Assembly (NCBI GenBank): GCA_021324975.1
Contig: JAJPIA010000011.1
Coordinates: 15,984-79,983 of the forward strand
Direction: 5' to 3'
Source: Bacillota bacterium
Lineage (GTDB): Bacteria > Sysuimicrobiota > Sysuimicrobiia > Sysuimicrobiales > Segetimicrobiaceae
Length of the DNA stretch: 64,000 nt
Within the stretch, counting starts at the first letter, position 1; each line of letters opens with the position of its first letter. Below are positions 1-64,000 of the stretch, piece by piece. Under the pieces are notes generated by a model. The model had not been told where the DNA came from, did not search any database, and was given only the letters and a program-made list of their open reading frames with translations. Both the position numbers and the translations under genes were made by a program.

Positions 1-170
1 TCAGTTGCGCCACACGGTCGCAGACCCGCTGCTGGTCCACCGGCGCCGCGCGGGTGCGCACGACCGGCATCGTGCCCGGCTGCTCCGGCGTCAGGCTCAG
101 GTCGGGCTCGAGGGACCAGATCACTTCGATCGGCGCGATCCCGGCCTTCCCCGGCCGTGCCGCCGACTCG

Positions 171-959
171 ATGGGAAGCGTGCAGGCGACGCTGATCAGG
201 GCCACCTCGACCCCGCCGGCGCGGAGGCGCGCGGGCGCAAGCGCCTCTTCCAAGTCACCGCCGGCCCCGCAGCTGCTGATCCCGGCCTCCCGGCACGCCG
301 CGATCGTATCGTGCAACGCCCCGGAGGATCGCGCCCTGGACGTGGCGTGCGGGCCCGGCACGCTCCTCGCGGTGCTCTCGCCTCGGGTCCGGTTGACCGT
401 CGGGCTCGACGTGACGGTCGCGATGCTGCAGCAGGCCCGCGCCCGGCTTTCCGGCACCGCCGCCCGGCTCGTGCGAGGCGTGGCCGAGCACCTGCCGTTT
501 GCGGACGGGTCCTTTTCGCTTGTGACCTGCACCTCGGCGATCCACCACTTCGGCGACGCCTCGGAGGTGCTGGGGGACATGGCGCGCGTCTGCGCGCCGG
601 GCGGCCGGATGGTGATCGCGGACCTCGTCGGCGCGGAAGACGAGGCCGTGCGCACGCGGCAAAACGCCATCGAGCGGACGCGCGATCCCGCGCACGTCGA
701 GCTACGCAGCCCGCGCGGGCTCCTCGCGCTGCTTCGGGGGGCGGGCGTCGAACCTCGGGAAACCGCCGAAGGCGTCGAGCCGCGCGAGCTCGACGAATGG
801 TGCCGGATCGCCAATACCCCGCCGGACGTTGCCCGTCGGGTCCGGGAGACGCTCCTGGCCTCGCAGCCCGGGAACCTGGCCGGCATGTCCCCGGTCGTCG
901 TGGACGGGCAGGTCCGCTTCACTCACCGGTGGGCCGTGATCGTCGCCGATCGACGCTGA
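171..959 (+). CDS. Class I SAM-dependent methyltransferase (Methyltransf_11/UbiE-like)
   Basis: Motif I LDVACGPGT, post-I acidic residue, motif II-like PFADGSFSLV. ORF 54..959, start placed at ATG 171 (MGSVQ); the start is uncertain. Confidence 0.6.
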   Translation: MGSVQATLIRATSTPPARRRAGASASSKSPPAPQLLIPASRHAAIVSCNAPEDRALDVACGPGTLLAVLSPRVRLTVGLDVTVAMLQQARARLSGTAARLVRGVAEHLPFADGSFSLVTCTSAIHHFGDASEVLGDMARVCAPGGRMVIADLVGAEDEAVRTRQNAIERTRDPAHVELRSPRGLLALLRGAGVEPRETAEGVEPRELDEWCRIANTPPDVARRVRETLLASQPGNLAGMSPVVVDGQVRFTHRWAVIVADRR

Positions 960-1062
960 ACCCCCGTCCCCACATCGCGTGCGCCTATGGCACCGCCGTG
1001 ATTTCCCGCCGGCGTCCCCTCGTGAGGCCGCAGCGGCCCACCCGGACTCCGGGGGCGTGCGG

Positions 1063-1842
1063 TCACTGCGCGGTGTATCCCCCGTCGATGACCAACGCGG
1101 AACCCATCGCCAGGATCGAGTCGTCGGACGCCAGGAACAACGCCGCCCGCGCGACCTCCTCCGGTTTGGCAAACCGTCCGATGGGGCGCGCCTGCTCCGA
1201 CCGGCGACGCGCCTCCGCGGGATCCGGGGATGCCGCGAGCACCTGCGCGGCGAACGGCGTGTCGGTCACCCCCGGACAGATCGCGTTCACCCGGATGTTG
1301 AACGGCGCACAGTCGATGGCCATTTTCTTGGTGAGAATCAGGAGGCCGCCTTTCGAGGCGCAATAGGGCGCCGATCGAGGACTCCCCACGAAGCTCACCG
1401 TCGAGCCGGCGTTGATGATGCTGCCGCCGCCGGCGCCCTTCATATGCGGAATGGCGTACTTGGAGCACAGGAAGACGCTCTTGAGGTTGACGTCCATGAC
1501 CAGGTCCCAGTCGTCCTCGGAGATCTCTTCCACGCCGCCGAGCCGCACAATGCCGGCATTGTTGTAGAGGATGTCGAGCCGTCCGAACGCGTGGACCGCG
1601 GCGTCGACCATGGCCCGCGCCTGGGCGGCAACCGTCACATCGGTTCGCACAAAGATCGCATCCCCGCCGGCGTCCCGGATTTCGCCGGCGATCGCCTCCC
1701 CGCCGCGGGCATCGATGTCGGCGACCGTGATTTTGGCACCTTCCTGAGCAAAGAGCAGCGCTCCCGCCCGCCCGATGCCCGAGGCCGCACCCGTGATGAT
1801 CGCCACCTTGCCGTCGAGCCGTCGCCCTCCACTCCCCGCCAC
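1063..1842 (-). CDS. SDR family oxidoreductase (short-chain dehydrogenase)
   Basis: Glycine-rich TGAASGIGRA motif, NNAG motif and YCASK catalytic motif. GTG start at 1842 is preceded by AAGGAGGGGG (ORF 1063..1935). Confidence 0.75.
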   Translation of the reverse strand: MAGSGGRRLDGKVAIITGAASGIGRAGALLFAQEGAKITVADIDARGGEAIAGEIRDAGGDAIFVRTDVTVAAQARAMVDAAVHAFGRLDILYNNAGIVRLGGVEEISEDDWDLVMDVNLKSVFLCSKYAIPHMKGAGGGSIINAGSTVSFVGSPRSAPYCASKGGLLILTKKMAIDCAPFNIRVNAICPGVTDTPFAAQVLAASPDPAEARRRSEQARPIGRFAKPEEVARAALFLASDDSILAMGSALVIDGGYTAQ

Positions 1843-1876
1843 CGTCGCCCCCTCCTTCTCGCGGATGCGTCTCACG

Positions 1877-2620
1877 CTACAGCCGTCGCAGCAGCTCCAT
1901 GTGCGCCTCAAACACCCGGTCATTGTGGCCGGCATCCGGGTTCACGTTCGGCGAGACAAATACGGGCGGGGTCAGGCCGCGCGATGCCAGGCGCCGCGCG
2001 ACTTCCGCGACCACGGTCATGGTCACGATGACGACGGCCACCGTCGACGCGGCCGAGACCGGGTGCGCCCAGCCGTCGACGGTGACCAGCGCGTCTTCCG
2101 GCGGCACGCAGTTGTCGATAACGACGTCGGCCAAGTCTCCGAGTTTGCGGCCCGACGAATGCGTGGCTTTGGCGACACGCTGATTGGCGACGCTGGTGAC
2201 CGCCACGACGATCGCCCCCCGTGCCTTGCCGTACAGCGCCATCTCCACGGGCGCGGCGTTCAGCCCGCCGTGGGAAAAGATCCACATCGTATCGGCGGAG
2301 GTCACATGAAAGCTCCGCATGAGGTGCTCGATGTAGCCTTCGCGGCGCTCGATCCAGAGCAGTTCCCGCGCCCCTCCGGGGCCCGTCGCGCCGTGCCACA
2401 ACAGGCGGGGATCGATGATCGGCACGAACCCCGGGAACGAGCCGTAGCGTGGGAAGATGTCCATGATCGGCAGGATGGAGTGGCCGCTTCCGAACAGGTA
2501 GACGGCCCGGCCGCCGGCAATCGAGGCCGTCATCGAATCCGCGGCCTGCTCGATGGCCGGACCCTGCGTCCGGCCGATCGTCTGCGCCACTGAAAGAATC
2601 TTGTCGATATACGTCAGCAT
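1877..2620 (-). CDS. SIS-domain phosphosugar-binding protein
   Basis: LFGSGHS...AVTSVANQ pattern typical of SIS_2 family sugar isomerase-like proteins; 247 aa. Confidence 0.55.
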   Translation of the reverse strand: MLTYIDKILSVAQTIGRTQGPAIEQAADSMTASIAGGRAVYLFGSGHSILPIMDIFPRYGSFPGFVPIIDPRLLWHGATGPGGARELLWIERREGYIEHLMRSFHVTSADTMWIFSHGGLNAAPVEMALYGKARGAIVVAVTSVANQRVAKATHSSGRKLGDLADVVIDNCVPPEDALVTVDGWAHPVSAASTVAVVIVTMTVVAEVARRLASRGLTPPVFVSPNVNPDAGHNDRVFEAHMELLRRL

Positions 2621-2638
2621 GGTCTCCTCCTCTACGCC

Positions 2639-3562
2639 CTATCTCGACCGCAGGCCCCGATGAACGAGCGCCGCGGCGCCGAGGAAACTCGCGCGGGCGC
2701 CGAGCGCGGATCGCCGGATCGGCACCTGCCGCGCGAGCGGCTGCGCGTATGTCCGGATCGCGGTACGGAGCGGCGCGAGCGGGAACCGGCCCGACTGCAT
2801 CACCCCGCCGCCGACGATGACGACGTCCGGGTCGAGCATGCTCACCACGTCGGCGACCGCAACGCCGATGAGCCGGGCCGCGTCGTCGATGAGCGCCCGC
2901 GCGCGGCGGTTTCCTCGACGCGCCTCGGACACGAGATCATGGACACTCGCTCCGGGAATGCGCGATTGCCTCATGCGGCGCAGGATCGCCGGCCCGGCCA
3001 CCGCCGACTCCAGAGCGCCGACCCGCGAGGCCGCCGCGTCGCCGTCCGTTCGGCCCGCCCACCAGCCCACGGAGCCGGCGGCGCCGTGCGCCCCCGTCCA
3101 GAAATGGCCGTTCATCATGAACCCGAGGCCGATGCCGGTTCCGATCGTGAGGAACGCCGCGGACCGGACCTTGCGCGCCGCCCCGAGCCAGGTCTCGCCG
3201 ACCAAGGACGTCAGCCGATCATCCCCTACGACCGCGCGGAGCCCCGTGGCCCCCGTCAGGTAGGCGCCGAGGGGTACCCGGCGCCACCCCGGAAGGTTCG
3301 GCGCCCAGACCGTCCCATCGGCCCGCACCGCCCCGGGCACGGCCACGCCGAGGCCGGTGATCGTTGCGCGGGCCGGCGCGGCGCGCCGCAGCAACAGCAC
3401 CAGCTCAACGATCTGCCGTAGGACCCGCTCTCCACCGAGCGGGTTCGCGGGAACCATGCGGGACACGTGGACCTCGCCCCGCGGCCCGACCAGTCCGGCG
3501 AGGATCTTTGTCCCGCCGACGTCCACCGCGACCGCCACGCGTCGTCCCGTCCCGGCCCCCAC
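2639..3562 (-). CDS. ROK family sugar kinase / NagC-like protein
   Basis: N-terminal VAVDVGGTKILAGLV ATPase motif, GLGVAVPG and GIGLGFMMNG ROK signatures. Confidence 0.7.
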   Translation of the reverse strand: MGAGTGRRVAVAVDVGGTKILAGLVGPRGEVHVSRMVPANPLGGERVLRQIVELVLLLRRAAPARATITGLGVAVPGAVRADGTVWAPNLPGWRRVPLGAYLTGATGLRAVVGDDRLTSLVGETWLGAARKVRSAAFLTIGTGIGLGFMMNGHFWTGAHGAAGSVGWWAGRTDGDAAASRVGALESAVAGPAILRRMRQSRIPGASVHDLVSEARRGNRRARALIDDAARLIGVAVADVVSMLDPDVVIVGGGVMQSGRFPLAPLRTAIRTYAQPLARQVPIRRSALGARASFLGAAALVHRGLRSR

Positions 3563-3568
3563 GCGCCG

Positions 3569-4300
3569 CTACTTCGCGAATTGGTTGTAGAACCGCATAC
3601 GCAGCGGTTCGGCGACCATGAAGGCCTGCGCGTACCGCACGCCGGCCTGGCACCCGCGCACGCGCGCCAAGGAAGTGTAAAAGTCCCGGTAGGGAAACGC
3701 CGCCAGATTTTCCCGTGCCAGGGCATACGCGTCCATCGCCTCGAGCCACTGATCATACGTGTCGCTGATGTCCTCGTAGTGTTGGGGCCGGAAGTCCACC
3801 GGATCTTCCCAGTTCTCGGGGAACCACACCTCGCTCACGGCCCACGCGGGCCGCGTACGCTGCACGCCGGGCAGGGCGGCGAAGAAGCAGCCGTCCATCA
3901 CGAGCTCGTGGGCGGTACGGTGATCCTTGTGCCAGCTCCCCTTCCAGTGTGTGAACACCAGGTCCGGGCGGAACTCGCGGAGCAGGTCGCAGATCGCCAG
4001 CTTGGCCTCGTCGTCGTCCGGCAGATGCGTGTCCTCGTACTCCAGCACCCGCACGGTCGCCCCGAGCACTAAGGCCGAGCGCTCCGCCTCGCTCTTCTTC
4101 TGGCCCGCGTAGGCCCCGGTGCGCCCGCCGACGCGGTATCCGCGCTCGCCGAGCGTCATGTGCACAATCGTGATCTCGCTGCCCTGACGGCGGAGTTTGG
4201 CCAGCACGCCCCCGGCCGTGGCCTCCGCATCGAACGCATGCGCCCCAAAGGCGACCACGCGCGATACCACCCGGCACACCTCCTTGCGCCGATTTGTCAT
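3569..4300 (-). CDS. PIG-L family deacetylase (LmbE-like, N-acetylglucosaminyl deacetylase family)
   Basis: VVAFGAHAFDAE and HxDH-type motifs; 243 aa from ATG at 4300, which is the C-terminal part of ORF 3569..4975. Confidence 0.7.
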   Translation of the reverse strand: MTNRRKEVCRVVSRVVAFGAHAFDAEATAGGVLAKLRRQGSEITIVHMTLGERGYRVGGRTGAYAGQKKSEAERSALVLGATVRVLEYEDTHLPDDDEAKLAICDLLREFRPDLVFTHWKGSWHKDHRTAHELVMDGCFFAALPGVQRTRPAWAVSEVWFPENWEDPVDFRPQHYEDISDTYDQWLEAMDAYALARENLAAFPYRDFYTSLARVRGCQAGVRYAQAFMVAEPLRMRFYNQFAK

Positions 4301-5208
4301 CCGCGCAGTCCGCTCATGATGACGCCGCGAATGTACGCGCGCTGTGCGAACGCGAAGACGACGATGGTCGGCAGCGATACCAAGAGCGCCGCCGCCATCA
4401 ACCACTCCATGTGCGGCACGCCCGCCCCGCCGGACCCGCCGCCGTAGAACGTCTTGAAGAAGCTGAGCCCGAGCGAGACGGGGAACTTCGGAATGCTGCT
4501 GAGGTAGATGAGCGGCCCAAAAAAGTCGTTCCACCGGCTGACAAAGGAGATCACGGCCACGGTGGTGACGGCCGCTCGGGACAGCGGCATCAGGATCCGC
4601 CAGTAGAACGTCATCGGCCCCGCGCCGTCGATCGTGGCGGCATCTCGAAGATCCAACGGGATGGTGAGGAAGAACTGCCGCAGCAGGAAGATGCTGAACG
4701 CGCTGTCCGCGAGGAACGCGGGTACGATGAAGGGTTTGTACGTGTCGAGCCAGCCGAGGTAGCGAAACACAATGTACATCGGAATCACGGTGACCTGCGA
4801 CGGGATCATCAGCGTCGCGAGAACGATCAGGAACAGCAGGTTGCGCAGCGGGAAGCGGAAGAACGCGAAGCCGTAGGCGACGAGCGAGCACGAAAGGATC
4901 GTCCCCACGACCGGCACGATCGTGATCACGAGCGTGTTCACGAAGAACCGGTCGAACGGCACCGTCCCGCTCCACGCCTCCGCGTAGTTACCCCAGGCGA
5001 ACGGCCGGGGGATCGCCTCCGGCGGGAACGCGAAGACCTGGCCCGCCGTCTTGAGCGAGGTAGAGACGGCCCACAGGATCGGCAGCAGCACGACCGCCGC
5101 GCCCGCGGCGACCAATGTGTAGTATGCGACCGGGCCCGCCCCCGCAGCCGCGTAGCGAGGCCGCGGCCCGCGGCGCACACGCGTGAGCGGGGCGGCGAGC
5201 CCGCTCAT
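4297..5208 (-). CDS. Carbohydrate ABC transporter permease (MalG/BPD_transp_1)
   Basis: Six-TM permease with EAA-like loop (DGAGPMTFYWRILMPL). ATG at 5208, ATGA overlap with the upstream permease. Confidence 0.8.
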   Translation of the reverse strand: MSGLAAPLTRVRRGPRPRYAAAGAGPVAYYTLVAAGAAVVLLPILWAVSTSLKTAGQVFAFPPEAIPRPFAWGNYAEAWSGTVPFDRFFVNTLVITIVPVVGTILSCSLVAYGFAFFRFPLRNLLFLIVLATLMIPSQVTVIPMYIVFRYLGWLDTYKPFIVPAFLADSAFSIFLLRQFFLTIPLDLRDAATIDGAGPMTFYWRILMPLSRAAVTTVAVISFVSRWNDFFGPLIYLSSIPKFPVSLGLSFFKTFYGGGSGGAGVPHMEWLMAAALLVSLPTIVVFAFAQRAYIRGVIMSGLRG

Positions 5209-6101
5209 CCGGGAGTGGCCCCGCCCTCGTAGTAGACCCAGCGCTGCATCAGGCGAAACTGCACCCAGGTGAAGGCCAGCAGGAGGACCAGCATCACCCA
5301 GGCCATGGCGGCCGCGTACCCCATCTGGAAGTACTGGAAGCCGTTGCGGTAGAGATACAGCACATAGACCAACGTGGAATCGGCCGGGCCGCCGTTCGTC
5401 ACGATGTACGCGGGGGTGAAGACCTGAAAGGATGCGATCACCCCGAGGACGAGGTTGAAGAAAATCACCGGCGACAGCAGCGGCAGCGTCACGTGCCACA
5501 GGCGCCGTCCCCGCGACGCGCCGTCCAGCGCCGCGGCCTCGTGGAGCTCCTCGGGGATCCCCTGCAGCCCCGCAAGGAAGATGAGCATGCGGTTTCCCCC
5601 GATGGTCCAGAGGCCCATCAGCACGAGCGACGGGAGCGCCCACGTTGTGCTCTCCAGCCACGCCACCGGCGGCAACCCCAGCCGCGAGAGCAGGTAGTTG
5701 AGCAGGCCGAAGTGCGTGTTCAACAGCCACGTCCAGATGATCGCCGTCGCGACGGTGGGCATCAACTCGGGCAGGTAGAACAACGCCCGAAAGACGGACA
5801 CCGCCGGGACGCGCCGGTTCAACAGCAGCGCGAGCGTGAGGGAACCGGCCAGGGACAGCGGCACCGTGAGCAGCGTGTACGCCAGCGTGTTCCGAAGGGC
5901 GGTCCAGAACAGCGGATCGCGCCACAGATTCGCGAAGTTGGCGAGCCCCACGTACTGTGGCGCCGTGAGAATGTCCCACTTCGTCAGGCTCAATCCCAGG
6001 GAGATCGCCATGGGGCCCGCGGTGAACGCGAGAAACCCCAGGCCCCACGGCAGGATCAGCAGGAAGCCCGTCAGCGCCTCGCGCCGCGCTCGCGGCGTCA
6101 T
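5205..6101 (-). CDS. Carbohydrate ABC transporter permease (MalF-like)
   Basis: EAAALDGASRGRRLWHVTLP EAA motif; 298 aa, coupled to the downstream permease. Confidence 0.8.
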   Translation of the reverse strand: MTPRARREALTGFLLILPWGLGFLAFTAGPMAISLGLSLTKWDILTAPQYVGLANFANLWRDPLFWTALRNTLAYTLLTVPLSLAGSLTLALLLNRRVPAVSVFRALFYLPELMPTVATAIIWTWLLNTHFGLLNYLLSRLGLPPVAWLESTTWALPSLVLMGLWTIGGNRMLIFLAGLQGIPEELHEAAALDGASRGRRLWHVTLPLLSPVIFFNLVLGVIASFQVFTPAYIVTNGGPADSTLVYVLYLYRNGFQYFQMGYAAAMAWVMLVLLLAFTWVQFRLMQRWVYYEGGATPG

Positions 6102-6150
6102 CTCGGGCGCGCCCGTCCGGGACGCGCAGGCGACGGCACGGCGGCGCGCG

Positions 6151-7473
6151 TCAGTGTTGGAGCAGCGCGTTGATCTTGCTGCACGCCTCGCCCGTCGCGG
6201 CGGCAGGCGACTTCTGGCCGGTCCAGACCAGGTCCATCTCGCTCCCGAGCGTGTCCACCATCTCCGCCCAGTGGGTTGTCCGCGGGTCGAGGCGGCCGTA
6301 CGCGAGCGCGTCCACGAAGACCTTACGGTGCAGCGGCACCTTCCCCGGCGCCAGGAACTGCGGCGACAGCGCCGCCGCGCGGAGCGCGGGAATGATCAGC
6401 CCCAGGTGGGCCAGCTCCATCGTGTTGTCCGGCTGCGACAGGAATCGGATGAGCGTCCAGGCCTGATCGGGATGCGGCGCTTTGGCGGGAATCGCGTAGG
6501 CCCCGGTGGCGACGCGCGTGGACTGGATCGTGCCCTTGGGCAGCGGCGCCACGTCCCATGCGAACGTCTTGATCGCGCTTCCGGTCACGACGATGTCCCA
6601 GTAGCCGCTGGCCATCATGCCGATCTTCCCGTTGGCGAACAGGTTGGTCTGCTGCGCCTGCGACGGCAGAATGCCGGCGTGCTGCTTCAGGATCAGGTCC
6701 TGCAGAAACGTGATCCCCCGGACCGCGGCGGGCCGATCGAGGCGGCAGCTCGTGTTCGTGGGGTCGAGCACGTCGCCTCCGAAGCTGTAGACTACGGGGA
6801 ACAGCCCGAAGGGCATGTTGACCGGCGCGACCGTGCCCCACTGGACGATGGCGTTCGGGTTGAAGCCCGGCTGGTCCGCGCTCTTGCCGTTGCTGTCGCG
6901 CGTCAGCTTCTTCGCCACGGTCAAAAAAGTGTTCCACGTCCACTGGCCCGCGGCGTAGTATTCGTTCGGCGTCTTCAACCCGGCCTGCTTGAACATGTCG
7001 GCATTGTAGTAGAGCGCAATCGAGGACGTCTCACGCGGCAGCGCGTACAGCTTCCCGTGGTCGGAGAATTGTTGAATCGCCGTGGGGAAGTACGCGCTCT
7101 TCGAGAGGCCGGCCTTCGCCAGGTAGGGATCCATGTCGAGCAGGAAGTGCTTTGCCAGCGCGGCCGGGAACCACGAGTAATGGCCGTAGATCACGTCGGG
7201 GTAGTCTCCGCTGGCGGCGATGACCTGGACCTTTTGGAAGTACTCCGGGTCCGAGGAGGCCACGACCGTCTCCAGTTTGACCTTGATGTCCGGATGCGAC
7301 TGCTCGAACTTGGACACCAGCCCCTGGTAGAGCTTCAGTTCGTTGGCTTCGCCCTGCCAGACCATCCGGATCGTGGTGACCTTCTGCGCCTGCGCCGGTG
7401 ATCCGCCACCGAGCGTCCACATCGTGCCGGCGAGGGCCGCAATCACAAGCACGCCGATCCACTTGCTGCGCAT
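6151..7473 (-). CDS. Sugar ABC transporter substrate-binding protein (SBP family 1)
   Basis: Signal peptide MRSKWIGVLVIAALAG; ATG at 7473 preceded by AAGGAGGGG; family-1 SBP length and composition. Confidence 0.8.
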   Translation of the reverse strand: MRSKWIGVLVIAALAGTMWTLGGGSPAQAQKVTTIRMVWQGEANELKLYQGLVSKFEQSHPDIKVKLETVVASSDPEYFQKVQVIAASGDYPDVIYGHYSWFPAALAKHFLLDMDPYLAKAGLSKSAYFPTAIQQFSDHGKLYALPRETSSIALYYNADMFKQAGLKTPNEYYAAGQWTWNTFLTVAKKLTRDSNGKSADQPGFNPNAIVQWGTVAPVNMPFGLFPVVYSFGGDVLDPTNTSCRLDRPAAVRGITFLQDLILKQHAGILPSQAQQTNLFANGKIGMMASGYWDIVVTGSAIKTFAWDVAPLPKGTIQSTRVATGAYAIPAKAPHPDQAWTLIRFLSQPDNTMELAHLGLIIPALRAAALSPQFLAPGKVPLHRKVFVDALAYGRLDPRTTHWAEMVDTLGSEMDLVWTGQKSPAAATGEACSKINALLQH

Positions 7474-7703
7474 TCGATCCCCTCCTTCCGCAAACCGCGC
7501 CCAGCATACAAGCCAGCGTTTGTCCACGGACGTGCGTCGATGGCATCCCCCCTCACGCGCCTAGAGTGCGTCATCGCATTGGTTCGGCAAGGGTTGGTGC
7601 CGGGCGGACCTGCCCTCCGCTCCACGCACCGACGCCTGACCAATGCCGTGCCTTCGCTTCGTTTGCAGCGCAAGTCAGGTGACGCCGCGCAGTTGTGAGC
7701 ATC

Positions 7704-7722
7704 GCGGGCGTCGAACGCCCGC
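7704..7722. terminator. GC-rich hairpin (GCGGGCG-tcgaa-CGCCCGC) downstream of the GntR gene; no U-tract
   Basis: Perfect 7-bp stem with 5-nt loop about 55 nt after the GntR stop; possible intrinsic terminator in a high-GC genome. Confidence 0.25.
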
Positions 7723-7775
7723 TCCGGCCAGGCCCGCCCGACACGTTTACCTCGTCGCACATACGAGACGCTGCA

Positions 7776-8540
7776 CTACAGCCGCGGCGCCTTGCGAATC
7801 AGCTCGAGCGTCAACTGCATCCGGTCGCCGCGAAGAATGGAGGTCACGAATTCCACGGGCCGGCTGTCCGAATCGAACGTCGTGCGTTCCACCTCGAAGG
7901 CCGCGGTCCGTGTGGACGCCCTCAACACCGCGGCGGTCGCGCGCCTCAGGACGACAGGGCGGTATACTTCCTGGGCGCGGACGATCTGGACGCCGTACTC
8001 CTGCTCGAGGATCCGGTACAGGGACTCCGTCGCCAGCCGGCTCGCGTCGATGCCGCCGAACCGCGATTCGGGCAAGTACGCGGTCTGGAGCGCCAGCGGC
8101 TCGCTGTCCGCGAAGCGGAGGCGCCTGATGGCGATGACGGCCTCGTTCTGGGCCACGTGGAGCGCGTCGCGCACGCGCTCTCCGGCGGAAACCGTGCCGC
8201 TCTCCAAGATCCGGGAGGTCGTGGCGAGACCCCGCTGGGCCATTTCCTCCGTGAAGGAGACCAATTCGGACACCACATGGGAGACGCGCGGCGCCGCGAC
8301 AAAGGTCCCGCGCCCGCGCGCTCGATACAGCAATCCCTCCGCCACGAGCGCCGCTACGGCTTGGCGGACGGTGATGCGGCTGACGCGGTACCGCGTGCAC
8401 AGCTCGGATTCCGCCGGGATCCGTTGCCCGGGACGCCACGCACCGCCGTTGATCCCAGCGCGCAACACTTCGCGCAGTTGGTAATGGAGCGGCAACGGAG
8501 AGGTCCGTGAGATCGTGAGCGTCGGCATCGGCTCGTCCAA
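7776..8540 (-). CDS. GntR family transcriptional regulator, HutC subfamily (wHTH + UTRA effector domain)
   Basis: N-terminal GntR HTH (YRVSRITVRQAVAALVAEGLL) followed by a UTRA-type C-terminal domain; 254 aa. Confidence 0.8.
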   Translation of the reverse strand: MDEPMPTLTISRTSPLPLHYQLREVLRAGINGGAWRPGQRIPAESELCTRYRVSRITVRQAVAALVAEGLLYRARGRGTFVAAPRVSHVVSELVSFTEEMAQRGLATTSRILESGTVSAGERVRDALHVAQNEAVIAIRRLRFADSEPLALQTAYLPESRFGGIDASRLATESLYRILEQEYGVQIVRAQEVYRPVVLRRATAAVLRASTRTAAFEVERTTFDSDSRPVEFVTSILRGDRMQLTLELIRKAPRL

Positions 8541-8561
8541 GATCAGATTAGCTCATTATAT

Positions 8562-8580
8562 TGTTATGTCATTATTAACA
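8562..8580. promoter_or_regulatory. AT-rich inverted repeat TGTTA-N9-TAACA with adjacent TATAAT (minus strand) immediately upstream of the GntR gene; candidate operator/promoter
   Basis: Only AT-rich block in the region. Perfect 5-bp arms with the GT..AC core typical of GntR-family sites; TATAAT at 8555-8560 (minus). Confidence 0.35.
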
Positions 8581-8588
8581 TATCCTCC

Positions 8589-8948
8589 TTGTGCGGCGTC
8601 GCCCGCCGCCGCCGCCACACTCCCTCCATCGTGCGGCTCCGGCTGCGTGGGCGCGACGTCGAGGCCCGGCCGGAGCTGATCGGCGATCTCGACGAGGTGC
8701 AACGCCTCCTCGAGGCGATCGTCGCCGCCAACCCGACCGCAGGCAGATTCGTTGGGATCCGGCGCGGTCCGGACGGTCGTCTGGATCGCCGCGGTCTCGA
8801 GGACGCCGTCCGGCACGGCTTTCGGGTCGTTCGATGGCATCTCGACCGGGAGGAACCGACCAGCGCCCGCGGTGACGCTTGCGGCGTCGCCGTCTGTGGC
8901 CGCGGCGTCGCCGCCGCCGAGATGGCCCGGGCGCTCGGTCGGGTGTGA
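8589..8948 (+). CDS. Hypothetical protein
   Basis: High GC3 throughout this frame (coding-like); no recognisable domain. Confidence 0.3.
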   Translation: MCGVARRRRHTPSIVRLRLRGRDVEARPELIGDLDEVQRLLEAIVAANPTAGRFVGIRRGPDGRLDRRGLEDAVRHGFRVVRWHLDREEPTSARGDACGVAVCGRGVAAAEMARALGRV

Positions 8949-9231
8949 CGGCCCTTCGAGCACGGTAGGGATCGGCCCCCGCCGCGGCGGACCTAAATAT
9001 GCATGCGGACGTTTCTCGCCTCGATCCTGGCCGCCGGCTGCATCGTGCTCGGCGCGACGGCCGCGGCTCCGGCGGGGGCGGCGAGTGCCGCACCCGACTA
9101 CTCGCCGCCCCGGGCGCGTACAACCCCGCGGTCACGCAGGCCAACATCGACCGAACGGCAAACACACCTGAGTTCCACCTTCGCAGCGACGTCGACCGCG
9201 GATGGATCACCACAGTGCAAAGGAGCCTGAC

Positions 9232-10326
9232 GTGACCGACGACAGTGCGAAGCTCGTAGCCGTCGGTGAGGCGATCGACAGCCTCTGCACGATCGAAATC
9301 ACGGGACGCGGCGTCGTGGGCGCCCTCGCCGGCGCCGCCCGCGCGGCGCAGACAGGGCCGATGTGTCTGCGGGCGGCGCAGGAGCTCGCCCGGCGCGTTC
9401 AGCCGGGCGACACGGTCGTCATCGCCACCGGCCTGCCCACGTATCCGTGGTTCTTCGGGGAGCAGGACGGTCCCATCGGCGCGGCGACGCTCGCCCGCGC
9501 GTTGGTCCTCGGGCTCGCCGCGCGGCCCGTGATCGTCACGGAGGCGATCCACGTCGACATGTGCCGCGCAGCCGTGCGGGGCGCGGGGCTGTATGCCCGC
9601 GGCCTCGAAGACGCGCTCCGGTTGCCCACGACGGTCGGTGTGGTCGAGTTCCCGACCGACCCCGAGCGCGCCGAGCGCGAGGCGGCCCACCTGCTCGAGC
9701 GGCTGCGCCCCAAGGCCCTGATCGCGATCGAACGTCCGGGCGCGAACGAGCACGGCCACTACCACGCGGCCAAAGGCTATCGTCTGACCGAGCACTGCGC
9801 CAAGGTCGACGGCCTGTTTGCGCGCGGGAAGGCGGCCGGCGTCTATACGGTCGGCATCGGGGACGGCGGGAACGAGCTCGGCTGCGCCGTGATCAAGGAC
9901 GCGGTGATGGCGACGGTCCCGTACGGGGCCAAGTGCCAGTGCCCCTGCGGCGGCAGCGTCGTCCCGGCGTTCGTACCGGACCAACTCATCATCGCGGCGA
10001 TCTCCAACTGGGGAGCCTACGGCATCGAGGCGGCGCTGGGCCTGGTGCTGGAGCGGGAGCTTGTGCACGATCGCGATCTCGATCGCCGCGTGCACGAGCT
10101 GTGCGCAGCCGCCGAGGCGAACAACAACGGTCCCGGCCTCCTCGACCCCGGGACCGACGCCGTGCCCACAGAAGTGCACGGCGACTTCGTGAGGCTGCTC
10201 GGGTTCATGATTCAGAGCGGCATCGATTTCGGCCGCCTGTACAAGGAACCGCGGTACCCGTGGCTCCGCCGCGTAGAGACACCGTCCGGGCGATCGCCGG
10301 CTCCGAGGGAGGACACCCCGCGATGA
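9232..10326 (+). CDS. DUF4392 / D-glutamate cyclase-like protein
   Basis: GIGDGGNELGCA and CQCPCGGS motifs characteristic of the DUF4392 (D-glutamate cyclase) family. GTG start at 9232 preceded by AAAGGAG. Confidence 0.55.
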   Translation: MTDDSAKLVAVGEAIDSLCTIEITGRGVVGALAGAARAAQTGPMCLRAAQELARRVQPGDTVVIATGLPTYPWFFGEQDGPIGAATLARALVLGLAARPVIVTEAIHVDMCRAAVRGAGLYARGLEDALRLPTTVGVVEFPTDPERAEREAAHLLERLRPKALIAIERPGANEHGHYHAAKGYRLTEHCAKVDGLFARGKAAGVYTVGIGDGGNELGCAVIKDAVMATVPYGAKCQCPCGGSVVPAFVPDQLIIAAISNWGAYGIEAALGLVLERELVHDRDLDRRVHELCAAAEANNNGPGLLDPGTDAVPTEVHGDFVRLLGFMIQSGIDFGRLYKEPRYPWLRRVETPSGRSPAPREDTPR

Positions 10327-11393
10327 CCCAGCCCACCTACACCGCCGACGATCTGCGCGCGCGCATCGCCGCCCTTCCGCGCGTGCGGCTCGGATTTCTC
10401 CCGACGCCGATCCAGCGCTGCGCCCACCTCTCCGCGGATCTCGGGGTGGACCTGTGGGTGAAGCGCGACGATCTCACCGGGCCGGCGTTCGGCGGCAATA
10501 AGATGCGCAACCTGGAATGGCGCATGGCCGAGGCGCAGGCGTCGGGCGCCGATATCTTGGTGTTCGGCGTGGAGGCGACGTCCAACTCCGCGCGGCAGAC
10601 GACCGCCGCGGCGAACATGCTCGGGCTGCCGCTCGTGCTCGTGCTCCGCGGCCACCCCGACACGGACGTCCAGGGCAATCTCTTGTGCGACCTCGTGCTC
10701 GGCGCGGAGGTACGGCTGCTCGATCTGCCGAGCTATCACGATCTCGGCCGCGCCGTCGCCGAGGTGGTCGACGAGCTCCGTGCGCAGGGGCGGCGGCCGT
10801 GGAGCCTCAATCACGGCAAGATGTTCGAGGTCGGCGCCGCCCTGGCGACGGTCGAAAACTTCCTCGAGATCCTGGACTTGCTCGCGCCGCATGGCCGCCG
10901 CCCGGAAGCGATCTACATCTCCTCGGGCGGCAAGGGGCTGGCCGGCCTCGCCCTGGCCAAAAAGGCGCTGGGGTTGGCCGTGCGCGTGGTCGGGGTGTCG
11001 TGCACGAGCAACGAGGACCCCTGGCAGTACGCGTCGGACACCGCGAACGCGGCGGCGGCGCTGCTCGATCTCGCCGTCACGGTGTCCCCGCAGGAGATCG
11101 AGGCCACGTACGATTACATCGGTCCGGGCTACGGCATCCCGACGCCCGACGGGATGGATGCGATCCTCGCGTTCGCGCGCCGGGAGGCGATCGTGCTCGA
11201 TCCGGTGTACACGGGCAAGGCGGCCGCGGGCCTCCTGGACCACATCCGCCGGGGGATCGTGCCCCAGGGCGCCACGGTGGTCTTCATTCACACAGGCGGC
11301 CAGCCGGCGTTGTTTACGCAGAGTGAGGCGATCGTCCGCCATATCCAGGCGCGGCGCGCCGGCGCCGCGCGGGCCACGGAGGCGCGTGCGTGA
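10323..11393 (+). CDS. PLP-dependent ACC deaminase / D-cysteine desulfhydrase family enzyme
   Basis: PTPIQRC...DDLTGPAFGGNKMRNLE lysine-PLP region and tryptophan-synthase-beta fold signatures. ATG overlaps the upstream stop (ATGA). Confidence 0.75.
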   Translation: MTQPTYTADDLRARIAALPRVRLGFLPTPIQRCAHLSADLGVDLWVKRDDLTGPAFGGNKMRNLEWRMAEAQASGADILVFGVEATSNSARQTTAAANMLGLPLVLVLRGHPDTDVQGNLLCDLVLGAEVRLLDLPSYHDLGRAVAEVVDELRAQGRRPWSLNHGKMFEVGAALATVENFLEILDLLAPHGRRPEAIYISSGGKGLAGLALAKKALGLAVRVVGVSCTSNEDPWQYASDTANAAAALLDLAVTVSPQEIEATYDYIGPGYGIPTPDGMDAILAFARREAIVLDPVYTGKAAAGLLDHIRRGIVPQGATVVFIHTGGQPALFTQSEAIVRHIQARRAGAARATEARA

Positions 11394-12982
11394 GGATTCG
11401 CGCAGGGGTTGCGCTCCTCGCGGTCCTCGTCGGAGCGGTGCTCCTGCTCGCTCCGATGGTGGAGGCGCAGGGCGATCGCACGCTCACCTACGCGCAGAGC
11501 GTCCCGGTGACGGCGATGGACACGGCAGGGCCGTCGATCGGGACCGTGTACCCCGCGGGCTATGAAGCAATGTACCTCGTCTACGACAATCTTGTGGCGT
11601 TCAATGAGCGGATGGCAATCGTGCCGCAGTTGGCGACGGCCTGGTCGGTCTCCAAGGATGGGTTGACATGGACCTTTAAGCTCCGGCGGGGCGTTGTGTT
11701 CCAGGACGGCACCCCCTTCAACGCGGACGCGGTCGTGTTCCACATCACGCGGCAGATCGACCCCACCGTCAATCCGTCGAATCGCCCCCTGTGGGATCCC
11801 ATCGCCGGTGCCCGCAAGGTCGACGACTCGACCGTGGCGATTACGACCAAGCAGCCTTTCGGTGCGCTGCTCAACACCCTGGCCCATGCCTCCGGCGGCA
11901 TCGTGAGCCCCGCCGCCGTCCGGCGGCTGGGCGACGGGTTTGCCCGCGCCCCCGTCGGGGCGGGACCCTACGCCGTTGAGCGGCTCGAGACAGGCAGCGA
12001 GCTCGCCCTCCGCCGCTTCGACCGCTACTGGGGCGGGACCCCGGGGTATGCCCGCGTCGTCCTGCGCCACGTTCCCGATCCCACCACCCGGATCGCGCTC
12101 CTGCAGGCCGGGCAGGCCGACGTCATCAACGCGGTCCCCCCGGAGAGCGTCCCGCAGCTCCAAGCCGCGCCGGACGTCGAGGTCATCGCGCGGCCGGCGC
12201 TTCGCACGTTTGGGTTTGCCTTCAACCTCAACCGGCCGATGTTCCAGGATGTGCGCGTGCGGCAGGCCTTCAGCCTGGCGATCAACCGCCCGGCCGTCAT
12301 CAGCGCCATCTTCAAGGGGTTCGCGACCCAGATCGACTCGCCGCTCTCTCGGTTGACGACCGGGCACGCGGCGGCCGGCCAGCTGACGTACGACGTGAGC
12401 AGGGCCAAAACGCTGCTCGCCGAGGCCGGGTGGAAGCCCGGGCCCGACGGCGTCCTGCGGCGGGACGGGGCGCCCTTTGACATCTCGGTGCTGACGCCGG
12501 TTGGGCTGTTCCCCAAGGACATCGAGGTGACGCAGGCGTTTCAGGACTTCCTCCGCGCGGTTGGCGTGCGCGCGTCGATCAACCGTGTCGAACCCGCCGC
12601 GTTTTGGGACTACCTCCGCGTGCCGCCGGACCGCCTGCGGTGGGATATGGCGCTCTTCGGCTTCAACCCGTCGAACGGCGACGGCGCCTATCACCTCGCG
12701 TCGTTGTTCGAGAGCAACCCGAGTCGCAGCGAGCCCCCAAAGGTCTGGAACTTCGCGTGGTACTCGAACCCCAAGGTGGACGCGTGGCTCCATCAAGCGG
12801 ACACCACGGTCGTTCCGGCGCAGCGAACCCGTCTGCTGGCGCAGGCCCAGCGCGCGATCTGGGCCGATGCCCCGTACGTGTGGCTCTACGCGGAGAACGC
12901 CATCGTCGCGAAGCGCAAGGCCGTCAAAGACGTGCAGGTCCTGCCGATCGTGTTCACGATTCTCCGAAACGCGAAGCCGTAG
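11390..12982 (+). CDS. ABC transporter substrate-binding protein, family 5 (peptide/nickel/opine type)
   Basis: Signal peptide then SBP_bac_5 core (WTFKLRRGVVFQDGTPFNADAVVF). Confidence 0.8.
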   Translation: MRIRAGVALLAVLVGAVLLLAPMVEAQGDRTLTYAQSVPVTAMDTAGPSIGTVYPAGYEAMYLVYDNLVAFNERMAIVPQLATAWSVSKDGLTWTFKLRRGVVFQDGTPFNADAVVFHITRQIDPTVNPSNRPLWDPIAGARKVDDSTVAITTKQPFGALLNTLAHASGGIVSPAAVRRLGDGFARAPVGAGPYAVERLETGSELALRRFDRYWGGTPGYARVVLRHVPDPTTRIALLQAGQADVINAVPPESVPQLQAAPDVEVIARPALRTFGFAFNLNRPMFQDVRVRQAFSLAINRPAVISAIFKGFATQIDSPLSRLTTGHAAAGQLTYDVSRAKTLLAEAGWKPGPDGVLRRDGAPFDISVLTPVGLFPKDIEVTQAFQDFLRAVGVRASINRVEPAAFWDYLRVPPDRLRWDMALFGFNPSNGDGAYHLASLFESNPSRSEPPKVWNFAWYSNPKVDAWLHQADTTVVPAQRTRLLAQAQRAIWADAPYVWLYAENAIVAKRKAVKDVQVLPIVFTILRNAKP

Positions 12983-13004
12983 CCCGCCCGGGGCACGGGG
13001 TGCC

Positions 13005-13937
13005 GTGCCCGAGAACGTGGCGCTCTTTACCGTCCGCCGCCTCAGCCTGCTCGTCCCGCAAGCGCTCGGGATCGTCACCCTGATTTTCGTGCTCTTCCGG
13101 CTCGTCCCGGGCGATCCGGCCGTGATTGTGGCCGGACCAAACTCTACCGCGGCGCAGGTCAACGCGATCCGGCACGAGCTCGGGCTCGACCGGCCGCTCT
13201 ACGCGCAATACGGCCGGTTCGTCCGCGATCTCTCGCGCGGAGACATGGGCACCTCCCTCAGCCTGCGGCTTCCCGTGACGACCGTGATCCTGGCCCGGCT
13301 GCCGGCGACGCTCGTCCTCATGGTCGCCAGCCTGGCCGTCACGGTCGCGCTGGCGATCTCGAGCGGTGTGCTCTCGGCCGTTCGGCCGCACGGGGTAGTC
13401 GCGCAGGCCGTGACGGCGGCCTCGGCGCTCGCCCTCTCGATCCCCAACTTTCTCCTCGGCATGATCTTGATCGAATACCTGGCGGTGCGGCTGCGTCTCT
13501 TGCCGCCGGCCGGCACGGGCGGTCCGGCCTTTGTCGTCATGCCGACGCTGGCCGTCGCCGCACGGCTCATCGCCCTCGTGAGCCGCACCACGCGGGCGAG
13601 CATCCTGGAGACGCTCGGCGACGATTACGTCCGCACCGCGCGCGCCAAGGGTCTGGCCGCGAGAACGGTGTTGTATCGGCACGCGCTCAAATCCGCGATG
13701 GTGCCGGTCGTCACCATGATCGGGCTGCAGGCGGGGTACCTGCTCGGCGGCTCGGTCGTCGTGGAGACGCTCTTTGCGTACCAGGGGTTGGGCCAAGCCA
13801 TGATCACGGCGGTCTCCCTGCGCGACTATTTTCTTGTCCAGGGCATCACGGTCGTCTACGTGGTCGGGTTTCTCCTGGTGAATCTCGGGGTCGACCTGTC
13901 GTACGCGTTCTTCGACCCCCGTGTGAGGTTTACATGA
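13005..13937 (+). CDS. ABC transporter permease (DppB/OppB-like)
   Basis: N-terminal RRLSLLVPQALGIVTLIFVL, EAA loop; GTG start (13005 or 13017). Confidence 0.8.
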   Translation: MPENVALFTVRRLSLLVPQALGIVTLIFVLFRLVPGDPAVIVAGPNSTAAQVNAIRHELGLDRPLYAQYGRFVRDLSRGDMGTSLSLRLPVTTVILARLPATLVLMVASLAVTVALAISSGVLSAVRPHGVVAQAVTAASALALSIPNFLLGMILIEYLAVRLRLLPPAGTGGPAFVVMPTLAVAARLIALVSRTTRASILETLGDDYVRTARAKGLAARTVLYRHALKSAMVPVVTMIGLQAGYLLGGSVVVETLFAYQGLGQAMITAVSLRDYFLVQGITVVYVVGFLLVNLGVDLSYAFFDPRVRFT

Positions 13938-14782
13938 GCGCCACGGCGGGCAGGCGGCTCACGCGGGTGTTGCGCGCGCCGGTGACGGCAGCCGGGACCA
14001 TCCTCGTGGCCGCATACCTCATGCTCGGCGCGGGCGGTCCCTGGACCGCCCCCTATGACCCGGACGCGCAGGACCTTGGAGCCGCCCTCCAGCCTCCGTC
14101 GCCGCGGCACTGGCTCGGCACGGACGATCTGGGGCGGGACCTGGCCAGCCGGGTGATCGTCGCGGCGCGCGTCGACCTTGCCGTCGTCGTCTTGGGCCTG
14201 GCCGTTGCGGTCGGGACCGCCCTCCCCGTCGGGCTCGTCGCCGGTTACGCGGGCGGCACGGCCGACCGCGCACTGATGGGCCTCTCCGACGCCGCGCTGA
14301 CGTTTCCGTCCCTCGTGCTCGCGGTCGTCCTCGTGAGCCTGGTCGGCGCGGGTCTGCGAAGCGTCGTTCTCGCCCTGGGGCTGACGACGGCCCCCGCCCT
14401 CGCCCGGCTGATCCGCAGCCTCGTCCTCACCGCGGCCCGCGCAGAGTACGTGGAGGCGGCGCGCGCGCTCGGCGCCGGCGCGCCACGCATGATCTGGCGC
14501 CACATCCTTCCCAACATCGCCGGGCGTGTCGCCGTCTACATGACCCTCGCGGGCAGCTACGCCGTGCTCACCATCACGGCGCTGGGTTTCCTCGGTCTCG
14601 GGGTGCAGCCCCCGACGGCCGAGTGGGGGAACATGCTCGCGACGACACGGACCTACCTCGCGACGGCGCCGTGGCTGATCGCGGCGCCCGGCGCGGCGAT
14701 CGTCGTGTTCATTTTCGCGGTAAACGCGGTCGGGGAGGCGCTGCGGGACCTGTTTGATCCGCGCCTCGTGTGGGGCCCCTGA
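13934..14782 (+). CDS. ABC transporter permease (DppC/OppC-like)
   Basis: HWLGTDDLGRD N-terminal motif of DppC family; overlaps the upstream permease stop. Confidence 0.8.
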   Translation: MSATAGRRLTRVLRAPVTAAGTILVAAYLMLGAGGPWTAPYDPDAQDLGAALQPPSPRHWLGTDDLGRDLASRVIVAARVDLAVVVLGLAVAVGTALPVGLVAGYAGGTADRALMGLSDAALTFPSLVLAVVLVSLVGAGLRSVVLALGLTTAPALARLIRSLVLTAARAEYVEAARALGAGAPRMIWRHILPNIAGRVAVYMTLAGSYAVLTITALGFLGLGVQPPTAEWGNMLATTRTYLATAPWLIAAPGAAIVVFIFAVNAVGEALRDLFDPRLVWGP

Positions 14783-14828
14783 CTCGTGCCGCGCGCCGCG
14801 GCGGCCCGCCGGGGCGCCGTGCGTGTGC

Positions 14829-16244
14829 TCAGTCCCCCAGCACGCGGTCGCCCGGGGCCTTGACCCCGGGGCCCACGCCGGCAAACTCCGCGAGCCGTAG
14901 GCCGCTCAGCACGGCCGCGGCCGCCGCAAAAGCGGCGGCCAGCGTGATCGCGATGAGCGTCCCGTGCCCGACGCCCCCGTGCTGCGCGGTGAGGCCGAAC
15001 GCGAGCGCGACGAGCGCGGCGCCCGTTGTCTGGCCGATCAGGCGGGCCGAAGAGATGACACCGCTCGCGTTGCCGCTCCGCGCGCGCGGCACGCTCGCGA
15101 TGATGGCGCGATTGTTGGGGGACTGGAACAGCCCGAAGCCGAGGCCGCAGAGCGCCATGCGCCACACGATGTCGCGCGCCGCCGGATGCGGCGACAGGAG
15201 CGCCACCAGCGCCAGGCCCCCGCTCAAGAGCGCCAGGCCGAGCCCGCCCAGGCCGCCGGCGGGGTAGCGGTCGGCCAGCCGTCCGGCGATGGGCGCGATG
15301 GCCGCCACCGCGAGCGGCCACGGCGTCATCAAGAGCCCCGTTTCGACCTGCCCCCGCCCCAGCACGTCCTGAAAATAGAACGGCAGCGACACGAACGCGA
15401 GCCCCTGCGCCGTAAACGAGCAGACGGACGTCACCGCGGAGAGCGCGAAGACCGGCCGGCGGAATAGGTCGACCGGAAGCATCGGCGCGGGCAGTGCGAG
15501 CTGACGGCGCGCCAGGATGAACCCGAACATCGCCGCCGCCAGAAACTCGGCGGTGATCAACGCGGCGGTCTCTCCGTGGCCGAGCCCGTCGATCGCGGTC
15601 ACGAGCAATCCGAACGCCGCGGCGCTCACCAGCGCGCTCGCGATGTCGAACCGCTGGGGCGAGCCCGCCGGCCGGGGCAGGGAACGGAGCGACAGAGCCA
15701 GCGCAACGAGACCGAGGGGGACATTGATCAAAAACAGCCACTGCCACGACGCGACGGAGAGGATGCCCGCGGCGACCGTCGGGCCGGCGGCCGAAGCCAC
15801 GGCGACGACCAGCGTGTTGATGCCGAGGCCGCGCCCCAACAGCCGGCGCGGGTAGATGAACCGAATGAGCGCGGTGTTGACGCTCGTGATCCCGGCCGCG
15901 CCAAACCCTAGGAGCACGCGGGCTAGGGTCAGCGCGAGGAGCGAATGCGACGTCGCGCACCCGAGCGACGCGAGCGTAAACAGGCCGAGGCCGCTCCAGT
16001 AGACGCGGCGGTAGCCAAAGATGTCGCCGAGCGAGGAGAACGGCAGCAGGGAGATCGTGATCGTCAACTGGTACGCGTTGACGACCCAGATCGATGCCGC
16101 GGGGCTCGCACCGACGTCTCTGGCGATGGTGGGAAGCGCGATATTGGCGATCGCACTGTCCAGGACCGCCATCGCGACCGCGATGGCAATCGTGAGGATC
16201 GCCCAGTAGCGCTGCGGGAGGGGAAGGCCGTCGGTCGCTTCCAT
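14829..16244 (-). CDS. MFS transporter (DHA2/EmrB-like, 14 TM)
   Basis: MFS signatures (LDSAIANIALPTIARD, GRRVYWSGLGLF); ATG at 16244 within ORF 14829..16367. Confidence 0.8.
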   Translation of the reverse strand: MEATDGLPLPQRYWAILTIAIAVAMAVLDSAIANIALPTIARDVGASPAASIWVVNAYQLTITISLLPFSSLGDIFGYRRVYWSGLGLFTLASLGCATSHSLLALTLARVLLGFGAAGITSVNTALIRFIYPRRLLGRGLGINTLVVAVASAAGPTVAAGILSVASWQWLFLINVPLGLVALALSLRSLPRPAGSPQRFDIASALVSAAAFGLLVTAIDGLGHGETAALITAEFLAAAMFGFILARRQLALPAPMLPVDLFRRPVFALSAVTSVCSFTAQGLAFVSLPFYFQDVLGRGQVETGLLMTPWPLAVAAIAPIAGRLADRYPAGGLGGLGLALLSGGLALVALLSPHPAARDIVWRMALCGLGFGLFQSPNNRAIIASVPRARSGNASGVISSARLIGQTTGAALVALAFGLTAQHGGVGHGTLIAITLAAAFAAAAAVLSGLRLAEFAGVGPGVKAPGDRVLGD

Positions 16245-16354
16245 TTCGTGGCAGTTGCAAGCTTCGACCCGCGAGCGCCCGCGTTCCTGCGACGCGCCGG
16301 CCCGTGAGGGCGCGCCGGCGCCGTGGGTAAACCCTAGGCGGGAGGTGAGCGACC

Positions 16355-16570
16355 ATGGACAAGGCACGCTTTGCCGCCCGATGGCACGAGTTGCGCCGTG
16401 AGGTGCAGCGACAGTGGAACCGCGTGACCGATGAGGAACTGGATCGGGTGCACGGCGACCCCGACGTGCTCATCGGCATCTTAATGGAGAAGTACGAGGA
16501 GCCGCGTCGAGCGGTTGAGCTTCAGGTTAAGCGCCTGACCGAACGCGCACCGCAGATCGGCGCGAGCTGA
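16355..16570 (+). CDS. CsbD-family stress-response protein
   Basis: W..L...V...W..VTDEELD....D.L.G.L.EKY pattern of CsbD (pfam05532); 71 aa; SD GGGAGGTGAG. Confidence 0.6.
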   Translation: MDKARFAARWHELRREVQRQWNRVTDEELDRVHGDPDVLIGILMEKYEEPRRAVELQVKRLTERAPQIGAS

Positions 16571-16599
16571 TCCGGGACGGAACGCGGGCGTATCGGCGG

Positions 16600-17022
16600 A
16601 TGATTGTGCGTCCTGTCACCACCATGCTCGGCATCGTCCTCGGCGTGGCGGTCCTGGGCGTCGTGCTGACGCCCGGATCCACCTGGCCGGCGGGGTTGTC
16701 CGCCCATCTGCGATCGATTGCCGCGTCCCCCTCGGCCGTGTTCAGCGGCGGTCTGGTCGCGATGGCCGTCGTGCTGGTCGCTCTCGAGATCCTGCGCCAG
16801 CGACGCCGCGGGGCGCGTGCCCGGCAGGCCCGGGCGTTCCCGGGGCCGGGGTCCGGCGTGGCCCGGCGGCGAGAATCGCCGGGTCTGCGCGCCCCGAACG
16901 TGTCCCCCTCACCGCGACGCGGGTGGGGATGGCTCCAGGCGCTCAGCCATCGCGGCCAACGCGGCGAGCAGCAGTCGCGCCGCGGTGCGGGCGGTCACTT
17001 CCGCCCAGTCGTACGGTGGTGA
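16600..17022 (+). CDS. Hypothetical small membrane protein (two predicted TM helices); 3' end uncertain
   Basis: High GC3 frame, hydrophobic N-terminal half. The C-terminal part overlaps the convergent agmatinase gene, so the real stop may be earlier or the ORF spurious. Confidence 0.3.
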   Translation: MIVRPVTTMLGIVLGVAVLGVVLTPGSTWPAGLSAHLRSIAASPSAVFSGGLVAMAVVLVALEILRQRRRGARARQARAFPGPGSGVARRRESPGLRAPNVSPSPRRGWGWLQALSHRGQRGEQQSRRGAGGHFRPVVRW

Positions 17023-17871
17023 CACCTCGACGAGGTCTAAACCGATGATGCGGCACCGCGCCGCGATGGCACGGACGGCGTCGCGGACTTCGGTGTAGCT
17101 GAGCCCGCCGGGCTCGGGTGTGCCTGTGCCGGGCGCCGTCGCGATATCGAGCACGTCGATGTCGATGCTGAGGTAGCACGCGGTTTCCGGCGGCAGGACC
17201 GCGGCGGCCGCGTCCGGACCGCCCCGACGCAGCTCCGTGGCCGACACCGTCTGGACGCCGTAGCCGGCCGCGGCTTCCAATGGCTCCGCGTACTTTTGCA
17301 GGGCGCGGAGGCCGAGCTGCGAGATCCCGGCGACGAACGGCAACTCCGAGACGCGGCGCATGACGTTGCCGTGTCCGAACCGGTTCCCCTGCCGTTCGTC
17401 CACAAAGTCTTGATGCGTGTCGAACTGGACGACGTGCACCGGCCCGCGGTCCGCGAACGCCCGCAGCACGGGAAACGTGATCGCGTGATCGCCGCCCACA
17501 ACAACCGGCAGGCTGCCGTCCGCCAGGATCTCGGCCGCGGCGGCGGTGATCCGGTCCAGGTTATCGGGGATCACCGCCGGCGCAATCTCGACGTCGCCCC
17601 AATCGGCCATCGTCACGCCGCGCAGAATCCAGCGACGGAGGTCCAGGTCATACCAGCCGCCCGCGGGCACATCGTCGCGGGAGTGGTAAGACCACCACAT
17701 CGAGGCGGCGCGGACGGCCGCCGGACCGAATCGCGCGCCCGGTCGCAACGTGGTCCCAAGATCGAACGGCACGCCGAGGAACGCCACGTCCGTCTTGACA
17801 TCGCGGCTGGGGTCGCGCGGCGGCGCCCCGAAGAACGTCGGGAACCGCGCGCGTGAAACGGCTCCGGTCAC
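16909..17871 (-). CDS. Agmatinase / arginase-family ureohydrolase
   Basis: GGDHAITFP, DTHQDF and SIDIDVLD manganese-binding motifs. Confidence 0.8.
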   Translation of the reverse strand: MTGAVSRARFPTFFGAPPRDPSRDVKTDVAFLGVPFDLGTTLRPGARFGPAAVRAASMWWSYHSRDDVPAGGWYDLDLRRWILRGVTMADWGDVEIAPAVIPDNLDRITAAAAEILADGSLPVVVGGDHAITFPVLRAFADRGPVHVVQFDTHQDFVDERQGNRFGHGNVMRRVSELPFVAGISQLGLRALQKYAEPLEAAAGYGVQTVSATELRRGGPDAAAAVLPPETACYLSIDIDVLDIATAPGTGTPEPGGLSYTEVRDAVRAIAARCRIIGLDLVEVSPPYDWAEVTARTAARLLLAALAAMAERLEPSPPASR

Positions 17872-18077
17872 CCGTCATGCCTCCTTTCGGCGGTCGGGAC
17901 GATCGTGGTGCGCTAACGCGGCAGCGCCAGCGCGCCGCACGTCAGGAGCGCCGCGCCGACCGCCGCCCGGATCGAGATCCGGCGCGCCTGCCGCCGCAGC
18001 CGCGTGCGCTCCGCTGGGTCCTGGATGCGCTCGACCGTGTCGATGATGTTACGCGCCCCGCGCGCAGCGAGCTGGAT

Positions 18078-18281
18078 TCAGGTCGCCTCCCGCCACTGCA
18101 GGACGCCCAGGCCGGCGCCCCAGAACAGCGGCAGCAGCACAAGACGCCACCATCGATCCACGCCCATGTCGACGAACACCGCCAGCAGCGCGAGGCTCAG
18201 GCCGAGCAGGGCGATGCCGATCGCGAGGCGCTTCCGCCGCTCGCCGGCGCCGATGTTGGTGATGCAGGCCGCCCCGGTCAC
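18078..18281 (-). CDS. DUF2892 family small membrane protein (YgaP-like)
   Basis: [22 protein letters not shown] motif. GTG start overlapping the pgi stop (GTGA), so translationally coupled; 67 aa. Confidence 0.5.
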
Positions 18282-19915
18282 GAGGCGGTCGCGGGCCGGC
18301 TGCGGCGATACCATTGGACGAGCGCGTTTGTGGAGCCATCGTGCGCCAGGACCGGATCGGGCGCGGCCAGCTCCGAGATGATCCGCGTGGCGAGCACCTT
18401 GCCCAGCTCCACGCCCCATTGATCGAATGAATCGATCTGCCACACGGCGCCCTGCACGAAGACGCTGTGCTCGTAGAGGGCGACGAGCTTGCCGAGCGTC
18501 TCCGGCGTGAGCTGCTCCGCGAGGAGCACCGTGGACGGCCGGTTGCCCGGACACACCCGGTGCGGGACGAGCGCAGGCGGCGTGCCTTCCCGCGCGACCT
18601 CGTCGGCCGTCCGGCCAAACGCGAGGGCCTCCGCCTGCGCGATGAGGTTGGCCATGAGCAGGTCGCGGTGCGTCTCCAGCGGGTTCAGCGGCCGCGCGAA
18701 GCCGATGAGGTCGCACGGCACCAGCTTGGTCCCCTGGTGGAGCAGCTGGTAGAACGAGTGCTGGCCGTTGGTCCCCGGCTCGCCCCAGTAGATCGCGCCG
18801 GTCCCGTGTGTCACCGCCGTCCCGTCGAGCCGCACCGACTTGCCGTTGCTCTCCATCGTCAGCTGCTGCAGATACGCCGGGAACCGATGGAGGTAGTGAT
18901 CATAGGGGAGCACCGCCGCGGTCTGCGCGCCGAAGAAGTCGCCGTACCACACCGCGAGGAGCCCCATCAGCACCGGGAGATTGCGCTCGAACGGCGCCGT
19001 CCGGAAGTGCTCGTCCATGGCATGAAACCCCGCGAGCATCTCCTGGAAGCGCTCCTGTCCCACGGCGATCATGGTCGAAAGGCCAATCGCGGAATCCATG
19101 GAATAGCGTCCGCCGACCCAATCCCAAAACCCGAACATGTTCTGTGGGTCGATCCCGAACGCGGCCACCTCCCCGGCGTTTGTGGACACGGCCACGAAGT
19201 GCCGGGCGACGGCCCGCTCGTCCCCGAGGCCGGCGACCAACCAGGCCCGCGCGGCCCGGGCGTTCGTGATGGTTTCGAGCGTCGTGAAGGTCTTGGAGGA
19301 CACGATCACGAGCGTCTCCGCGGGGTCGAGATCGCGCGTCGCCTCCGCCAAATCGGTGGGGTCGATGTTCGAGACGAACCGGAACGTCATGTCGCGCCGG
19401 CTGTACCAGCGCAGGGCCTCGTACGCCATCACGGGCCCGAGGTCCGAGCCGCCGATGCCGATGTTGATGACGTTGTGGATGGGCCGGCCGGTATGTCCGC
19501 GCCACGCCCCGCTCCGCACCCGCTCCGCAAAGTCCGCCATCCGGTCGAGCACGGCGTGCACGTCGAGGACGACGTTCCGGCCGTCGAGGAGGATCGACGC
19601 GCCGCGGGGCGCGCGAAGCGCCACATGGAGCACGGCGCGCTGCTCGGTCGTGTTGATCTTGTCGCCGCGAAACATGGCCTCGATGCGCTCCCGCACGCCG
19701 GACGCCTCGGCGAGCGCGCGCAGCAGGCGCAGGGTCTCGTCCGTGATCCGGTGCTTGGAGTAGTCCAGGCGGAGGCCCGCGGCCTCGGCGACCATGCGCT
19801 CGCCCCGCGCGGGATCCGCCGCGAAGAGGTCGCGGAGGTGCCGGGGCGCGATCAACGCGTGGTGGGCGGCGAGCGCGTCCCAGGCCTGCTTCGTGGCGTC
19901 ACGGGTCGTCGGCAT
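18278..19915 (-). CDS. pgi: Glucose-6-phosphate isomerase
   Basis: Full-length PGI with SKTFTT, GGRYS and ESNGK active-site motifs; 545 aa. Confidence 0.9.
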
Positions 19916-19936
19916 GAGAACGCCTCCTCGCCGCGG

Positions 19937-20881
19937 CTATGCCGGCGACGCGCCGAAGACGGCGAGCGGCAACAGCGCGCTTACGATGTACTGGCCCGCG
20001 TCGACGATCTCCGAGATCTTGAGATCCACGCACAGGCTCGCCAGGAGATAGGCGTCTTCGCGCGACAGGCGGTACGTGTCGCTCACGTGCGCCACCATCG
20101 CCCGCACGGCTTCCTGGGCCGCCTTGTAGAGGTCGGGGCCTACGCCGGTCGTTCCATACCAGCCGCCGTGGTTCACGCGCGGCGCGAGCGGGCCGGGCGT
20201 CACAAACTGGGGCGCGGGGAGCCGGCGGCCCTTTTGCACGGTGAGCCGCAGCGCCGCGTACATCGGCGCCTCGATGCCGGTCACGCAGACCTCGCCGTCG
20301 CCCTGCGCGGCGTGGGCGTCCCCGCAACTGAAGAGCGCCCCGGGGACCTGCACCGGCAGATACAGCGTCGCGCCCCGCACGAGCTGCCGGGTGTCCATGT
20401 TGCCGCCGAACACGCCGGGCGGCATCACCGGCTGCCGCGAGGCGCCGGCCGGGCACACGCCCATCGTGCCGAAGAACGGCTCGATGGGAACCGCGACGTC
20501 CTCCCGAAATCGCGCGACGTGGCCGCCCGAGAGATCGAAGATCCGCAGATACGGCGTCTTGAAGTCCTCCGGCAGCAGGCCCAAGCTCTCCAGGATGGCC
20601 GCCCACCCCCAACCTTCCGTGTGGATGTCGAGGATCTCGACGGCGAGCGTATCGCCCGGGCCCGCTCCGTTGACGAGGATCGGTCCGGCCAGCGGGTAGA
20701 CGCGCTCCCAATCGAGGCCGGCGAGATCCGCGGTGGTCGAGGACGGGGTCACCTGGTTGTCGCTCACATCGCGGGTCCGCACGACAACGGTGTCACCGCC
20801 GTCCACGGCAACGGCCGGCCGGTGTCGAACGTCCCACGTGAAATGCACCGCGTCGTGCGGCACGTAATGCGTCCGCGCCAT
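19937..20881 (-). CDS. Acetamidase/formamidase family protein (FmdA_AmdA)
   Basis: FmdA_AmdA family similarity along the full length; ATG at 20881 with GGGGAGGGG SD. Confidence 0.75.
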   Translation of the reverse strand: MARTHYVPHDAVHFTWDVRHRPAVAVDGGDTVVVRTRDVSDNQVTPSSTTADLAGLDWERVYPLAGPILVNGAGPGDTLAVEILDIHTEGWGWAAILESLGLLPEDFKTPYLRIFDLSGGHVARFREDVAVPIEPFFGTMGVCPAGASRQPVMPPGVFGGNMDTRQLVRGATLYLPVQVPGALFSCGDAHAAQGDGEVCVTGIEAPMYAALRLTVQKGRRLPAPQFVTPGPLAPRVNHGGWYGTTGVGPDLYKAAQEAVRAMVAHVSDTYRLSREDAYLLASLCVDLKISEIVDAGQYIVSALLPLAVFGASPA

Positions 20882-20956
20882 CGCCACCCCTCCCCGCTCA
20901 TGATCGCCCCGGCCCGGTCAACGTTCCCCGCGGTCCCGCGGGGTCCTCCAGGACGC

Positions 20957-21541
20957 CTATCGCGGCTCGCGGCGGCCCACGCCGCGGCCACCGGCCACCC
21001 GCGGCGAGTCATGAGGCCGCCCGGGAACGAGGCCGAGGTTGCCGCAGTGGCGCTGCGAGGCGAGCACCTTGATGCCGACGACGCGGTCGCGGTGGCGCTC
21101 CGCGGCCGCGATCGTGCGGGCTTGGTCAAAGGCCTGCCAATCTCCGTGAACGGGCGCGGTCCGGGTCGCGGACACGTTGAGAAAGCCGAGCACGCGCGTC
21201 CTCGCGCTCCGCGCCACGTCCAGCAACTCGTCGAGGCGATCCACGCCGACGGAACCCGTATCCACAACCGTCGTCACGCCCGCGTCGATCCCGGCGTCCC
21301 GATCGGGGTGCACGGCGCCGACGCCGGGCCCTTCGACGCAGTGCACATGCAGGTCGATCCAGCCCGGCGAGGCGACGAGCCCGCCGCCGTCGATGACGCG
21401 CGCCGCGCGCGGGACCGGCATGTCGCCCACGCCCGCGATGCGGCCGCCGGCGACCGCGACGTCCGCCACCGCATCCAGCGCCTGCGCGGGGTCGATGACC
21501 CGCGCGCCCCGGACGAGAAGATCGCAGCGGTCCGCGGTCAC
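20957..21541 (-). pseudogene. Amidohydrolase-superfamily gene fragment (N-terminal about 190 aa only)
   Basis: DLLVRGARVIDP...GWIDLHVHC metal-binding HxH start of the amidohydrolase fold, but the ORF stops after about 194 aa. Only 70 nt separate it from the next gene, so the C-terminal two-thirds is missing. Confidence 0.4.
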
Positions 21542-23025
21542 ACGGCCCTCCGGTAGACCTCGGGTACCGGCTCGAAGGCCACCGCCTCGTCCAGCGGAAA
21601 CATCGGCCGGCGGCACACGCGGTGCCCGAGGGATCGCAGGTCCGCGCTCGTGGATCCCGGCGCGTCGATGTTGAAGTTTTTTTGCGCCCATGCGTCAAAC
21701 ATGTGGTGTTCGCAATACGGCGACTTCACGATCGTCAGATGATAGTCCCGCGGGTTCCGGCCGTGCGCCAGGAACATCGCCCGGTCGAAGAGGCTGACCG
21801 GGCGGCTCATCGCCAGGATCGTAAAGCAGCCGGTCCTGAGCACGGCGGTAGGGCCCGCGTCGAGCGCGCCCCGGCTCGTCTCCAGCACGGCGCGGCCGCG
21901 CGACAGCATGTCCACCTCGACGGTCATCTCCAGCGGCGCAAAGCGCGGGTCGCGCGCGCCGCCGAGCCGCACCGTGATCGTCGCGCCCACCCCCGCCCGA
22001 ACGGCGGCAGCCGCCGCGGGCGGATCCACGATCGGCGCCAGGACGGGCTTGTCGTAGCCGACGCGCAGCAGCCCGTGGAGAATGACGTTGCTGTCGCCGG
22101 TGGCCCCGGATGAGGTCGCATCCGCGGCGTCCGTGAAAATCACGGGGCCGGCCATGTCGCGGGCCTGCGCGATCGCCCGGTCGAGAGGGATGAGCTTCGC
22201 CTGCATGCGAAAGCGCTCGGCCCAAAACTCGCGCGCCAGGCGGACGGCATGCGCGGCGGCCGCCTCGCCATCCTCGGCCACGACGACCGTCTGGCTGCAC
22301 AGCTCCGGCACGTCCGTGAACGGGTTGCCGATCAGGACGGCGGCCGCGAGCGCCCTACCTTCCCGCTCGAGGCGTTGCGCCTCGCGGACCACGTCGCCGT
22401 AGCAGCCCGACTTGGTGATGAGCTCGTCCCCGCGGACGAGCGCGGGGATCACGACCCGCGCCATCGCCGGCGGCCGCCGCCGGCCGAGGACCCAGAGCAA
22501 CAGGCGCGCCGCGCGCGCGCCGGTGTCCGCGAAGTCGACATGCGGGTACGTATGATACGCGGCCATGCCGTCGATGGCGCGGAGCATGCGCGCGGTGAGG
22601 ATGCCGTGCAGGTCCAGCGAGATGACGATCGGGACACCGTCACCGACGAGGCGGCAGGTCTCCTCGAGCAGGGCGCCCTCCGGGTCCAACTCGCCGTCCG
22701 CGCCCATCGCGCCGTGGAGCGAAAAGTACACGCCGTCCACGCGGCGCGCGTGCTCGCCAACGGCGTCCAGCACCTCGCCGGACAACCGCCGCCAGCCGGC
22801 TCGGGAGAGCATGCCCGCGCTCGTGGCCCGGGCGCTGTACGCCGGAATTACCTCAACGTCCCCGCGCGCCCCCAGGACCGCGACGGCGCCGGCGACCGCC
22901 GAGTTGCGGCCGCGCCGGTCGACGACCGCGTCCCCGCGGCGCACGGTGAAGTCGGCGTACTCCGTCGGCACCGGGTTGAACGACGAGATCTCCTGAGCGC
23001 ACTCCACCACGAGCACCCTCGGCAC
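21538..23025 (-). CDS. MlrC-like M81 family metallopeptidase (DUF1485/microcystinase C family)
   Basis: MPRVLVVECAQEISSFNP N-terminus and overall length typical of MlrC. Confidence 0.7.
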   Translation of the reverse strand: MPRVLVVECAQEISSFNPVPTEYADFTVRRGDAVVDRRGRNSAVAGAVAVLGARGDVEVIPAYSARATSAGMLSRAGWRRLSGEVLDAVGEHARRVDGVYFSLHGAMGADGELDPEGALLEETCRLVGDGVPIVISLDLHGILTARMLRAIDGMAAYHTYPHVDFADTGARAARLLLWVLGRRRPPAMARVVIPALVRGDELITKSGCYGDVVREAQRLEREGRALAAAVLIGNPFTDVPELCSQTVVVAEDGEAAAAHAVRLAREFWAERFRMQAKLIPLDRAIAQARDMAGPVIFTDAADATSSGATGDSNVILHGLLRVGYDKPVLAPIVDPPAAAAAVRAGVGATITVRLGGARDPRFAPLEMTVEVDMLSRGRAVLETSRGALDAGPTAVLRTGCFTILAMSRPVSLFDRAMFLAHGRNPRDYHLTIVKSPYCEHHMFDAWAQKNFNIDAPGSTSADLRSLGHRVCRRPMFPLDEAVAFEPVPEVYRRAV

Positions 23026-23168
23026 CCACGCACCCCCATGCGCACGCGGTTTCGGTGCGTTGAGAGTTCTCGGCGGGCGCGGCGCCGTCCCGCCGGCCTG
23101 CTACAATGCCGGTGATGGCCCGCCGCGCGGCGGCAGGGGATCCGGACCGAGAGAGAGGTGAGGGATCG

Positions 23169-23591
23169 ATGGCTTCGACCTCGAGCCCGCTGTTCCAGCG
23201 GATCGACCACATCGGCGTGATCGTGGGAGACCTCGATGAAGCCAGACGCTGGCTCGGCGAGGTGTTTGGGCTGCCGCTCGACCGGGCCGTGGATCTCACG
23301 GAAGGACAGATCCACGGGGAATTCTTCGGGTGCGGGGGCGTGGACATCGAGGTCATCTCGATCGGCGACCCGGCGATGCGGCAGCGACGCCTCGGCAACG
23401 CCCGCGCGCGGATCGAGCACATCGCGGTCGAGGTCAAGGATCTCGGCGCCGCGCTCCGCCGCCTCGAGGCCGTGGGCGCCAAGACCACGACGCCGGAGCC
23501 GAGGCGCATCGGGAACAATCTCGTCGCGTGGACCGCTGAAGAGACCACCGGCGGGATCTCCTATCAGCTCATCGAGCGGGGCGGCGCGTAG
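23169..23591 (+). CDS. VOC family protein (glyoxalase/bleomycin-resistance/dioxygenase fold)
   Basis: IDHIGVIV...IEHIAVEV paired beta-alpha-beta-beta-beta modules; ATG at 23169 with GAGGTGAGGG SD. Confidence 0.7.
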   Translation: MASTSSPLFQRIDHIGVIVGDLDEARRWLGEVFGLPLDRAVDLTEGQIHGEFFGCGGVDIEVISIGDPAMRQRRLGNARARIEHIAVEVKDLGAALRRLEAVGAKTTTPEPRRIGNNLVAWTAEETTGGISYQLIERGGA

Positions 23592-23667
23592 CCTCCGGCG
23601 CACCGGTAGGGAGCCGTCGGGGGAGGAGCGAATACTGGCCCCACATCCACCGGAGGCCGCCTGAGCC

Positions 23668-24636
23668 GTGACGTTTCTCTGGCCGGCGTTTCTGTGGGGA
23701 CTCGTCGTCCTGCCGCTCGCGCTCCTCGGCGCCACCGCCGTGGCGCGGCGCCGGCGGCGGCCGTCGCTTGTGTTCTCCCGGCTCGACGCGGTCGCGGACG
23801 CGGCCCGCGGGATGCGCAGGGCGCGCCGGTATGCGGCGACGGCCGTGTTCTTGGTTGCGCTGATGGTCGTGCCCGTGGCGCTCGCGCGGCCCACCATCCC
23901 CCTCCTTGTTCCCGCCGACCGGGCGGCCGTGATGCTGGCGATCGACATCAGCGGGAGCATGATGTCGGAGGACGTCAAGCCGTCCCGGCTGCGCGCGGCC
24001 CAGGAGGCCGCCAAGACGTTCGTGCTCGGGCTGCCCGGTCACGTGCGGGTCGGCCTCGTGGTGTTCGCGGGCTACGCCACGCTGCTCTCCCCGCCGACGA
24101 CCGACCACGCCCAGCTCGCGCACACGATCGACGGCATCAGCGTGCAGCATCGCACCGCGATCGGCGATGGGTTGCTCGAGGCCGTGGCCGCGCTGCCCGG
24201 CCGGGTACGGCCGGCGCCCGACGGCTCGTTGCCCCCGCTGCCCCGTAATCTCCCGCCCGGATTCGTCGTCTTGCTCTCCGACGGCCAGAACAACAGCGGG
24301 ACCGATCCCATGCAGGCCGCCGATGTGGCGCGGCGCGAATCGGTGACGGTGTACACGGTCGGTATCGGCAGCGAGTCGGTCGGCGACACCGGGGCGTTCA
24401 TGATCGGCGGCGCGCTCGACGAGGCAACGCTGCGCGACATGGCGCGCCATACCGGCGGCCTCTACTACCATCCGCAAAACGGCCGCGACCTGGCCGATAT
24501 CTACCACAGGCTGGCGCGCGCGATCGGCTGGCAGCAGCGGCCCACGGAAGTGACCGGCGGGGTCGCGGCCGGCATCGCCGGGCTGCTCGTCGCGGCGCTC
24601 ATCGTCGCGGTGTTGACCAGGCCCATTCTCGGCTGA
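23668..24636 (+). CDS. VWA domain-containing protein (BatA-like, N- and C-terminal TM)
   Basis: MLAIDISGSM MIDAS motif, N-terminal TM helix, C-terminal TM anchor. Confidence 0.7.
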   Translation: MTFLWPAFLWGLVVLPLALLGATAVARRRRRPSLVFSRLDAVADAARGMRRARRYAATAVFLVALMVVPVALARPTIPLLVPADRAAVMLAIDISGSMMSEDVKPSRLRAAQEAAKTFVLGLPGHVRVGLVVFAGYATLLSPPTTDHAQLAHTIDGISVQHRTAIGDGLLEAVAALPGRVRPAPDGSLPPLPRNLPPGFVVLLSDGQNNSGTDPMQAADVARRESVTVYTVGIGSESVGDTGAFMIGGALDEATLRDMARHTGGLYYHPQNGRDLADIYHRLARAIGWQQRPTEVTGGVAAGIAGLLVAALIVAVLTRPILG

Positions 24637-24755
24637 CGCCGGCGCGCCCGTCCCCCGCTCGTCGCGGCGGCGCAGGAGCATCCCCCGCGCCCCCGAATGG
24701 TTGCGGGACGCGCGCCCACGGCCGCGACCCGCCGTGCGCACGGCGGGTCCACCCT

Positions 24756-25726
24756 ATGGCATCGATCTGCATCCTCATCTCGGCGTTCCTCTACGGGATC
24801 TCGCCGATTCTGGCGAAGATCGCCTACGCGTCCGGCGTCACGCCACTCACGCTCCTCTCGGTGCGCGCCACGGCCGGCGCGGCCTTGACGTGGTGCGGCC
24901 TTCTCGTCACCCGCGGCGCCGGGCCGCCGGCCGCCGGTCTCCTGCTCCCGCTCGCCGTTCTCGGCGTGACGGTGGTGCCGCTGCAGGTCTTCGGCTACTT
25001 CTACGCGCTCACGATCCTGCCCGCATCCTCGGCGTCCGTCATCGTCAACACGACGCCCGTGCACGTGGCCTGGATGAGCCGCTTGCTCCTCGGTGAAGCG
25101 CTGCGGCCGTTCGACGTGGGGATCCTGGCCGTCATTGTGTCGGGGGCGACGCTCGTGGCAGGACAGACGCCGCAGGCCGGCCATGTTGCCGGGATGGCCG
25201 CGCTCGGCGTCTCAACGCTGGGGTCTGCGTTCTACCTCGTCGCCCAGCGCCGGGTCGTCCGCGACGCCCACCCGCTCGGCGTGCTGGCCATCATCCTCCC
25301 CTGCTCGGCCGCGGTCTACTGGACGGCCGGGCTGCTCGCGGGTCAGCTCGACCTGGCGATCGGTCCACCGGCCTCCTGGCGGTCGGCGGCACCACCGTCG
25401 CCGCGGCGGTCGCCTCCGTGCTCGTGCTCACGGCGCTGCGCCACCTCCCCGCAACCCGTGCGGCCATGCTGGGCATGCTGGAACCGGTAGTCGCGGTCCT
25501 GAGCAGCGTCCTCCTGTTGGGCGACGCGATGACGTGGCTGCGCGCCGTCGGGATCGGAATCGTGCTCGCGGGGATCACGGCACTCCAGCTCAGAGGCGCG
25601 CCCGATGCGGCGCCCGCTCCCCAGCCGGCGTCCCGAGCGCGCGAGGCCCGTGGGACGACGAACCGCGACCGGTTCCTTGGAGCTCTTAGCGCCGCTCGAG
25701 CGCGAGGCGCGCGCCGAAGCCGATGA
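24756..25726 (+). pseudogene. EamA/DMT family transporter, apparently frameshifted near 25365-25385
   Basis: N-terminal EamA domain in frame 0 (ORF 24756..25490). The C-terminal EamA domain (LTALRHLPATRAAMLGMLEPVVAVL) continues in another frame (ORF 25418..25726). A single-nucleotide indel would restore one protein of about 320 aa. Confidence 0.5.
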
Positions 25727-26315
25727 AGACGCAGCCCGTGAGGCGCCGCCCGACGGTCCACGCGGCCGGGTAGCGCAGGAGCAGGCTGCGGACGCGCGCG
25801 GATGATGTGACGATGAGGGCGAGCGACGCCGCCGCGAACACCGCGAAGATCGCGCCGAGCACGAGCAACTGCACGGCCGCATGGCCCGCATGGATGTCGA
25901 CGAACTGCGGCAGCACGGACACATAAAACATCGCCGTCTTGGGGTTGAGGAGCTCCGTCGCGATCCCGCCGACGTAGTGGCGGTGCGGCGAGAGGCGTGC
26001 ATGCCCGGCGCCCTCGTGCGCCGGACCACCGCCCGCGAGCATCGCACGGACGCCCAGGTACCCGAGGTACAGCGCACCCGCGATCCGGACGGCTTCGTAG
26101 GCGGCCGACGAGGTCGCGAGCACCGCGGTGAGCCCGAGCGCAGCGGTGAGCTGCAACACACACGTGCCGGAGAGCAGGCCGGCCGCAGCCGCGGCGCCGG
26201 CGCGCCGTCCAAACGCGAGCGACCGGTTCAATGTATAAAGGATGGCCGGCCCCGGCGTCAGCACCATGACCAGCACAGCGGGTACGTACAGCGCCAGCGT
26301 TCCAAGCGACGGCAT
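25686..26315 (-). CDS. LysE/RhtB family amino-acid exporter
   Basis: LysE signature; ATG at 26315. Confidence 0.75.
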   Translation of the reverse strand: MPSLGTLALYVPAVLVMVLTPGPAILYTLNRSLAFGRRAGAAAAAGLLSGTCVLQLTAALGLTAVLATSSAAYEAVRIAGALYLGYLGVRAMLAGGGPAHEGAGHARLSPHRHYVGGIATELLNPKTAMFYVSVLPQFVDIHAGHAAVQLLVLGAIFAVFAAASLALIVTSSARVRSLLLRYPAAWTVGRRLTGCVFIGFGARLALERR

Positions 26316-26343
26316 CGGCGTCTCCCGTCCGGTACGGGCCCGA

Positions 26344-27078
<735 letters not shown>

Positions 27079-27249
27079 CTACGCCGTGGTGCGTCGAGAA
27101 TTCCTGCCTCGGCGCCGCGCGGGGCGCGGGCCTCGATCCGCTCGCGCAGCCGCGACAGGACTCCTCGAACGGCGTCACGAAGCGTGCGCCAACCATCTCA
27201 GCCAATCGGCGGGGTCGTCGCAGCGCGGGCTCCGCAAAGGAGGAACGGG

Positions 27250-28884
27250 ATGACGCAGGGTGGATCCTGGCAGCGGTTCTCGCGGCGAGGGTTTCTCCGA
27301 CGGCTCGGTCTGGGAGCAGCCGCGCTCGGCGCAGGCGCAACAGGCTTGGAAAGTCTTTCCGCGGGGCGCGCAGCGGCCGCCGGCGCCGGCGCCGACACGC
27401 TCGTCGTAGGGCAGGACACATCGGTCCAGACCCTGGATCCGCAGATCGTCTACGACAATACGGTCCGCATCACCCGTGGGATCTATGAAGGCCTCGTCGG
27501 CCTCCGCGGCGGCACGGCCCAAGTCATTCCGCGGCTCGCGACATCGTGGCAGAGCAGCCCCGACGCCAAGACGTGGACCTTCAAGCTCCGCTCGGGCGTG
27601 AAGTTCCACGACGGCACCCCGTTCGGATCCGACGCGGTCAAGGCCACGGTGGAGCGGCTGATCACGATCAACCGCGGGATGGGCTACGCGTACAAAGGCA
27701 CGGTGGACACGATCGACGCGCCCGACCCGCTCACTGTCCGGTTCAACCTCTCCCACCCGGACGCCGCGTTTGCGGCCAAGCTCGCGGCCGTCTCCGGCGC
27801 GCTGATGGTGAGCCCGGCCGCGGTGAAGGCGCATGCGTCGGGCACCGACCTCGCGCAGGGCTGGCTGGCCAGCCACGAGGCCGGGACCGGGCCGTACATG
27901 CTCGAGAGCTACGACAAGGGCGCGGGCCAGGTCGTGCTGACACAGTTCCCCGGGTACTGGGGCGGCTGGGGCGGCCGGCACGTGAAGCGGATCATCTTCA
28001 AGATTACGCCCGAGGCGTCGACGCAGCGCCTGATGCTCGAGCAACAAGACGCCGACGTCCTGACGCTGGTGGCTCCCGACATCATCGACGCCCTGGCGAA
28101 GGAGTCCGGGATCAAGGTCCTGTCGTTCCCCACCATGCGCATCTTCTACATCGCGATGCATTGCCAGCGGGAACCGCTCAAGGACGTCAAGATCCGGCAG
28201 GCGCTGTCGTACGCGTTCGACTACGAGAGCGCCCGCAGCCTGATCTTCAACGGGAACCTCGAGGCGCTGTACGGGCCGCTGCCGAACGCCGACCCGGCGC
28301 ATCTCTCCCCCGCCGACAAACCCTATAAGTTCGACATGGCGAAGGCCAAGCAACTGCTCGGGGAGTCGAGCCATCCGAACGGCGGGTTCACGTTGAGCCT
28401 GTTCCTGTTCCAGGGGGACCAGACGTTCCGCAAGGCGGCCGAGATTCTCCAAAATCAATTGAAGCAGCTCAATATCAGCCTCAACATTCAGGAAATGTCG
28501 TCCTCCGTGCTCCTGGACAAGGCCGGCAAGCCGGACACCGCGCCGGACCTGCTGCCCGTGCGCAACTATCCCGACTACGCCGACCCCTCGGCGATGCTCG
28601 ACGCGACCTTCGGCAAAGACGCGTGGGGCTCGGCCGGATGGAACTTCAGCTTCTACGCGAACGACAAGGTCGAAGCGTACATGAAGGAAGCGAACCAGAT
28701 CACGAATCAGGCCCGGCGGATGCAGCTGTTCAAGAACGCCCAGAAGATCGTCGTGGACGAGGCGGCCGCGATCTTCATCGGCACCCTGATCAACCGCGTG
28801 CCGATGCGGGCCGACGTCCAAGGGTACAGCTACAATCCGGCGCTGGGCAACACGTTCGACCTGTACGCCATCTCAAAGAGCTAA
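27250..28884 (+). CDS. ABC transporter substrate-binding protein, family 5, with Tat signal peptide
   Basis: SRRGFLRRLGLGAAALGAGA twin-arginine signal then SBP_bac_5 core; ATG 27250 with GGAGGAACGGG SD. Confidence 0.8.
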   Translation: MTQGGSWQRFSRRGFLRRLGLGAAALGAGATGLESLSAGRAAAAGAGADTLVVGQDTSVQTLDPQIVYDNTVRITRGIYEGLVGLRGGTAQVIPRLATSWQSSPDAKTWTFKLRSGVKFHDGTPFGSDAVKATVERLITINRGMGYAYKGTVDTIDAPDPLTVRFNLSHPDAAFAAKLAAVSGALMVSPAAVKAHASGTDLAQGWLASHEAGTGPYMLESYDKGAGQVVLTQFPGYWGGWGGRHVKRIIFKITPEASTQRLMLEQQDADVLTLVAPDIIDALAKESGIKVLSFPTMRIFYIAMHCQREPLKDVKIRQALSYAFDYESARSLIFNGNLEALYGPLPNADPAHLSPADKPYKFDMAKAKQLLGESSHPNGGFTLSLFLFQGDQTFRKAAEILQNQLKQLNISLNIQEMSSSVLLDKAGKPDTAPDLLPVRNYPDYADPSAMLDATFGKDAWGSAGWNFSFYANDKVEAYMKEANQITNQARRMQLFKNAQKIVVDEAAAIFIGTLINRVPMRADVQGYSYNPALGNTFDLYAISKS

Positions 28885-28902
28885 GGCCGCGCCCCGGGCG
28901 GC

Positions 28903-29907
28903 GTGACCCGGTACGTCCTGCGACGGCTCGCCCTGCTCCCGCCGCTCCTGGTCGGGGTGAGTCTCCTGCTGTTCGTGCTCACGCACCTCGTGCCGGCGGA
29001 CCCCGCCAAGCTGATCGCGGGCGAGCATGCCGGCCCGGAGCAGATCGAGGCCGTGCGCCACGCGTTCGGCCTCGATCGGCCGCTGCCGGAGCAGTATCTC
29101 GTCTTTTTGGAGAAGCTGGGCCGCGGCGACCTCGGCGTCTCGATGCTCACCAACAGCCCGGTGACAGCGGATCTCGAGCAGTACTTCCCGGCCACGATCG
29201 AGCTGGCGGCCTCTGCGATGCTCCTGACGATCGTGCTGGGCATCCCGATCGGCGTGGTGTCCGCCGTCCGGCGCGGCGGCACGGTCGACCTGGCCGCCCA
29301 GCTGTTGAGCCTGAGCGGTCTGCCGTTCCCGATCTTCTTCTTCGGCATCCTGCTGCAGCTCGTCTTCGTCCGCTGGCTCGGCTGGTTTCCCCTCTCGGGC
29401 CGGCTCGCGGTGACCGCAGCGGCCCCGCCGCACATCACGGGGCTGTACGTGGTGGACAGCCTGCTCACCGGGCGACTCGGGGACCTCCAGAGCTCGCTGA
29501 TGCACCTCGCCCTCCCCAGCCTCACCCTGGCGCTGTCCTCGCTGGCTCCGACCGTGCGCATGACGCGCTCCACGATGCTCGAGTCCCTGTCGCAGGACTA
29601 CATGCGGACCGCGTGGGCCAAAGGCTTGGCCTCCGTGCGCGTGCTCCTGCACCACGCGCTGCGCAACGCGCTGATCCCGGTCATCACCGTGCTCGGCCTG
29701 TACACGGGCGGATTGCTCGGCGGCGTGTTTCTCGTGGAGCTGATCTTCACCTGGCCCGGCGTGGGTCTCTACAGCGTCAACGCCATCACGGCGCTCGACT
29801 ACCCCGCGATCATGGGGACGTCGCTGTTGCTGACGGTCGTGTTCGTCCTGGTCAACCTGGGCGTGGATCTCCTGTATGCTGTCGTCGACCCTCGCATCCG
29901 CTACTAG
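28903..29907 (+). CDS. ABC transporter permease (DppB-like)
   Basis: MTRYVLRRLALLPPLLVGVSLLLF N-terminus; EAA loop. Confidence 0.8.
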   Translation: MTRYVLRRLALLPPLLVGVSLLLFVLTHLVPADPAKLIAGEHAGPEQIEAVRHAFGLDRPLPEQYLVFLEKLGRGDLGVSMLTNSPVTADLEQYFPATIELAASAMLLTIVLGIPIGVVSAVRRGGTVDLAAQLLSLSGLPFPIFFFGILLQLVFVRWLGWFPLSGRLAVTAAAPPHITGLYVVDSLLTGRLGDLQSSLMHLALPSLTLALSSLAPTVRMTRSTMLESLSQDYMRTAWAKGLASVRVLLHHALRNALIPVITVLGLYTGGLLGGVFLVELIFTWPGVGLYSVNAITALDYPAIMGTSLLLTVVFVLVNLGVDLLYAVVDPRIRY

Positions 29908-30769
29908 CGTCCGGGCCGGTCCGGGGACGAGCTACCTCCGCCGGTCCTTCCGGCTGCTCGGGCGCATCCCCGCCGCGTGGATCGGGGTCGCGATCGTGGC
30001 GCTTTTGCTGCTCGCCGCGCTGGCCGGTCCCGCCGTGGCGCCCCAGGATCCGTATCACATCTCCGCCGCCGACAAGCTCCGGCCGCCGTCGCCCGCGCAC
30101 TGGTTCGGGACGGACGACCTCGGCCGCGACCTCCTCAGCCGGGTACTCACCGGCGCGCGGATCTCGCTCGCGGTGAGCGTGGTCGTGCTTGCGCTGGCGA
30201 TGACGCTCGGCGTCGGCCTGGGACTCATCGCGGGATACTGGGGCGGATGGGCGGACGAAGCCCTGATGCGCACGACGGACGTGTTCCTCGCCTTCCCCCG
30301 GCTGGTCCTCGCGATCGTCATCGCGGCGACGCTCGGCGCCGGCCTCTCGAACACCGTGTTCGCGATCGCCCTGTCCTGGTGGCCCTGGTACACGCGGCTG
30401 GTGCGCGGTCAGATCCTGTCGCTGCGCGAGATGGAGTACGTGCAGGCGGCCGTCTCGCTCGGCGGGGGCCCGCGCCGGATCCTCATGCGGCACCTGCTCC
30501 CGAATGTCGCGACGACCGTCGTGATCCAGGCCTCGATCGACATCGGCTTTGCCATCCTGGCTACGGCGAGCCTCAGCTTCATCGGGCTCGGCGCGCAGCC
30601 GCCGACCCCCGAGTGGGGGGCGCTGATCGCGCAGGCGCGGAGCTACATGGTGGATGCGTGGTGGTATCCAACGTTTCCCGGGCTCGCCATCTTCTTCGCC
30701 GTGCTCGGGTTCAACCTACTGGGCAACGCGATCCGCGACGCGTTCGATCCGAAGCTCGGATCGAAGTGA
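29876..30769 (+). CDS. ABC transporter permease (DppC-like)
   Basis: HWFGTDDLGRD motif; overlaps the upstream permease. Confidence 0.8.
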   Translation: MLSSTLASATSVRAGPGTSYLRRSFRLLGRIPAAWIGVAIVALLLLAALAGPAVAPQDPYHISAADKLRPPSPAHWFGTDDLGRDLLSRVLTGARISLAVSVVVLALAMTLGVGLGLIAGYWGGWADEALMRTTDVFLAFPRLVLAIVIAATLGAGLSNTVFAIALSWWPWYTRLVRGQILSLREMEYVQAAVSLGGGPRRILMRHLLPNVATTVVIQASIDIGFAILATASLSFIGLGAQPPTPEWGALIAQARSYMVDAWWYPTFPGLAIFFAVLGFNLLGNAIRDAFDPKLGSK

Positions 30770-30785
30770 CCGCGCTCTTTTCTAG

Positions 30786-30832
30786 TTGACATCGGCGACC
30801 CTGCAGGATAGAAATGAATGAGTACCCACTCA
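30786..30832 (+). promoter_or_regulatory. Sigma70-like promoter TTGACA-N17-TAGAAA followed by perfect palindrome TGAGT-ACCC-ACTCA (candidate repressor operator) upstream of the RND operon
   Basis: -35 at 30786-30791, -10 at 30809-30814, palindrome 30819-30832 overlapping the predicted TSS. AT-richer than the surroundings. Confidence 0.4.
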
Positions 30833-30931
30833 GCAATTTAGCACCTTAACTCAGACTGTCGCCCCGCGTGACGCCGGCGTGTGCGCCCTTCCAGCCCGGC
30901 TGCCGTGGTTAGAGAAAGGAGACGCGTGTCG

Positions 30932-32347
30932 ATGTTTTGGCCCCACTACGTATCGAATCGGAGGACGCCACAGCGAACGCAGACAGCGGCGAACGCGCGG
31001 CGGCCTGCCCCTCACGCGCAGGCATGGGTCGCCGCCGCGCTGGCGGGCGTCATGCTCACCGGCTGCACGGCCGCGCGCGGCCACAGTCCAGATCCGCAGG
31101 CCGCGGCACCACCGCCGCCGCAGGTCGTCGTGACCGAGGCCATCCAGCACACGGTACCCGTCTACGAAGAGGACGTGGCCCAGACCGTGGCCGTGACGAC
31201 CGTGGATCTGCGCGCCCAAATCGGCGGCACGCTGGAGCAGGTGCTGTTCAAGCAGGGCGCGGAGGTGCGGCAAGGGCAGCTCCTCTTCGTCATCGATCAA
31301 CGGCCGTACACCGCGGCGCTGCAATCGGCGCGGGCCCAGCTCGCGACGGCCAGCGCAAACCTGCAGCAGGCGCTCGAGCAGGTCCAGCTTGCGCAGGCCA
31401 AGGCCCAACTGGCGTCGCTTCAGGCGACGCTGGTGAACGCGCAGAAGCAGGTGCAGCGCGATAAGTATCTCGTCGCGCAGCAGGCGCTGGCGCAGCAGCA
31501 ACTGGACAACGATACCGCGGCCGCCGACGCCGCCGCGGCGAACGTCGCCGCGCAGCAGGCGGTCGTCAAGAACACCGCGCTCTCCACCCTGGTCGGCATC
31601 GAGCAGGCGCGCGCCGGGGTGCAGCAGGCCCAGGCGGCCGTGACGCAGGCCGAGCTCAACCTGCACTACACGACCGTGCGGGCGCCGATCGACGGCGTGG
31701 TGGGGCTGCTGGCCGTGGACCAGGGCAATCTCGTCGGGGCCAACGGGCAGCTCGCCACGATGTCCTCGGTGGATCCCATCGTCGCGCAGTTCCACATGAG
31801 CGAGGTGACGTTCCTCGGCCTCGTAAAACGGGCGGCCGCGATCGCCGCCCAGACCGGGGCCACGGCGCTGACCGTGCCGTCGTTCCAGTTGGTGCTCGCA
31901 GACGGCAGCACGTACGCGCATCCCGGAACCTTCCGCACGCTCGACCGCGCGGTGGACCCGCAGACCGGGACGATCATCGTCCAGGCGTTGTTCCCGAACC
32001 CCGAGCGGTTGCTGCGCCCCGGCATGTTCGCGCGCGTCCGCGCCAAGCTGCAGGACCGGCCCAACGCGGTGCTCGTGCCGCAGGTGGCGGTGCAGCAGGT
32101 CCAGGGGGTGAAGACGGTGTTCGTCGTCGCGCCCGACAACACGGTGTCCGTGCGCACCATCACGGACGGCGGGCCTTATGGACAGTTCTTCATCGTCCTC
32201 GGCGGCCTGCGCGCCGGTGAGCGCGTGATCGTCGAAGGGATCCAAAAGGCCCGGCCGGGCGCCCGCGTCTCCCCGACGCCGCGGCCCGCGCCGCCATTGC
32301 CGCCCAGCACGGGGCGCGCGAGGACGGTGGGAGCGCAACCGTGCTGA
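30932..32347 (+). CDS. RND efflux periplasmic adaptor (membrane fusion protein, HlyD/AcrA family)
   Basis: Lipoyl/beta-barrel MFP motifs ([12 protein letters not shown]), coiled-coil Q/A-rich hairpin. ATG 30932 (or GTG 30926) after AAAGGAG. Confidence 0.8.
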
Positions 32348-35300
32348 GCCGGTTTTTCATCCACCGCCCGGTCTTTGCGATTTCGATGTCGCTCTTGATC
32401 GTCATCGTGGGCGCGCTGTCGTACGAGACCCTGCCCCGGGAGCAGTATCCCAATATCGCCCCGCCGACGGTCACCGTGACGACCACGTACATCGGCGCCA
32501 GCCCCGAGGTTGTCGCGTCGAACGTCGCCGTCCCGATCGAGGAAGCCGTCAACGGCGCGCCGGACATGCTCTACATGCAGTCCCAAAGCTCGTCCAACGG
32601 GCAGTACTCGCTCACCGTGACTTTCCGCCTCGGCACGGATCCCGACATCGACGCCGTGGCGGTCCAAAATCGCGTGACCCAGGCGTCGGCGAACCTCCCC
32701 GCCGCAGTGAACAACTTCGGCATCACCGTCCGCAAAGCGTCCCCGAACTTCCTCATGGGCATCGCCGTGTACTCGCCGCAGGACAGCTACGACGCCACGT
32801 TCCTTTCGAACTATGCGCTCCTCCATATCGTCGACCCGCTCGCGCGTGTCGAGGGCGTCGGCGACTACTTCGTCTTTCCGGATCAGAGCTACGCGCTGCG
32901 CGCGTGGCTCCGCCCGGACCGGCTCGCGGCCCTCGGGCTGACGGTCTCGGATGTGTCCAACGCAATTACGGCGCAGAACGTGGTGGCGCCGACCGGGACG
33001 CTGGGGCAGCGCCCGTCGTTGCCCGGCACGGAGATCCAGTACACCGTAAGCTCTTACGGCCAGGTGACGGACCCGAACCAGCTCGGCAACATCGTCGTCC
33101 ACACGCTGCCGGACGGCAGCATCGTCCGCCTCCGCGACGTGGCTTCCACCGACCTCGGCGCGCAAAGTTACACGACGAACGGCGCGTGGAACGGCCATCC
33201 CGCGGCCGTGATCATTCTGCTCCAGGCCCCGGGGACAAACGCGCTGGCCGCCTCGCAGGGGGTCCGGACCACGCTCGCCGGCCTCGACAAGCAGTTCCCG
33301 CCCGGGCTCACCGCGGAAGTCGCCTTCGACACCACGCTGTTCATCACGGAGGCGCTCAACGAGGTCACGCAGACCCTCGGCCTCGCCGTGCTCCTCGTGC
33401 TGTGCGTCGTCACGCTCTTCCTGGGCCGGGCGCGCGCCACGCTGATCCCGATGCTCGCGATCCCGGTGTCGCTCATCGGCGCCATGGCGGCGTTCAACGC
33501 GCTCGGGTTCACGATCAACATCCTGACGATGTTCGCGATGACGCTTGCCATCGGGCTCGTCGTGGACGACGCCATCGTCGTCGTCGAGGCGGTGGAGCGC
33601 CACATCGAACAGGGGCTGGGGCCCCTCGCGGCCGCCGAGGCCGCGATGCGGCTGGTGCAGGGACCGATCATCGGCATCGTGCTCGTGCTGGACGCCGTGT
33701 TCCTGCCGACGGCGTTCATCGGGGGGCTGAGCGGCCAGCTCTACCGCCAGTTCGCGCTGACGCTCGTGGCCAGCGTCACGCTCTCCGGCTTCGTCGCGCT
33801 GACCCTGACGCCCGCGCTCTGCGGGCTGCTGCTCCGGCCGAGCCGCCCCGGCCGCGGGCCCCTCGCCTGGTTCTTTGGCGGCTTCAACTCGCTCTTCGCG
33901 CGCGGCACCGAGTTGTACATCCGCATGTTGCGCGGGGCCATCCGCGCGCGGTGGCTCCTGGTTGCGGCGCTCGTGGTCATCGCCGCCATCACGTTCCAGC
34001 TGCTGCGCATGATCCCATCCACGTTTGTGCCGATCGAGGATCAGGGGTTCTTCGTGGTCGCGTTCCGGCTGCCCGACGGCGCCACGCAGGGACGCACGGA
34101 GGCGGTGGAGCGCAAGGCGGAGCAGTTTCTGGTGCGCATGCCGGGCGTGGATCGGGTGATCACCGTCGGCGGGTACGACATCCTGGCGGGCGGCACCATC
34201 AATTCCAACGCCTTCGCCGCGTTTGTCGTGCTGAAACCGTGGAGCGAGCGGCGCGCCAAGAACGAACAGCTGTTCCCGCTCCTGACCCGCGCCAACGTCG
34301 CGCTCTCCCAGTATCCAGAGGGGATCGGCTTTGCGTTCCCGCTCCCCCCGCTCCCGGGCGAGGGCAACGTGAACGGCTTCCAGTTCATGGCGGAGGACCT
34401 CAACGGCACCGGCGATCTCAACCGGCTTGCCCAGGTGGCGCAGGGCGTGATCGGCGCGGCGAGCACCCATCCCACGGTGACGTCGCTCTCCACCGGGTTC
34501 CGCACGACGACGCCGCGCTACAACGTCACGCTGAACCGGGACAAGGCCGGGACCCTCGGCGTCTCCGTGGACAGCGTGTATCAGAGCCTGTCCGCGCTCC
34601 TCGGTGGTATTCAGATCAACAACGTGACGCTGTTCGGGCGGATCTTCAAGGTGATGATCCAGGCCGAACCGGCGTACCGCATGTCCGCGTCCAGCATCGG
34701 CGATTTCTTCGTGCGCACCAACGCCGGGGGAATGGTGCCGCTCAGCACGCTCGTGTCGGTCGCGCCGGGTACCGGCCCGAGCCTCGTCACGCGGTACAAC
34801 GGCTACTACGCGGCGGAGGTGGACGGCCAAGCGCCGTTCGGGGCCAGCTCCGCGCGCGCCATCGACACGATGGAGCAGGTCGCCCGCACGGCGCTACCGG
34901 CCGGCTTCGGCTACGAGTGGACGGGGCTCGCCTATCAGGAGAAGCAGGCGGGGAGCACGCAGGCGTTGATCTTCGTGCTCGCGCTGGTGCTCGTCTTCCT
35001 GCTCCTCGCGGCCCTCTACGAGAGCTGGAGCATCCCATTCAGCGTGCTGCTCGCGGTGCCCATCGCCGCGTTCGGCTCGCTCGCCGCGATCATGATACGC
35101 GGCATCGTGTTCCGGGACGTGCTCAACGACGTCTACGTGCAGATCGGCCTGGTCATGCTGATCGGCCTGACGGCAAAGAACGCGATCCTGATCGTCGAGT
35201 ACGCCAAGGAGCAGCACGAGCGGGAGGGGCTCTCGGTCATCGACGCCGCCATCGCGGGGGCGCGCCTCCGGCTGCGCCCGATCCTCATGACGTCGCTCGC

Positions 35301-35589
35301 GTTTGTGTTCGCGGCGCTGCCGATGGTGGTGGCCACCGGGGCGGGCGCGAACGCGCGGCACTCGCTCGGCACCGGGGTGGTCGGCGGCATGACCATGGCC
35401 ACGCTGTTGGGTATCTTCTTCATCCCGGTCCTGTACGTGCTCGTGGCGGGCACGGAGCGGCGCCGCGACCGGACGCGCCCGGGTGCGCCGGCCGGCACGC
35501 CGGCGCCGGAACCGGAAGAACCGGAGCTTCCGCCCGCGCCCGACGACCACGGGCCGACGGCGGACCACGAAGGCGAGGCGTCCGCGTAA
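32341..35589 (+). CDS. RND efflux transporter permease (HAE1, AcrB/MexB family)
   Basis: 1082 aa, 12 TM with two large periplasmic loops; N-terminal [13 protein letters not shown] typical of AcrB. Confidence 0.9.
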
Positions 35590-35797
35590 GCGGGCGCCAG
35601 ACGGAGCTCGCGCGGCTACGACTTGCTAATCGTTCTCATCCGCTTCTTCGCCAGATCTCACCTGTGAGATTGAACGAATAATCGAGCTACCCGTCGGAGC
35701 CTTTCCCAAACCTGCCTTCGAAGCCGCCGTCGCCGCGCAGCCCGGAAAAGCTCACCTGGAAGCGATGGGGTCTCCGCGGTTACTTGAGGCCCGGCGA

Positions 35798-37636
35798 CTA
35801 CCACCCGATCGCGTAGTTGCGCTCGCCGCGCGAGCTGGCGCCGCCCTCGATGAGGCGGCGCGCCGGATCATATCGCACCGCGGTCGTGTAGTTGAGGCTC
35901 CAGTCGCCGGCCAGGCGGATCTCGTGGCCCCGTGCGCGCAGGTCGTCGAGCACCGCCTCCGGGACGCGGCGCTCGACCACGAGCTCCCGCGGCTTTGCCT
36001 GGCGCGGGTAGAACGAGCTCGACATGTGCGCGGAATGAAAGCTTGGCGCGTCGATCGCGTCCTGCACGTCCATCCCGAAGTCCACCATGTTCAGGAAAAA
36101 CTGGAGCGTCCACTGGTCCTGTTGGTCGCCGCCGGGCGTGCCGAAGACGAGATGCGGCTCGCCCTCGCGCGTCACCAGGGACGGCGTCAGCGTGGTGCGC
36201 GGGCGCTTCCGCGGCGCCAGGGCGCTCGGATGGGCCGGATCGTGCAGCCAGAACATCTGGATGCGGGTGCCGAGGCTGAACCCCAGACCCGGGATCACCG
36301 GCGAACTGCGGAACCACCCGCCGCTCGGCGTCGCGGAGAACATGTTGCCGTCGGCGTCGACGGCTCGCGTCCCGGTCGTCCCCCCGCTCCATGCCCGGCC
36401 GTCCGCGGCGACGGGCGACGCCGGCGCGGTACGGCCCTCAAACGGATACGGATCACCGGGGCGAAGCTCGGCCGAGGCTGCGCGGGGATCGATGAGCCCG
36501 CGGCGGGACGCGGCGTAGGCCTTGGACAGCAGCCCGCGGAGCGGCACGTCCACGTACTCCGGATCGCCGTAGTACCGCTCCCGGTCGGCCATCGCCAGCT
36601 TCGTCGCCTCGATGACCGTGTGGATGTAGTCCGCGGAGTTGTGCCCGAGCGCGCGCAGATCGATGCCTTCCAGCAGGCCGAGTTGCTGCAGGAACACCGG
36701 CCCCTGCGACCAGGGGCCGCACTTGTGCACCTCGTAGCCGCGATACGTGGCGGACACCGGCGCCTCGAAGCTCGCGCGGTATTGCGCGAAGTCGTCTTCA
36801 GTGAGCAGGCCGTTCGAGACGACGCCGTTCGCGTCGCGGATCTTGGTATCGCGCTGGAACGCCACGATCTCCCGCGCGATCGGACCGCGGTAGAAGTAGT
36901 CGCGCGCGGCGGCGAGGGCCTCGCTGCGGCCGCGCGAGCGTGCGCCCCGCTCCGCCTCGACGAGCCGCTCGAATGTACGGGCGAGATCGGGATTGCGCCA
37001 AGTGTCGCCGAGCCGTGGCGCCGCACCCCCAGGGAAGAACACCGCCGCGGAAGACGGCCACTCCCGGAGCCGTGGCTCGTGCTCCGTCACCGACCGGAGC
37101 ATCCCCTCGTAGATAGGAAAACCGCCCGCGGCGAGCTCGATCGCCGGGGCGAGCACCTGCTCGAGCGACAGCCGGCCGTAGCGGTCGAGCACGGTGATCA
37201 GCGCGTCCGGAACCGCGCAGACGCCCGCCGCGAGAAACCCGTCACCGGGAATCAGAGTGATGCCCTGCGATCGGAACCACTCGATCGTGGCTCGGGACGG
37301 CGCGCGGGTATTGCCATTGACCGCGACGACCCGGCGCTCGCGCCCATCGTACACGAGGATGGGGACCTCGCCGCCGAAGCCGAAGCTCTGAAACTCCAGC
37401 ACCGACTGCGCAAAAACCATGGCCACGCCGGCGTCGAACGCGTTGCCGCCGAGCGCATGCATGCGCATCCCGGCCGCGGCCGCCAGGTAGTGACCGCAGG
37501 CCACGACGAGCGAGCGCCCGCGGATCACCGGGCGCGTCGCGCTCGTCGCAAATTGCCAGTCGGTGTACGCGGGGCTCGCGGTCGCGTCCCGCACGGGCCC
37601 AGTGCCGGCGTCCGTTCGCGGCGGAGTGTCCGGCAT
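35798..37636 (-). CDS. ggt: Gamma-glutamyltransferase (Ntn-hydrolase)
   Basis: GGT family along the full length with catalytic Thr region TTGTRAVDADGNMFSATPSGG. ATG at 37636, 2 nt after the upstream stop (ORF to 37675). Confidence 0.8.
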   Translation of the reverse strand: MPDTPPRTDAGTGPVRDATASPAYTDWQFATSATRPVIRGRSLVVACGHYLAAAAGMRMHALGGNAFDAGVAMVFAQSVLEFQSFGFGGEVPILVYDGRERRVVAVNGNTRAPSRATIEWFRSQGITLIPGDGFLAAGVCAVPDALITVLDRYGRLSLEQVLAPAIELAAGGFPIYEGMLRSVTEHEPRLREWPSSAAVFFPGGAAPRLGDTWRNPDLARTFERLVEAERGARSRGRSEALAAARDYFYRGPIAREIVAFQRDTKIRDANGVVSNGLLTEDDFAQYRASFEAPVSATYRGYEVHKCGPWSQGPVFLQQLGLLEGIDLRALGHNSADYIHTVIEATKLAMADRERYYGDPEYVDVPLRGLLSKAYAASRRGLIDPRAASAELRPGDPYPFEGRTAPASPVAADGRAWSGGTTGTRAVDADGNMFSATPSGGWFRSSPVIPGLGFSLGTRIQMFWLHDPAHPSALAPRKRPRTTLTPSLVTREGEPHLVFGTPGGDQQDQWTLQFFLNMVDFGMDVQDAIDAPSFHSAHMSSSFYPRQAKPRELVVERRVPEAVLDDLRARGHEIRLAGDWSLNYTTAVRYDPARRLIEGGASSRGERNYAIGW

Positions 37637-37638
37637 CG

Positions 37639-38955
37639 TCACCGGCGCCGAACCGCCGCGAACGCCGCGTCGCACGCCTCGAGTGTGCGGTCCGCGTCCG
37701 CGTCGGTGTGCGCCAGCGACAGGTAAAACTTCTCGTTGGGATTGGTCAAGATCCCGCGCCGGATGAGCTCCACGGACCAGCGCAGGTTGAGGTCCTTATC
37801 GGCCGTGAGCAGGTCCTCCCACGTTCTGAGCGGCCGCCGGTCCGTGAACCGGACGCCAAACACCGCGTCCTCGCCGGGCGTCTGCACGGCAAACCCGTAG
37901 CGGGCGCCGATCGCGGGGATCTCGCGGCGCAGCCGGCCGCCGATGCGGTGCAGATGCTCGAACGCTCCGGGACGCGCGAGAATCTCCAGGGCGGTGAGGC
38001 CGGCGATCGCGCTCACGGGGTTGCCGTTGAGCGTGCCGCTGGCCCACACCAGATGCGCACGATCGACCCGCCGCGCGTCCAGATGCTTCATTACACCGGC
38101 GCGGCCCGCGATCGCGGCCATCGGAAACCCGCCGGACATCGCCTTGCCGTAGGTCGCGAGGTCCGGCACGACGCCGTACCGCTCCTGCGCACCGCCCCAG
38201 GCGATGCGGAAGCCGGTCACGACCTCATCGAAGATGAGCACGATCCCATGACGCCGTGTGGCCTCACGCACAGTTTCGAGAAAGCCGGGCACTGGTACGA
38301 GCACCCGCTGGAGCGGCTCCACGATCACCGCGGCCAATTCGTGCGCGTGCTGGTCGATCAGCTCCGCGGCGCGCGCGGCGTCGTTGAACGGCGCCACGAG
38401 CACCTGACCCCGAAGGGCGTCCGGGATGCCGAGCGAGTCCGGCGCGGCGTCCGGATACGGGCTCGGTTGCGGCGGGACCGTGCCCCAGAGCGCATAGTCG
38501 TTCATCCCGTGCCAGCCGCCCTCGAACTTGAGGATCTTCTGGCGCCCGGTGGCGGCCCGCGCCACACGGAGCGCGAAGAACGTCGCCTCGGTCCCCGCGC
38601 CGGTGAAGTGCACCTGGTCCGCGCATGGAATGGCCTCCACCATGCGCTCGCTCAATCGAATGACGGGCTCGTTCAGGAAGTAATAAGTCGACCCCTTGGC
38701 GACCTGGCGTTGCACCGCCTCGACGATCTCCGGGTGGGCGTGTCCGAGGAGCGCCGGTCCCGACCCCAAATGGTAGTCGATCAAGTTGCGGCCGGACGCA
38801 TCGGTCACATGGCTGCCGCGCCCCTCCGCGATCACGAGGTTGACTTCCGGTGGAAGAACAAACAGGCCCAAGCCGCCGCCCGCGAGATAACGGCCGGCGC
38901 GGTCCAAGAGATCGGCTTGGCGATCGAGCTGGGTGCTCTGGGGATTGGGCGTCAT
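37639..38955 (-). CDS. Class III pyridoxal-phosphate aminotransferase (GSA aminomutase-like)
   Basis: AT-III signatures (LIFDEVVTGFR, GKAMSGG lysine). Start ATG 38955 with GGAGG SD. The listed ORF N-terminus (to 39156) runs into the CRISPR repeats and is an artefact. Confidence 0.8.
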   Translation of the reverse strand: MTPNPQSTQLDRQADLLDRAGRYLAGGGLGLFVLPPEVNLVIAEGRGSHVTDASGRNLIDYHLGSGPALLGHAHPEIVEAVQRQVAKGSTYYFLNEPVIRLSERMVEAIPCADQVHFTGAGTEATFFALRVARAATGRQKILKFEGGWHGMNDYALWGTVPPQPSPYPDAAPDSLGIPDALRGQVLVAPFNDAARAAELIDQHAHELAAVIVEPLQRVLVPVPGFLETVREATRRHGIVLIFDEVVTGFRIAWGGAQERYGVVPDLATYGKAMSGGFPMAAIAGRAGVMKHLDARRVDRAHLVWASGTLNGNPVSAIAGLTALEILARPGAFEHLHRIGGRLRREIPAIGARYGFAVQTPGEDAVFGVRFTDRRPLRTWEDLLTADKDLNLRWSVELIRRGILTNPNEKFYLSLAHTDADADRTLEACDAAFAAVRRR

Positions 38956-39076
38956 CCAGTGGCCTCCGGCGAAACGCGATCTGCGACACACTTCCATGGG
39001 GATCGGGGGTCTCCTCCCATTGACTGTCCCCTCCGGGTGAGAGCCATTCAACGCAGAACATCTTGGACCCGATCCA

Positions 39077-41012
39077 GCTTCAAAGAGGCCGCCGTCTTTC
39101 AACGGCGGAAACCCTTCGCTTCGCGGGGCGATACGCTCAATGCGCTTGAGCTTCAATGAGGCCGCCGTCTTTCAACGGCGGAAACGTGTTCCTCCTCACT
39201 GCCCCTTTCTCTCCAAGAGGATGCTTCAATGAGGCCGCCGTCTTTCAACGGCGGAAACGTGGAAAGAAATTTTCTTGGAGTAGTAGTAGCAAAGCTTCAA
39301 TGAGGCCGCCGTCTTTCAACGGCGGAAACTGCTCGGTCTCCCGAACTACTTCGACGCGTTCGCGAATGCTTCAATGAGGCCGCCGTCTTTCAACGGCGGA
39401 AACCGGGGTTCGCCGAGTTCGACGTGTCCGGCTCGGCACCGCTTCAATGAGGCCGCCGTCTTTCAACGGCGGAAACGTTCGACGGCAATGGCATCACGGA
39501 CGAAGTGCAGATGCTTCAATGAGGCCGCCGTCTTTCAACGGCGGAAACGTCGCGCGCTGAGTACCTGAAAGGCGCGTCGTACCTGCTTCAATGAGGCCGC
39601 CGTCTTTCAACGGCGGAAACGACGAGACCATTTTGATAGTGGTCCTTTTGCCGAAGCAGCTTCAATGAGGCCGCCGTCTTTCAACGGCGGAAACGTTCCA
39701 TGCGGGCTTTACACCGGAGCGCTGAAGATAATGCTTCAATGAGGCCGCCGTCTTTCAACGGCGGAAACCAAGAACATCATTGCGGACAAGACGTATGGGT
39801 TGTACGGCTTCAATGAGGCCGCCGTCTTTCAACGGCGGAAACGGTGCAGGTCTCGTACTCGGTGCGCCCGCTCGACGAGCTTCAATGAGGCCGCCGTCTT
39901 TCAACGGCGGAAACAAGACCACCTGTTTTACTGCATGCCACATAACGTGCCCGCTTCAATGAGGCCGCCGTCTTTCAACGGCGGAAACTCCGGCCACATA
40001 ATTTGGCTCCGGGTTAGAGATGGGCTTCAATGAGGCCGCCGTCTTTCAACGGCGGAAACCAAATTACGCCGGTACATTTAGTACGCGATCATACGCTTCA
40101 ATGAGGCCGCCGTCTTTCAACGGCGGAAACCTTTGGTATCGCAAGGATAGCACATACCCAAGAAACCGCTTCAATGAGGCCGCCGTCTTTCAACGGCGGA
40201 AACCAGACCACCACGCTCGATGCGTTCTGCGCGGCATGGCTTCAATGAGGCCGCCGTCTTTCAACGGCGGAAACCGGCACCTCGCTCGCGTTCATGGTCG
40301 CCAGCAGTGGCGGCTTCAATGAGGCCGCCGTCTTTCAACGGCGGAAACTCTACTTCCTGAGCCGTGGCAGCGGCGGGACGAACAGCTTCAATGAGGCCGC
40401 CGTCTTTCAACGGCGGAAACCGGCAGGCCGTCCAGATCGGCTCCCGGCGGCGGATCTGGCTTCAATGAGGCCGCCGTCTTTCAACGGCGGAAACTCGCCC
40501 GCGGCCGGGGTGGCAAGCCGGGGTGGCAAGCGCGCTCTCGGGCAAGCTTCAATGAGGCCGCCGTCTTTCAACGGCGGAAACCTCAAAACCCTGCTCGCCA
40601 TGATCCTGTCCATCCTCAGGCTTCAATGAGGCCGCCGTCTTTCAACGGCGGAAACCCGGGCCCCAAACACATTACCCAGGCAGAGGAGGTGCTTCAATGA
40701 GGCCGCCGTCTTTCAACGGCGGAAACCTCGTGCGCTCGGCCTGGACGCCGATGTTATAGCTGCTTCAATGAGGCCGCCGTCTTTCAACGGCGGAAACGTA
40801 CAGGCGCACCGAGGCGTGGCTTCTGCGCGAGGGCTTCAATGAGGCCGCCGTCTTTCAACGGCGGAAACTCTTCAAGCCGGGTCATCTCATCCTCGACACC
40901 ACGACGCTTCAATGAGGCCGCCGTCTTTCAACGGCGGAAACTTGTCCGGGACGCGGTCAGTCTCGCCGGATGCCTGGCTTCAATGAGGCCGCCGTCTTTC
41001 AACGGCGGAAAC
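39077..41012 (-). CRISPR. CRISPR array: 27 repeats, 26 spacers; 36-bp repeat GTTTCCGCCGTTGAAAGACGGCGGCCTCATTGAAGC (transcribed orientation, minus strand)
   Basis: Perfect 36-bp direct repeats every 71-74 bp. The first (distal) repeat at 39077-39112 carries one substitution (CAAAGAGG). Spacers are 35-38 nt except one of 51 nt. The repeat contains a 7-bp stem (CCGCCGT/ACGGCGG) followed by a 12-nt tail ending ATTGAAGC. Confidence 0.95.
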
Positions 41013-41250
41013 AGCGCGTGGCGCTGGCCCTTACTACCGAAGGTTCCCACGCAAGTCTTGCGAGCACCCGCCTCTCTTCAGGTCCGCTTTCTCGCACGTA
41101 TCACATTTGATGCTGAGGCGAGCCGCAAGGTCTGACAATGGACAACCAGTTTCGGACAAATGCGAGCGGCGCTCCCAAAACGACAAATCACGCCGCCGCT
41201 CGCGCCGACCCGCACATCTGTTCTATTGTCAAGGTGCGAGGGCTACTAGC
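41013..41250 (-). promoter_or_regulatory. CRISPR leader (AT-richer 238-bp segment between cas2 and the first repeat)
   Basis: Position between the cas2 stop and the proximal perfect repeat; lower GC than flanks; the degenerate repeat lies at the opposite end. Confidence 0.55.
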
Positions 41251-41553
41251 CTACACAACTCTGTATCGCTTGGCCACGGGAACAACAGCGCTGCCCAACG
41301 CGTGTATCCTGCGCAGCGCGCGACCGTGTGCTATGCCGAGATCGATGATATGCACGCTGTCTTCCGGAAGCTTTACCACCTTGATCAGCGCCTCCTGCAT
41401 CAGTACCTGTTCGGCGGACGACAGGTTGCAGACAAAGACTGAGTATTGCAGGGGATCGCCGTAACCCAGCATGGTTTCGTGCGTTTTCCGCAATCTCTTC
41501 GGCTCACGAACGTCGTAGCAAACGACGAATCGACGGCGTTGAGTCTCGCTCAT
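41251..41553 (-). CDS. cas2: CRISPR-associated endoribonuclease Cas2
   Basis: 100 aa, FVVCYDV...LQYSVFVC Cas2 motifs; ATGA overlap with cas4-cas1. Confidence 0.9.
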   Translation of the reverse strand: MSETQRRRFVVCYDVREPKRLRKTHETMLGYGDPLQYSVFVCNLSSAEQVLMQEALIKVVKLPEDSVHIIDLGIAHGRALRRIHALGSAVVPVAKRYRVV

Positions 41554-43250
41554 CGCGTGACGAAGGGCTTGTAGTCTGTCAGTTCTCCGACGACCGTTCT
41601 TGCCATCAAGCGCGCCTGGACCTCGAGAATCCGGCGGTAGCTGATAGAATAGCCGAATAAGGGATGCGTGATGAGTGTCTCCATCCTTTCCTCATACGCC
41701 TCCACGACGCGTCGCCGGGCCGGGTCCTTGATCGCGCAGGCCGACCCGCGCTGGACGAAATCGTCCTTGTGAACCATCTGATTGTTGATCAACGTAAGGA
41801 CAGTCGAATCACCGACGATCGGTCGGAATTCCTCTGCAAGGTCCAGACCGAGCGATGGGCGTCCGTAGTGTACCTGGTGGAAGAAGCCGATGTATGGGTC
41901 AAGACCGACGGCGATCAGCGAAGCAACGCAGTCTTTGAGAAGTAGAGCGTAAAGAAACGAAAGCAGCGCGTTGACAGGATCCCGCGGGGGACGGCGATTA
42001 CGCTCCCGAAAATCAAAGGCGAGTTCCGGGCGCAGCATGCCCGCAAACTCGGAGAAGTAAACGCGTGCCGCGGTGCCTTCGACGCCGAGGAGCGTTTGAA
42101 TCGAGTCGACGCCGTGGGCGCCGCCGCTTAAGCGTCCCAACTCGATCACCGCCGCCCGCGGCGAACCACGGTGATTCCGCCGTAAGAGCGTTCGCTGGTT
42201 TCGGATCTTGCCCCATACGAACGCCCGGGCCATGGACAGCGATCGCCGCGGATCCACAGCGACGCGGTATTGGGAGACTCGAAGCAGAACATTTCGCTGT
42301 TCGGGCGCGGTGGTTATCGCGGCGAGCCAGCCGCCGTAGGTAAAGTGCAGGAGCGGCGCTCCTCGCGCCACCACTCCGCGAATTGCCTGGGCGCTCACTT
42401 GGACATTGCCGGCAACGGCGACGTGAGAGACGTCGATCAGTCGCGCATGGGCCTCCGAGCCGTCGGGAGTGCGGACGACGAGCCGCTCGCCTTGCTTGCC
42501 GACCGTCGCACCTTGAGTGAGGACATAAAGTGGTCCCGCGTCTTCCCGCGCCGGCATGAGCCGGCGAACCTCCTCGGCCCTCACCCCACTCAAGAGGTTC
42601 GTTTCGTCGGGAAGGCAAATGCCGACGAGCGAGCAGCGCGGACATTTCGGGCTGTCTACGAGCGGGGGAGGTGGAATCGGTCGGGCGGCGGCTTCTCGAA
42701 GCCTCCGCACGGCCTCAAGCGACTTGGTGACCAGCGTTTCATCGAACTGCACGGCGAAGCGCTGTTTGGTGGCCGCATAGTAGATGCAGCCGTCATCACA
42801 AGCGTAGCCGTTCTCCCTTAGAATAAGCGCCTGCACACACAGTTGCACAAGGTCCGGTTCCCACGGGCCCTCGCGTCCCGGCGCACCTTTCTTGTAGTCC
42901 ACGGGCCGCACCCGGCCGCCGTCTCCCTCCAGGAGATCGATGCGCGCGATCAATCCAAGATTGGGAGCCGACAGCAGTACGCCTCGGGCTGCAATCCGAT
43001 CCTCCGGCTCCAACTCCGCCGCTTCGGGAAGCGGCCCGCCCTGCCGATCCACCCGCCGGTGAACAGCGGCGCCTTCGAGCGTGTCAACGCTGTGCGTGAA
43101 CTCTCTTTGAACCCATTCGAGATAGAACAGACGAGGGCAATAGACGAACTCGTTCACCATGCGGGCGGGAACCAGATCCCGCGCCGGAGCCGGTTCAGGC
43201 GTCTCGTCCGCGCCTTGACCCGAGCGAACACTCATGGCCTCATGGCGCAC
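41550..43250 (-). CDS. cas4-cas1: Cas4-Cas1 fusion protein (RecB-like nuclease domain with Fe-S cysteines + Cas1 integrase)
   Basis: N-terminal Cas4 (VYCPRLFYLEW; C-x-x-C...C cluster KCPRCSLVGIC), C-terminal Cas1 (NALLSFLYALL, GLDPYIGFFH). The fusion is a hallmark of type I-G/I-U. Confidence 0.9.
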   Translation of the reverse strand: MRHEAMSVRSGQGADETPEPAPARDLVPARMVNEFVYCPRLFYLEWVQREFTHSVDTLEGAAVHRRVDRQGGPLPEAAELEPEDRIAARGVLLSAPNLGLIARIDLLEGDGGRVRPVDYKKGAPGREGPWEPDLVQLCVQALILRENGYACDDGCIYYAATKQRFAVQFDETLVTKSLEAVRRLREAAARPIPPPPLVDSPKCPRCSLVGICLPDETNLLSGVRAEEVRRLMPAREDAGPLYVLTQGATVGKQGERLVVRTPDGSEAHARLIDVSHVAVAGNVQVSAQAIRGVVARGAPLLHFTYGGWLAAITTAPEQRNVLLRVSQYRVAVDPRRSLSMARAFVWGKIRNQRTLLRRNHRGSPRAAVIELGRLSGGAHGVDSIQTLLGVEGTAARVYFSEFAGMLRPELAFDFRERNRRPPRDPVNALLSFLYALLLKDCVASLIAVGLDPYIGFFHQVHYGRPSLGLDLAEEFRPIVGDSTVLTLINNQMVHKDDFVQRGSACAIKDPARRRVVEAYEERMETLITHPLFGYSISYRRILEVQARLMARTVVGELTDYKPFVTR

Positions 43251-43295
43251 TGGGACTACGCCGATGCGGCGTATTCACGCTGACGGCCCTCCGGT

Positions 43296-43703
43296 TCATG
43301 GGCCCGTCTCTTCGGGCAGGCGCGCGAAAATCGCCTCACAGACCCGACGGGCAATCGCCAGTGCCTGGCAGGCTTCCTCTAGCGTCGGCGCGGCCGGCAT
43401 CCCAGGATAGCGAAATCGCCAGGCGTAGGGGGTCAGATCCGCCGCCGGCCCCACCAAGTCGGTCATCGACGGATCGTGCGCGACCACCGCACGTCCCAGT
43501 TCATCCAGATCGTGAGTCTTCCGAAACGGCTCCTCATGCGCGCTGAGAAAGGCCTTCATCGCCTTCTCGGCCGCCTGCTGGCAGTGGAAGACCGCACCGC
43601 GCACGAGGGGCGGCGTCGCCGCAAGATCATGTTCCGCTTCGCGGAGGTCCTCCGCGGCTCGCTGCAGCCATTCCCGCACCTCGGCGAACAGCTCAGGCTG
43701 CAT
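43296..43703 (-). CDS. HEPN domain protein (putative RNase toxin of a HEPN/MNT pair)
   Basis: Rx4H motif in RGAVFHCQQAAEKAMKAFL matching the HEPN (pfam05168) consensus; 135 aa; overlaps the upstream MNT stop by 11 nt. Confidence 0.7.
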   Translation of the reverse strand: MQPELFAEVREWLQRAAEDLREAEHDLAATPPLVRGAVFHCQQAAEKAMKAFLSAHEEPFRKTHDLDELGRAVVAHDPSMTDLVGPAADLTPYAWRFRYPGMPAAPTLEEACQALAIARRVCEAIFARLPEETGP

Positions 43704-44025
43704 AGAGCAACCTGCCCTCCCGAAGCACCGTTGCCGGAAGGGAGCATACTACACGCGACCGTGAGTCGAATTCGTCGCGCGTCCAGACGAGAACGTCTTT
43801 GGCAACCCCGACACCCCTGAGCGCCCGGTAAGCCTGCTGATCACGGCGGTGGCCGGGCAGGTCAGATTCACGAACAATGACAAGGAGATCGTAGTCGCTG
43901 TCGGGCCCGGCCTCCCCGCGAGCGCGCGACCCGAATAGGTAGATTTGCTCGGGATGCAGTCTCGCGACGAGCCGCCGCACGATCTCGGCGAGTTTCGCAT
44001 CCTGCTCGAGGATCGGATCGCTCAT
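43693..44025 (-). CDS. Minimal nucleotidyltransferase (MNT, MntA-like antitoxin)
   Basis: LFGSRARGEAGPDSDYDLLVIV GS-x9-DxD pol-beta NTase motif. 110 aa starting at MSDPILEQ, which is the C-terminal part of ORF 43693..44304. Confidence 0.75.
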   Translation of the reverse strand: MSDPILEQDAKLAEIVRRLVARLHPEQIYLFGSRARGEAGPDSDYDLLVIVRESDLPGHRRDQQAYRALRGVGVAKDVLVWTRDEFDSRSRVVCSLPATVLREGRLLYAA

Positions 44026-44470
44026 ACAGGTTCGAGTTTCGGGGCCCCATTCTCTAACAACTGGTCCGCTTCCGTAAGCGTCGCGTGCCCGCGATCCAGG
44101 CGGTGTCGGGCGAGCGCCACAAGATCCGGATTCATAGAAGTACAGCTTCGTGGACGAGTGTCTGCACGAACCTGGTACATGTCCAGACAGGATCGTGAAG
44201 CACCGACTCTGCAAACACCCGCGGGGAGATGTAGACTTGATGGGTCGTTGGCACCGAGGGCGATATCGAGCACGCAATCCTCGACTCCGGTATCGGCTTC
44301 GCACACGAGTACCAAGACGCGATATCTGACTCGCCTGTATCGCGGCCGCTGGCCCTGGACCCGAAGAGTTTGAGCGTCACCACACTGTCACCCACCGCCG
44401 CCCGCACCTTCGGCACGAACTCATCGACGGCCGCCCGATCGTGAAGCGCAAGCACAGCGCGTGGCGTCAT
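44022..44470 (-). pseudogene. Second MNT-type nucleotidyltransferase, apparently frameshifted/degenerate
   Basis: N-terminal LFGSRASGRDTGESDI in ORF 44132..44470; the downstream hydrophobic continuation (VLVLVCEADTG...) is in the frame of ORF 44022..44315. The second Asp of DxD is lost in either frame. Confidence 0.4.
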
Positions 44471-44551
44471 GCCGTTCCGTCGCCGGTCACAGAGCGCTTA
44501 TCCAGCCGTGGTGACAATCGAGCACAAGCCGCAAAGATTTCTTCACGGCGG

Positions 44552-45700
44552 TCAGACAGCGCCCGCCGGGCTAAAGTTGATCTTAAAGTTGGCACCTTCG
44601 CCGATCTTGATGCGGCGCGCCCGGAAAAGCGCTTCTAAGCCGCGCGAGCGCACCACCGCACGGTCGGGCGCCGGGGAGAACAGTTCCGGCATTTGCAGCA
44701 ACGAACGGATCCCGTCCAGCGTCAACGGCTTGTCCCATATCGGCCATGTGAATACAGACTCCTCGCCGACTTCTCCCCAAGCAGTAGTGAGTAACTTCCC
44801 GCGGGCCGGGGCGGACGAGAATAGCACGAGTGCGCGATAGGCAAGGAGATTTGCCATCCATTGAGTATGCGCACCTATCGGCCCGGGATCACGATCCATC
44901 AGCGCGTATTGGTGTGCCTCGACCGGATCCCACCGAAGTGACAACCCTTCATCTTCATATCCCCATGGTTCAAAGAGCGTCCGCCTCAGGCGATCCGCGG
45001 CGACTTGCTGCATCAACTGTCGCACGGTATCCAAGAAGTACTGATGGCCTGATCCTCTGATGAAGCAGAACGGCGTCGGTACGACTCTGCCGTTCTTTTC
45101 GACGCTCGCGTCGCTCGCAAACGCGGCCAACAGGTCAACCGTCTCGCGGCGGTACACGCTAGAGCTGGTCAGCAGGCTGCGAGCGTGATCACGATATTCA
45201 TCTGGCGTGCAGTCGACGGATTTGCCCAGGGCTAGTTCCGGGCGTGCGACGGCATCCGCCAGTGCCGCCCGCCACGCATCGCGCAGGCGCTCTACCTCCA
45301 GCGACAAGACCGGCAGTTCTCGGTCCATCGCTGCCCGTCGCTCCATTCCTGAAAAGCGTTTGCGAATTTCCTTCCTCTTCTTAGCCAGTTGCTGCTTGGC
45401 CGCGTTGAATGCCTTTTCGGCACTCTTACGCCTCGCTTCCGACTCCGACGATATGGGCCGTCCACGGAGTTCTTCTGACAACACGTTGATCAGCGCATCC
45501 GAATTAGCGAACGGGACGTCCGTGAGCACGGCGATCCAGTCGAACTGTCGCCGCCATGCCAGACGAATCTGCACGTGGCCGCCGCGGTGGAGCGTCACCG
45601 CGGTGCCGAGCGCAGCGAGGAAACCCAACGGATTGCTCCCGGCAAAGCCCGGCAGTTCCACGATGCGCGAGTCTTGTCTCGTTGACGTCTCGCGCATCAT
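44552..45700 (-). CDS. Cas8u/Csx17-like large-subunit candidate of type I-G (short, 382 aa)
   Basis: Position after cas3 with ATGA coupling. N-terminal PLGFLAALG motif reminiscent of Cas8c/Cas8u2 N-termini. No other domain recognisable, so the assignment is by context. Confidence 0.5.
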   Translation of the reverse strand: MMRETSTRQDSRIVELPGFAGSNPLGFLAALGTAVTLHRGGHVQIRLAWRRQFDWIAVLTDVPFANSDALINVLSEELRGRPISSESEARRKSAEKAFNAAKQQLAKKRKEIRKRFSGMERRAAMDRELPVLSLEVERLRDAWRAALADAVARPELALGKSVDCTPDEYRDHARSLLTSSSVYRRETVDLLAAFASDASVEKNGRVVPTPFCFIRGSGHQYFLDTVRQLMQQVAADRLRRTLFEPWGYEDEGLSLRWDPVEAHQYALMDRDPGPIGAHTQWMANLLAYRALVLFSSAPARGKLLTTAWGEVGEESVFTWPIWDKPLTLDGIRSLLQMPELFSPAPDRAVVRSRGLEALFRARRIKIGEGANFKINFSPAGAV

Positions 45701-48700
45701 GGGGCGGCCTCAGTCACCACGTTCGCGGATTCTGTCAGCCGACTGGCATACCAGTCGCTGAGACGGAGCACCGCAGCCAAGTAGGCTTCACCCCACCACC
45801 CGTGGCGACGCACACTTGCCCAAAAGCGTTCGACCACGCCTGAGTCGATCCTATGGGCGTGCGAGAGTCCCGCCCGGGCAGCCGCGGTCAATTGCACCGA
45901 TACGTCGCCCAGGCGCCCTGCGATACCTGGAGGCGATGCGTCTTCCACGATCGGTGCGAAGGGCCGACCGTAGCCGTGGTGGCTTGCTATGAGATGAAGG
46001 ATCAAGTCCCGCACTTCTCGATCCTCGAACGCGAGCTGTTGTTCAGCCAGCTGCATGGACAACATCTCGTGCCTGAATCCATCAGGCAGCCCGGCCGCGC
46101 AACGAACTGTTCGGCGCTCTCCGGGAAGCACCGGCACATTTGCCGACTTGGCTATCGGTTTCTCAGACAGGACGGCCAGCACGTTCCCCCGCCGCAACAA
46201 CATCTGAAAGCGTTCGTCCAGCTTTCCGGCATCATGCCAGTGGCCGGCTAGTTCCACCGCGTCGCCTATGTCGGATGGGAGACATAGTTCGGCGATGCGT
46301 TCTACTGTACGTTGGACGAGCCTCGTATGCTCGTCGAGCGACACGTCCCGGGCGCCGGATGAAGTCAGATCGTCGTCGTCCGCGAACAAGTCGATTTCGT
46401 CGTCTTCGGGCACGGTCCGCGCGCGTCGGCCCATGAGCACCACGCCGCCACCCGGGTGCCGTTCGATACGCCCCGTGCGCGCCTCGCGAAGGAGAGTGAG
46501 CCACCACTTCGGTGGCGCGGGAGGGTCGTCCGGCGCCGTCGGCCGGTAGCCCAACGCGGCATCGACGGCATCGTTCAACGCCCCTCGATCGAGTACGGGA
46601 TCCTCGGCGGTTTCCATGACGACCGCCAAAGGAGGACACGTCAGCCACGGACCCAGCACGCGGCGATTCAACCGAACGACTGCGCGGCCCCTCTCGAACA
46701 CGGCAGGTTCCCACAGATCCACCAGAGACTCGCCCACAGCCATATGAGGCTCAGACTGGCCAAGGCCGTCAATGCCGTAGTCCGCGGGGATAACAACAAC
46801 GTCACCCGGCCCCACCAGCGTCGGGTCTCGAACGACTGTAGACGTGTCGCGCCCACGCCAGATCACAAAACGGCGATTCTGGGTCGCCGCAACGCGCTCT
46901 GCGATTGCCCCTACGCCCTCCACATCACCCGAGTCGTCGGGTCCGCCGCCGGGAATCGCGAGCCATGCACGAAGACGGTACAGAGGCACCGACAGCGTCT
47001 CGGCGGCCGATGGCGGACAAAGCGCCACGCTCTCGAGCCAGCTAGCGTCGGAATCGGCGACCGAAAGATCGCACCGCCACACGACCTGCGCTTCCGCCAC
47101 CCACGACCCGATGCCGTGGAGGAACAGATGCACATCGGGTTCCGGATACGGTGAGGCTGATGTCTGGCACAACAAATCGAGATGCGCCGGCAGCAGTATC
47201 GGAGCATCCGGGGCCGGGGCGCAATACGGCAATACGTCGTCCACATCACGGAGCGTGGAATGCAGCGCCCGCACTCCGAAATCGATCGAGACTTCCTTGC
47301 CGGCACGGGCTGCTTTCTCGCTCAACAGCCGCCACGTTGCTGCTACAGCGTCCCCATAAATTGGATCGGGATCCTCACCCCTGGCATCGAGATCGCGAAT
47401 CAGTATGGTCGCGGGCGTGACCGATATCCCTCCCATGCGGTTGAGCCGGCCGAAGCGCTGGCGAAGCGCGTCCAGACTTGCCGCCTCGGTGACAAGGGCG
47501 TCAAAACTGAAGTCCGCACCGACTTCGAGGCATTGCGTGGCAACGACAACGACAGGACGATGCGGCTCCTCAGGATCTGCCGCCCTCAAGCACGCCTGCC
47601 AGCGGTGCACCAACGCATCGCGTTCCAGGGGCCGCAAACGACCGGTGAGCAGCACGACATCGAAGAGTTCATTGGCGGCCTCTCGCAACGCCCGTGCCGT
47701 TTCTTCGGCGGTACGGACTCGATTCACCATCACGGCGACACGGCGGGCACCGCCGACTACGTACGATTGGGCCTCGGATGCGGCTCGCTTGGCCAGAGCA
47801 TCGGCCCCCTGATCGGCTGCGGTGCGTACTTCGACCAACACAGCGGGCTTGGACGCCGCCAACCGGCTGCGGAGCACCGGATGGTCCAGTGCCTTCGTCT
47901 CGGCACGTCCGGGGAACACGTCACGGCGGTCGACGTCATCACCGGGGGGCGTAGCGGACATGACTGTAAAGGCGAACGGTGAAGGCAACGGATGCGTCGC
48001 CCAGGCCGCACCGCGATAGAACTCGATGCTGCGCATCGTCTGCAAGAATGGGACCGAACAATGCGCCTCATCCAGGATGATCAGACTGTCGTTTGCCGCC
48101 AACCCTGCGTAGATCGGCGCCGCGAGCCGACCGGATCCGTATGCACGAAATAGGATGCGAGACCCTACCTGGTCGACCGTTGAGGTAATCACCGCCGGCT
48201 GGGACGGAACACGGGCCCACCCGTCGTCGCGCAATATTCCACCTCGCAAGCGCCCAACCGCCAACGGACGATCGGTTCCCGCAACGCGCCTGAGGGCGTC
48301 CGCTACTCTGCGCAGCGGTCCCGTAGCGGCGGATCGCAGCCTGCTTGCTATGAGAACGGCACGCTGGTGGGCTTCATCGACGACGATCCGGCGATCGACA
48401 ACAAACCAAATCCGACGCGGCGCGCTCCGCTCGCCGGTGGTTCGCTCAGCCTGTGCCGCAAGGGCATACAGTGCGATGTCGACGCACGCCGTCTTACCGG
48501 CCGCTGTTGGAAGCTCGATGACTTTGGGCCACGTGGCGGCGGCCACGCGGTCTGCGAGCATGGACTGCCAGGGAAACGGCTCGCGGCCCCATAATGCATG
48601 GAAGAACTCGTCGAATGAGCCGGCCGTCACGAACGGGTCTCCTGCCGGCGACTCAACGGACGACAGAAGCCGTATCCGCAAAATCGGCCGGCGCCGATAC

Positions 48701-48714
48701 TGATCGGCCCACAC
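45697..48714 (-). CDS. cas3: CRISPR-associated helicase/nuclease Cas3 with C-terminal HD domain
   Basis: Walker A LPTAAGKT, DEAH box IILDEAH, helicase C motifs. C-terminal HD nuclease (LDEHTRLV, GHWHDAGKLD, IASHHG); the helicase-then-HD order is typical of I-G. The N-terminal 29 codons overlap csb2 and the true start may be internal. Confidence 0.9.
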   Translation of the reverse strand: MWADQYRRRPILRIRLLSSVESPAGDPFVTAGSFDEFFHALWGREPFPWQSMLADRVAAATWPKVIELPTAAGKTACVDIALYALAAQAERTTGERSAPRRIWFVVDRRIVVDEAHQRAVLIASRLRSAATGPLRRVADALRRVAGTDRPLAVGRLRGGILRDDGWARVPSQPAVITSTVDQVGSRILFRAYGSGRLAAPIYAGLAANDSLIILDEAHCSVPFLQTMRSIEFYRGAAWATHPLPSPFAFTVMSATPPGDDVDRRDVFPGRAETKALDHPVLRSRLAASKPAVLVEVRTAADQGADALAKRAASEAQSYVVGGARRVAVMVNRVRTAEETARALREAANELFDVVLLTGRLRPLERDALVHRWQACLRAADPEEPHRPVVVVATQCLEVGADFSFDALVTEAASLDALRQRFGRLNRMGGISVTPATILIRDLDARGEDPDPIYGDAVAATWRLLSEKAARAGKEVSIDFGVRALHSTLRDVDDVLPYCAPAPDAPILLPAHLDLLCQTSASPYPEPDVHLFLHGIGSWVAEAQVVWRCDLSVADSDASWLESVALCPPSAAETLSVPLYRLRAWLAIPGGGPDDSGDVEGVGAIAERVAATQNRRFVIWRGRDTSTVVRDPTLVGPGDVVVIPADYGIDGLGQSEPHMAVGESLVDLWEPAVFERGRAVVRLNRRVLGPWLTCPPLAVVMETAEDPVLDRGALNDAVDAALGYRPTAPDDPPAPPKWWLTLLREARTGRIERHPGGGVVLMGRRARTVPEDDEIDLFADDDDLTSSGARDVSLDEHTRLVQRTVERIAELCLPSDIGDAVELAGHWHDAGKLDERFQMLLRRGNVLAVLSEKPIAKSANVPVLPGERRTVRCAAGLPDGFRHEMLSMQLAEQQLAFEDREVRDLILHLIASHHGYGRPFAPIVEDASPPGIAGRLGDVSVQLTAAARAGLSHAHRIDSGVVERFWASVRRHGWWGEAYLAAVLRLSDWYASRLTESANVVTEAAP

Positions 48715-50090
48715 ACGGGCCGGCCGAATTCGAGCATCGCGTGCGTGTGCCGACGTTCGCCGCCGTCCTTCCGGCGCAGGCGCGGGAACGCAAACGACGG
48801 CGGCGCGCCGGCGTGACGTGACACGGAAGTCACGGCAACGTTGCGAGGTTCAGGCAGGCCGATCCGGACGCACGCCGTCGCTATCATATCCGCAACTTCC
48901 ATCTGGTACCGGGCCCGGTCGGACGACTTAGGATGCCGGTCGAACACAACGGGTGTAACCGTTGCCCAGTGGGTCGCGCCGTCCGGATACGCTGTCCAAG
49001 CCTCCGCCCGCAGGTTCCACGCAAGGGAGCCCGTCTGGGGCGGCACAACAGACCAAACGCCGAGCGGGCCCAAAAGAAGCTGGCGCACACGCGCGATCGC
49101 CTGAAGAGCGACGCGGCGCTCGTCGAGAGAAACGGAGGACGGCAGCGTCAACGCCATGCCGAGAATTCTGCCGTCCGCATGTGGATGCCCCACGAACGCC
49201 AGCGGCAAAAGGGCCAAGTGCGGATCCGGAAGAGAACCCCCGTCGGCCCGGTGACCGGATAAGAGGCTTCGAATGCGCTCCGGAAGACCATTCGTTTGCG
49301 AAATGACCGCCTCACGCATGCGCTCGGCGACAGAGAAGACGGCGCACAGATCCAGAAAGGGATACGGGCCTTCCTCGCGCTCGAATGCCACGATGAGTGG
49401 ATAAAGCTCGAACGCGCTGCCCTGCGCCGAGACCGTTGCGGCCCCCCTCGTAGGACCAGCATAGGGCGCGTACGTCGGAATCCGCGGGCGCGTTCGGCGA
49501 GCATATCGTCGTTCCAACTCTTCCAGCAGCCCAGCGCCGGCGACGCGCATCTGCAACGTCCCGTTTCGCCCGTCCGGCACCCAGTCCGGCGTGCGCGGCG
49601 CGTCTGACGCCACCCACATCTGCACCATCGACGTCGAGTGCCCGACCCGCGTCACTTTCGCGCAGAGGCCTTCGAGGGCCCGGCGCACCGCCACAGTGGG
49701 CTCCGCCGAAGGCCATGAGTAGTAAACAGTGTCGTCCTCCAGCCAAGCGCGGGCGAATGACCTCGGTTGTCGGTCGCGCGCGAGCTGAGGCGCGGACTGA
49801 ATGGTCGCAGTTGGAGGTTTCCCGGCATCGCCTGGCTTGTCGTTCACCGGCACGTATTGGGTAACCATCGCCCGCTCGCTATGGCCGGCGGCGTTGATCT
49901 GCGGCGCTTCGAGGCGCTCCAACCACAAGAGCGCGTCGCGCTCAGCCTGGTCCGCGCCTGTTTCGAAGTGGGCGGCTGCAAGCGCCATATAGACCCTGCC
50001 CGGATGCGGCGGCCACTCAACACGCCGTGCGTGTCCGGCAGCATCAGCCGCGACGAAACCGTTCAGATACCGAATCCCAAAGACGAGCAT
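48627..50090 (-). CDS. Csb2-type Cas5-Cas6 fusion protein (type I-G crRNA-processing subunit)
   Basis: N-terminal MLVFGIRYLNGFVAA (RYLxG motif of the Csb2/GSU0054 family) and C-terminal glycine-rich loop GAGRFCGYGF typical of Cas6-like RAMPs. Confidence 0.75.
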   Translation of the reverse strand: MLVFGIRYLNGFVAADAAGHARRVEWPPHPGRVYMALAAAHFETGADQAERDALLWLERLEAPQINAAGHSERAMVTQYVPVNDKPGDAGKPPTATIQSAPQLARDRQPRSFARAWLEDDTVYYSWPSAEPTVAVRRALEGLCAKVTRVGHSTSMVQMWVASDAPRTPDWVPDGRNGTLQMRVAGAGLLEELERRYARRTRPRIPTYAPYAGPTRGAATVSAQGSAFELYPLIVAFEREEGPYPFLDLCAVFSVAERMREAVISQTNGLPERIRSLLSGHRADGGSLPDPHLALLPLAFVGHPHADGRILGMALTLPSSVSLDERRVALQAIARVRQLLLGPLGVWSVVPPQTGSLAWNLRAEAWTAYPDGATHWATVTPVVFDRHPKSSDRARYQMEVADMIATACVRIGLPEPRNVAVTSVSRHAGAPPSFAFPRLRRKDGGERRHTHAMLEFGRPVCGPISIGAGRFCGYGFCRPLSRRQETRS

Positions 50091-50094
50091 CTTC

Positions 50095-51341
50095 CTATTC
50101 TGTGCCCGTCGACTCCGTAACCGCCTCCAGCTGGCTTAAACGGACGAGTTTCACCAACTGATCGGAAGGTGTCAGCTCCACGGGGTTCTCCTCCCAGGTC
50201 AGACCCTTCGCCTTTGTCTGGTTCACTGCCGCGGCTAACAGCTTGATCGCCTCCGCCGAGGAAAGGTCGAACTCTCTCGGTGCTTCACCCGGACGATCCA
50301 GCAGCTGCCATTGCATGGCGCCCTCAGGCCAGAGCAGACACCGCGAGCGCAAATCGGCGCCGGACTCGAACGCGAGCGTGGCGGCGCAAAGGCCCAGCGC
50401 GGCGAGAGCCGTGCGCGCCGCGGCATCAAGTTCCGCGTCAGGCTTGCCGTCTACCGGGAAGCGTAGACGCCTGAGTGCAATAAGTGAGAGTGTCGTTGTT
50501 TGCTCAGCGTATTCAATCGTCACGCCATTGTAGTAATTTTTTTCGGTCTTTTTGTCGCGCTGCTCCGGATACGGCACGCTCGAGTGGTTAAGTTTGGACG
50601 GCGCGACCCCGCCCTTGGCATGTGGATCCGCGACCTCCCAGGAATTGTTGTCCTTCTTCACGACTTTGACCGCCGCACGAATTTCAAGAGGATCGCGCCG
50701 CACGCCTCGCCGGAGGTCGCCTACCTCGGCCCCGACGCCCACAATTTCTGATACCACCACCCGTTCAAACTTCGGTCCAAGTCCGCCCTTCGGTCCTGTC
50801 GAGTCCCACATCCCAAGGAGCAATGCCGTGGGGCAAAGTATGTAGACCGGTGTGGCGTTGGAGGGACCGGCGCTGCTCAGCATGCGCCCTTTCTCCGAAT
50901 CGCGAAATGGCTTGCCTTCGAACTCGCTGTCACGAAGGATGGCATCGGCCAAGCGATGAGGCACTTGAAGGCTCGTGATCCGTCCGACCGCCTCGACCAG
51001 CCGACCCTCCTGCTCATCGCTCTTTGTATCTCCTTTGGGATCGTGGCGGCTGAAGTCCACAACCACCGTCGGCAGCGCGAGGACTTTCGCATCGAGGGCG
51101 TCTTGGAGAGCAAGCTCCATGCGGTTCGCCTGACTCTGAACGCTGTCCAGCAGTACGCATGTAACCGGCAGGTCCCGGCCGGGGATACGCCGTGTTTCAA
51201 TCGCGTATACGGCGCCGGCAAACGTGGGGGGGAAAACCTTGTCGCCCGGCCCCCTGCCGGTTGCAGCCGTCGGCGGCACCGAAAGGCGGCTGCCGATCCC
51301 TCGACCGCTGCCCGAAGGGCCTCAAATGTCAATGCGCTCAT
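50095..51341 (-). CDS. cas7: Csb1-type Cas7 backbone protein; the 5' end is apparently frameshifted (assembled ORF 50095..51279)
   Basis: Low-GC RAMP. The N-terminal region GDKVFPPTFAGA is reminiscent of the Csb1 RFQPTGFP motif but is recalled rather than verified. ATG at 51341 has a perfect GGGGAGG SD and reads MSALTFEALRAAVEG...LQPAGG in the -1 frame, joining the main frame at a C5/G5 homopolymer (51250-51254). Confidence 0.7.
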
Positions 51342-51857
51342 AGTGTGCCTCCCCTGATCTGCGCCCCGTGATGAGAGTTCGCGGCGCTCAATCCACCGGC
51401 TCCCTCGCCGAGATCGGTCGCCCGTGTCCGCGCCGAGCTCGTGGAACATCTCTTGGTCTGACGCCATCGAACCCGCCAGAAGTAATGCGTGAGCAAATTT
51501 CAATATGCCCACCGCCCATGGCCACTAGACTGGAACTAACTCGACTCCCTTTTTCGGCTTCCTAACTTCGAGCTAGGGCAATTGCGACTGCGACTCCGTG
51601 GGCAGAAGCCTGACCGGGGCAGCAACGAACATAGGTTCGATTCGACATGGCCATTATCCTCTACCCCAAGACAGGCAATTGCCTGCGCCGACAGCCTACG
51701 ACTCCCTCTTATTGGGCATGTGCAGGTCGAGAAGAAGGCGACACCGGCAAGCCACCGATTTCTGGCGGATCAGTCGTCTTTGCATCGGGTCGCGGTGGCT
51801 GGATATGAGGCCCGATCGACGGCTGCCGCGCCGGACTTAACGACCGCGGGGTGCCGC

Positions 51858-53399
51858 ATGGATTTGCTTTTCTTGTTTGGTGGCATTGTCCTCGGCACTC
51901 TGGCGGCGAGCGTGGCATGGCAGCGCCGCCTGAGCGAGCACCAACGCGCGGCCGAAGCCCGCAGCCTGAAGCTCGAGGAACAAGTTCACAGGTTCGAGGA
52001 CCAAGCGCGAGAGCAAGCAGCGCGACTGACAGAATCACGGCACCGGGAGGACGCCGCTCAACGAGCCTTGCAAGAGGAAGCTCGCCTCCGGGCCGCTTCC
52101 GAAGAAACCGCAAAGCGGGTCCCAGGGCTCGAAGGTACGGTGGTGCAACAGAACACAGAGTTGACGAATCTTCGGGCGGAACTTGCATCGTTACGGACGC
52201 AAATCGTCGACGAGCGCAGGAACCTCGAAGAGAAAATGGGGATCCTCAACGACGCGAGGGCCCACCTGCAGGACGCATTCAAAGGTCTGTCCGCAGAGGC
52301 GTTGCGAAGCAACAATGAGGCGTTCTTGCAACTTGCCCGGGAGAACCTGGAGCGGTTTCAGCAGGGCGCAGTGGCCGACCTCGACGCTCGGCGGCAGGCC
52401 GTGGATGACGTCGTGCGCCCTCTCCGCGAACACCTCGGGCACGTCCAAGTTAAATTGGGCGAGTTGGAGCGCCAACGGCTTCAAGCGTATAGCGCGCTCG
52501 ACGAGCAGCTGAAGGCTCTGGTTCAGTTGCACCTACCCCAACTGCACAGCGAAACCCTAAATCTCGTCAAAGCATTGCGTCAACCTAGCGGGCGCGGCAG
52601 GTGGGGGGAACTGCAGCTGCGTCGCGTCGTGGAAATGGCCGGGATGCAGCCACACTGCGACTTTACGGAGCAGACGACTGCTACAACCGATAACGGACGC
52701 TTGCGGCCCGATCTGATTGTATGTCTTCCCGGTGAGCGTCGTCTCGTTGTCGACGCCAAAGCCCCTGTCGACGCGTACCTGAACGCCATCGAAGCCGGGG
52801 ATGATGAGTCGAGGCGCCGGTTCCTTGTCCAGCATGCCACCCAAGTGCGGAACCACATCGCCATCCTGGCCAAGAAGGAATACTTCGAACAGTTTGAGAT
52901 CACGCCAGACTTCGTCATCATGTTCATCCCAGGAGAAGCGTTCTTCAGCGCAGCGTTAGAGTTCGACCCCGGGCTCATTGAACACGGGGTGGAGCAGCGC
53001 GTCATCCCGGCGAGTCCCACGATTCTCATCGCACTCTTGAAGGCCGTTGCCTACGGTTGGCGCCAGGAAGCCGTAACTCGAAATGCCCAAGAGGTGGCGG
53101 AACTCGGAGCAGACCTCTACCGGCGAATCAGCGATCTCGCAGACCGGTGGGGCGAGATTGGAAAGCGCCTTGGCCAGATGGTTGAGGCCTATAACAAGGC
53201 GGTGGCCACCTTGGAGACCCGCGTCCTCGTGACGGCACGGCGGTTCGCTGGATTGGGCGTCGCGCGACATGATGACAGCATTGCACCCGTAGAGCCTGTC
53301 GAGAGGGCTCCACGGGTTCTTGCCGCACCCGAAATGATACGCCATGATGCGCTCGCACTGGAGAGCCCTCGTTCGACCACAGAGGACGAACGGAACTGA
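51858..53399 (+). CDS. rmuC: DNA recombination protein RmuC
   Basis: N-terminal TM helix, long coiled-coil, C-terminal RmuC nuclease-like domain (DFVIMFIPGEAFF). ATG at 51858 within ORF 51582..53399. Confidence 0.85.
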   Translation: MDLLFLFGGIVLGTLAASVAWQRRLSEHQRAAEARSLKLEEQVHRFEDQAREQAARLTESRHREDAAQRALQEEARLRAASEETAKRVPGLEGTVVQQNTELTNLRAELASLRTQIVDERRNLEEKMGILNDARAHLQDAFKGLSAEALRSNNEAFLQLARENLERFQQGAVADLDARRQAVDDVVRPLREHLGHVQVKLGELERQRLQAYSALDEQLKALVQLHLPQLHSETLNLVKALRQPSGRGRWGELQLRRVVEMAGMQPHCDFTEQTTATTDNGRLRPDLIVCLPGERRLVVDAKAPVDAYLNAIEAGDDESRRRFLVQHATQVRNHIAILAKKEYFEQFEITPDFVIMFIPGEAFFSAALEFDPGLIEHGVEQRVIPASPTILIALLKAVAYGWRQEAVTRNAQEVAELGADLYRRISDLADRWGEIGKRLGQMVEAYNKAVATLETRVLVTARRFAGLGVARHDDSIAPVEPVERAPRVLAAPEMIRHDALALESPRSTTEDERN

Positions 53400-53480
53400 C
53401 CTTGCTCATTCGGACTGCGCGGAGATGACACAGCCACCCAGGCCCCACTCACGCATCCTGCGCTGTGCACCACACAGGAC

Positions 53481-54908
53481 TTAAAGATCGAGCGCCGGGC
53501 CCGGCACGTCGCGTACCGGCGACGTGTACGGCGACGCCGCGGCCGCCTCCCGGTGCTCGCTCTTAGCCCGGGCGATCAGCTCCGGGTCTTTCATGAGCTC
53601 GCACGCCGCCGCGGCGAGGATCTGCGCTGCGAACTGCATCCCTCGGCGTCCGATGGCGCTGCCGGCGCTGACCACGTTTTGCCAGGAGTGGCCCGGCATG
53701 CCGAGGGGTGCCGTGACGGTCCGCACCTCGGCGGTGGGAACCACATACGACACGTCGCCGACGTCGGTGGACCCGCCCACGGACTCTCCGTAGGGAGGCG
53801 GCGGCAGGATCCGCTCCACGAGGTCGGTCCCGGCGTCGCCCGGCCGTCCCAGGTCGACGCCGCGCTTGCGCAGGTCGTCGAGCGCCTTCTCAAGCGCGCC
53901 CCTGGGAAACGTGCTCTGCAGCTTTCGGGCCAGCGTGTGCTCCTCTTCGGTGTACTTCGGTGCGCCGATCTCTTCCATGACCCGCTGCAGCAGTCCATCC
54001 AGGGTGCGGTTCGGCAGCGTGTCGTAGCAGCCCGCGACGAGGCGGACGTCGTGCGTGGTTCCGGTCATCAGGCAGGCCCCGCGTGCAATGTCGAGCAGGC
54101 GCGCGTACACCTCCTCGACCTGGGCCCGGCGTGGGGCGCGCACGTAGTACCACACCTCGGCACGGTTGGGGACGACATTCGGGGCGAGCCCGCCGTCCGT
54201 GATGACGTAGTGGATCCGGGTCGACGAGTGGACGTGCTCGCGCAGGTAGTTGGCGCCGACATTCATGATCTCGACCGCGTCGAGCGCGCTGCGCCCGTTC
54301 TCGGGCATGCCGGCTGCATGCGCCGCCACCCCGTGGAACGTGAACCGGGCCGAGTTCATCGCGGTGTGCACTTCGTTCATGAGCTGATTGCCGGCCCCCG
54401 GGTGCCACGTCAGCGCGCAGTCCACGTCCGCGAAGCGTCCGTCTTTCACCATGAACACCTTGCCGACCAGGGTCTCCTCCGCCGGGCACCCATAGAAGCG
54501 GACCGTGCCCTTCACCTCTCCCCGGCGGATCGCGTGCCGCACCGCCATCGCGGCGCCCGCCGCGGCGGTCCCGAGCAAGTTGTGGCCGCAGCCGTGTCCC
54601 GGCCCGTTGAGGACGATCGGGCGGTGTTCGATCACCCCACGCTGCTGGCTGAGGCCGGGCAGCGCGTCAAACTCCCCGAGCAGCGCGATGACCGGGGCAC
54701 CTTCTCCGTAGGTCGCAATAAACGCCGTGGGCATGCCCGCCACCCCGCGCTCGACGGCAAACCCCGCCGCTTCCAGCGCGTCCGCGAGCGTCGCGCTGCT
54801 CTTCGTTTCGTGCAGGCCCAGTTCCGGCGTGTCCCAGATCCGATCGCTCAACTCTGCGAACAACGGGGCCTGCTCGGTGACGAAATCCAATACCGATGAC
54901 AACGGCAT
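53481..54908 (-). CDS. M20 family amidohydrolase (aminobenzoyl-glutamate utilisation protein B-like)
   Basis: M20D peptidase motifs (GHGCGHNLLG) and typical length; ATG at 54908 within ORF 53481..55031. Confidence 0.8.
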   Translation of the reverse strand: MPLSSVLDFVTEQAPLFAELSDRIWDTPELGLHETKSSATLADALEAAGFAVERGVAGMPTAFIATYGEGAPVIALLGEFDALPGLSQQRGVIEHRPIVLNGPGHGCGHNLLGTAAAGAAMAVRHAIRRGEVKGTVRFYGCPAEETLVGKVFMVKDGRFADVDCALTWHPGAGNQLMNEVHTAMNSARFTFHGVAAHAAGMPENGRSALDAVEIMNVGANYLREHVHSSTRIHYVITDGGLAPNVVPNRAEVWYYVRAPRRAQVEEVYARLLDIARGACLMTGTTHDVRLVAGCYDTLPNRTLDGLLQRVMEEIGAPKYTEEEHTLARKLQSTFPRGALEKALDDLRKRGVDLGRPGDAGTDLVERILPPPPYGESVGGSTDVGDVSYVVPTAEVRTVTAPLGMPGHSWQNVVSAGSAIGRRGMQFAAQILAAAACELMKDPELIARAKSEHREAAAASPYTSPVRDVPGPALDL

Positions 54909-55157
54909 CCATCCACCTCCACGGAGTCGCGCGGACCGCCGCGCACTGCTTGTAGAATTTACGCGTCGAGCGAGGCAACTCCTAGACGCGCGGGCACGCC
55001 GCGCCCTCGGACCCGTGCCGCGGCGCCTCACGCACGACCCCGGCTAGGCTCGGCCCGCCGAGCACCCTGTGCCACGGGTGCGGTGCACTCGGGTGGTGGA
55101 TCGACGGGTATACCTTTGATGAGTTTACATCATACCTCGGGTCACGAGGCGGCGCCC

Positions 55158-55412
55158 ATGAGCGAACACATCGGCAGTGTGCGTCAGGGCGAACGCGAAT
55201 ATACGATCCTCCTCGGCTACGGGGCTCCCGGCTTCTACGAGTGGGAACTCCTCACCACGAGGTGGATCGCGGAGAACGGCCACGAACGGGGAAACACGGT
55301 GACGGCGGCCAAGGGCCGCGCGACCGACCGGGAGGCCGCGGTGGCGCAGGCGCATGATGCCCTCCACGCCGCGATCAAGGCGGCCCGCTATCCAAAGCGT
55401 CAGGACAGTTAG
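55158..55412 (+). CDS. Hypothetical small protein
   Basis: ORF 55083..55412; ATG 55158 with GAGG upstream; no domain. Confidence 0.3.
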   Translation: MSEHIGSVRQGEREYTILLGYGAPGFYEWELLTTRWIAENGHERGNTVTAAKGRATDREAAVAQAHDALHAAIKAARYPKRQDS

Positions 55413-55493
55413 GCGGGAGCGATACGACACCGGGCCACCGCGTCCGATGCAATGTCGTGCGGACGCGGTGGCCCGGCGCCTAATCCTATCGCG

Positions 55494-55760
55494 TTACCAG
55501 CGACCCCACTGGTCGCGGTGATAGTCGCGATCGTAGCGGCGATTGTCCCAGCACTGCCGGTCATACCGCCGGTCCTGGCCCCAGTAGTGACCGTACGCGT
55601 CCCCGCGGCAGTGGCGGCCCCACGTATCCGAGCCCCAGTGAATGTTCAGGTTGATACCCTGGGCATGGGCCGGGACCACGGACACGACGGCGCCGGTCGT
55701 GGCCAGGAACACAAACAGTAGGAGCGGCGCCAGCGTACGGATTGCACCGGATCGCATCAT
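55494..55760 (-). CDS. Small secreted Trp/Arg/Tyr/Asp-rich protein (signal peptide + W-R-Y-D repeats)
   Basis: MMRSGAIRTLAPLLLFVFLATTGAVVSVVPAHAQG signal peptide with AHA-Q cleavage site. About 54-aa mature part HWGSDTWGRHCRGDAYGHYWGQDRRYDRQCWDNRRYDRDYHRDQWGRW with 2 Cys. GAGGAGG SD before tandem ATGs. Confidence 0.5.
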   Translation of the reverse strand: MMRSGAIRTLAPLLLFVFLATTGAVVSVVPAHAQGINLNIHWGSDTWGRHCRGDAYGHYWGQDRRYDRQCWDNRRYDRDYHRDQWGRW

Positions 55761-55888
55761 CCTCGTTGCCTCCTCTCTTGTCCCCCCGGTGCACCTACAT
55801 GTTACCCTGCATCGGTGCTCGCATCGCGAGCCCATCCGGCAGGCGCCCGCGAATCATGCGAAGTGCCTACGGCGATCGCGTGAGCGCT

Positions 55889-56746
55889 TCACAACTGTGA
55901 ACGCGTCCCGCCTTCGGATCCGCCATCTAGACCGGTCAACTCCATGCTGAGCGCGCCGAGACGGCGGCGGGCATCGCGGTCATACGCCTGCGGGTCCGCG
56001 CGCGCCTCGCGCAGGCCGTTGAAGTAGAGGCCGCTCCGATTCGCGAGCGCGGGCGACACCGCGAGGTTGAGAATCGCCTCGCCGCCTTCTTCCACGCTGC
56101 TCCGCGGCGTCACGCCCGCCTGTCGCACCATCGTCGTGTCCATGTACGTTGCGGGATGGAGGGCGTTGACGGTGACGCCGGTGCCCTGCAGTCGCTCGGC
56201 GAGATCGAACGTGAACATGATCTGCGCGAGCTTGCTCTGGCAGTACGCGCGCGTGCCGCTGTACCCGTGGGTCAGCATGACGTCCTCGAAATCGATGGCC
56301 TGCTGTCCCGCGGACGCGACGTTGACGATGCGCGCCGGTGCGCTCCGCGTGAGGAGCGGCATGAGGAGATGCGTGAGCAAAAACCCGGCGAGGTAGTTCA
56401 CGGCAAACCGCAGCTCATACCCGTCGGCGCTCGTCTGCCGCCGGGACGCGCCCGAGCCGCCCGAACCGATGCCCGCGTTGCTCACGAGGATCTCCAGGCG
56501 ATCCGTCGTGCCCTCGACGGCGGCAGCGAGCCGCCGCACCTCGGCGAGCGTCGCCAGGTCGGCCCGCAGGAACTCGGCGCGCCCTCCCCGCTCCGTGATC
56601 TCGCGGACGACGTGCTCGCCCCGCCCCCGGTCGCGGCCGTGCACGAGCACGCGGGCGCCGGCCTCACCGAGCCGCACGGCGACCAGGCGGCCGACCCCGT
56701 CCGTGGACCCGGTGACAAGCGCGGTCGTTGCGGTTAACCGTGACAT
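55889..56746 (-). CDS. SDR family oxidoreductase
   Basis: TGSTDGVGR glycine motif, NAG and YCQSK catalytic motifs. Confidence 0.8.
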   Translation of the reverse strand: MSRLTATTALVTGSTDGVGRLVAVRLGEAGARVLVHGRDRGRGEHVVREITERGGRAEFLRADLATLAEVRRLAAAVEGTTDRLEILVSNAGIGSGGSGASRRQTSADGYELRFAVNYLAGFLLTHLLMPLLTRSAPARIVNVASAGQQAIDFEDVMLTHGYSGTRAYCQSKLAQIMFTFDLAERLQGTGVTVNALHPATYMDTTMVRQAGVTPRSSVEEGGEAILNLAVSPALANRSGLYFNGLREARADPQAYDRDARRRLGALSMELTGLDGGSEGGTRSQL

Positions 56747-56822
56747 CGCAGACCTCCGTCCCCTGAGTTGAGGCTGCCCATCCCTAACAACGTTCGCAGG
56801 AGGTCCCCACCTCCTCGCTCTC

Positions 56823-57395
56823 TTACGAAATGCCGACCGCCGCGAATGCCATCTCCGCCACGCGAAAGCCGGCGAGCCCGGCCGCGCTCGCCAGCGTCAC
56901 CGCGTACAGCAGCTGCGCCGCGGGAAGCCACGCGTTCGCCCCCAACGCGATGCTGTGCCACGCCGCGGCGGCAAACGCCGGATACGCGACCGCGTGTACG
57001 GCCCGCCAGACCCACGGGGCGAGGCGCCGCCGCGTGTAGACGGCGACCGTGGAGAGGATCATCCCGTACAGGCCGACGACGCCGAGGGCGAGGGGGACGC
57101 CGACGCCGACGAGGCCCAGCACCGCAAATTGATCGCCCTGCGGGGTCGCAACGCCACGGAGCGCATGCACCGCCGACGCGCTGAGGCCGGCCAGTGAGAG
57201 GATCGTGTGGGTACCGCTGCTGCGCGCCGCCATGGGTAGACGCCGCCGCAGCCACGGCGACGACATCGCCGTCCCCGTGACGACGGCGAGATATAAGAGC
57301 GCGTACGCTGCGAAGCCCCACAGCGACAACATCACGCCGGGCGCCGCCTCGATGGCGTCTCGCGGGCCGGTCCTTCCGGGGCCTTGATTGAGCAC
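56823..57395 (-). CDS. Hypothetical integral membrane protein (about 5 TM)
   Basis: Hydrophobic helices with conserved His residues; weak resemblance to ferric-reductase-type TM domains; the start is uncertain. Confidence 0.4.
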   Translation of the reverse strand: MLNQGPGRTGPRDAIEAAPGVMLSLWGFAAYALLYLAVVTGTAMSSPWLRRRLPMAARSSGTHTILSLAGLSASAVHALRGVATPQGDQFAVLGLVGVGVPLALGVVGLYGMILSTVAVYTRRRLAPWVWRAVHAVAYPAFAAAAWHSIALGANAWLPAAQLLYAVTLASAAGLAGFRVAEMAFAAVGIS

Positions 57396-57617
57396 CTCTG
57401 TGGCGCGACCATGCGGGAGACACTTATCGCGCGCCGCCCGGATGCCCTGTTCAACGACGCCGCATACCGCACATGCGGTACGCCCTGATCTCCGAGGTCA
57501 GCAGGGACTTGCTCGTCCATGCGGGTAGACCCGAACCGCAGCCGCTGACATTGTCGCGCTTCGGTCGAACCCACACCCAGACAATCCGGACGCTGCGCGA
57601 TCCCTGGAGGGATGACG

Positions 57618-58406
57618 ATGCCCGTAGACCTCGGGTTTCACTGGTCCATGCTCAACGATTACGACCGCAATGCCGCCTACCGCGCGGCGATCCGGCGGAC
57701 CGTGCCTGACCGGATCGTCTACGACCTCGGCGCGGGAGTCGGGCCGATGTCCTACTATGCGCTCACGGCGGGGGCGCGTCGCGTCTACGGGTTCGAGATC
57801 GATCGCGACGCGCTGCCGTACCTGCGCCGGCTGGCCACGGAGTTCCCCAGCTTTACGGTCTGCCACGCCGACGTCGTGAGAGCCGCGCTGCCGCGGGACG
57901 CGCCGGAGGTCGTGATCTGCGAGATGTGGTCGGCGTGGCTCACGGACTGGCCGATGGTCAAGGCCCTGGCACGGGTGCGAAAGCGTGCCCCGCACGCGCA
58001 CATCATTCCCGCCCGCGGCCATCACCTCATCCAGCTCGTGCGCGCGCGCCACCGCGCCGGGGTGCCGCTACGGGTGACGCCGGGCACGGAAGCGCCGGTG
58101 ATCAACGAGAGCCCGGCCACGCTCGATGTCTCGCTCCCGGCGCTGGCGTGTGTTTCCGACTTTCGCTCGGAGATCCGCCCCGTGGATGCGACGGTGATGC
58201 TCACCCCGCTCGTCACCGGCATGGTCGACGCGGTCCGGCTCTTTAGCTACGAGGAGGTCTGGCCGGGCTGCCTGCTGCCGCGCATGGGTACGCGCGGCGA
58301 CGAGCTGCTGCGGTGGATCACCCCGACGCGCGTGCGCGAGGGGCGGCGCGTCCGGTTACGCGTGCAGTACGCCTGGGGCAAGGCGCCGCTCCTCTGGCTG
58401 GAGTAG
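57618..58406 (+). CDS. SAM-dependent methyltransferase (PRMT/PrmA-like small methyltransferase fold)
   Basis: VYDLGAGVGPMSYYALTAGARRVYGFEID motif I/post-I; second ATG chosen because GGAGGG sits 6 nt upstream. Confidence 0.55.
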   Translation: MPVDLGFHWSMLNDYDRNAAYRAAIRRTVPDRIVYDLGAGVGPMSYYALTAGARRVYGFEIDRDALPYLRRLATEFPSFTVCHADVVRAALPRDAPEVVICEMWSAWLTDWPMVKALARVRKRAPHAHIIPARGHHLIQLVRARHRAGVPLRVTPGTEAPVINESPATLDVSLPALACVSDFRSEIRPVDATVMLTPLVTGMVDAVRLFSYEEVWPGCLLPRMGTRGDELLRWITPTRVREGRRVRLRVQYAWGKAPLLWLE

Positions 58407-58414
58407 GGCCACCG

Positions 58415-59342
58415 TCAGCGGACCGCGCCGTACGCGTCCCGCCGGGGATCGACGCCGAGCCGGCGCACGCCCGTGTTGGGATCGATCGCGATCACCTTAG
58501 CGCTACCGACGGTCACGGGACTCGGTCCCTCCACGGCGAGCTCGGCCCAGTCCGCGAGCATCGTGACGTCGTAGCCGTGCGACTCGAGGGTCCGGCGCGC
58601 GTCCGGCGGAAACCGGCCCTCGAGGAAGATCTGGGAGAGCGAGTCGTAACGGAGCGCGCCGCCGAGCAGGAAGCGCGGCGCCTCGACCGCTTCCTGCGCC
58701 TGGAAGCCGTAGTCGAGGATACCGGTCAGGACCTGCAGGTTCGTCTGCACCTGGCTATGGGCACCGGGCGTGCCGCCCGCGAGCCGCAGGCGCTCATCTC
58801 GGGTCACCATGTACGTGTGCAGCGTGTAGACGGGCGTCTTGCCGCCGGCCACGACGTCCGGGTGATCGGGTCGCAGGCTCGCGGAGTTGAGCCGGCCGTT
58901 CACAAGGATGCCCGTGCCGGGGATCACCACGCCCGCGTCCACCCACAGGCTCTGGATCATCGACACCGCGTTGCCCTGCGCGTCGATCGTCACGAGGGCG
59001 GTGGTGTCGCCGGCGCGCTCCGCCTGCGCGGTCGAGGCCGCGCCGCCGCGAACGGCGGCGCGAATCTCCGCGATGCGCGCCGGCGAGAGGACGCGCTCGA
59101 GGGTGAGCCCGGTCCAACACGAGCACGAACCCGTCGCCCGCGACCCCACACATGTGCGGGCGCACCACCGCCACCGTGGCAGCCGTGGCGATGGCGGCGT
59201 CGATCGCGTTGCCGCCACGATCCAGGATCCGCATGCCGGCCGCCGCGGCGAGCGGATGGCCGGCGATCACCGCGGCACCGCTCCCCAGGATGGGGCGGTA
59301 CCGCGTCTTGTGACCTGCGGCGCTGGGCGCGCTCGGTGCCAT
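58415..59342 (-). pseudogene. Gamma-glutamyltransferase remnant (N-terminal about 75 aa and C-terminal about 230 aa in different frames; about 250 aa of the middle missing)
   Basis: ORF 58794..59507 carries the GGT N-terminus (ILDRGGNAIDAAIATAATVAVVRPHMCGVAGDGFVLV). ORF 58415..59218 carries the catalytic-Thr region (DTTALVTIDAQGNAVSMIQS) and the small subunit. The total span is far too short for an intact GGT. Confidence 0.55.
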
Positions 59343-59578
59343 CAATGCCTCCCCGACGTTCGTCCGCGCCGCGCCGGCCTGCGATCGCCGGCGGGCGTCA
59401 GCCTGATCATCGCCGTCGAGGCCCTGTGACGCCGGCCTCGAAGGCCTGCTCCGCCGACATTTCGCACCGGGTTCATCGACACCTCCGCGGGCGCCGCGCG
59501 GCTCCACGGAGGAATTTCGCGTCCCCGCCGCTCATTTCTTCGGATGGCGCTGCGCCGGCGGATTGGGAGGGGCCGAAC

Positions 59579-60292
59579 ATGAGCCTGCGGGGTCAGACGG
59601 TGGTTGTCTTCGGCGGCGGGCGCGGGCTCGGCCGGGCGGTGGCGCTTGCAGCAGCCCGTGCCGGCGCCAGCGTCGTCGTGGCCGCGCGAACCCGAGCAGA
59701 CGTCGACGCGGCCGCCGCGGAGGCGCGCGCCCTTGGTGCGGAAGCCACGGCGGTCACGGCCGACGCGCGGCGGCCGGCCGACGTCGAGGCGGTGCTCGCC
59801 GCCGCGGATCATCGTGGCGGCCCGAGCGTCGTCGTCTGCACGGTCGGCCGCAGTTTGGTGAAGCCGTTCGAAGCCTGCACCCTGGACGACTGGCAGGACA
59901 TGATCGACGGCAATCTCACGCCGGCGTTCCTCGTCGCTCAGGCCGCGATGCCGCGGCTGATCGCGCGGGGCGGCGGCCGTCTCGTGCTCGTCGCGTCGCG
60001 CGTCGCGGTGCACGGCGGGGCGATCGCGGCGATCTACGGCGCGGCGAAGGCCGGTGTGGTGGGCCTCGCCCGGTCGCTGGCGCTGCTGGGGAAGCCGCAC
60101 GGTGTCGCGGTAGACGCGATCTGCCCCGGCCCGATGGACACGCCGATGCGCTGGTCGGCGACCCCGGAGTTCGACCGAGCCAAGGTCATCCCGCCCGAAG
60201 CGGTCGCGGATCTCGTCCTCGCCCTCGCGGCGCACCCCGGCGTGAGCCTCGATGAGGCGGTCGTCCCGGCGGCGGTGACGTATGACGCCTGA
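59579..60292 (+). CDS. SDR family oxidoreductase
   Basis: VVFGGGRGLGRA, YGAAKAG motifs; ATG 59579 with GGGAGGGG SD. C-terminal 237 aa of ORF 58313..60292. Confidence 0.8.
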   Translation: MSLRGQTVVVFGGGRGLGRAVALAAARAGASVVVAARTRADVDAAAAEARALGAEATAVTADARRPADVEAVLAAADHRGGPSVVVCTVGRSLVKPFEACTLDDWQDMIDGNLTPAFLVAQAAMPRLIARGGGRLVLVASRVAVHGGAIAAIYGAAKAGVVGLARSLALLGKPHGVAVDAICPGPMDTPMRWSATPEFDRAKVIPPEAVADLVLALAAHPGVSLDEAVVPAAVTYDA

Positions 60293-60446
60293 GCACGCCG
60301 TGGCGGGGTCCGATCGCGACGACCGGCTCGATCGCCCCGTCCTGGACGACGACTCGCCGTGTCCCGCGTGCGGACGGCCCATGGACCGCCTGTGGTGCCG
60401 CACACGCTGTCCGGCATGCGGATACTTCGAGGGCTGCGAAGACTGA
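60282..60446 (+). CDS. Zinc-ribbon microprotein (54 aa, two CPxCG knuckles)
   Basis: ATG overlaps the SDR stop codon. MTPEHAVAGSDRDDRLDRPVLDDDSPCPACGRPMDRLWCRTRCPACGYFEGCED; high GC3; not in the ORF track because it is under 60 aa. Confidence 0.45.
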   Translation: MTPEHAVAGSDRDDRLDRPVLDDDSPCPACGRPMDRLWCRTRCPACGYFEGCED

Positions 60447-60463
60447 TGCCCAAGGAGTGAACA

Positions 60464-61513
60464 ATGTACGAGTTGGTGAAGCGGCTGACCGAGCTCACGG
60501 GGCCAACCGGGTACGAAGACGAGGTCCAGGCCTGGGTCGCGGACACGTGGCGTGAGCGCGGCCTACGCGTGGAGCGCACGCCGATCGGCAATCTCATGGC
60601 CCGCGTCGGCGGAACCGGGCCCAAGCTCCTGATCGGCGCGCACGCGGACGAGATCTGCTTCCGCGTCAAGAGCGTCGACGAGCAGGGCTTTGTCTGGTTG
60701 ACCGCCGGGCGCGGCATGGGCGAGCAGCGGTTGCCCGAGCCGGTGCCGCTCGGGCTCGTCGCGGAGATCCTCACGGAGGCGGGGGTTGTGCGCGGAACGT
60801 TCGTCACCGTGACGGGGCATGTCATGACCCGCCAGCAGCGAGGCCGCGCCGAGCGCCACGGCATGGATTGGATGGATTTTTACGTCGACATCGGCGCGCG
60901 GACGCGCGCGGACGCCGAATCGCTCGGCGTCCACCCCGGCTGTGCGGTGATCAACGCGGTCACGACGCGGCGCGAGGGGCGCAACATCGTGGGCAAGGCG
61001 ATGGACGATCGCGCCGCACTCGCGATCATGACCGCGATGCTCGAAGGGCTGGATCGGTCGCGGCTCCGCTACGAGGTGTGGTTTACTTCCACGGTTGCCG
61101 AGGAGATCGGCCTCATCGGCGCGCGTTCCGTGGCGGCCGGGTTTGACCTCGGCCTCATCGTCGAAGTGGGGCTCGCGGGCGACATCCCGCTGGTCGATCG
61201 GCGGCAGATGCCGGTATCGCTCGGTGCGGGGCCCGTCGTCGTGCACAAGGACATGTCGCTGCCCTACAGCGCGGCGCCCACGCGGGCCCTGATCCAGGTG
61301 GCGCGCACCGCCGGCATCCCCTTTCAGCACGCGGTGTTTCAAAACTTTGCGAGCGATGGGCGCGAGTGGATCCAGGAAGGCGTGCCCACGGCGATGGTCG
61401 CGTTTCCGTGCCGGTACACGCACAGTCCCAACGAGACCGTGGACGAGTCGGACCTTGCGCGCACGGTCGATCTGCTGCGCGCGTTTGTCACCACCCCGGG
61501 GGATCGCGGCTAG
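60464..61513 (+). CDS. M42 family aminopeptidase (FrvX/glutamyl aminopeptidase-like)
   Basis: M42 metal-binding motifs (GAHADEI, EEIGLIGA, HSP). Confidence 0.85.
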   Translation: MYELVKRLTELTGPTGYEDEVQAWVADTWRERGLRVERTPIGNLMARVGGTGPKLLIGAHADEICFRVKSVDEQGFVWLTAGRGMGEQRLPEPVPLGLVAEILTEAGVVRGTFVTVTGHVMTRQQRGRAERHGMDWMDFYVDIGARTRADAESLGVHPGCAVINAVTTRREGRNIVGKAMDDRAALAIMTAMLEGLDRSRLRYEVWFTSTVAEEIGLIGARSVAAGFDLGLIVEVGLAGDIPLVDRRQMPVSLGAGPVVVHKDMSLPYSAAPTRALIQVARTAGIPFQHAVFQNFASDGREWIQEGVPTAMVAFPCRYTHSPNETVDESDLARTVDLLRAFVTTPGDRG

Positions 61514-61554
61514 GTCGCCGGGCCCCGTCCGCCGCTGGGAACAATGGTAGCGGG

Positions 61555-62277
61555 ATGGCGCGCGTTCTCGTCGGCACCTCGGGGTGGAACTATCCGCACT
61601 GGCGCACCCGGTTCTACCCGCGGGACGTCGCGGTCAGCGCGTGGCTGGGGTACTATGCCCGCCGCTTCCCCACGGTGGAGGTCAACAACACGTTCTATCG
61701 CCTCCCGGAGGCGCGCGTCTTCCGCGCGTGGCAGGCGGCCGTCCCACGATCCTTTGTGTTCGCCGTCAAGGCGAGCCGGTTTATAACGCACATCCGCCGC
61801 CTCCGGCTCAGCCGGGCGCCCGTCCGGCTCCTCCTGACGCGCGCCCGGCCGCTTGGCCGGGCGCGCGGGCCGATCCTCTTCCAGCTTCCTCCGACATTCG
61901 GGCGCGACGACGCGCGGCTCGCGGACCTGCTTAGGTCGCTGCCGGCGGGCCCGCGGTACGCGATCGAGTTCCGCCACGTCTCCTGGCACTGCGACGCGGT
62001 GTATGACATGCTCCGGCGCGACCGCGTCGCGTGCTGCGTGAGCCACGGTCCGGACATCCCGTTGCGCCTCGTCCGGACGGCGCCGTTCGTCTACGCCAGG
62101 TTCCACGGCCCCGGCGGCATCGGCGCCGGGTGCTACACGGACGCGGCGCTGCGGCGCTGGGCGGGCCGGCTTCGCGAGCTCTGCGGCGGCGGCGCCTACG
62201 TGTACTTCAACAACGACCAGGAGGGCTACGCCGTGGCCAACGCCACGCGCCTGGCGGAGCTCCTCGCGCGAGATTGA
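61555..62277 (+). CDS. DUF72 family protein (YecE-like)
   Basis: MARVLVGTSGWNYPHW N-terminus diagnostic of DUF72; ATG 61555 inside ORF 61366..62277. Confidence 0.8.
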   Translation: MARVLVGTSGWNYPHWRTRFYPRDVAVSAWLGYYARRFPTVEVNNTFYRLPEARVFRAWQAAVPRSFVFAVKASRFITHIRRLRLSRAPVRLLLTRARPLGRARGPILFQLPPTFGRDDARLADLLRSLPAGPRYAIEFRHVSWHCDAVYDMLRRDRVACCVSHGPDIPLRLVRTAPFVYARFHGPGGIGAGCYTDAALRRWAGRLRELCGGGAYVYFNNDQEGYAVANATRLAELLARD

Positions 62278-62305
62278 CACTCCCACGCGCAAGGCCGGCC
62301 GGTGC

Positions 62306-63082
62306 CTACGCCAGCCGGAACACTCCCGGCTTGACCTCCGGGAACCGCTGCCACACTTCCCCGTCGTGGCCGGGGCAGATCCGGTTTTCGTCGCCGCCCG
62401 CGAGCGTACGGATCCGCTCCATCGCCTCGAGGCACTCAGCGATGCTGCCGAGGTGGATCGCGGGCGGCGCCCACTCGCGCAGGTTGCGGTAGCATGTGAG
62501 CGCGTCGTTCGCGAGCACAAACGGGCCCCCGGCGGTCCGCACCGTCACAATCTGCATCCCGGGTGAATGGCCTCCCACGCGCTCGAGCCCGATCCCGTCC
62601 GCCAGCTCGACGGCTCCGTCCACGATGCGCAGCCGGTTGCCGGCGCGCAGCGTCCCGATGTCGTCTTCGAAACAGTCGCTCAGAAACCGGCGGTGCCATC
62701 GCTCCGCGGCGCCGTACCCCGTCCAGAACTCCAACTCTCGACGCTGGACGACGAACGTCGCCTTGGGGAAGAGGCCTTCCAGGTCGAAGTGGTCCCAGTG
62801 CAGGTGCGTGAGGACGACGGTCGAGACGGCCGCCGGGTCCACCCCGGCCGTTTCCAGCAATTCATCCCGGGTCCGCATCTGATCCACCGGCACGCCCTTG
62901 AGCTTGCCGAGGCGATGCGTGAACCCGGTGTCGACGACGATCGGGCCCTCCGGCGTCCGGAGCACCCACACAAAATACGCCGACGTCGTCGTTTCCCCCG
63001 CCGGGTGCAGGTACATCCGCGTCGACCAATCCACGGTCCGCCCGCCGGCGCTCAGCGCCTCGATCCCACACGTCGCGGCCAT
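62306..63082 (-). CDS. MBL-fold metallo-hydrolase (N-acyl homoserine lactonase-like)
   Basis: HLHWDH zinc motif plus downstream His/Asp ligands; ATG 63082 with GAGGAGGAG SD. Confidence 0.75.
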
Positions 63083-63293
63083 TCGCTCCTCCTCACGCGC
63101 CTCAGATCCGCGTGCTCGAAAGTTCAGGCGGCGTTCGCGCCGCGGACACGTTCCCGCACTCCTTCGGCAGTGGCACGGTTTCTCCTTACGCGCGCACGCG
63201 ATGACAGGGACGCATCGCGCGGCCATCGAAAGGGGCTGCGCCCGGCGTTCCCGCGTAGCGCCCGCGCCATACCTTGTCACGTGGAGGTTGCCG

Positions 63294-64000
63294 ATGGACG
63301 GCACGGCCAGAGTTGCGATGGTCACGGGGGCCGGGACGGGCATCGGCCGTGCGGCCGCGCTCGCGCTCGTCGAGGCGGGGTACGCGGTGGTCTTGGCCGG
63401 ACGCCATCGGGAGTCGCTGGAGGGGACGGCCCGGTCCGCGCCGGCGGGTGCACGCACCTTGGTCGTGCCCACGGACGTTTCCGACCCCGCCGCCGTCAAG
63501 GCCTTGTTCGCCGCCACAAAGGACGCGTGCGGCCGCCTGGACGTGCTGTTCAACAACGCCGGCATCGGCGCGCCCGCGATCCCGCTCGAGGATCTCTCCT
63601 ACGAGCAGTGGCGCGCCGTGGTGGAGACCAATCTCACCGGCGCGTTCCTCTGCACCCAGGAAGCGTTCCGCCTGATGAAGGCCCAGGCGCCCCGGGGGGG
63701 ACGCATCATCAACAACGGCTCGATCTCCGCGCACACTCCCCGCCCCTACTCGGCGCCGTATACGGCGACGAAGCACGCGATCACCGGCCTCACCAAGTCA
63801 ACCTCGCTCGACGGCCGCCGGTACGACATCGCGTGCGGGCAGATCGACATCGGCAACGCGGCCACGGACATGACGGCGCGGATGGAGGCCGGCGTCCCCC
63901 AGGCGGACGGGTCCATGCGCCCCGAGCCACGGATGGATCTCGTCCACGTGGCGCGCGCCGTCGTGTACATGGCGAACCTGCCGCTCGAGGCGAACGTCCA
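63294..64000 (+). CDS. SDR family oxidoreductase (3' end beyond the window)
   Basis: [21 protein letters not shown] motifs; GGAGG SD before ATG 63294; runs off the window end. Confidence 0.75.

Follow-up and report, generated by a model that had tools for sequence, protein, structure and literature searches.

[quoted passage not shown] In the window (the whole stretch of 64,000 nucleotides that was analysed), the minus strand carries, in this order, cas7 (csb1), csb2, cas3g, a gene for a 382-aa protein, an MNT/HEPN gene pair, a cas4-cas1 fusion, cas2, a leader and a CRISPR array. Subtype I-G was formerly named I-U, and its PAM is TTN or TAN. The region was found to be, very probably, a sub-variant of subtype I-G in which the large subunit belongs to a short Cas3-adjacent Cas8g family (NCBIfam NF049934). 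The locus is a genuine bacterial I-G CRISPR-Cas locus, and an ordinary additional example of a sub-variant that is catalogued and widespread.

Every cas gene was placed in subtype I-G by curated HMMs, with all signature models scoring above their cut-offs, and the gene identities were backed by Pfam and PADLOC models as well. The cas3g gene (45697-48630, minus strand, 977 aa) scored 707.5 bits with TIGR02621 compared to a cut-off of 400. Its helicase occupies the N-terminal part and its HD nuclease the C-terminal part (Helicase_C/Cas3-like_C_2 at residues 324-427, HD at approximately 793-992), and the translation contains the Walker A motif AAGKT, a DEAH box and HD motifs. The csb2 gene (48627-50090, minus strand, 487 aa) matched TIGR02165 at 5.1e-85 (286 bits), with residues 1-478 aligned to positions 1-491 of the 492 in the profile, and PADLOC Cas56g at 1.2e-119. 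Csb2 is a Cas5-Cas6 fusion; the ORF list contained no separate cas5 or cas6 among the operon ORFs, and no further ORF that could be a separate cas11 was present inside the operon. The cas4-cas1 fusion (41550-43250, minus strand, with a likely start at 43235 giving 561 aa) scored 746.6 bits with NF049935 (cas4g_cas1g) compared to a cut-off of 560, with Cas4 at residues 31-213 and Cas1 at residues 241-521. It overlaps by 4 nt with cas2 (41251-41553, minus strand, 100 aa), which matched PF09827 (3e-15), TIGR01573 and PADLOC Cas2g (1.2e-24). Most of the gene order and coordinates given in the earlier note were thereby confirmed by HMMs, and its assignment to I-G agrees with the TIGR02621, TIGR02165, NF049935 and Cas7g matches. 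That note had proposed profile searches on the RAMP genes, and these fell in I-G. A search of PDB chain sequences with Cas7g returned nothing significant. RmuC was rejected as a conserved neighbour of cas7, since it adjoins cas7 only in the window and in one related locus (L026).

The CRISPR array (39077-41012, minus strand) contains 27 copies of the 36-nt repeat GCTTCAATGAGGCCGCCGTCTTTCAACGGCGGAAAC, compared to 0 expected by chance, and 26 spacers, the number reported earlier. The repeat is identical in 26 of the 27 copies. The sole mismatched copy lies at 39077, farthest from the cas genes, and this degenerate terminal repeat identifies 39077 as the leader-distal end of the array. All spacers are 35-38 nt long except one of 51 nt. 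The repeat RNA of the minus-strand transcript, GUUUCCGCCGUUGAAAGACGGCGGCCUCAUUGAAGC, folds into an 8-bp stem followed by a 12-nt 3' tail (-14.1 kcal/mol), and Rfam CRISPR-DR16 gave sub-threshold matches on the minus strand only. A hairpin with a 12-nt tail is the published repeat pattern for I-G (PMC7284854; PMC9638904). The leader (41013-41250, minus strand), assigned by position and sequence, spans the 238 nt from the cas2 stop codon to the first repeat. A scan of the leader for a sigma-70 consensus promoter gave no match, and a promoter there is therefore only presumed. Four spacers, chosen as leader-proximal or AT-richer and carrying N at every sixth position, were scanned against IMG/VR viral contigs, and no protospacer was found.

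A putative toxin-antitoxin cassette, assigned from its domains, lies at the junction where the interference module meets the adaptation module. It is formed by an HEPN-domain protein (43296-43703, minus strand, 135 aa; PF05168, 2.8e-22) as the putative toxin and a minimal nucleotidyltransferase, MNT (43693-44025, minus strand, 110 aa; PF01909, 1.5e-11), as the putative antitoxin, encoded by adjacent genes with an 11-nt overlap. The MNT scored 34.9 bits with the curated MntA equivalog NF047752, under the cut-off of 60, so the pair was filed only as generic MNT-HEPN. Relatives carry toxin-antitoxin pairs at the same junction (CcdAB, VapBC, HEPN and ParE-like). Three-frame translation also revealed a degraded second MNT-like ORF (44132-44470, within a remnant at 44022-44470, minus strand), in which a GSRASG...ESD motif is followed by a frame break and then by a short HEPN-like stub. 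In tblastn it matched the intact MNT only weakly (E 0.02), and PADLOC PDC-S09 matched at 1e-3. This ORF did not appear in the earlier list of genes.

The gene for the 382-aa protein (44552-45700, minus strand) starts with a 4-nt overlap with the cas3 stop. The protein scored 238.8 bits with NF049934 (type I-G CRISPR-associated protein, Cas3-extension family) compared to a cut-off of 65, and it matched the equivalent PADLOC model PDLC01514 (Cas8g, CAS-I-U effector_LS). The family comprises approximately 2,000 cluster representatives at 50% clustering from many phyla, with a full length of 300-400 aa, and the 382-aa protein is a full-length member and not a truncated one. The protein had been labelled Cas8u/Csx17-like previously. 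TIGR04113 (Csx17) gave no match to the protein even at E <= 10, while a true Csx17 used as control (locus L018, 13692-16046) scored 671.5 bits. TIGR04106 (Cas8g2) likewise gave no match at E <= 10, while a true member (locus L063, 16429-17493) scored 129.5 bits. When the family profile was aligned to single Cas8g2 or Csx17 sequences with hhalign, nothing was significant. Profile-profile alignment of the family with Cas8g2 gave a weak hit (E 0.023, probability 2%) that was colinear over 247 columns and contained the common motifs NP(L/G)xF(L/F)A, SG(H/Q)Q, (RW/FGF)DP and (TWPIW/YxTW). The N-terminal motif is in register with both Csx17 and Cas8g2, and these links at the sequence level are weak. 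Neither the protein nor the family profile returned anything significant in a sequence search of PDB chains, and no structure or biochemistry of NF049934 proteins, including Cascade membership, was found in PDB sequence and literature searches. In the predicted structure, the protein consists of a Cas8g N-terminal alpha/beta domain with a 72-aa helical hairpin (residues approximately 82-152), and the model stops after the alpha/beta domain, without a Cas11-like C-terminal domain. A structure comparison had been suggested in the earlier note, and here the predicted fold strongly matched the Csx17 N-terminal domain (Cas8g1-like) and Cas8a.

It is very improbable that this locus is a novel I-G variant, rearranged or minimised, in which Csx17 has been truncated. 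The gene order is indeed unlike that of the Geobacter reference, cas3-cas8u2-cas7-cas5/6 (PMC6547450), and the protein is approximately half the length of Csx17 (a 720-aa chain in 8b2x). However, of the 80 relatives of the window protein only 3 had the Geobacter-type order (cas3-cas8g2-cas7-csb2), whereas the order cas7-csb2-cas3-cas8 was found in 55-59 of approximately 70 informative related loci (55 + 4) from many phyla. The comparison with half of Csx17 confused Csx17 (Cas8g1) with Cas8u2/Cas8g2, since the Geobacter Cas8g2 (TIGR04106) is only approximately 275 aa long. Because the order is the dominant one for the family, approximately 380 aa is full length and the Geobacter protein is shorter still, the terms non-canonical, rearranged and minimised do not hold as novelties. 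Moreover, the family is large, curated NCBIfam and PADLOC models for it exist already, a published Bifidobacterium I-G locus has no detected cas8u2 and has cas3 between cas5/6 and cas1/4 (PMC7284854), and three size classes of Cas8g are already in the literature (PMC9638904). It is also conceivable, if unlikely, that the 382-aa protein serves Cas3g as an accessory or adaptor domain, only tethering or regulating Cas3, and is not the large subunit of Cascade. An I-G sub-variant without a true Cas8 would resemble I-F2, and it would match the NCBI name Cas3-extension. All 80 related loci have the homologous gene directly after cas3, and in approximately 15 of them the two genes make up a single ORF, encoding fusion proteins of 1311-1466 aa; the 382-aa protein is predicted to have no Cas11-like domain; and Cas8-independent recruitment of Cas3 is known in I-F2 (PMC12956352). 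In six loci (L019, L021, L022, L026, L030 and L041), the cas3g-extension pair comes after effector genes that are type III-C or III-D-like, and csb1/csb2 are absent, so the protein may be a Cas3 adaptor and not a PAM-reading large subunit. Fusion to Cas3 is no argument against Cas8 identity, because natural Cas3-Cse1 (Cas8e) fusions reportedly exist in type I-E (Westra et al. 2012, a study cited in PMC9335239). The strong match of the predicted fold to the Csx17 N-terminal domain and Cas8a, the N-terminal motif in register with Csx17 and Cas8g2, and the I-U large subunit label given by PADLOC and Makarova-derived profiles all speak for a short Cas8g. The adaptor and Cas8 readings are compatible and not mutually exclusive.

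The essential cas7g/csb1 gene (50095-51341, minus strand) is not one ORF, which the earlier note overlooked, and contains a 1-nt frameshift. Because cas7 spans two frames, the status of the locus as complete is doubtful. The downstream frame (50095-51279) matched PF09617 at 2.4e-47 (161.5 bits) and PADLOC Cas7g at 8.3e-45, and TIGR02570 scored 54.7 bits compared to a cut-off of 38; the Csb1/Cas7g backbone subunit is present though broken in frame. The ATG at 51341, which has a GGGGAGG Shine-Dalgarno sequence upstream, is the genuine start. It opens a frame of 31 codons (MSALTFEALRAAVEGSAAAFRCRRRLQPAGG), and the remainder of the gene (PGDKVFPPTFAG...) is in a different one, the break being located in the run GGGGGCCGGG at 51245-51254 (G5-C2-G3). 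Approximately 60 homologues read through the break motif in a single frame, and programmed frameshifting or transcriptional slippage at the G5 run was judged unlikely because no homologue has the frameshift. The same sequence was found in three assemblies (JGI, ENA/MEGAHIT and Logan, which may share reads), so the locus may be inactive. To judge from the sequence, interference is probably disabled by the frameshift, unless it is a sequencing or consensus error. That the frameshift is real and the locus a recently inactivated, decaying and pseudogenised remnant is a serious possibility, to which we would give somewhat less than an even chance. The break 31 codons into a gene that starts with an ATG behind a good Shine-Dalgarno sequence, the unbroken homologues and the agreement of the assemblies point to decay, as do the degraded MNT copy next to the intact toxin-antitoxin pair and the lack of targets for the four spacers in IMG/VR. 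On the other hand, none of the remaining cas genes is damaged or short relative to its profile, the repeats are nearly all identical, the G5-C2-G3 run makes consensus errors or population heterogeneity plausible, and the three identical assemblies possibly do not derive from independent reads.

The I-G systems characterised in Thioalkalivibrio and Geobacter suggest, by homology, how an active locus would work. Spacers of 35-38 bp would be inserted by Cas4-Cas1 and Cas2 at the repeat next to the leader, on the 41012 side, and the array would be transcribed from the minus strand. The Cas6-like C-terminal half of Csb2 would then cleave the repeat 3' of the 8-bp hairpin, leaving an 8-nt 5' handle (AUUGAAGC), and the crRNA would be coated by polymerising Cas7g subunits. 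The 382-aa protein, whose gene appears translationally coupled to cas3 (many relatives have the two genes fused), would supply the Cas8 N-terminal domain and keep Cas3g on the complex, and Cas3g would nick and unwind the target DNA. Stable binding of Cas3 to the I-G Cascade goes through Cas8g (PMC9638904).

The window itself carries little weight: it adds one metagenomic case, which may be inactivated, to an I-G sub-variant that is already catalogued. What is gained concerns the family: the cautiously named Cas3-extension family of NCBI can now be tied, at the level of predicted fold, to the N-terminal domain of Cas8g1/Csx17, and it is shown to be large, spread over many phyla and often fused to Cas3. 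Since I-G effectors include Cas3 as an integral subunit, this compact Cas3-tethered version could be of interest to builders of small Cascade-Cas3 editors. As a speculation that we rate as rather improbable, NF049934 proteins may define a mechanistically distinct I-G effector. Its large subunit would consist of the Cas8 N-terminal domain only, with nothing Cas11-like, and translational coupling or fusion would hold it to Cas3 permanently. In the sub-class of the window protein, the 72-aa hairpin might then replace the belly-spanning domain. The cas3g-extension pair may also be a portable DNA-degradation module for type III-like backbones, as is suggested by the six loci in which it comes after III-C or III-Dv-like genes and csb1/csb2 are absent.

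Comparison with known systems places the locus among several related designs. The type I-E Cas3-Cse1 fusions likewise join the large subunit to Cas3, as in the fused relatives; they belong, however, to another subtype with an unrelated Cas8 family, whereas the window genes are separate and overlap by 4 nt. In Thioalkalivibrio sulfidiphilus, Cas8g1/Csx17 (8b2x chain M; TIGR04113; PMC9638904) is approximately twice as long as the window protein and has a Cas11-like C-terminal helical domain, and its gene lies between cas3 and cas7, whereas the window gene comes last in the effector operon, after cas3. Chain M is an AlphaFold-derived model fitted in a map of approximately 8 Å (PMC9638904). The Geobacter sulfurreducens Cas8g2 (Cas8u2, GSU0052, Csb3; TIGR04106; PMC6547450) is likewise short and is encoded directly after cas3g. 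Bifidobacterium I-G repeats are 36 nt long, their hairpins span 8-9 bp and their tails measure 12 nt (PMC7284854; PMC9335239; bioRxiv 10.1101/2022.08.19.504415), and the window repeat has the same length and tail and an 8-bp stem. In B. animalis subsp. lactis (B. lactis), Cas3 is required for Cascade function (PMC9335239). The I-G locus of Bifidobacterium moukalabense EB43, described as having no cas8u2, has cas3 between cas5/6 and cas1/4 (PMC7284854); this layout is what an unrecognised short Cas8g after cas3 would give, and it is offered as a lead that the protein called Csb3 in Bifidobacterium may belong to NF049934. Within NF049934 itself, the window protein shares the position 3' of cas3g and the gene order of most members, and it differs in belonging to a longer sub-class, with a 72-aa hairpin insert that is not in the curated profiles of 287-299 positions.

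The cas genes of the window were found to be close-packed and all on the minus strand, with 4-nt overlaps at the csb2/cas3, cas3/382-aa gene and cas4-cas1/cas2 boundaries. When compared with curated NCBIfam models, their products scored well over the cut-offs: Cas7g/Csb1 matched TIGR02570 with 54.7 bits (cut-off 38), Cas3g matched TIGR02621 with 707 bits (cut-off 400), Cas4g/Cas1g matched NF049935 with 747 bits (cut-off 560), Csb2 matched the full TIGR02165 profile (E 5e-85) and Cas2 matched TIGR01573 (E 1.9e-8). Pfam and PADLOC were consistent with these calls, and the HD domain of Cas3 is C-terminal. These findings bear out the subtype I-G and the C-terminal HD proposed in the earlier note, and the order listed there (cas7, csb2, cas3, 382-aa gene, MNT/HEPN, cas4-cas1, cas2) is correct. 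The locus is real, but a frameshift in cas7 had been overlooked.

The cas7 gene has a strong Shine-Dalgarno sequence (GGGGAGG) and an ATG at 51341, and this frame encodes MSALTFEALRAAVEGSAAAFRCRRRLQPAGG. The remaining Cas7g (PGDKVFPPTFAGAVYA..., approximately 380 codons) lies in another frame, the switch occurring within the run GGGGGCCGGG (51245-51254, minus strand) at about codons 31-32, and translation from the genuine start, as sequenced, gives only 31 Cas7 residues. Approximately 60 homologues from related loci are uninterrupted across the site (...AAAFRCRRRLQPAGGxGDKVFPPTF...), indicating that the window cas7 is short of one base. All three assemblies of the contig (JGI, ENA and Logan) carry this sequence, and the 1-nt frameshift may be a real mutation or an error of the consensus.

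The 382-aa gene (44552-45700, minus strand) encodes a member of NF049934, "type I-G CRISPR-associated protein, Cas3-extension family" (238.8 bits, cut-off 65), which also matched the PADLOC profile "Cas8g; CAS-I-U effector_LS" (6.5e-74). No Pfam domain was found in it, and neither TIGR04113 (Csx17, or Cas8g1) nor TIGR04106 (Cas8g2) matched even at E <= 10. At least 690 relatives, almost all of them 375-385 aa long, came from a word-indexed search, and 1,996 matches were obtained when 1.84 billion cluster representatives were scanned with the family profile. The family falls into two length classes, 358-402 aa with a 72-residue helical hairpin and 300-338 aa without it, and its members also occur as the C-terminal part of Cas3g fusions of 1,311-1,466 aa. 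The hairpin, at residues ~82-152 of the window protein, is very confidently predicted as an insertion in the Cas8 fold; of 102 aligned family members, 42 have it, and the curated profiles of NCBIfam and PADLOC lack it. Given these lengths, the window protein is a full-length member of the longer class, and the suggestion that a large subunit of roughly half the Csx17 size might reflect minimisation is not supported. The size comparison with the Geobacter-type reference had confused two families, since the Geobacter large subunit, Cas8g2, has only ~275 aa; the I-G large subunit is known in three variants of very different sizes, of which Cas8g1 is the largest (PMC9638904).

Gene order was compared in 80 genomic loci encoding relatives of the 382-aa protein, from phyla including Acidobacteriota, Nitrospirota, Planctomycetota, Verrucomicrobiota and Chloroflexota, and also from Gammaproteobacteria and the archaeal Methanomassiliicoccaceae. 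The order cas7-csb2-cas3-short cas8g was found in 55 loci and probably in four more that are interrupted by a contig end. The Geobacter order, cas3-cas8-cas7-csb2, occurred in three; eight had other arrangements and ten were uninformative. In all 80, cas3 directly precedes the short cas8g, and in approximately 15 the two form a single ORF. The order previously regarded as non-canonical is therefore the norm for the NF049934 family; an unusual or rearranged variant is not supported, and the window locus is a further member of a known, curated, biochemically unstudied I-G sub-variant. In a Bifidobacterium I-G locus, cas3 lies between cas5/6 and cas1/4, and cas8u2 was not recognisable (PMC7284854). 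Two tandem I-G effector modules with different large-subunit classes were seen in single genomes (related loci L018, 6965-20761, L012, and L063, 10001-20689; local coordinates here and below): in L018 a cas3::short-cas8g fusion adjoins cas3-csx17-cas7-csb2, and in L063 cas3-cas8g2-cas7-csb2 is next to a short-cas8g module.

A first predicted model of the 382-aa protein, built on 34 sequences, was mediocre (pLDDT 70.8), whereas an AlphaFold model with a 102-sequence alignment reached pLDDT 94.7 and pTM 0.92. Profile-profile comparison with the Csx17 alignment gave E 8.3e-5 and a probability of 61%, covering the first 65 columns of both in register from the N-termini; against the Cas8g2 alignment the match was statistically weak (E 0.023), colinear over 247 columns and with recognisable common motifs. 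The Cas8-like nature proposed for the protein is thus supported, and we conclude that it is probably a divergent Cas8g consisting only of the N-terminal alpha/beta domain. Alternatively, it may be primarily a Cas3 adaptor, as would fit six related loci in which type III effector genes, and not csb1/csb2, immediately precede the cas3g-extension pair. Four carry III-Dv-like multi-Cas7 fusions and Csx10 (L022, 40-11152; L026, 62-10573; L030, 99-13881; L041, 2-13356) and were seen only to 10-kb flanks, with Cas10 possible further out; L022 and L030 also encode a CARF protein, and L030 a stand-alone Cas6-like half of Csb2. The other two (L019, 18-11128; L021, 591-11149) carry the III-C-like set Cas10c, Cmr4 and Cmr3. 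The six may represent juxtaposed systems or genuine type III/I-G hybrids. A lone Cas6-like half of Csb2 also lies close by in L021, next to a second I-G module.

The array (39077-41012, minus strand) contains 27 copies of a 36-nt repeat (0 matches expected by chance in the window) and 26 spacers, and a repeat mismatch occurs only in the copy most distant from the cas genes. Spacers are 35-38 nt except for one of 51 nt (40495-40545), in which 13 nt are perfectly duplicated in tandem (GCCGGGGTGGCAA x2.2, plus strand, 40504-40531). The minus-strand repeat RNA is predicted to form an 8-bp hairpin followed by a 12-nt tail, CCUCAUUGAAGC, and Rfam CRISPR-DR16 matched this strand only, below threshold, indicating transcription in the direction of the cas genes. 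The 238-nt leader (41013-41250, minus strand), from which the array would be transcribed, adjoins cas2. No protospacers were found in four spacer scans of viral contigs.

Between the 382-aa gene and cas4-cas1 lies an intact MNT-HEPN pair (PF01909 and PF05168) whose genes overlap by 11 nt. Just upstream of it, a second MNT-like ORF (44022-44470, minus strand) loses its frame after a GSRASG...ESD motif and is followed by a ~37-aa HEPN-like stub, which suggests a decayed earlier toxin-antitoxin copy. The same gap holds CcdAB, VapBC/PIN (twice), HEPN and ParE-like cassettes in related loci (L009, 11155-11778; L015, 1514-2138; L020, 8028-8722; L037, 8770-9156; L080, 11314-11682) and MNT-HEPN pairs in L039 and L021. 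The junction of the interference and adaptation modules therefore recurs as a landing site, is not peculiar to the window, and appears to be a toxin-antitoxin insertion hotspot.

The cas locus and the adjoining, divergently transcribed rmuC (51582-53399, plus strand) have a GC content of 57-66% (39000-53400) compared to 68-71% in the flanks, a sign that this part of the 193-kb contig (metagenome JGI 3300005533) may be an island gained by horizontal transfer. L026 alone among the related loci has an rmuC beside the cas3g-extension pair, 49% identical to that of the window.

If it works like its homologues in Geobacter (PMC6547450) and Thioalkalivibrio (PMC9638904), the locus would carry out adaptation, crRNA processing and interference. 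According to published evidence, Cas3 belongs to the I-G Cascade as a stable subunit and depends on Cas8g for this (PMC9638904), and Cascade function in B. lactis requires Cas3 (PMC9335239); the constant coupling or fusion of short Cas8g to Cas3g agrees with both. In contrast to Cas8g1, whose reference chain 8b2x_M is likewise a model from AlphaFold, placed in a ~8 A map, the predicted 382-aa protein is without the Cas11-like C-terminal bundle (PMC9638904).

Follow-up and report, generated by a model that had tools for sequence, protein, structure and literature searches.

Toxin-antitoxin pairs in cas loci and described HEPN-MNT modules

Modules that pair a HEPN protein with a minimal nucleotidyltransferase (MNT) have been split into two classes, and only those of class I carry the RX4HXY motif, whose tyrosine is the AMPylation site (PMC11586414). 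The pair found in the stretch of 64,000 nucleotides analysed here (the window) shares its Pfam families and its fold with the class II modules of Thermus (TT1696, PDB 1UFB), Sulfolobus (ST0689, 1WOL), and Thermotoga (TM0613, 1O3U). In class II modules, as in the window, MNT lies 5' of HEPN and the two genes overlap. The HEPN protein of the window (HEPN135) has in common with these relatives the QQAAEKALK signature of helix 2 and an RYP motif, and its profile matches 1UFB (E 1e-7), 1WOL, and 1O3U. They part at the canonical site, where TT1696 keeps RYPDAH (Rx4H) whereas the HEPN135 family has RYPG-x-P, without histidine. None of the class II relatives has a demonstrated activity, so no mechanism can be transferred from them to HEPN135.

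The type VII systems HepT/MntA (Shewanella SO_3166/3165, Aphanizomenon, Legionella) resemble the window pair in the order MNT-then-HEPN, in the GSx10DxD nucleotidyltransferase motif, in the small helical bundle of HEPN, and in a conserved tyrosine beside a conserved arginine, a possible AMPylation site. The strict pairing of an antitoxin gene 5' of a toxin gene, typical of type VII, is also seen. However, HEPN135 lacks RX4HXY and has Y99 directly after R98 instead, the MNT of the window (MNT110) scores 37.2 bits in NCBIfam with the MntA equivalog NF047752 (cut-off 60), and the HepT structures match the HEPN135 model weakly (TM 0.43-0.62). Csm6, Csx1, and Cas13 have the HEPN superfamily fold too, with Csm6 a marginal match to the model (TM 0.42-0.50). 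They combine a canonical Rx4-6H with CARF sensor domains or crRNA guidance, whereas HEPN135 is a bare domain paired with an MNT.

Protein toxin-antitoxin (TA) pairs are documented within cas cassettes. In Sulfolobales, vapBC pairs are interspersed in the cas gene cassettes, within modules or between them and in some cases as several copies, and a part in keeping the locus has been proposed for them (PMC4390879). They resemble the window pair in this placement and differ in toxin family (PIN) and host (archaeal type I-A/III loci), and a translational fusion into the operon immediately 5' of cas4/cas1 is not described for them. CreTA, an RNA TA element within a type I cas locus, safeguards Cascade genes according to the papers that cite it (Li et al. 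2021, cited in PMC12737573 and PMC13000451). By the same accounts the CreTA antitoxin works only with Cascade, so that the cas genes become addictive in their own right. The window pair, in contrast, consists of two proteins without visible Cas dependence, and one relative (L176) keeps it without cas genes. With this locus, the known pattern of TA pairs within cas cassettes gains a bacterial example of type I-G.

The live pair, its host operon, and an older wreck

All features described below are on the minus strand and are given in window coordinates. The operon contains csb1/cas7g (50095-51279), csb2 (48627-50090), and cas3g (45697-48714), covered by the equivalogs TIGR02570, TIGR02165, and TIGR02621 of NCBIfam, followed by a gene of the type I-G Cas3-extension family (44552-45700; NF049934, E 9.5e-71). 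The adaptation genes are a cas4g/cas1g fusion (41550-43235; NF049935, E 1.4e-224; Pfam Cas_Cas4 and Cas_Cas1) and cas2 (41251-41553; PF09827, a gene call at 12151-12453 of the identical contig L001, mapped to the window). A CRISPR array (39150-41012) has 26 repeats of 36-37 nt. With the equivalogs above cut-off, this gene set is that of type I-G. We found no csx17/cas8u2 large subunit between 41251 and 51279; the gene after cas3 is the Cas3-extension gene, and L004 and L005 have a gene of 731-771 aa at this place. The first-pass annotation had placed the MNT and HEPN genes within a type I operon, between effector and adaptation genes, and the flanking matches and the common strand bear this out.

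The two genes themselves are as first read. HEPN135 (43296-43703, 135 aa) matches PF05168 (E 2.8e-22; 79.5 bits, cut-off 22) over residues 9-124, and MNT110 (43693-44025, 110 aa) matches the NTP_transf_2 family PF01909 (E 4e-12) as well as PF18765 (Polbeta, E 2.4e-9). They share 11 nt, with the antitoxin-type gene 5' of the toxin-type gene, and cas4g/cas1g starts 60 nt past the HEPN135 stop (45 nt with the GTG at 43250 as start codon). MNT110 has a whole catalytic motif (G32-S33...D44-Y-D46) that fits the hG[GS]x9-13Dh[DE]h signature of minimal nucleotidyltransferases, and GS...DxD is kept in all relatives compared. Searches of NCBIfam and PADLOC with HEPN135 gave no match, and the sole PADLOC match of MNT110 is the candidate family PDC-S09. 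Values of dN/dS range between 0.085 and 0.18 for HEPN135 (window against L004, L178, and L176, and L004 against L176) and between 0.06 and 0.12 for MNT. We regard MNT110 as a putative antitoxin and HEPN135 as a putative toxin or substrate-binding partner.

The remains of another pair lie upstream. The first-pass annotation had a second, frame-broken MNT at 44022-44470; this holds for 44132-44470, whose product belongs to a different MNT subfamily, and not for 44022-44135. The former (pseudo-MNT113), identified by homology to the intact protein P0242, begins 81 nt after the Cas3-extension gene. Two frameshifts, near 44320 and 44245, put about 26 codons out of frame, including the DxD motif, whose second Asp is lost in the tblastn alignment. 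Uncorrected, it has no Pfam match; corrected, it is 70% identical to P0242 over the full 113 aa and scores 24.5 bits with PF01909 (NTP_transf_2), above cut-off. Nucleotide identity to positions 804-1224 of L175 is 76%. The segment 44022-44135 is an ORF of 37 codons, 32 homologous and 5 unrelated, and represents a stub left by an earlier HEPN gene (HEPN'). It is 50% identical to residues 1-32 of an intact HEPN of 134 aa in L180 (PF05168, E 1.1e-16), which follows an MNT homologous to MNT113. The TGA of the stub overlaps the ATG of MNT110 (ATGA), and an orthologue of the stub is found in L175.

The pair does not seem to have expression signals of its own. From 43250 to 44552 the cas strand has neither a promoter of sigma-70 type, the one consensus covered by the scan, nor a terminator. 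Over 41000-51800, promoter and terminator counts are overall no higher than in shuffles, so that an internal promoter is neither proven nor excluded by the scan. CRISPR repeats are the sole Rfam matches (E <= 0.1) in 38500-52000, so that neither a CreA-like RNA nor any other known one is present. Inspection of the junctions by eye gave no attC-like or terminal repeats common to different contexts at the cassette ends, leaving an origin as an integron cassette unsupported, and the only feature seen was a 6-bp hairpin after the HEPN135 stop.

The AlphaFold model of HEPN135 (pLDDT 93) is an all-alpha, up-down helical bundle (helices 3-28, 34-55, 66-76, 78-94, and 108-128). Its top PDB matches are all HEPN domains, the closest being 1WOL, 3O10, 4NQF, and 2HSB, with 1O3U too among the top matches. 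The first-pass annotation had recognised an Rx4H motif in RGAVFH (R35...H40), which turns out to lie in helix 2 and to begin with an arginine that is not conserved in the family. When HEPN135 is aligned to the RYPDAH of TT1696, the canonical site is R98-Y-P-G-M-P, without histidine, and among 60 family members we found no conserved histidine that would make an Rx4-6H where the last core helix begins. Judged by its sequence, HEPN135 is thus a classical, or class II, HEPN without RX4HXY, and it marks a well-conserved family of this class that lacks the canonical RNase histidine. The residues conserved in the family are H40, Q42, Q43, E46, K47, K50, T63, H64, D65, W95, R98, Y99, P100, and G101. 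The invariant Q42, Q43, and E46 bring to mind Q44/E47, which form an Mg site in the HEPN RNase of Legionella (PMC11586414), a likeness drawn without alignment.

With the canonical RX4HXY site missing, the label 'toxin' is owed to analogy and to the way in which the genes have decayed. The pair might instead be no TA system at all: a two-subunit nucleotidyltransferase, after the model of kanamycin nucleotidyltransferase and the sacsin HEPN, in which HEPN is a non-catalytic subunit that binds substrate or nucleotide and the target is a protein, RNA, or small molecule. The lack of the histidine agrees with this, as does the presence of the nucleotide-binding sacsin HEPN among the best fold matches (TM 0.77), ahead of the HepT toxins; HEPN-MNT members without active-site residues are also on record (PMC3710099), and RX4HXY is confined to class I (PMC11586414). 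Yet HEPN has been destroyed repeatedly in the loci described below while the adjoining MNT was always kept, an asymmetry that fits a toxin and its antidote and not two subunits of one enzyme. Motif-less HEPN proteins came out as toxins in a genome-wide screen (PMC3710099), and the unaligned likeness to the Legionella Mg site points the same way. We therefore hold the two-subunit reading to be quite improbable.

Presence, decay, and survival of the pair in related loci

Six I-G lineages whose Cas4/Cas1 are at least 75% identical (the window, L004, L005/L009, L175, L178, and L183), with two effector gene orders, carry an MNT directly 5' of cas4/cas1, and HEPN is whole in five of them. In L004 the start of MNT overlaps the csb2 stop, in L178 it overlaps the cas3ext stop, and in L175 the stop of HEPN overlaps the start of cas4/1. 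The question, raised at the outset, of whether some related loci lack the insert is answered by three relatives that are just as close (L169, L171, and L173): the pair is absent from them, and their gaps have no significant match to MNT or HEPN. The gaps of 617-640 nt in L169 and L171 gave no match to decayed MNT or HEPN at E < 0.1, so the absence there is real or very old.

Between the window and L004, the divergence of the pair (dN 0.15 and dS 0.84 for HEPN, 0.12 and 1.05 for MNT) is similar to that of Cas4/1 (0.16 and 1.51), which speaks for co-inheritance. Between the window and L005, HEPN has a dN of 0.37 against 0.13 for Cas4/1; like the piled-up MNT genes and HEPN stubs of L175, this points to an exchange of cassettes. 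We rejected a single ancient insertion with strict vertical descent because HEPN divergence in the comparisons window-L005 and L005-L175 is 3-10 times that of Cas4/1.

Across the related loci, which amount to a natural experiment, the pair occurs in four states: whole, with a broken toxin, on top of older wrecks, and as the survivor of a deletion of the cas genes. HEPN has a nonsense codon at position 83 in L146, where the family is inserted elsewhere in the I-G operon, between csb2 and cas3, and an internal deletion of residues ~33-117 in L183; both loci keep MNT, and their cas genes look intact. HEPN stubs occur in the window and in L175, which has three MNT genes and two such stubs, and the neighbouring MNT is whole in every relative. 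In L176 the order is a 5' fragment of rmuC, MNT-HEPN, and a cas4/1 stub of ~20 codons: the cas genes are lost and the pair, with 95% (MNT) and 93% (HEPN) amino acid identity to L004, is kept. Its dN/dS of 0.06-0.09 indicates purifying selection after the loss of cas. The notion that the pair is a separate unit unrelated to cas in close relatives is thus right for L176 and contradicted by five other relatives, in which there is overlap of start and stop codons with cas genes.

This series argues that the pair serves itself and not the CRISPR system, and it tempers the popular view of such modules as stabilisers or backups of cas loci. The account that we favour, and consider reasonably probable, is that promoterless, addictive class II MNT-HEPN cassettes of TA type hitch-hike with the adaptation module as selfish elements without a dedicated immune function. 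A small pile of them would have formed in the gap immediately 5' of cas4g/cas1g. MNT110-HEPN135, having no detectable promoter or terminator, would most likely be transcribed with the cas genes. MNT may neutralise HEPN by nucleotidylation, perhaps at Y99 beside R98, by analogy with type VII HepT/MntA, and free HEPN might arrest growth, either through a non-canonical RNase activity or through binding to RNA or nucleotides. The pair would persist because losing the antitoxin is harmful while the toxin is present, which would also explain why MNT is whole in every relative and HEPN sometimes broken. It would be inherited as a block with cas4/cas1-cas2 while the upstream effector genes are rearranged or exchanged. 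Replacement of cassettes over time would have left the frameshifted MNT113 and the 32-codon HEPN stub, and a benefit to the CRISPR locus, such as the shielding of adjoining DNA from deletion, would be a by-product.

Selection of the pair as an addiction module that guards costly cas genes from deletion, akin to the addiction or stabilisation of the island considered in the first-pass annotation, has parallels in the Sulfolobales vapBC (PMC4390879) and in CreTA as cited in PMC12737573. The location suits it, since any single deletion spanning both the effector and the adaptation modules must remove the pair that lies between them. However, L176 lost the cas genes on both flanks with the pair precisely spared, so that protection did not reach beyond the pair itself; L146 and L183 lost the toxin without losing cas genes; and nothing ties the antitoxin function to Cas proteins, unlike in CreTA. 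Stabilisation would be local at most, and we rate this explanation as having a low probability.

We also give little credence to a further proposal, that in one I-G subclade the class II MNT-HEPN became a fixed, co-translated partner of Cas4/Cas1-Cas2 and works with this module, for instance by arresting growth during spacer acquisition or by nucleotidylating a component of the integration machinery. Were it true, the fact that decayed HEPN genes repeatedly keep their first ~32 codons would reflect a functional element, and the locus would provide the first functional link of a class II HEPN-MNT module to CRISPR adaptation.

Distribution of the family and use of the junction

Among 80 metagenomic homologues of HEPN135, 78 have an MNT homologue directly upstream, which makes this a strict pair. 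Cas genes are nearby in 2/80 loci, so the family is not predominantly found in cas neighbourhoods. The family travels widely and reaches Chloroflexota, Nitrospira, Planctomycetes, Eisenbacteria, and delta-proteobacteria, with homologues of 57-72% identity. Neither plasmids nor phages could be shown to be the vehicle: the plasmid collection gave seven weak matches (<45% identity) and the phage collection none.

These counts bear on the possibility that the I-G adaptation module has a true accessory in this pair, which would switch the cell to dormancy or abortive infection and so buy time for adaptation, with HEPN activity released when MNT or Cas expression fails or during spacer acquisition. 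The coupling of immunity to dormancy was put forward by Makarova and Koonin (PMC3632139), and a link to the CRISPR response had been suggested for this locus in the first annotation. In its favour are a place and an orientation, directly 5' of cas4/cas1, that do not vary among the six lineages, the frequent overlap of start and stop codons with cas genes, and the purifying selection on both genes. Selection for a CRISPR-related role could also explain why lineages with Cas4/1 dS >1 have kept the pair at one position and in the orientation of the operon, and the independent insertion of the same family in L146 hints at more than chance. Still, 78 of the 80 family members are not linked to cas, and the pair is missing from L169, L171, and L173, in spite of equal Cas4/1 identity, and from 63/64 evaluable I-G representatives. 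HEPN is inactivated in L146 and L183 next to seemingly whole cas genes, and L176 maintains the pair under purifying selection after cas loss. Such a role is therefore unlikely in our judgement, and hitch-hiking cassettes remain the reading that we prefer.

The pair is rare at this junction: it is found 5' of cas4g/cas1g in 1/64 evaluable species-representative I-G loci. The first-pass annotation was right in this sense to call a TA pair within a type I cas operon unusual, but TA pairs in cas cassettes as such are documented (PMC4390879). Inserts of about 480-1400 nt are present at the junction in 12 of the 64 loci, including the one with the pair, and unrelated extra genes are commonly found in this position 5' of cas4g/cas1g.

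The MNT-HEPN pair and its decayed neighbour

A complete type I-G CRISPR-cas locus lies on the minus strand of the window: csb1/cas7g (50095-51279), csb2 (48627-50090), cas3g (45697-48714), a Cas3-extension family gene (cas3ext, 44552-45700), an MNT/HEPN segment (43296-44470), a cas4g/cas1g fusion (cas4/1, 41550-43235), cas2 (41251-41553, from an identical soil-metagenome contig), and a CRISPR array of 26 repeats (39150-41012). All the cas genes passed the NCBIfam cut-offs, and Pfam served as a second domain search, also matching the fusion. The identical contig (193 kb, JGI 3300005533) also exists as ENA and Logan assemblies. The array is about 1.8 kb shorter in the Logan assembly (L003 12453-12922) than in those of JGI and ENA (L001 12453-14749; window 38955-41251), probably by repeat collapse in assembly, even if it could be strain variation. 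The window's variant (csb1-csb2-cas3-Cas3-extension) has no csx17/cas8u-sized gene (window 44552-45700), whereas close relatives with Cas4/Cas1 75-81% identical have cas3, a 731-771-aa gene, csb1, and csb2 (contigs L004, 4287-6602, and L005, 3646-5841). Two effector architectures seem to share one adaptation module. In several related contigs rmuC adjoins the I-G locus, with varying orientation and side (window 51582-53399, plus strand; L004 250-1509; L005 1-1165; L169 6636-7952; L176 835-1545).

The first-pass annotation placed an intact MNT overlapping an intact HEPN gene inside the operon, and Pfam detects both domains. MNT110, a minimal nucleotidyltransferase of 110 aa (43693-44025, minus strand), matches PF01909 (NTP_transf_2, E 4e-12) and PF18765 (E 2.4e-9) and has an intact catalytic motif (G32-S33...D44-x-D46). 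HEPN135, of 135 aa (43296-43703, minus strand), matches PF05168 (E 2.8e-22). The two ORFs overlap by 11 nt, on the cas strand. The AlphaFold model of HEPN135, with 60 homologues as input, is confident (pLDDT 93), and its top solved structures are classical HEPN domains: ST0689 (1WOL), sacsin (3O10, TM 0.77), 4NQF, AF_0298 (2HSB), and TM0613. Its fit to the characterised HepT toxins is poorer. By sequence profile, its only solved relatives are 1UFB, 1WOL, and 1O3U, all structural-genomics proteins.

The Rx4H motif initially proposed for HEPN135 is not the HEPN motif: R35...H40 belongs to helix 2, and in many family members the residue at position 35 is E or D instead. The canonical position precedes the last helix, where TT1696 has RYPDAH and HEPN135 has R98-Y-P-G-M-P; within the family, histidine is not a conserved residue at this site. 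Since RX4HXY is present only in class I HEPN-MNT modules (PMC11586414), the pair is assigned to class II. In the family, Q42, Q43, K47, and K50 are invariant, and H40, E46, T63, H64, D65, R98, and Y99 nearly so. We know of no biochemistry on class II modules. Motif-less HEPN proteins scored as toxins in a genome-wide screen (PMC3710099). The Q-x-x-E spacing of the family recalls the Mg site at Q44/E47 reported for a Legionella HEPN RNase (PMC11586414), but since the two proteins could not be aligned, we treat this likeness as a lead only.

What had been read as a second, frame-broken MNT copy is indeed a decayed, frameshifted MNT, but it belongs to a different cassette, consisting of an MNT wreck and the stub of its HEPN partner. 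The wreck, pseudo-MNT113 (44132-44470, minus strand), has no Pfam match when uncorrected. Frameshifts near 44320 and near 44245 shift ~26 codons into the wrong frame, among them the codon for the second catalytic Asp. Once corrected, its 113 aa are 70% identical over the full length to the intact protein P0242 and score above the PF01909 cut-off. Its stop overlaps (ATGA) the start of the HEPN' stub, a 37-codon ORF (44022-44135, minus strand) whose first 32 codons correspond to residues 1-32 of the HEPN in contig L180, a 134-aa PF05168 protein encoded after a homologue of MNT113. The stop of the stub overlaps the ATG of MNT110. The gene order is therefore cas3ext, pseudo-MNT113, HEPN' stub, MNT110, HEPN135, cas4/1.

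The junction upstream of cas4/1 in related loci

An MNT gene is found directly 5' of cas4/1 in six I-G lineages (window, L178, L004, L005-L009, L175, and L183; Cas4/Cas1 75-83% identical to the window's), with HEPN intact in five. L178 has in common with the window its gene order and, at 91% nucleotide identity, the flanking peptidase gene; its MNT start overlaps the cas3ext stop. In L004 (cas3-cas8u-csb1-csb2-MNT-HEPN-cas4/1) this start overlaps the csb2 stop, and in L175 the HEPN stop overlaps the cas4/1 start. A crude scan found no sigma-70-like promoter or terminator on the cas strand between 43250 and 44552, which suggests that the pair would be transcribed together with the cas genes. 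This promoterless embedding, with codons overlapping cas genes, is noteworthy.

Three equally close relatives lack the module: the gaps 5' of cas4/1 in L169 (640 nt), L171/172 (617 nt), and L173/174 (177 nt; from Armatimonadota MAGs) gave no significant MNT or HEPN match. L169 (~1160-1550) and L171 (~9555-9950) share a stretch of ~400 nt (67% nucleotide identity) just 5' of cas4/1, with gene calls that disagree: L169 has a 110-aa minus-strand gene, and L172, which spans the same region as L171, has a 77-aa plus-strand gene. In L171/L172 (1-5022), the I-G cas3 and adaptation genes come immediately after a type III-B (Cmr) cassette that includes a Csm6-like gene and a transposase; the available stretch contains no csb1 or csb2.

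When one genome was taken per species, 64 of the 80 I-G loci could be evaluated. In most (45), no more than 260 nt separate the last effector gene from cas4/1; inserts of about 480-1400 nt occur in 12, and the MNT-HEPN pair in L009 only. The other inserts (at about 8600-10000 in L012, L016, L022, L034, L035, L038, L040, L047, L050, L057, and L077) encode, by Pfam, a PolB-like 3'-5' exonuclease (two loci), TIR, STIV B116-like, and extra Cas2 proteins, and a 23S_rRNA_IVP with a zinc-ribbon protein (L047); several ORFs of 220-280 aa had no Pfam match. Given this variety, the junction is a commonly used slot, taken by MNT-HEPN in one subclade only. The pair is rare at this junction, in line with the first-pass annotation, which called a TA pair within a type I cas operon unusual. 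There is nevertheless a precedent: in Sulfolobales, cas cassettes contain interspersed TA pairs, in some cases more than one copy, and these were proposed to help in locus maintenance (PMC4390879). CreTA, as cited in PMC12737573, is an RNA-based TA system that depends on Cas. Our literature searches found no paper linking HEPN-MNT to type I-G.

Distribution and turnover of the cassettes

HEPN135 has at least 423 homologues, mostly of 135 aa, with those at 57-79% identity in Chloroflexota, Nitrospira, Planctomycetes, Eisenbacteria, and delta-proteobacteria. Among 80 metagenomic loci collected with the HEPN family profile, an MNT homologue is immediately upstream in 78 (the remaining two are truncated by the contig edge), and cas genes adjoin only two. 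Cultured plasmids have only seven, weak, relatives, and phages none. A patchy distribution of this kind marks a two-gene module that spreads horizontally rather than a cas gene.

Between the window and L004, divergence is similar for HEPN (dN 0.15, dS 0.84), MNT (0.12, 1.05), and Cas4/1 (0.16, 1.51), which fits inheritance as a block. On the 5' side, homology stops ≤3 nt from the start codon of MNT in each of four upstream contexts, so the conserved unit looks like MNT-HEPN-cas4/1-cas2, with effector genes exchanged upstream. In L005 and L175 the allele is a different one (118/137 aa; HEPN 53-57% identical), even though in Cas4/1 they are closer to the window (80-83%). L175 has, in order, a truncated MNT113, MNT118a, a 34-codon HEPN stub, an intact MNT113, a 47-codon HEPN' stub, and an MNT118b-HEPN137 pair. 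Its MNT118a is orthologous to that of L005 (dS 0.35, vs 0.42 for Cas4/1), and its MNT113-stub segment has 76% DNA identity to the window wreck, so the stack predates the window/L175 split. Together, alleles and stacked remnants indicate that cassettes were replaced more than once.

Decay of HEPN and survival after cas loss

The MNT beside cas4/1 is intact in every lineage, and HEPN is broken in some. In L183 an in-frame deletion of residues ~33-117 leaves a 51-aa product. The pair of L146 (FWPU01039058.1, 1521-2290), an independent insertion between csb2 and cas3 of a related I-G operon, has one in-frame HEPN stop, at codon 83. The stubs of the window and L175 are further broken copies. A toxin and its antidote would be expected to decay in this way, with the downstream gene lost and the upstream one kept; this is the one sign here, an indirect one, of a harmful HEPN. 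Intact pairs evolve under purifying selection in both genes (dN/dS 0.06-0.18). The pair could alternatively be a non-toxic two-subunit transferase, a reading that part of the comparative pattern contradicts.

Close relatives of L004 have lost all cas genes (L176, 1-2910, and L177; Logan SRR24079423/SRR24079484). They retain the 5' 236 codons of rmuC, which flanks the I-G locus in L004, followed by 430 nt of unrelated DNA, MNT-HEPN, ~20 codons of the cas4/1 5' end, and convergent transporter genes. From this cas4/1 remnant it follows that deletions removed cas genes on either side of the pair but spared it. MNT and HEPN are 95% and 93% identical in protein to those of L004 and still constrained (dN/dS 0.06-0.09), which argues that the module protects itself, not the island. 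The stabilising role first suggested for the pair, and more generally its selection for maintaining the locus, is less likely, being contradicted by this part of the comparative pattern.

The best-supported explanation, and in our judgement a fairly probable one, is a selfish class II MNT-HEPN cassette hitch-hiking with the adaptation module. By analogy with HepT/MntA (PMC7641770, PMC11586414), MNT would neutralise HEPN by nucleotidylation, and HEPN may arrest growth via a non-canonical RNase site or via binding. A true dormancy or abortive-infection accessory would accord with the immunity-dormancy hypothesis, which rests on HEPN toxins near immunity loci (PMC3632139, PMC3710099), but is less likely, since the comparative pattern in part contradicts such a role. 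The natural series of module states across relatives is noteworthy in itself.

So, too, are the truncated HEPN copies, all of which keep the first ~32-47 codons for no evident reason (window 44040-44135; L175 694-798 and 1136-1273; L183 5347-5502). Protection of the 11-nt MNT overlap does not account for these stubs. Their breakpoints fall in the helix1-helix2 loop, and their stop usually overlaps the start of the next gene (ATGA/GTGA).
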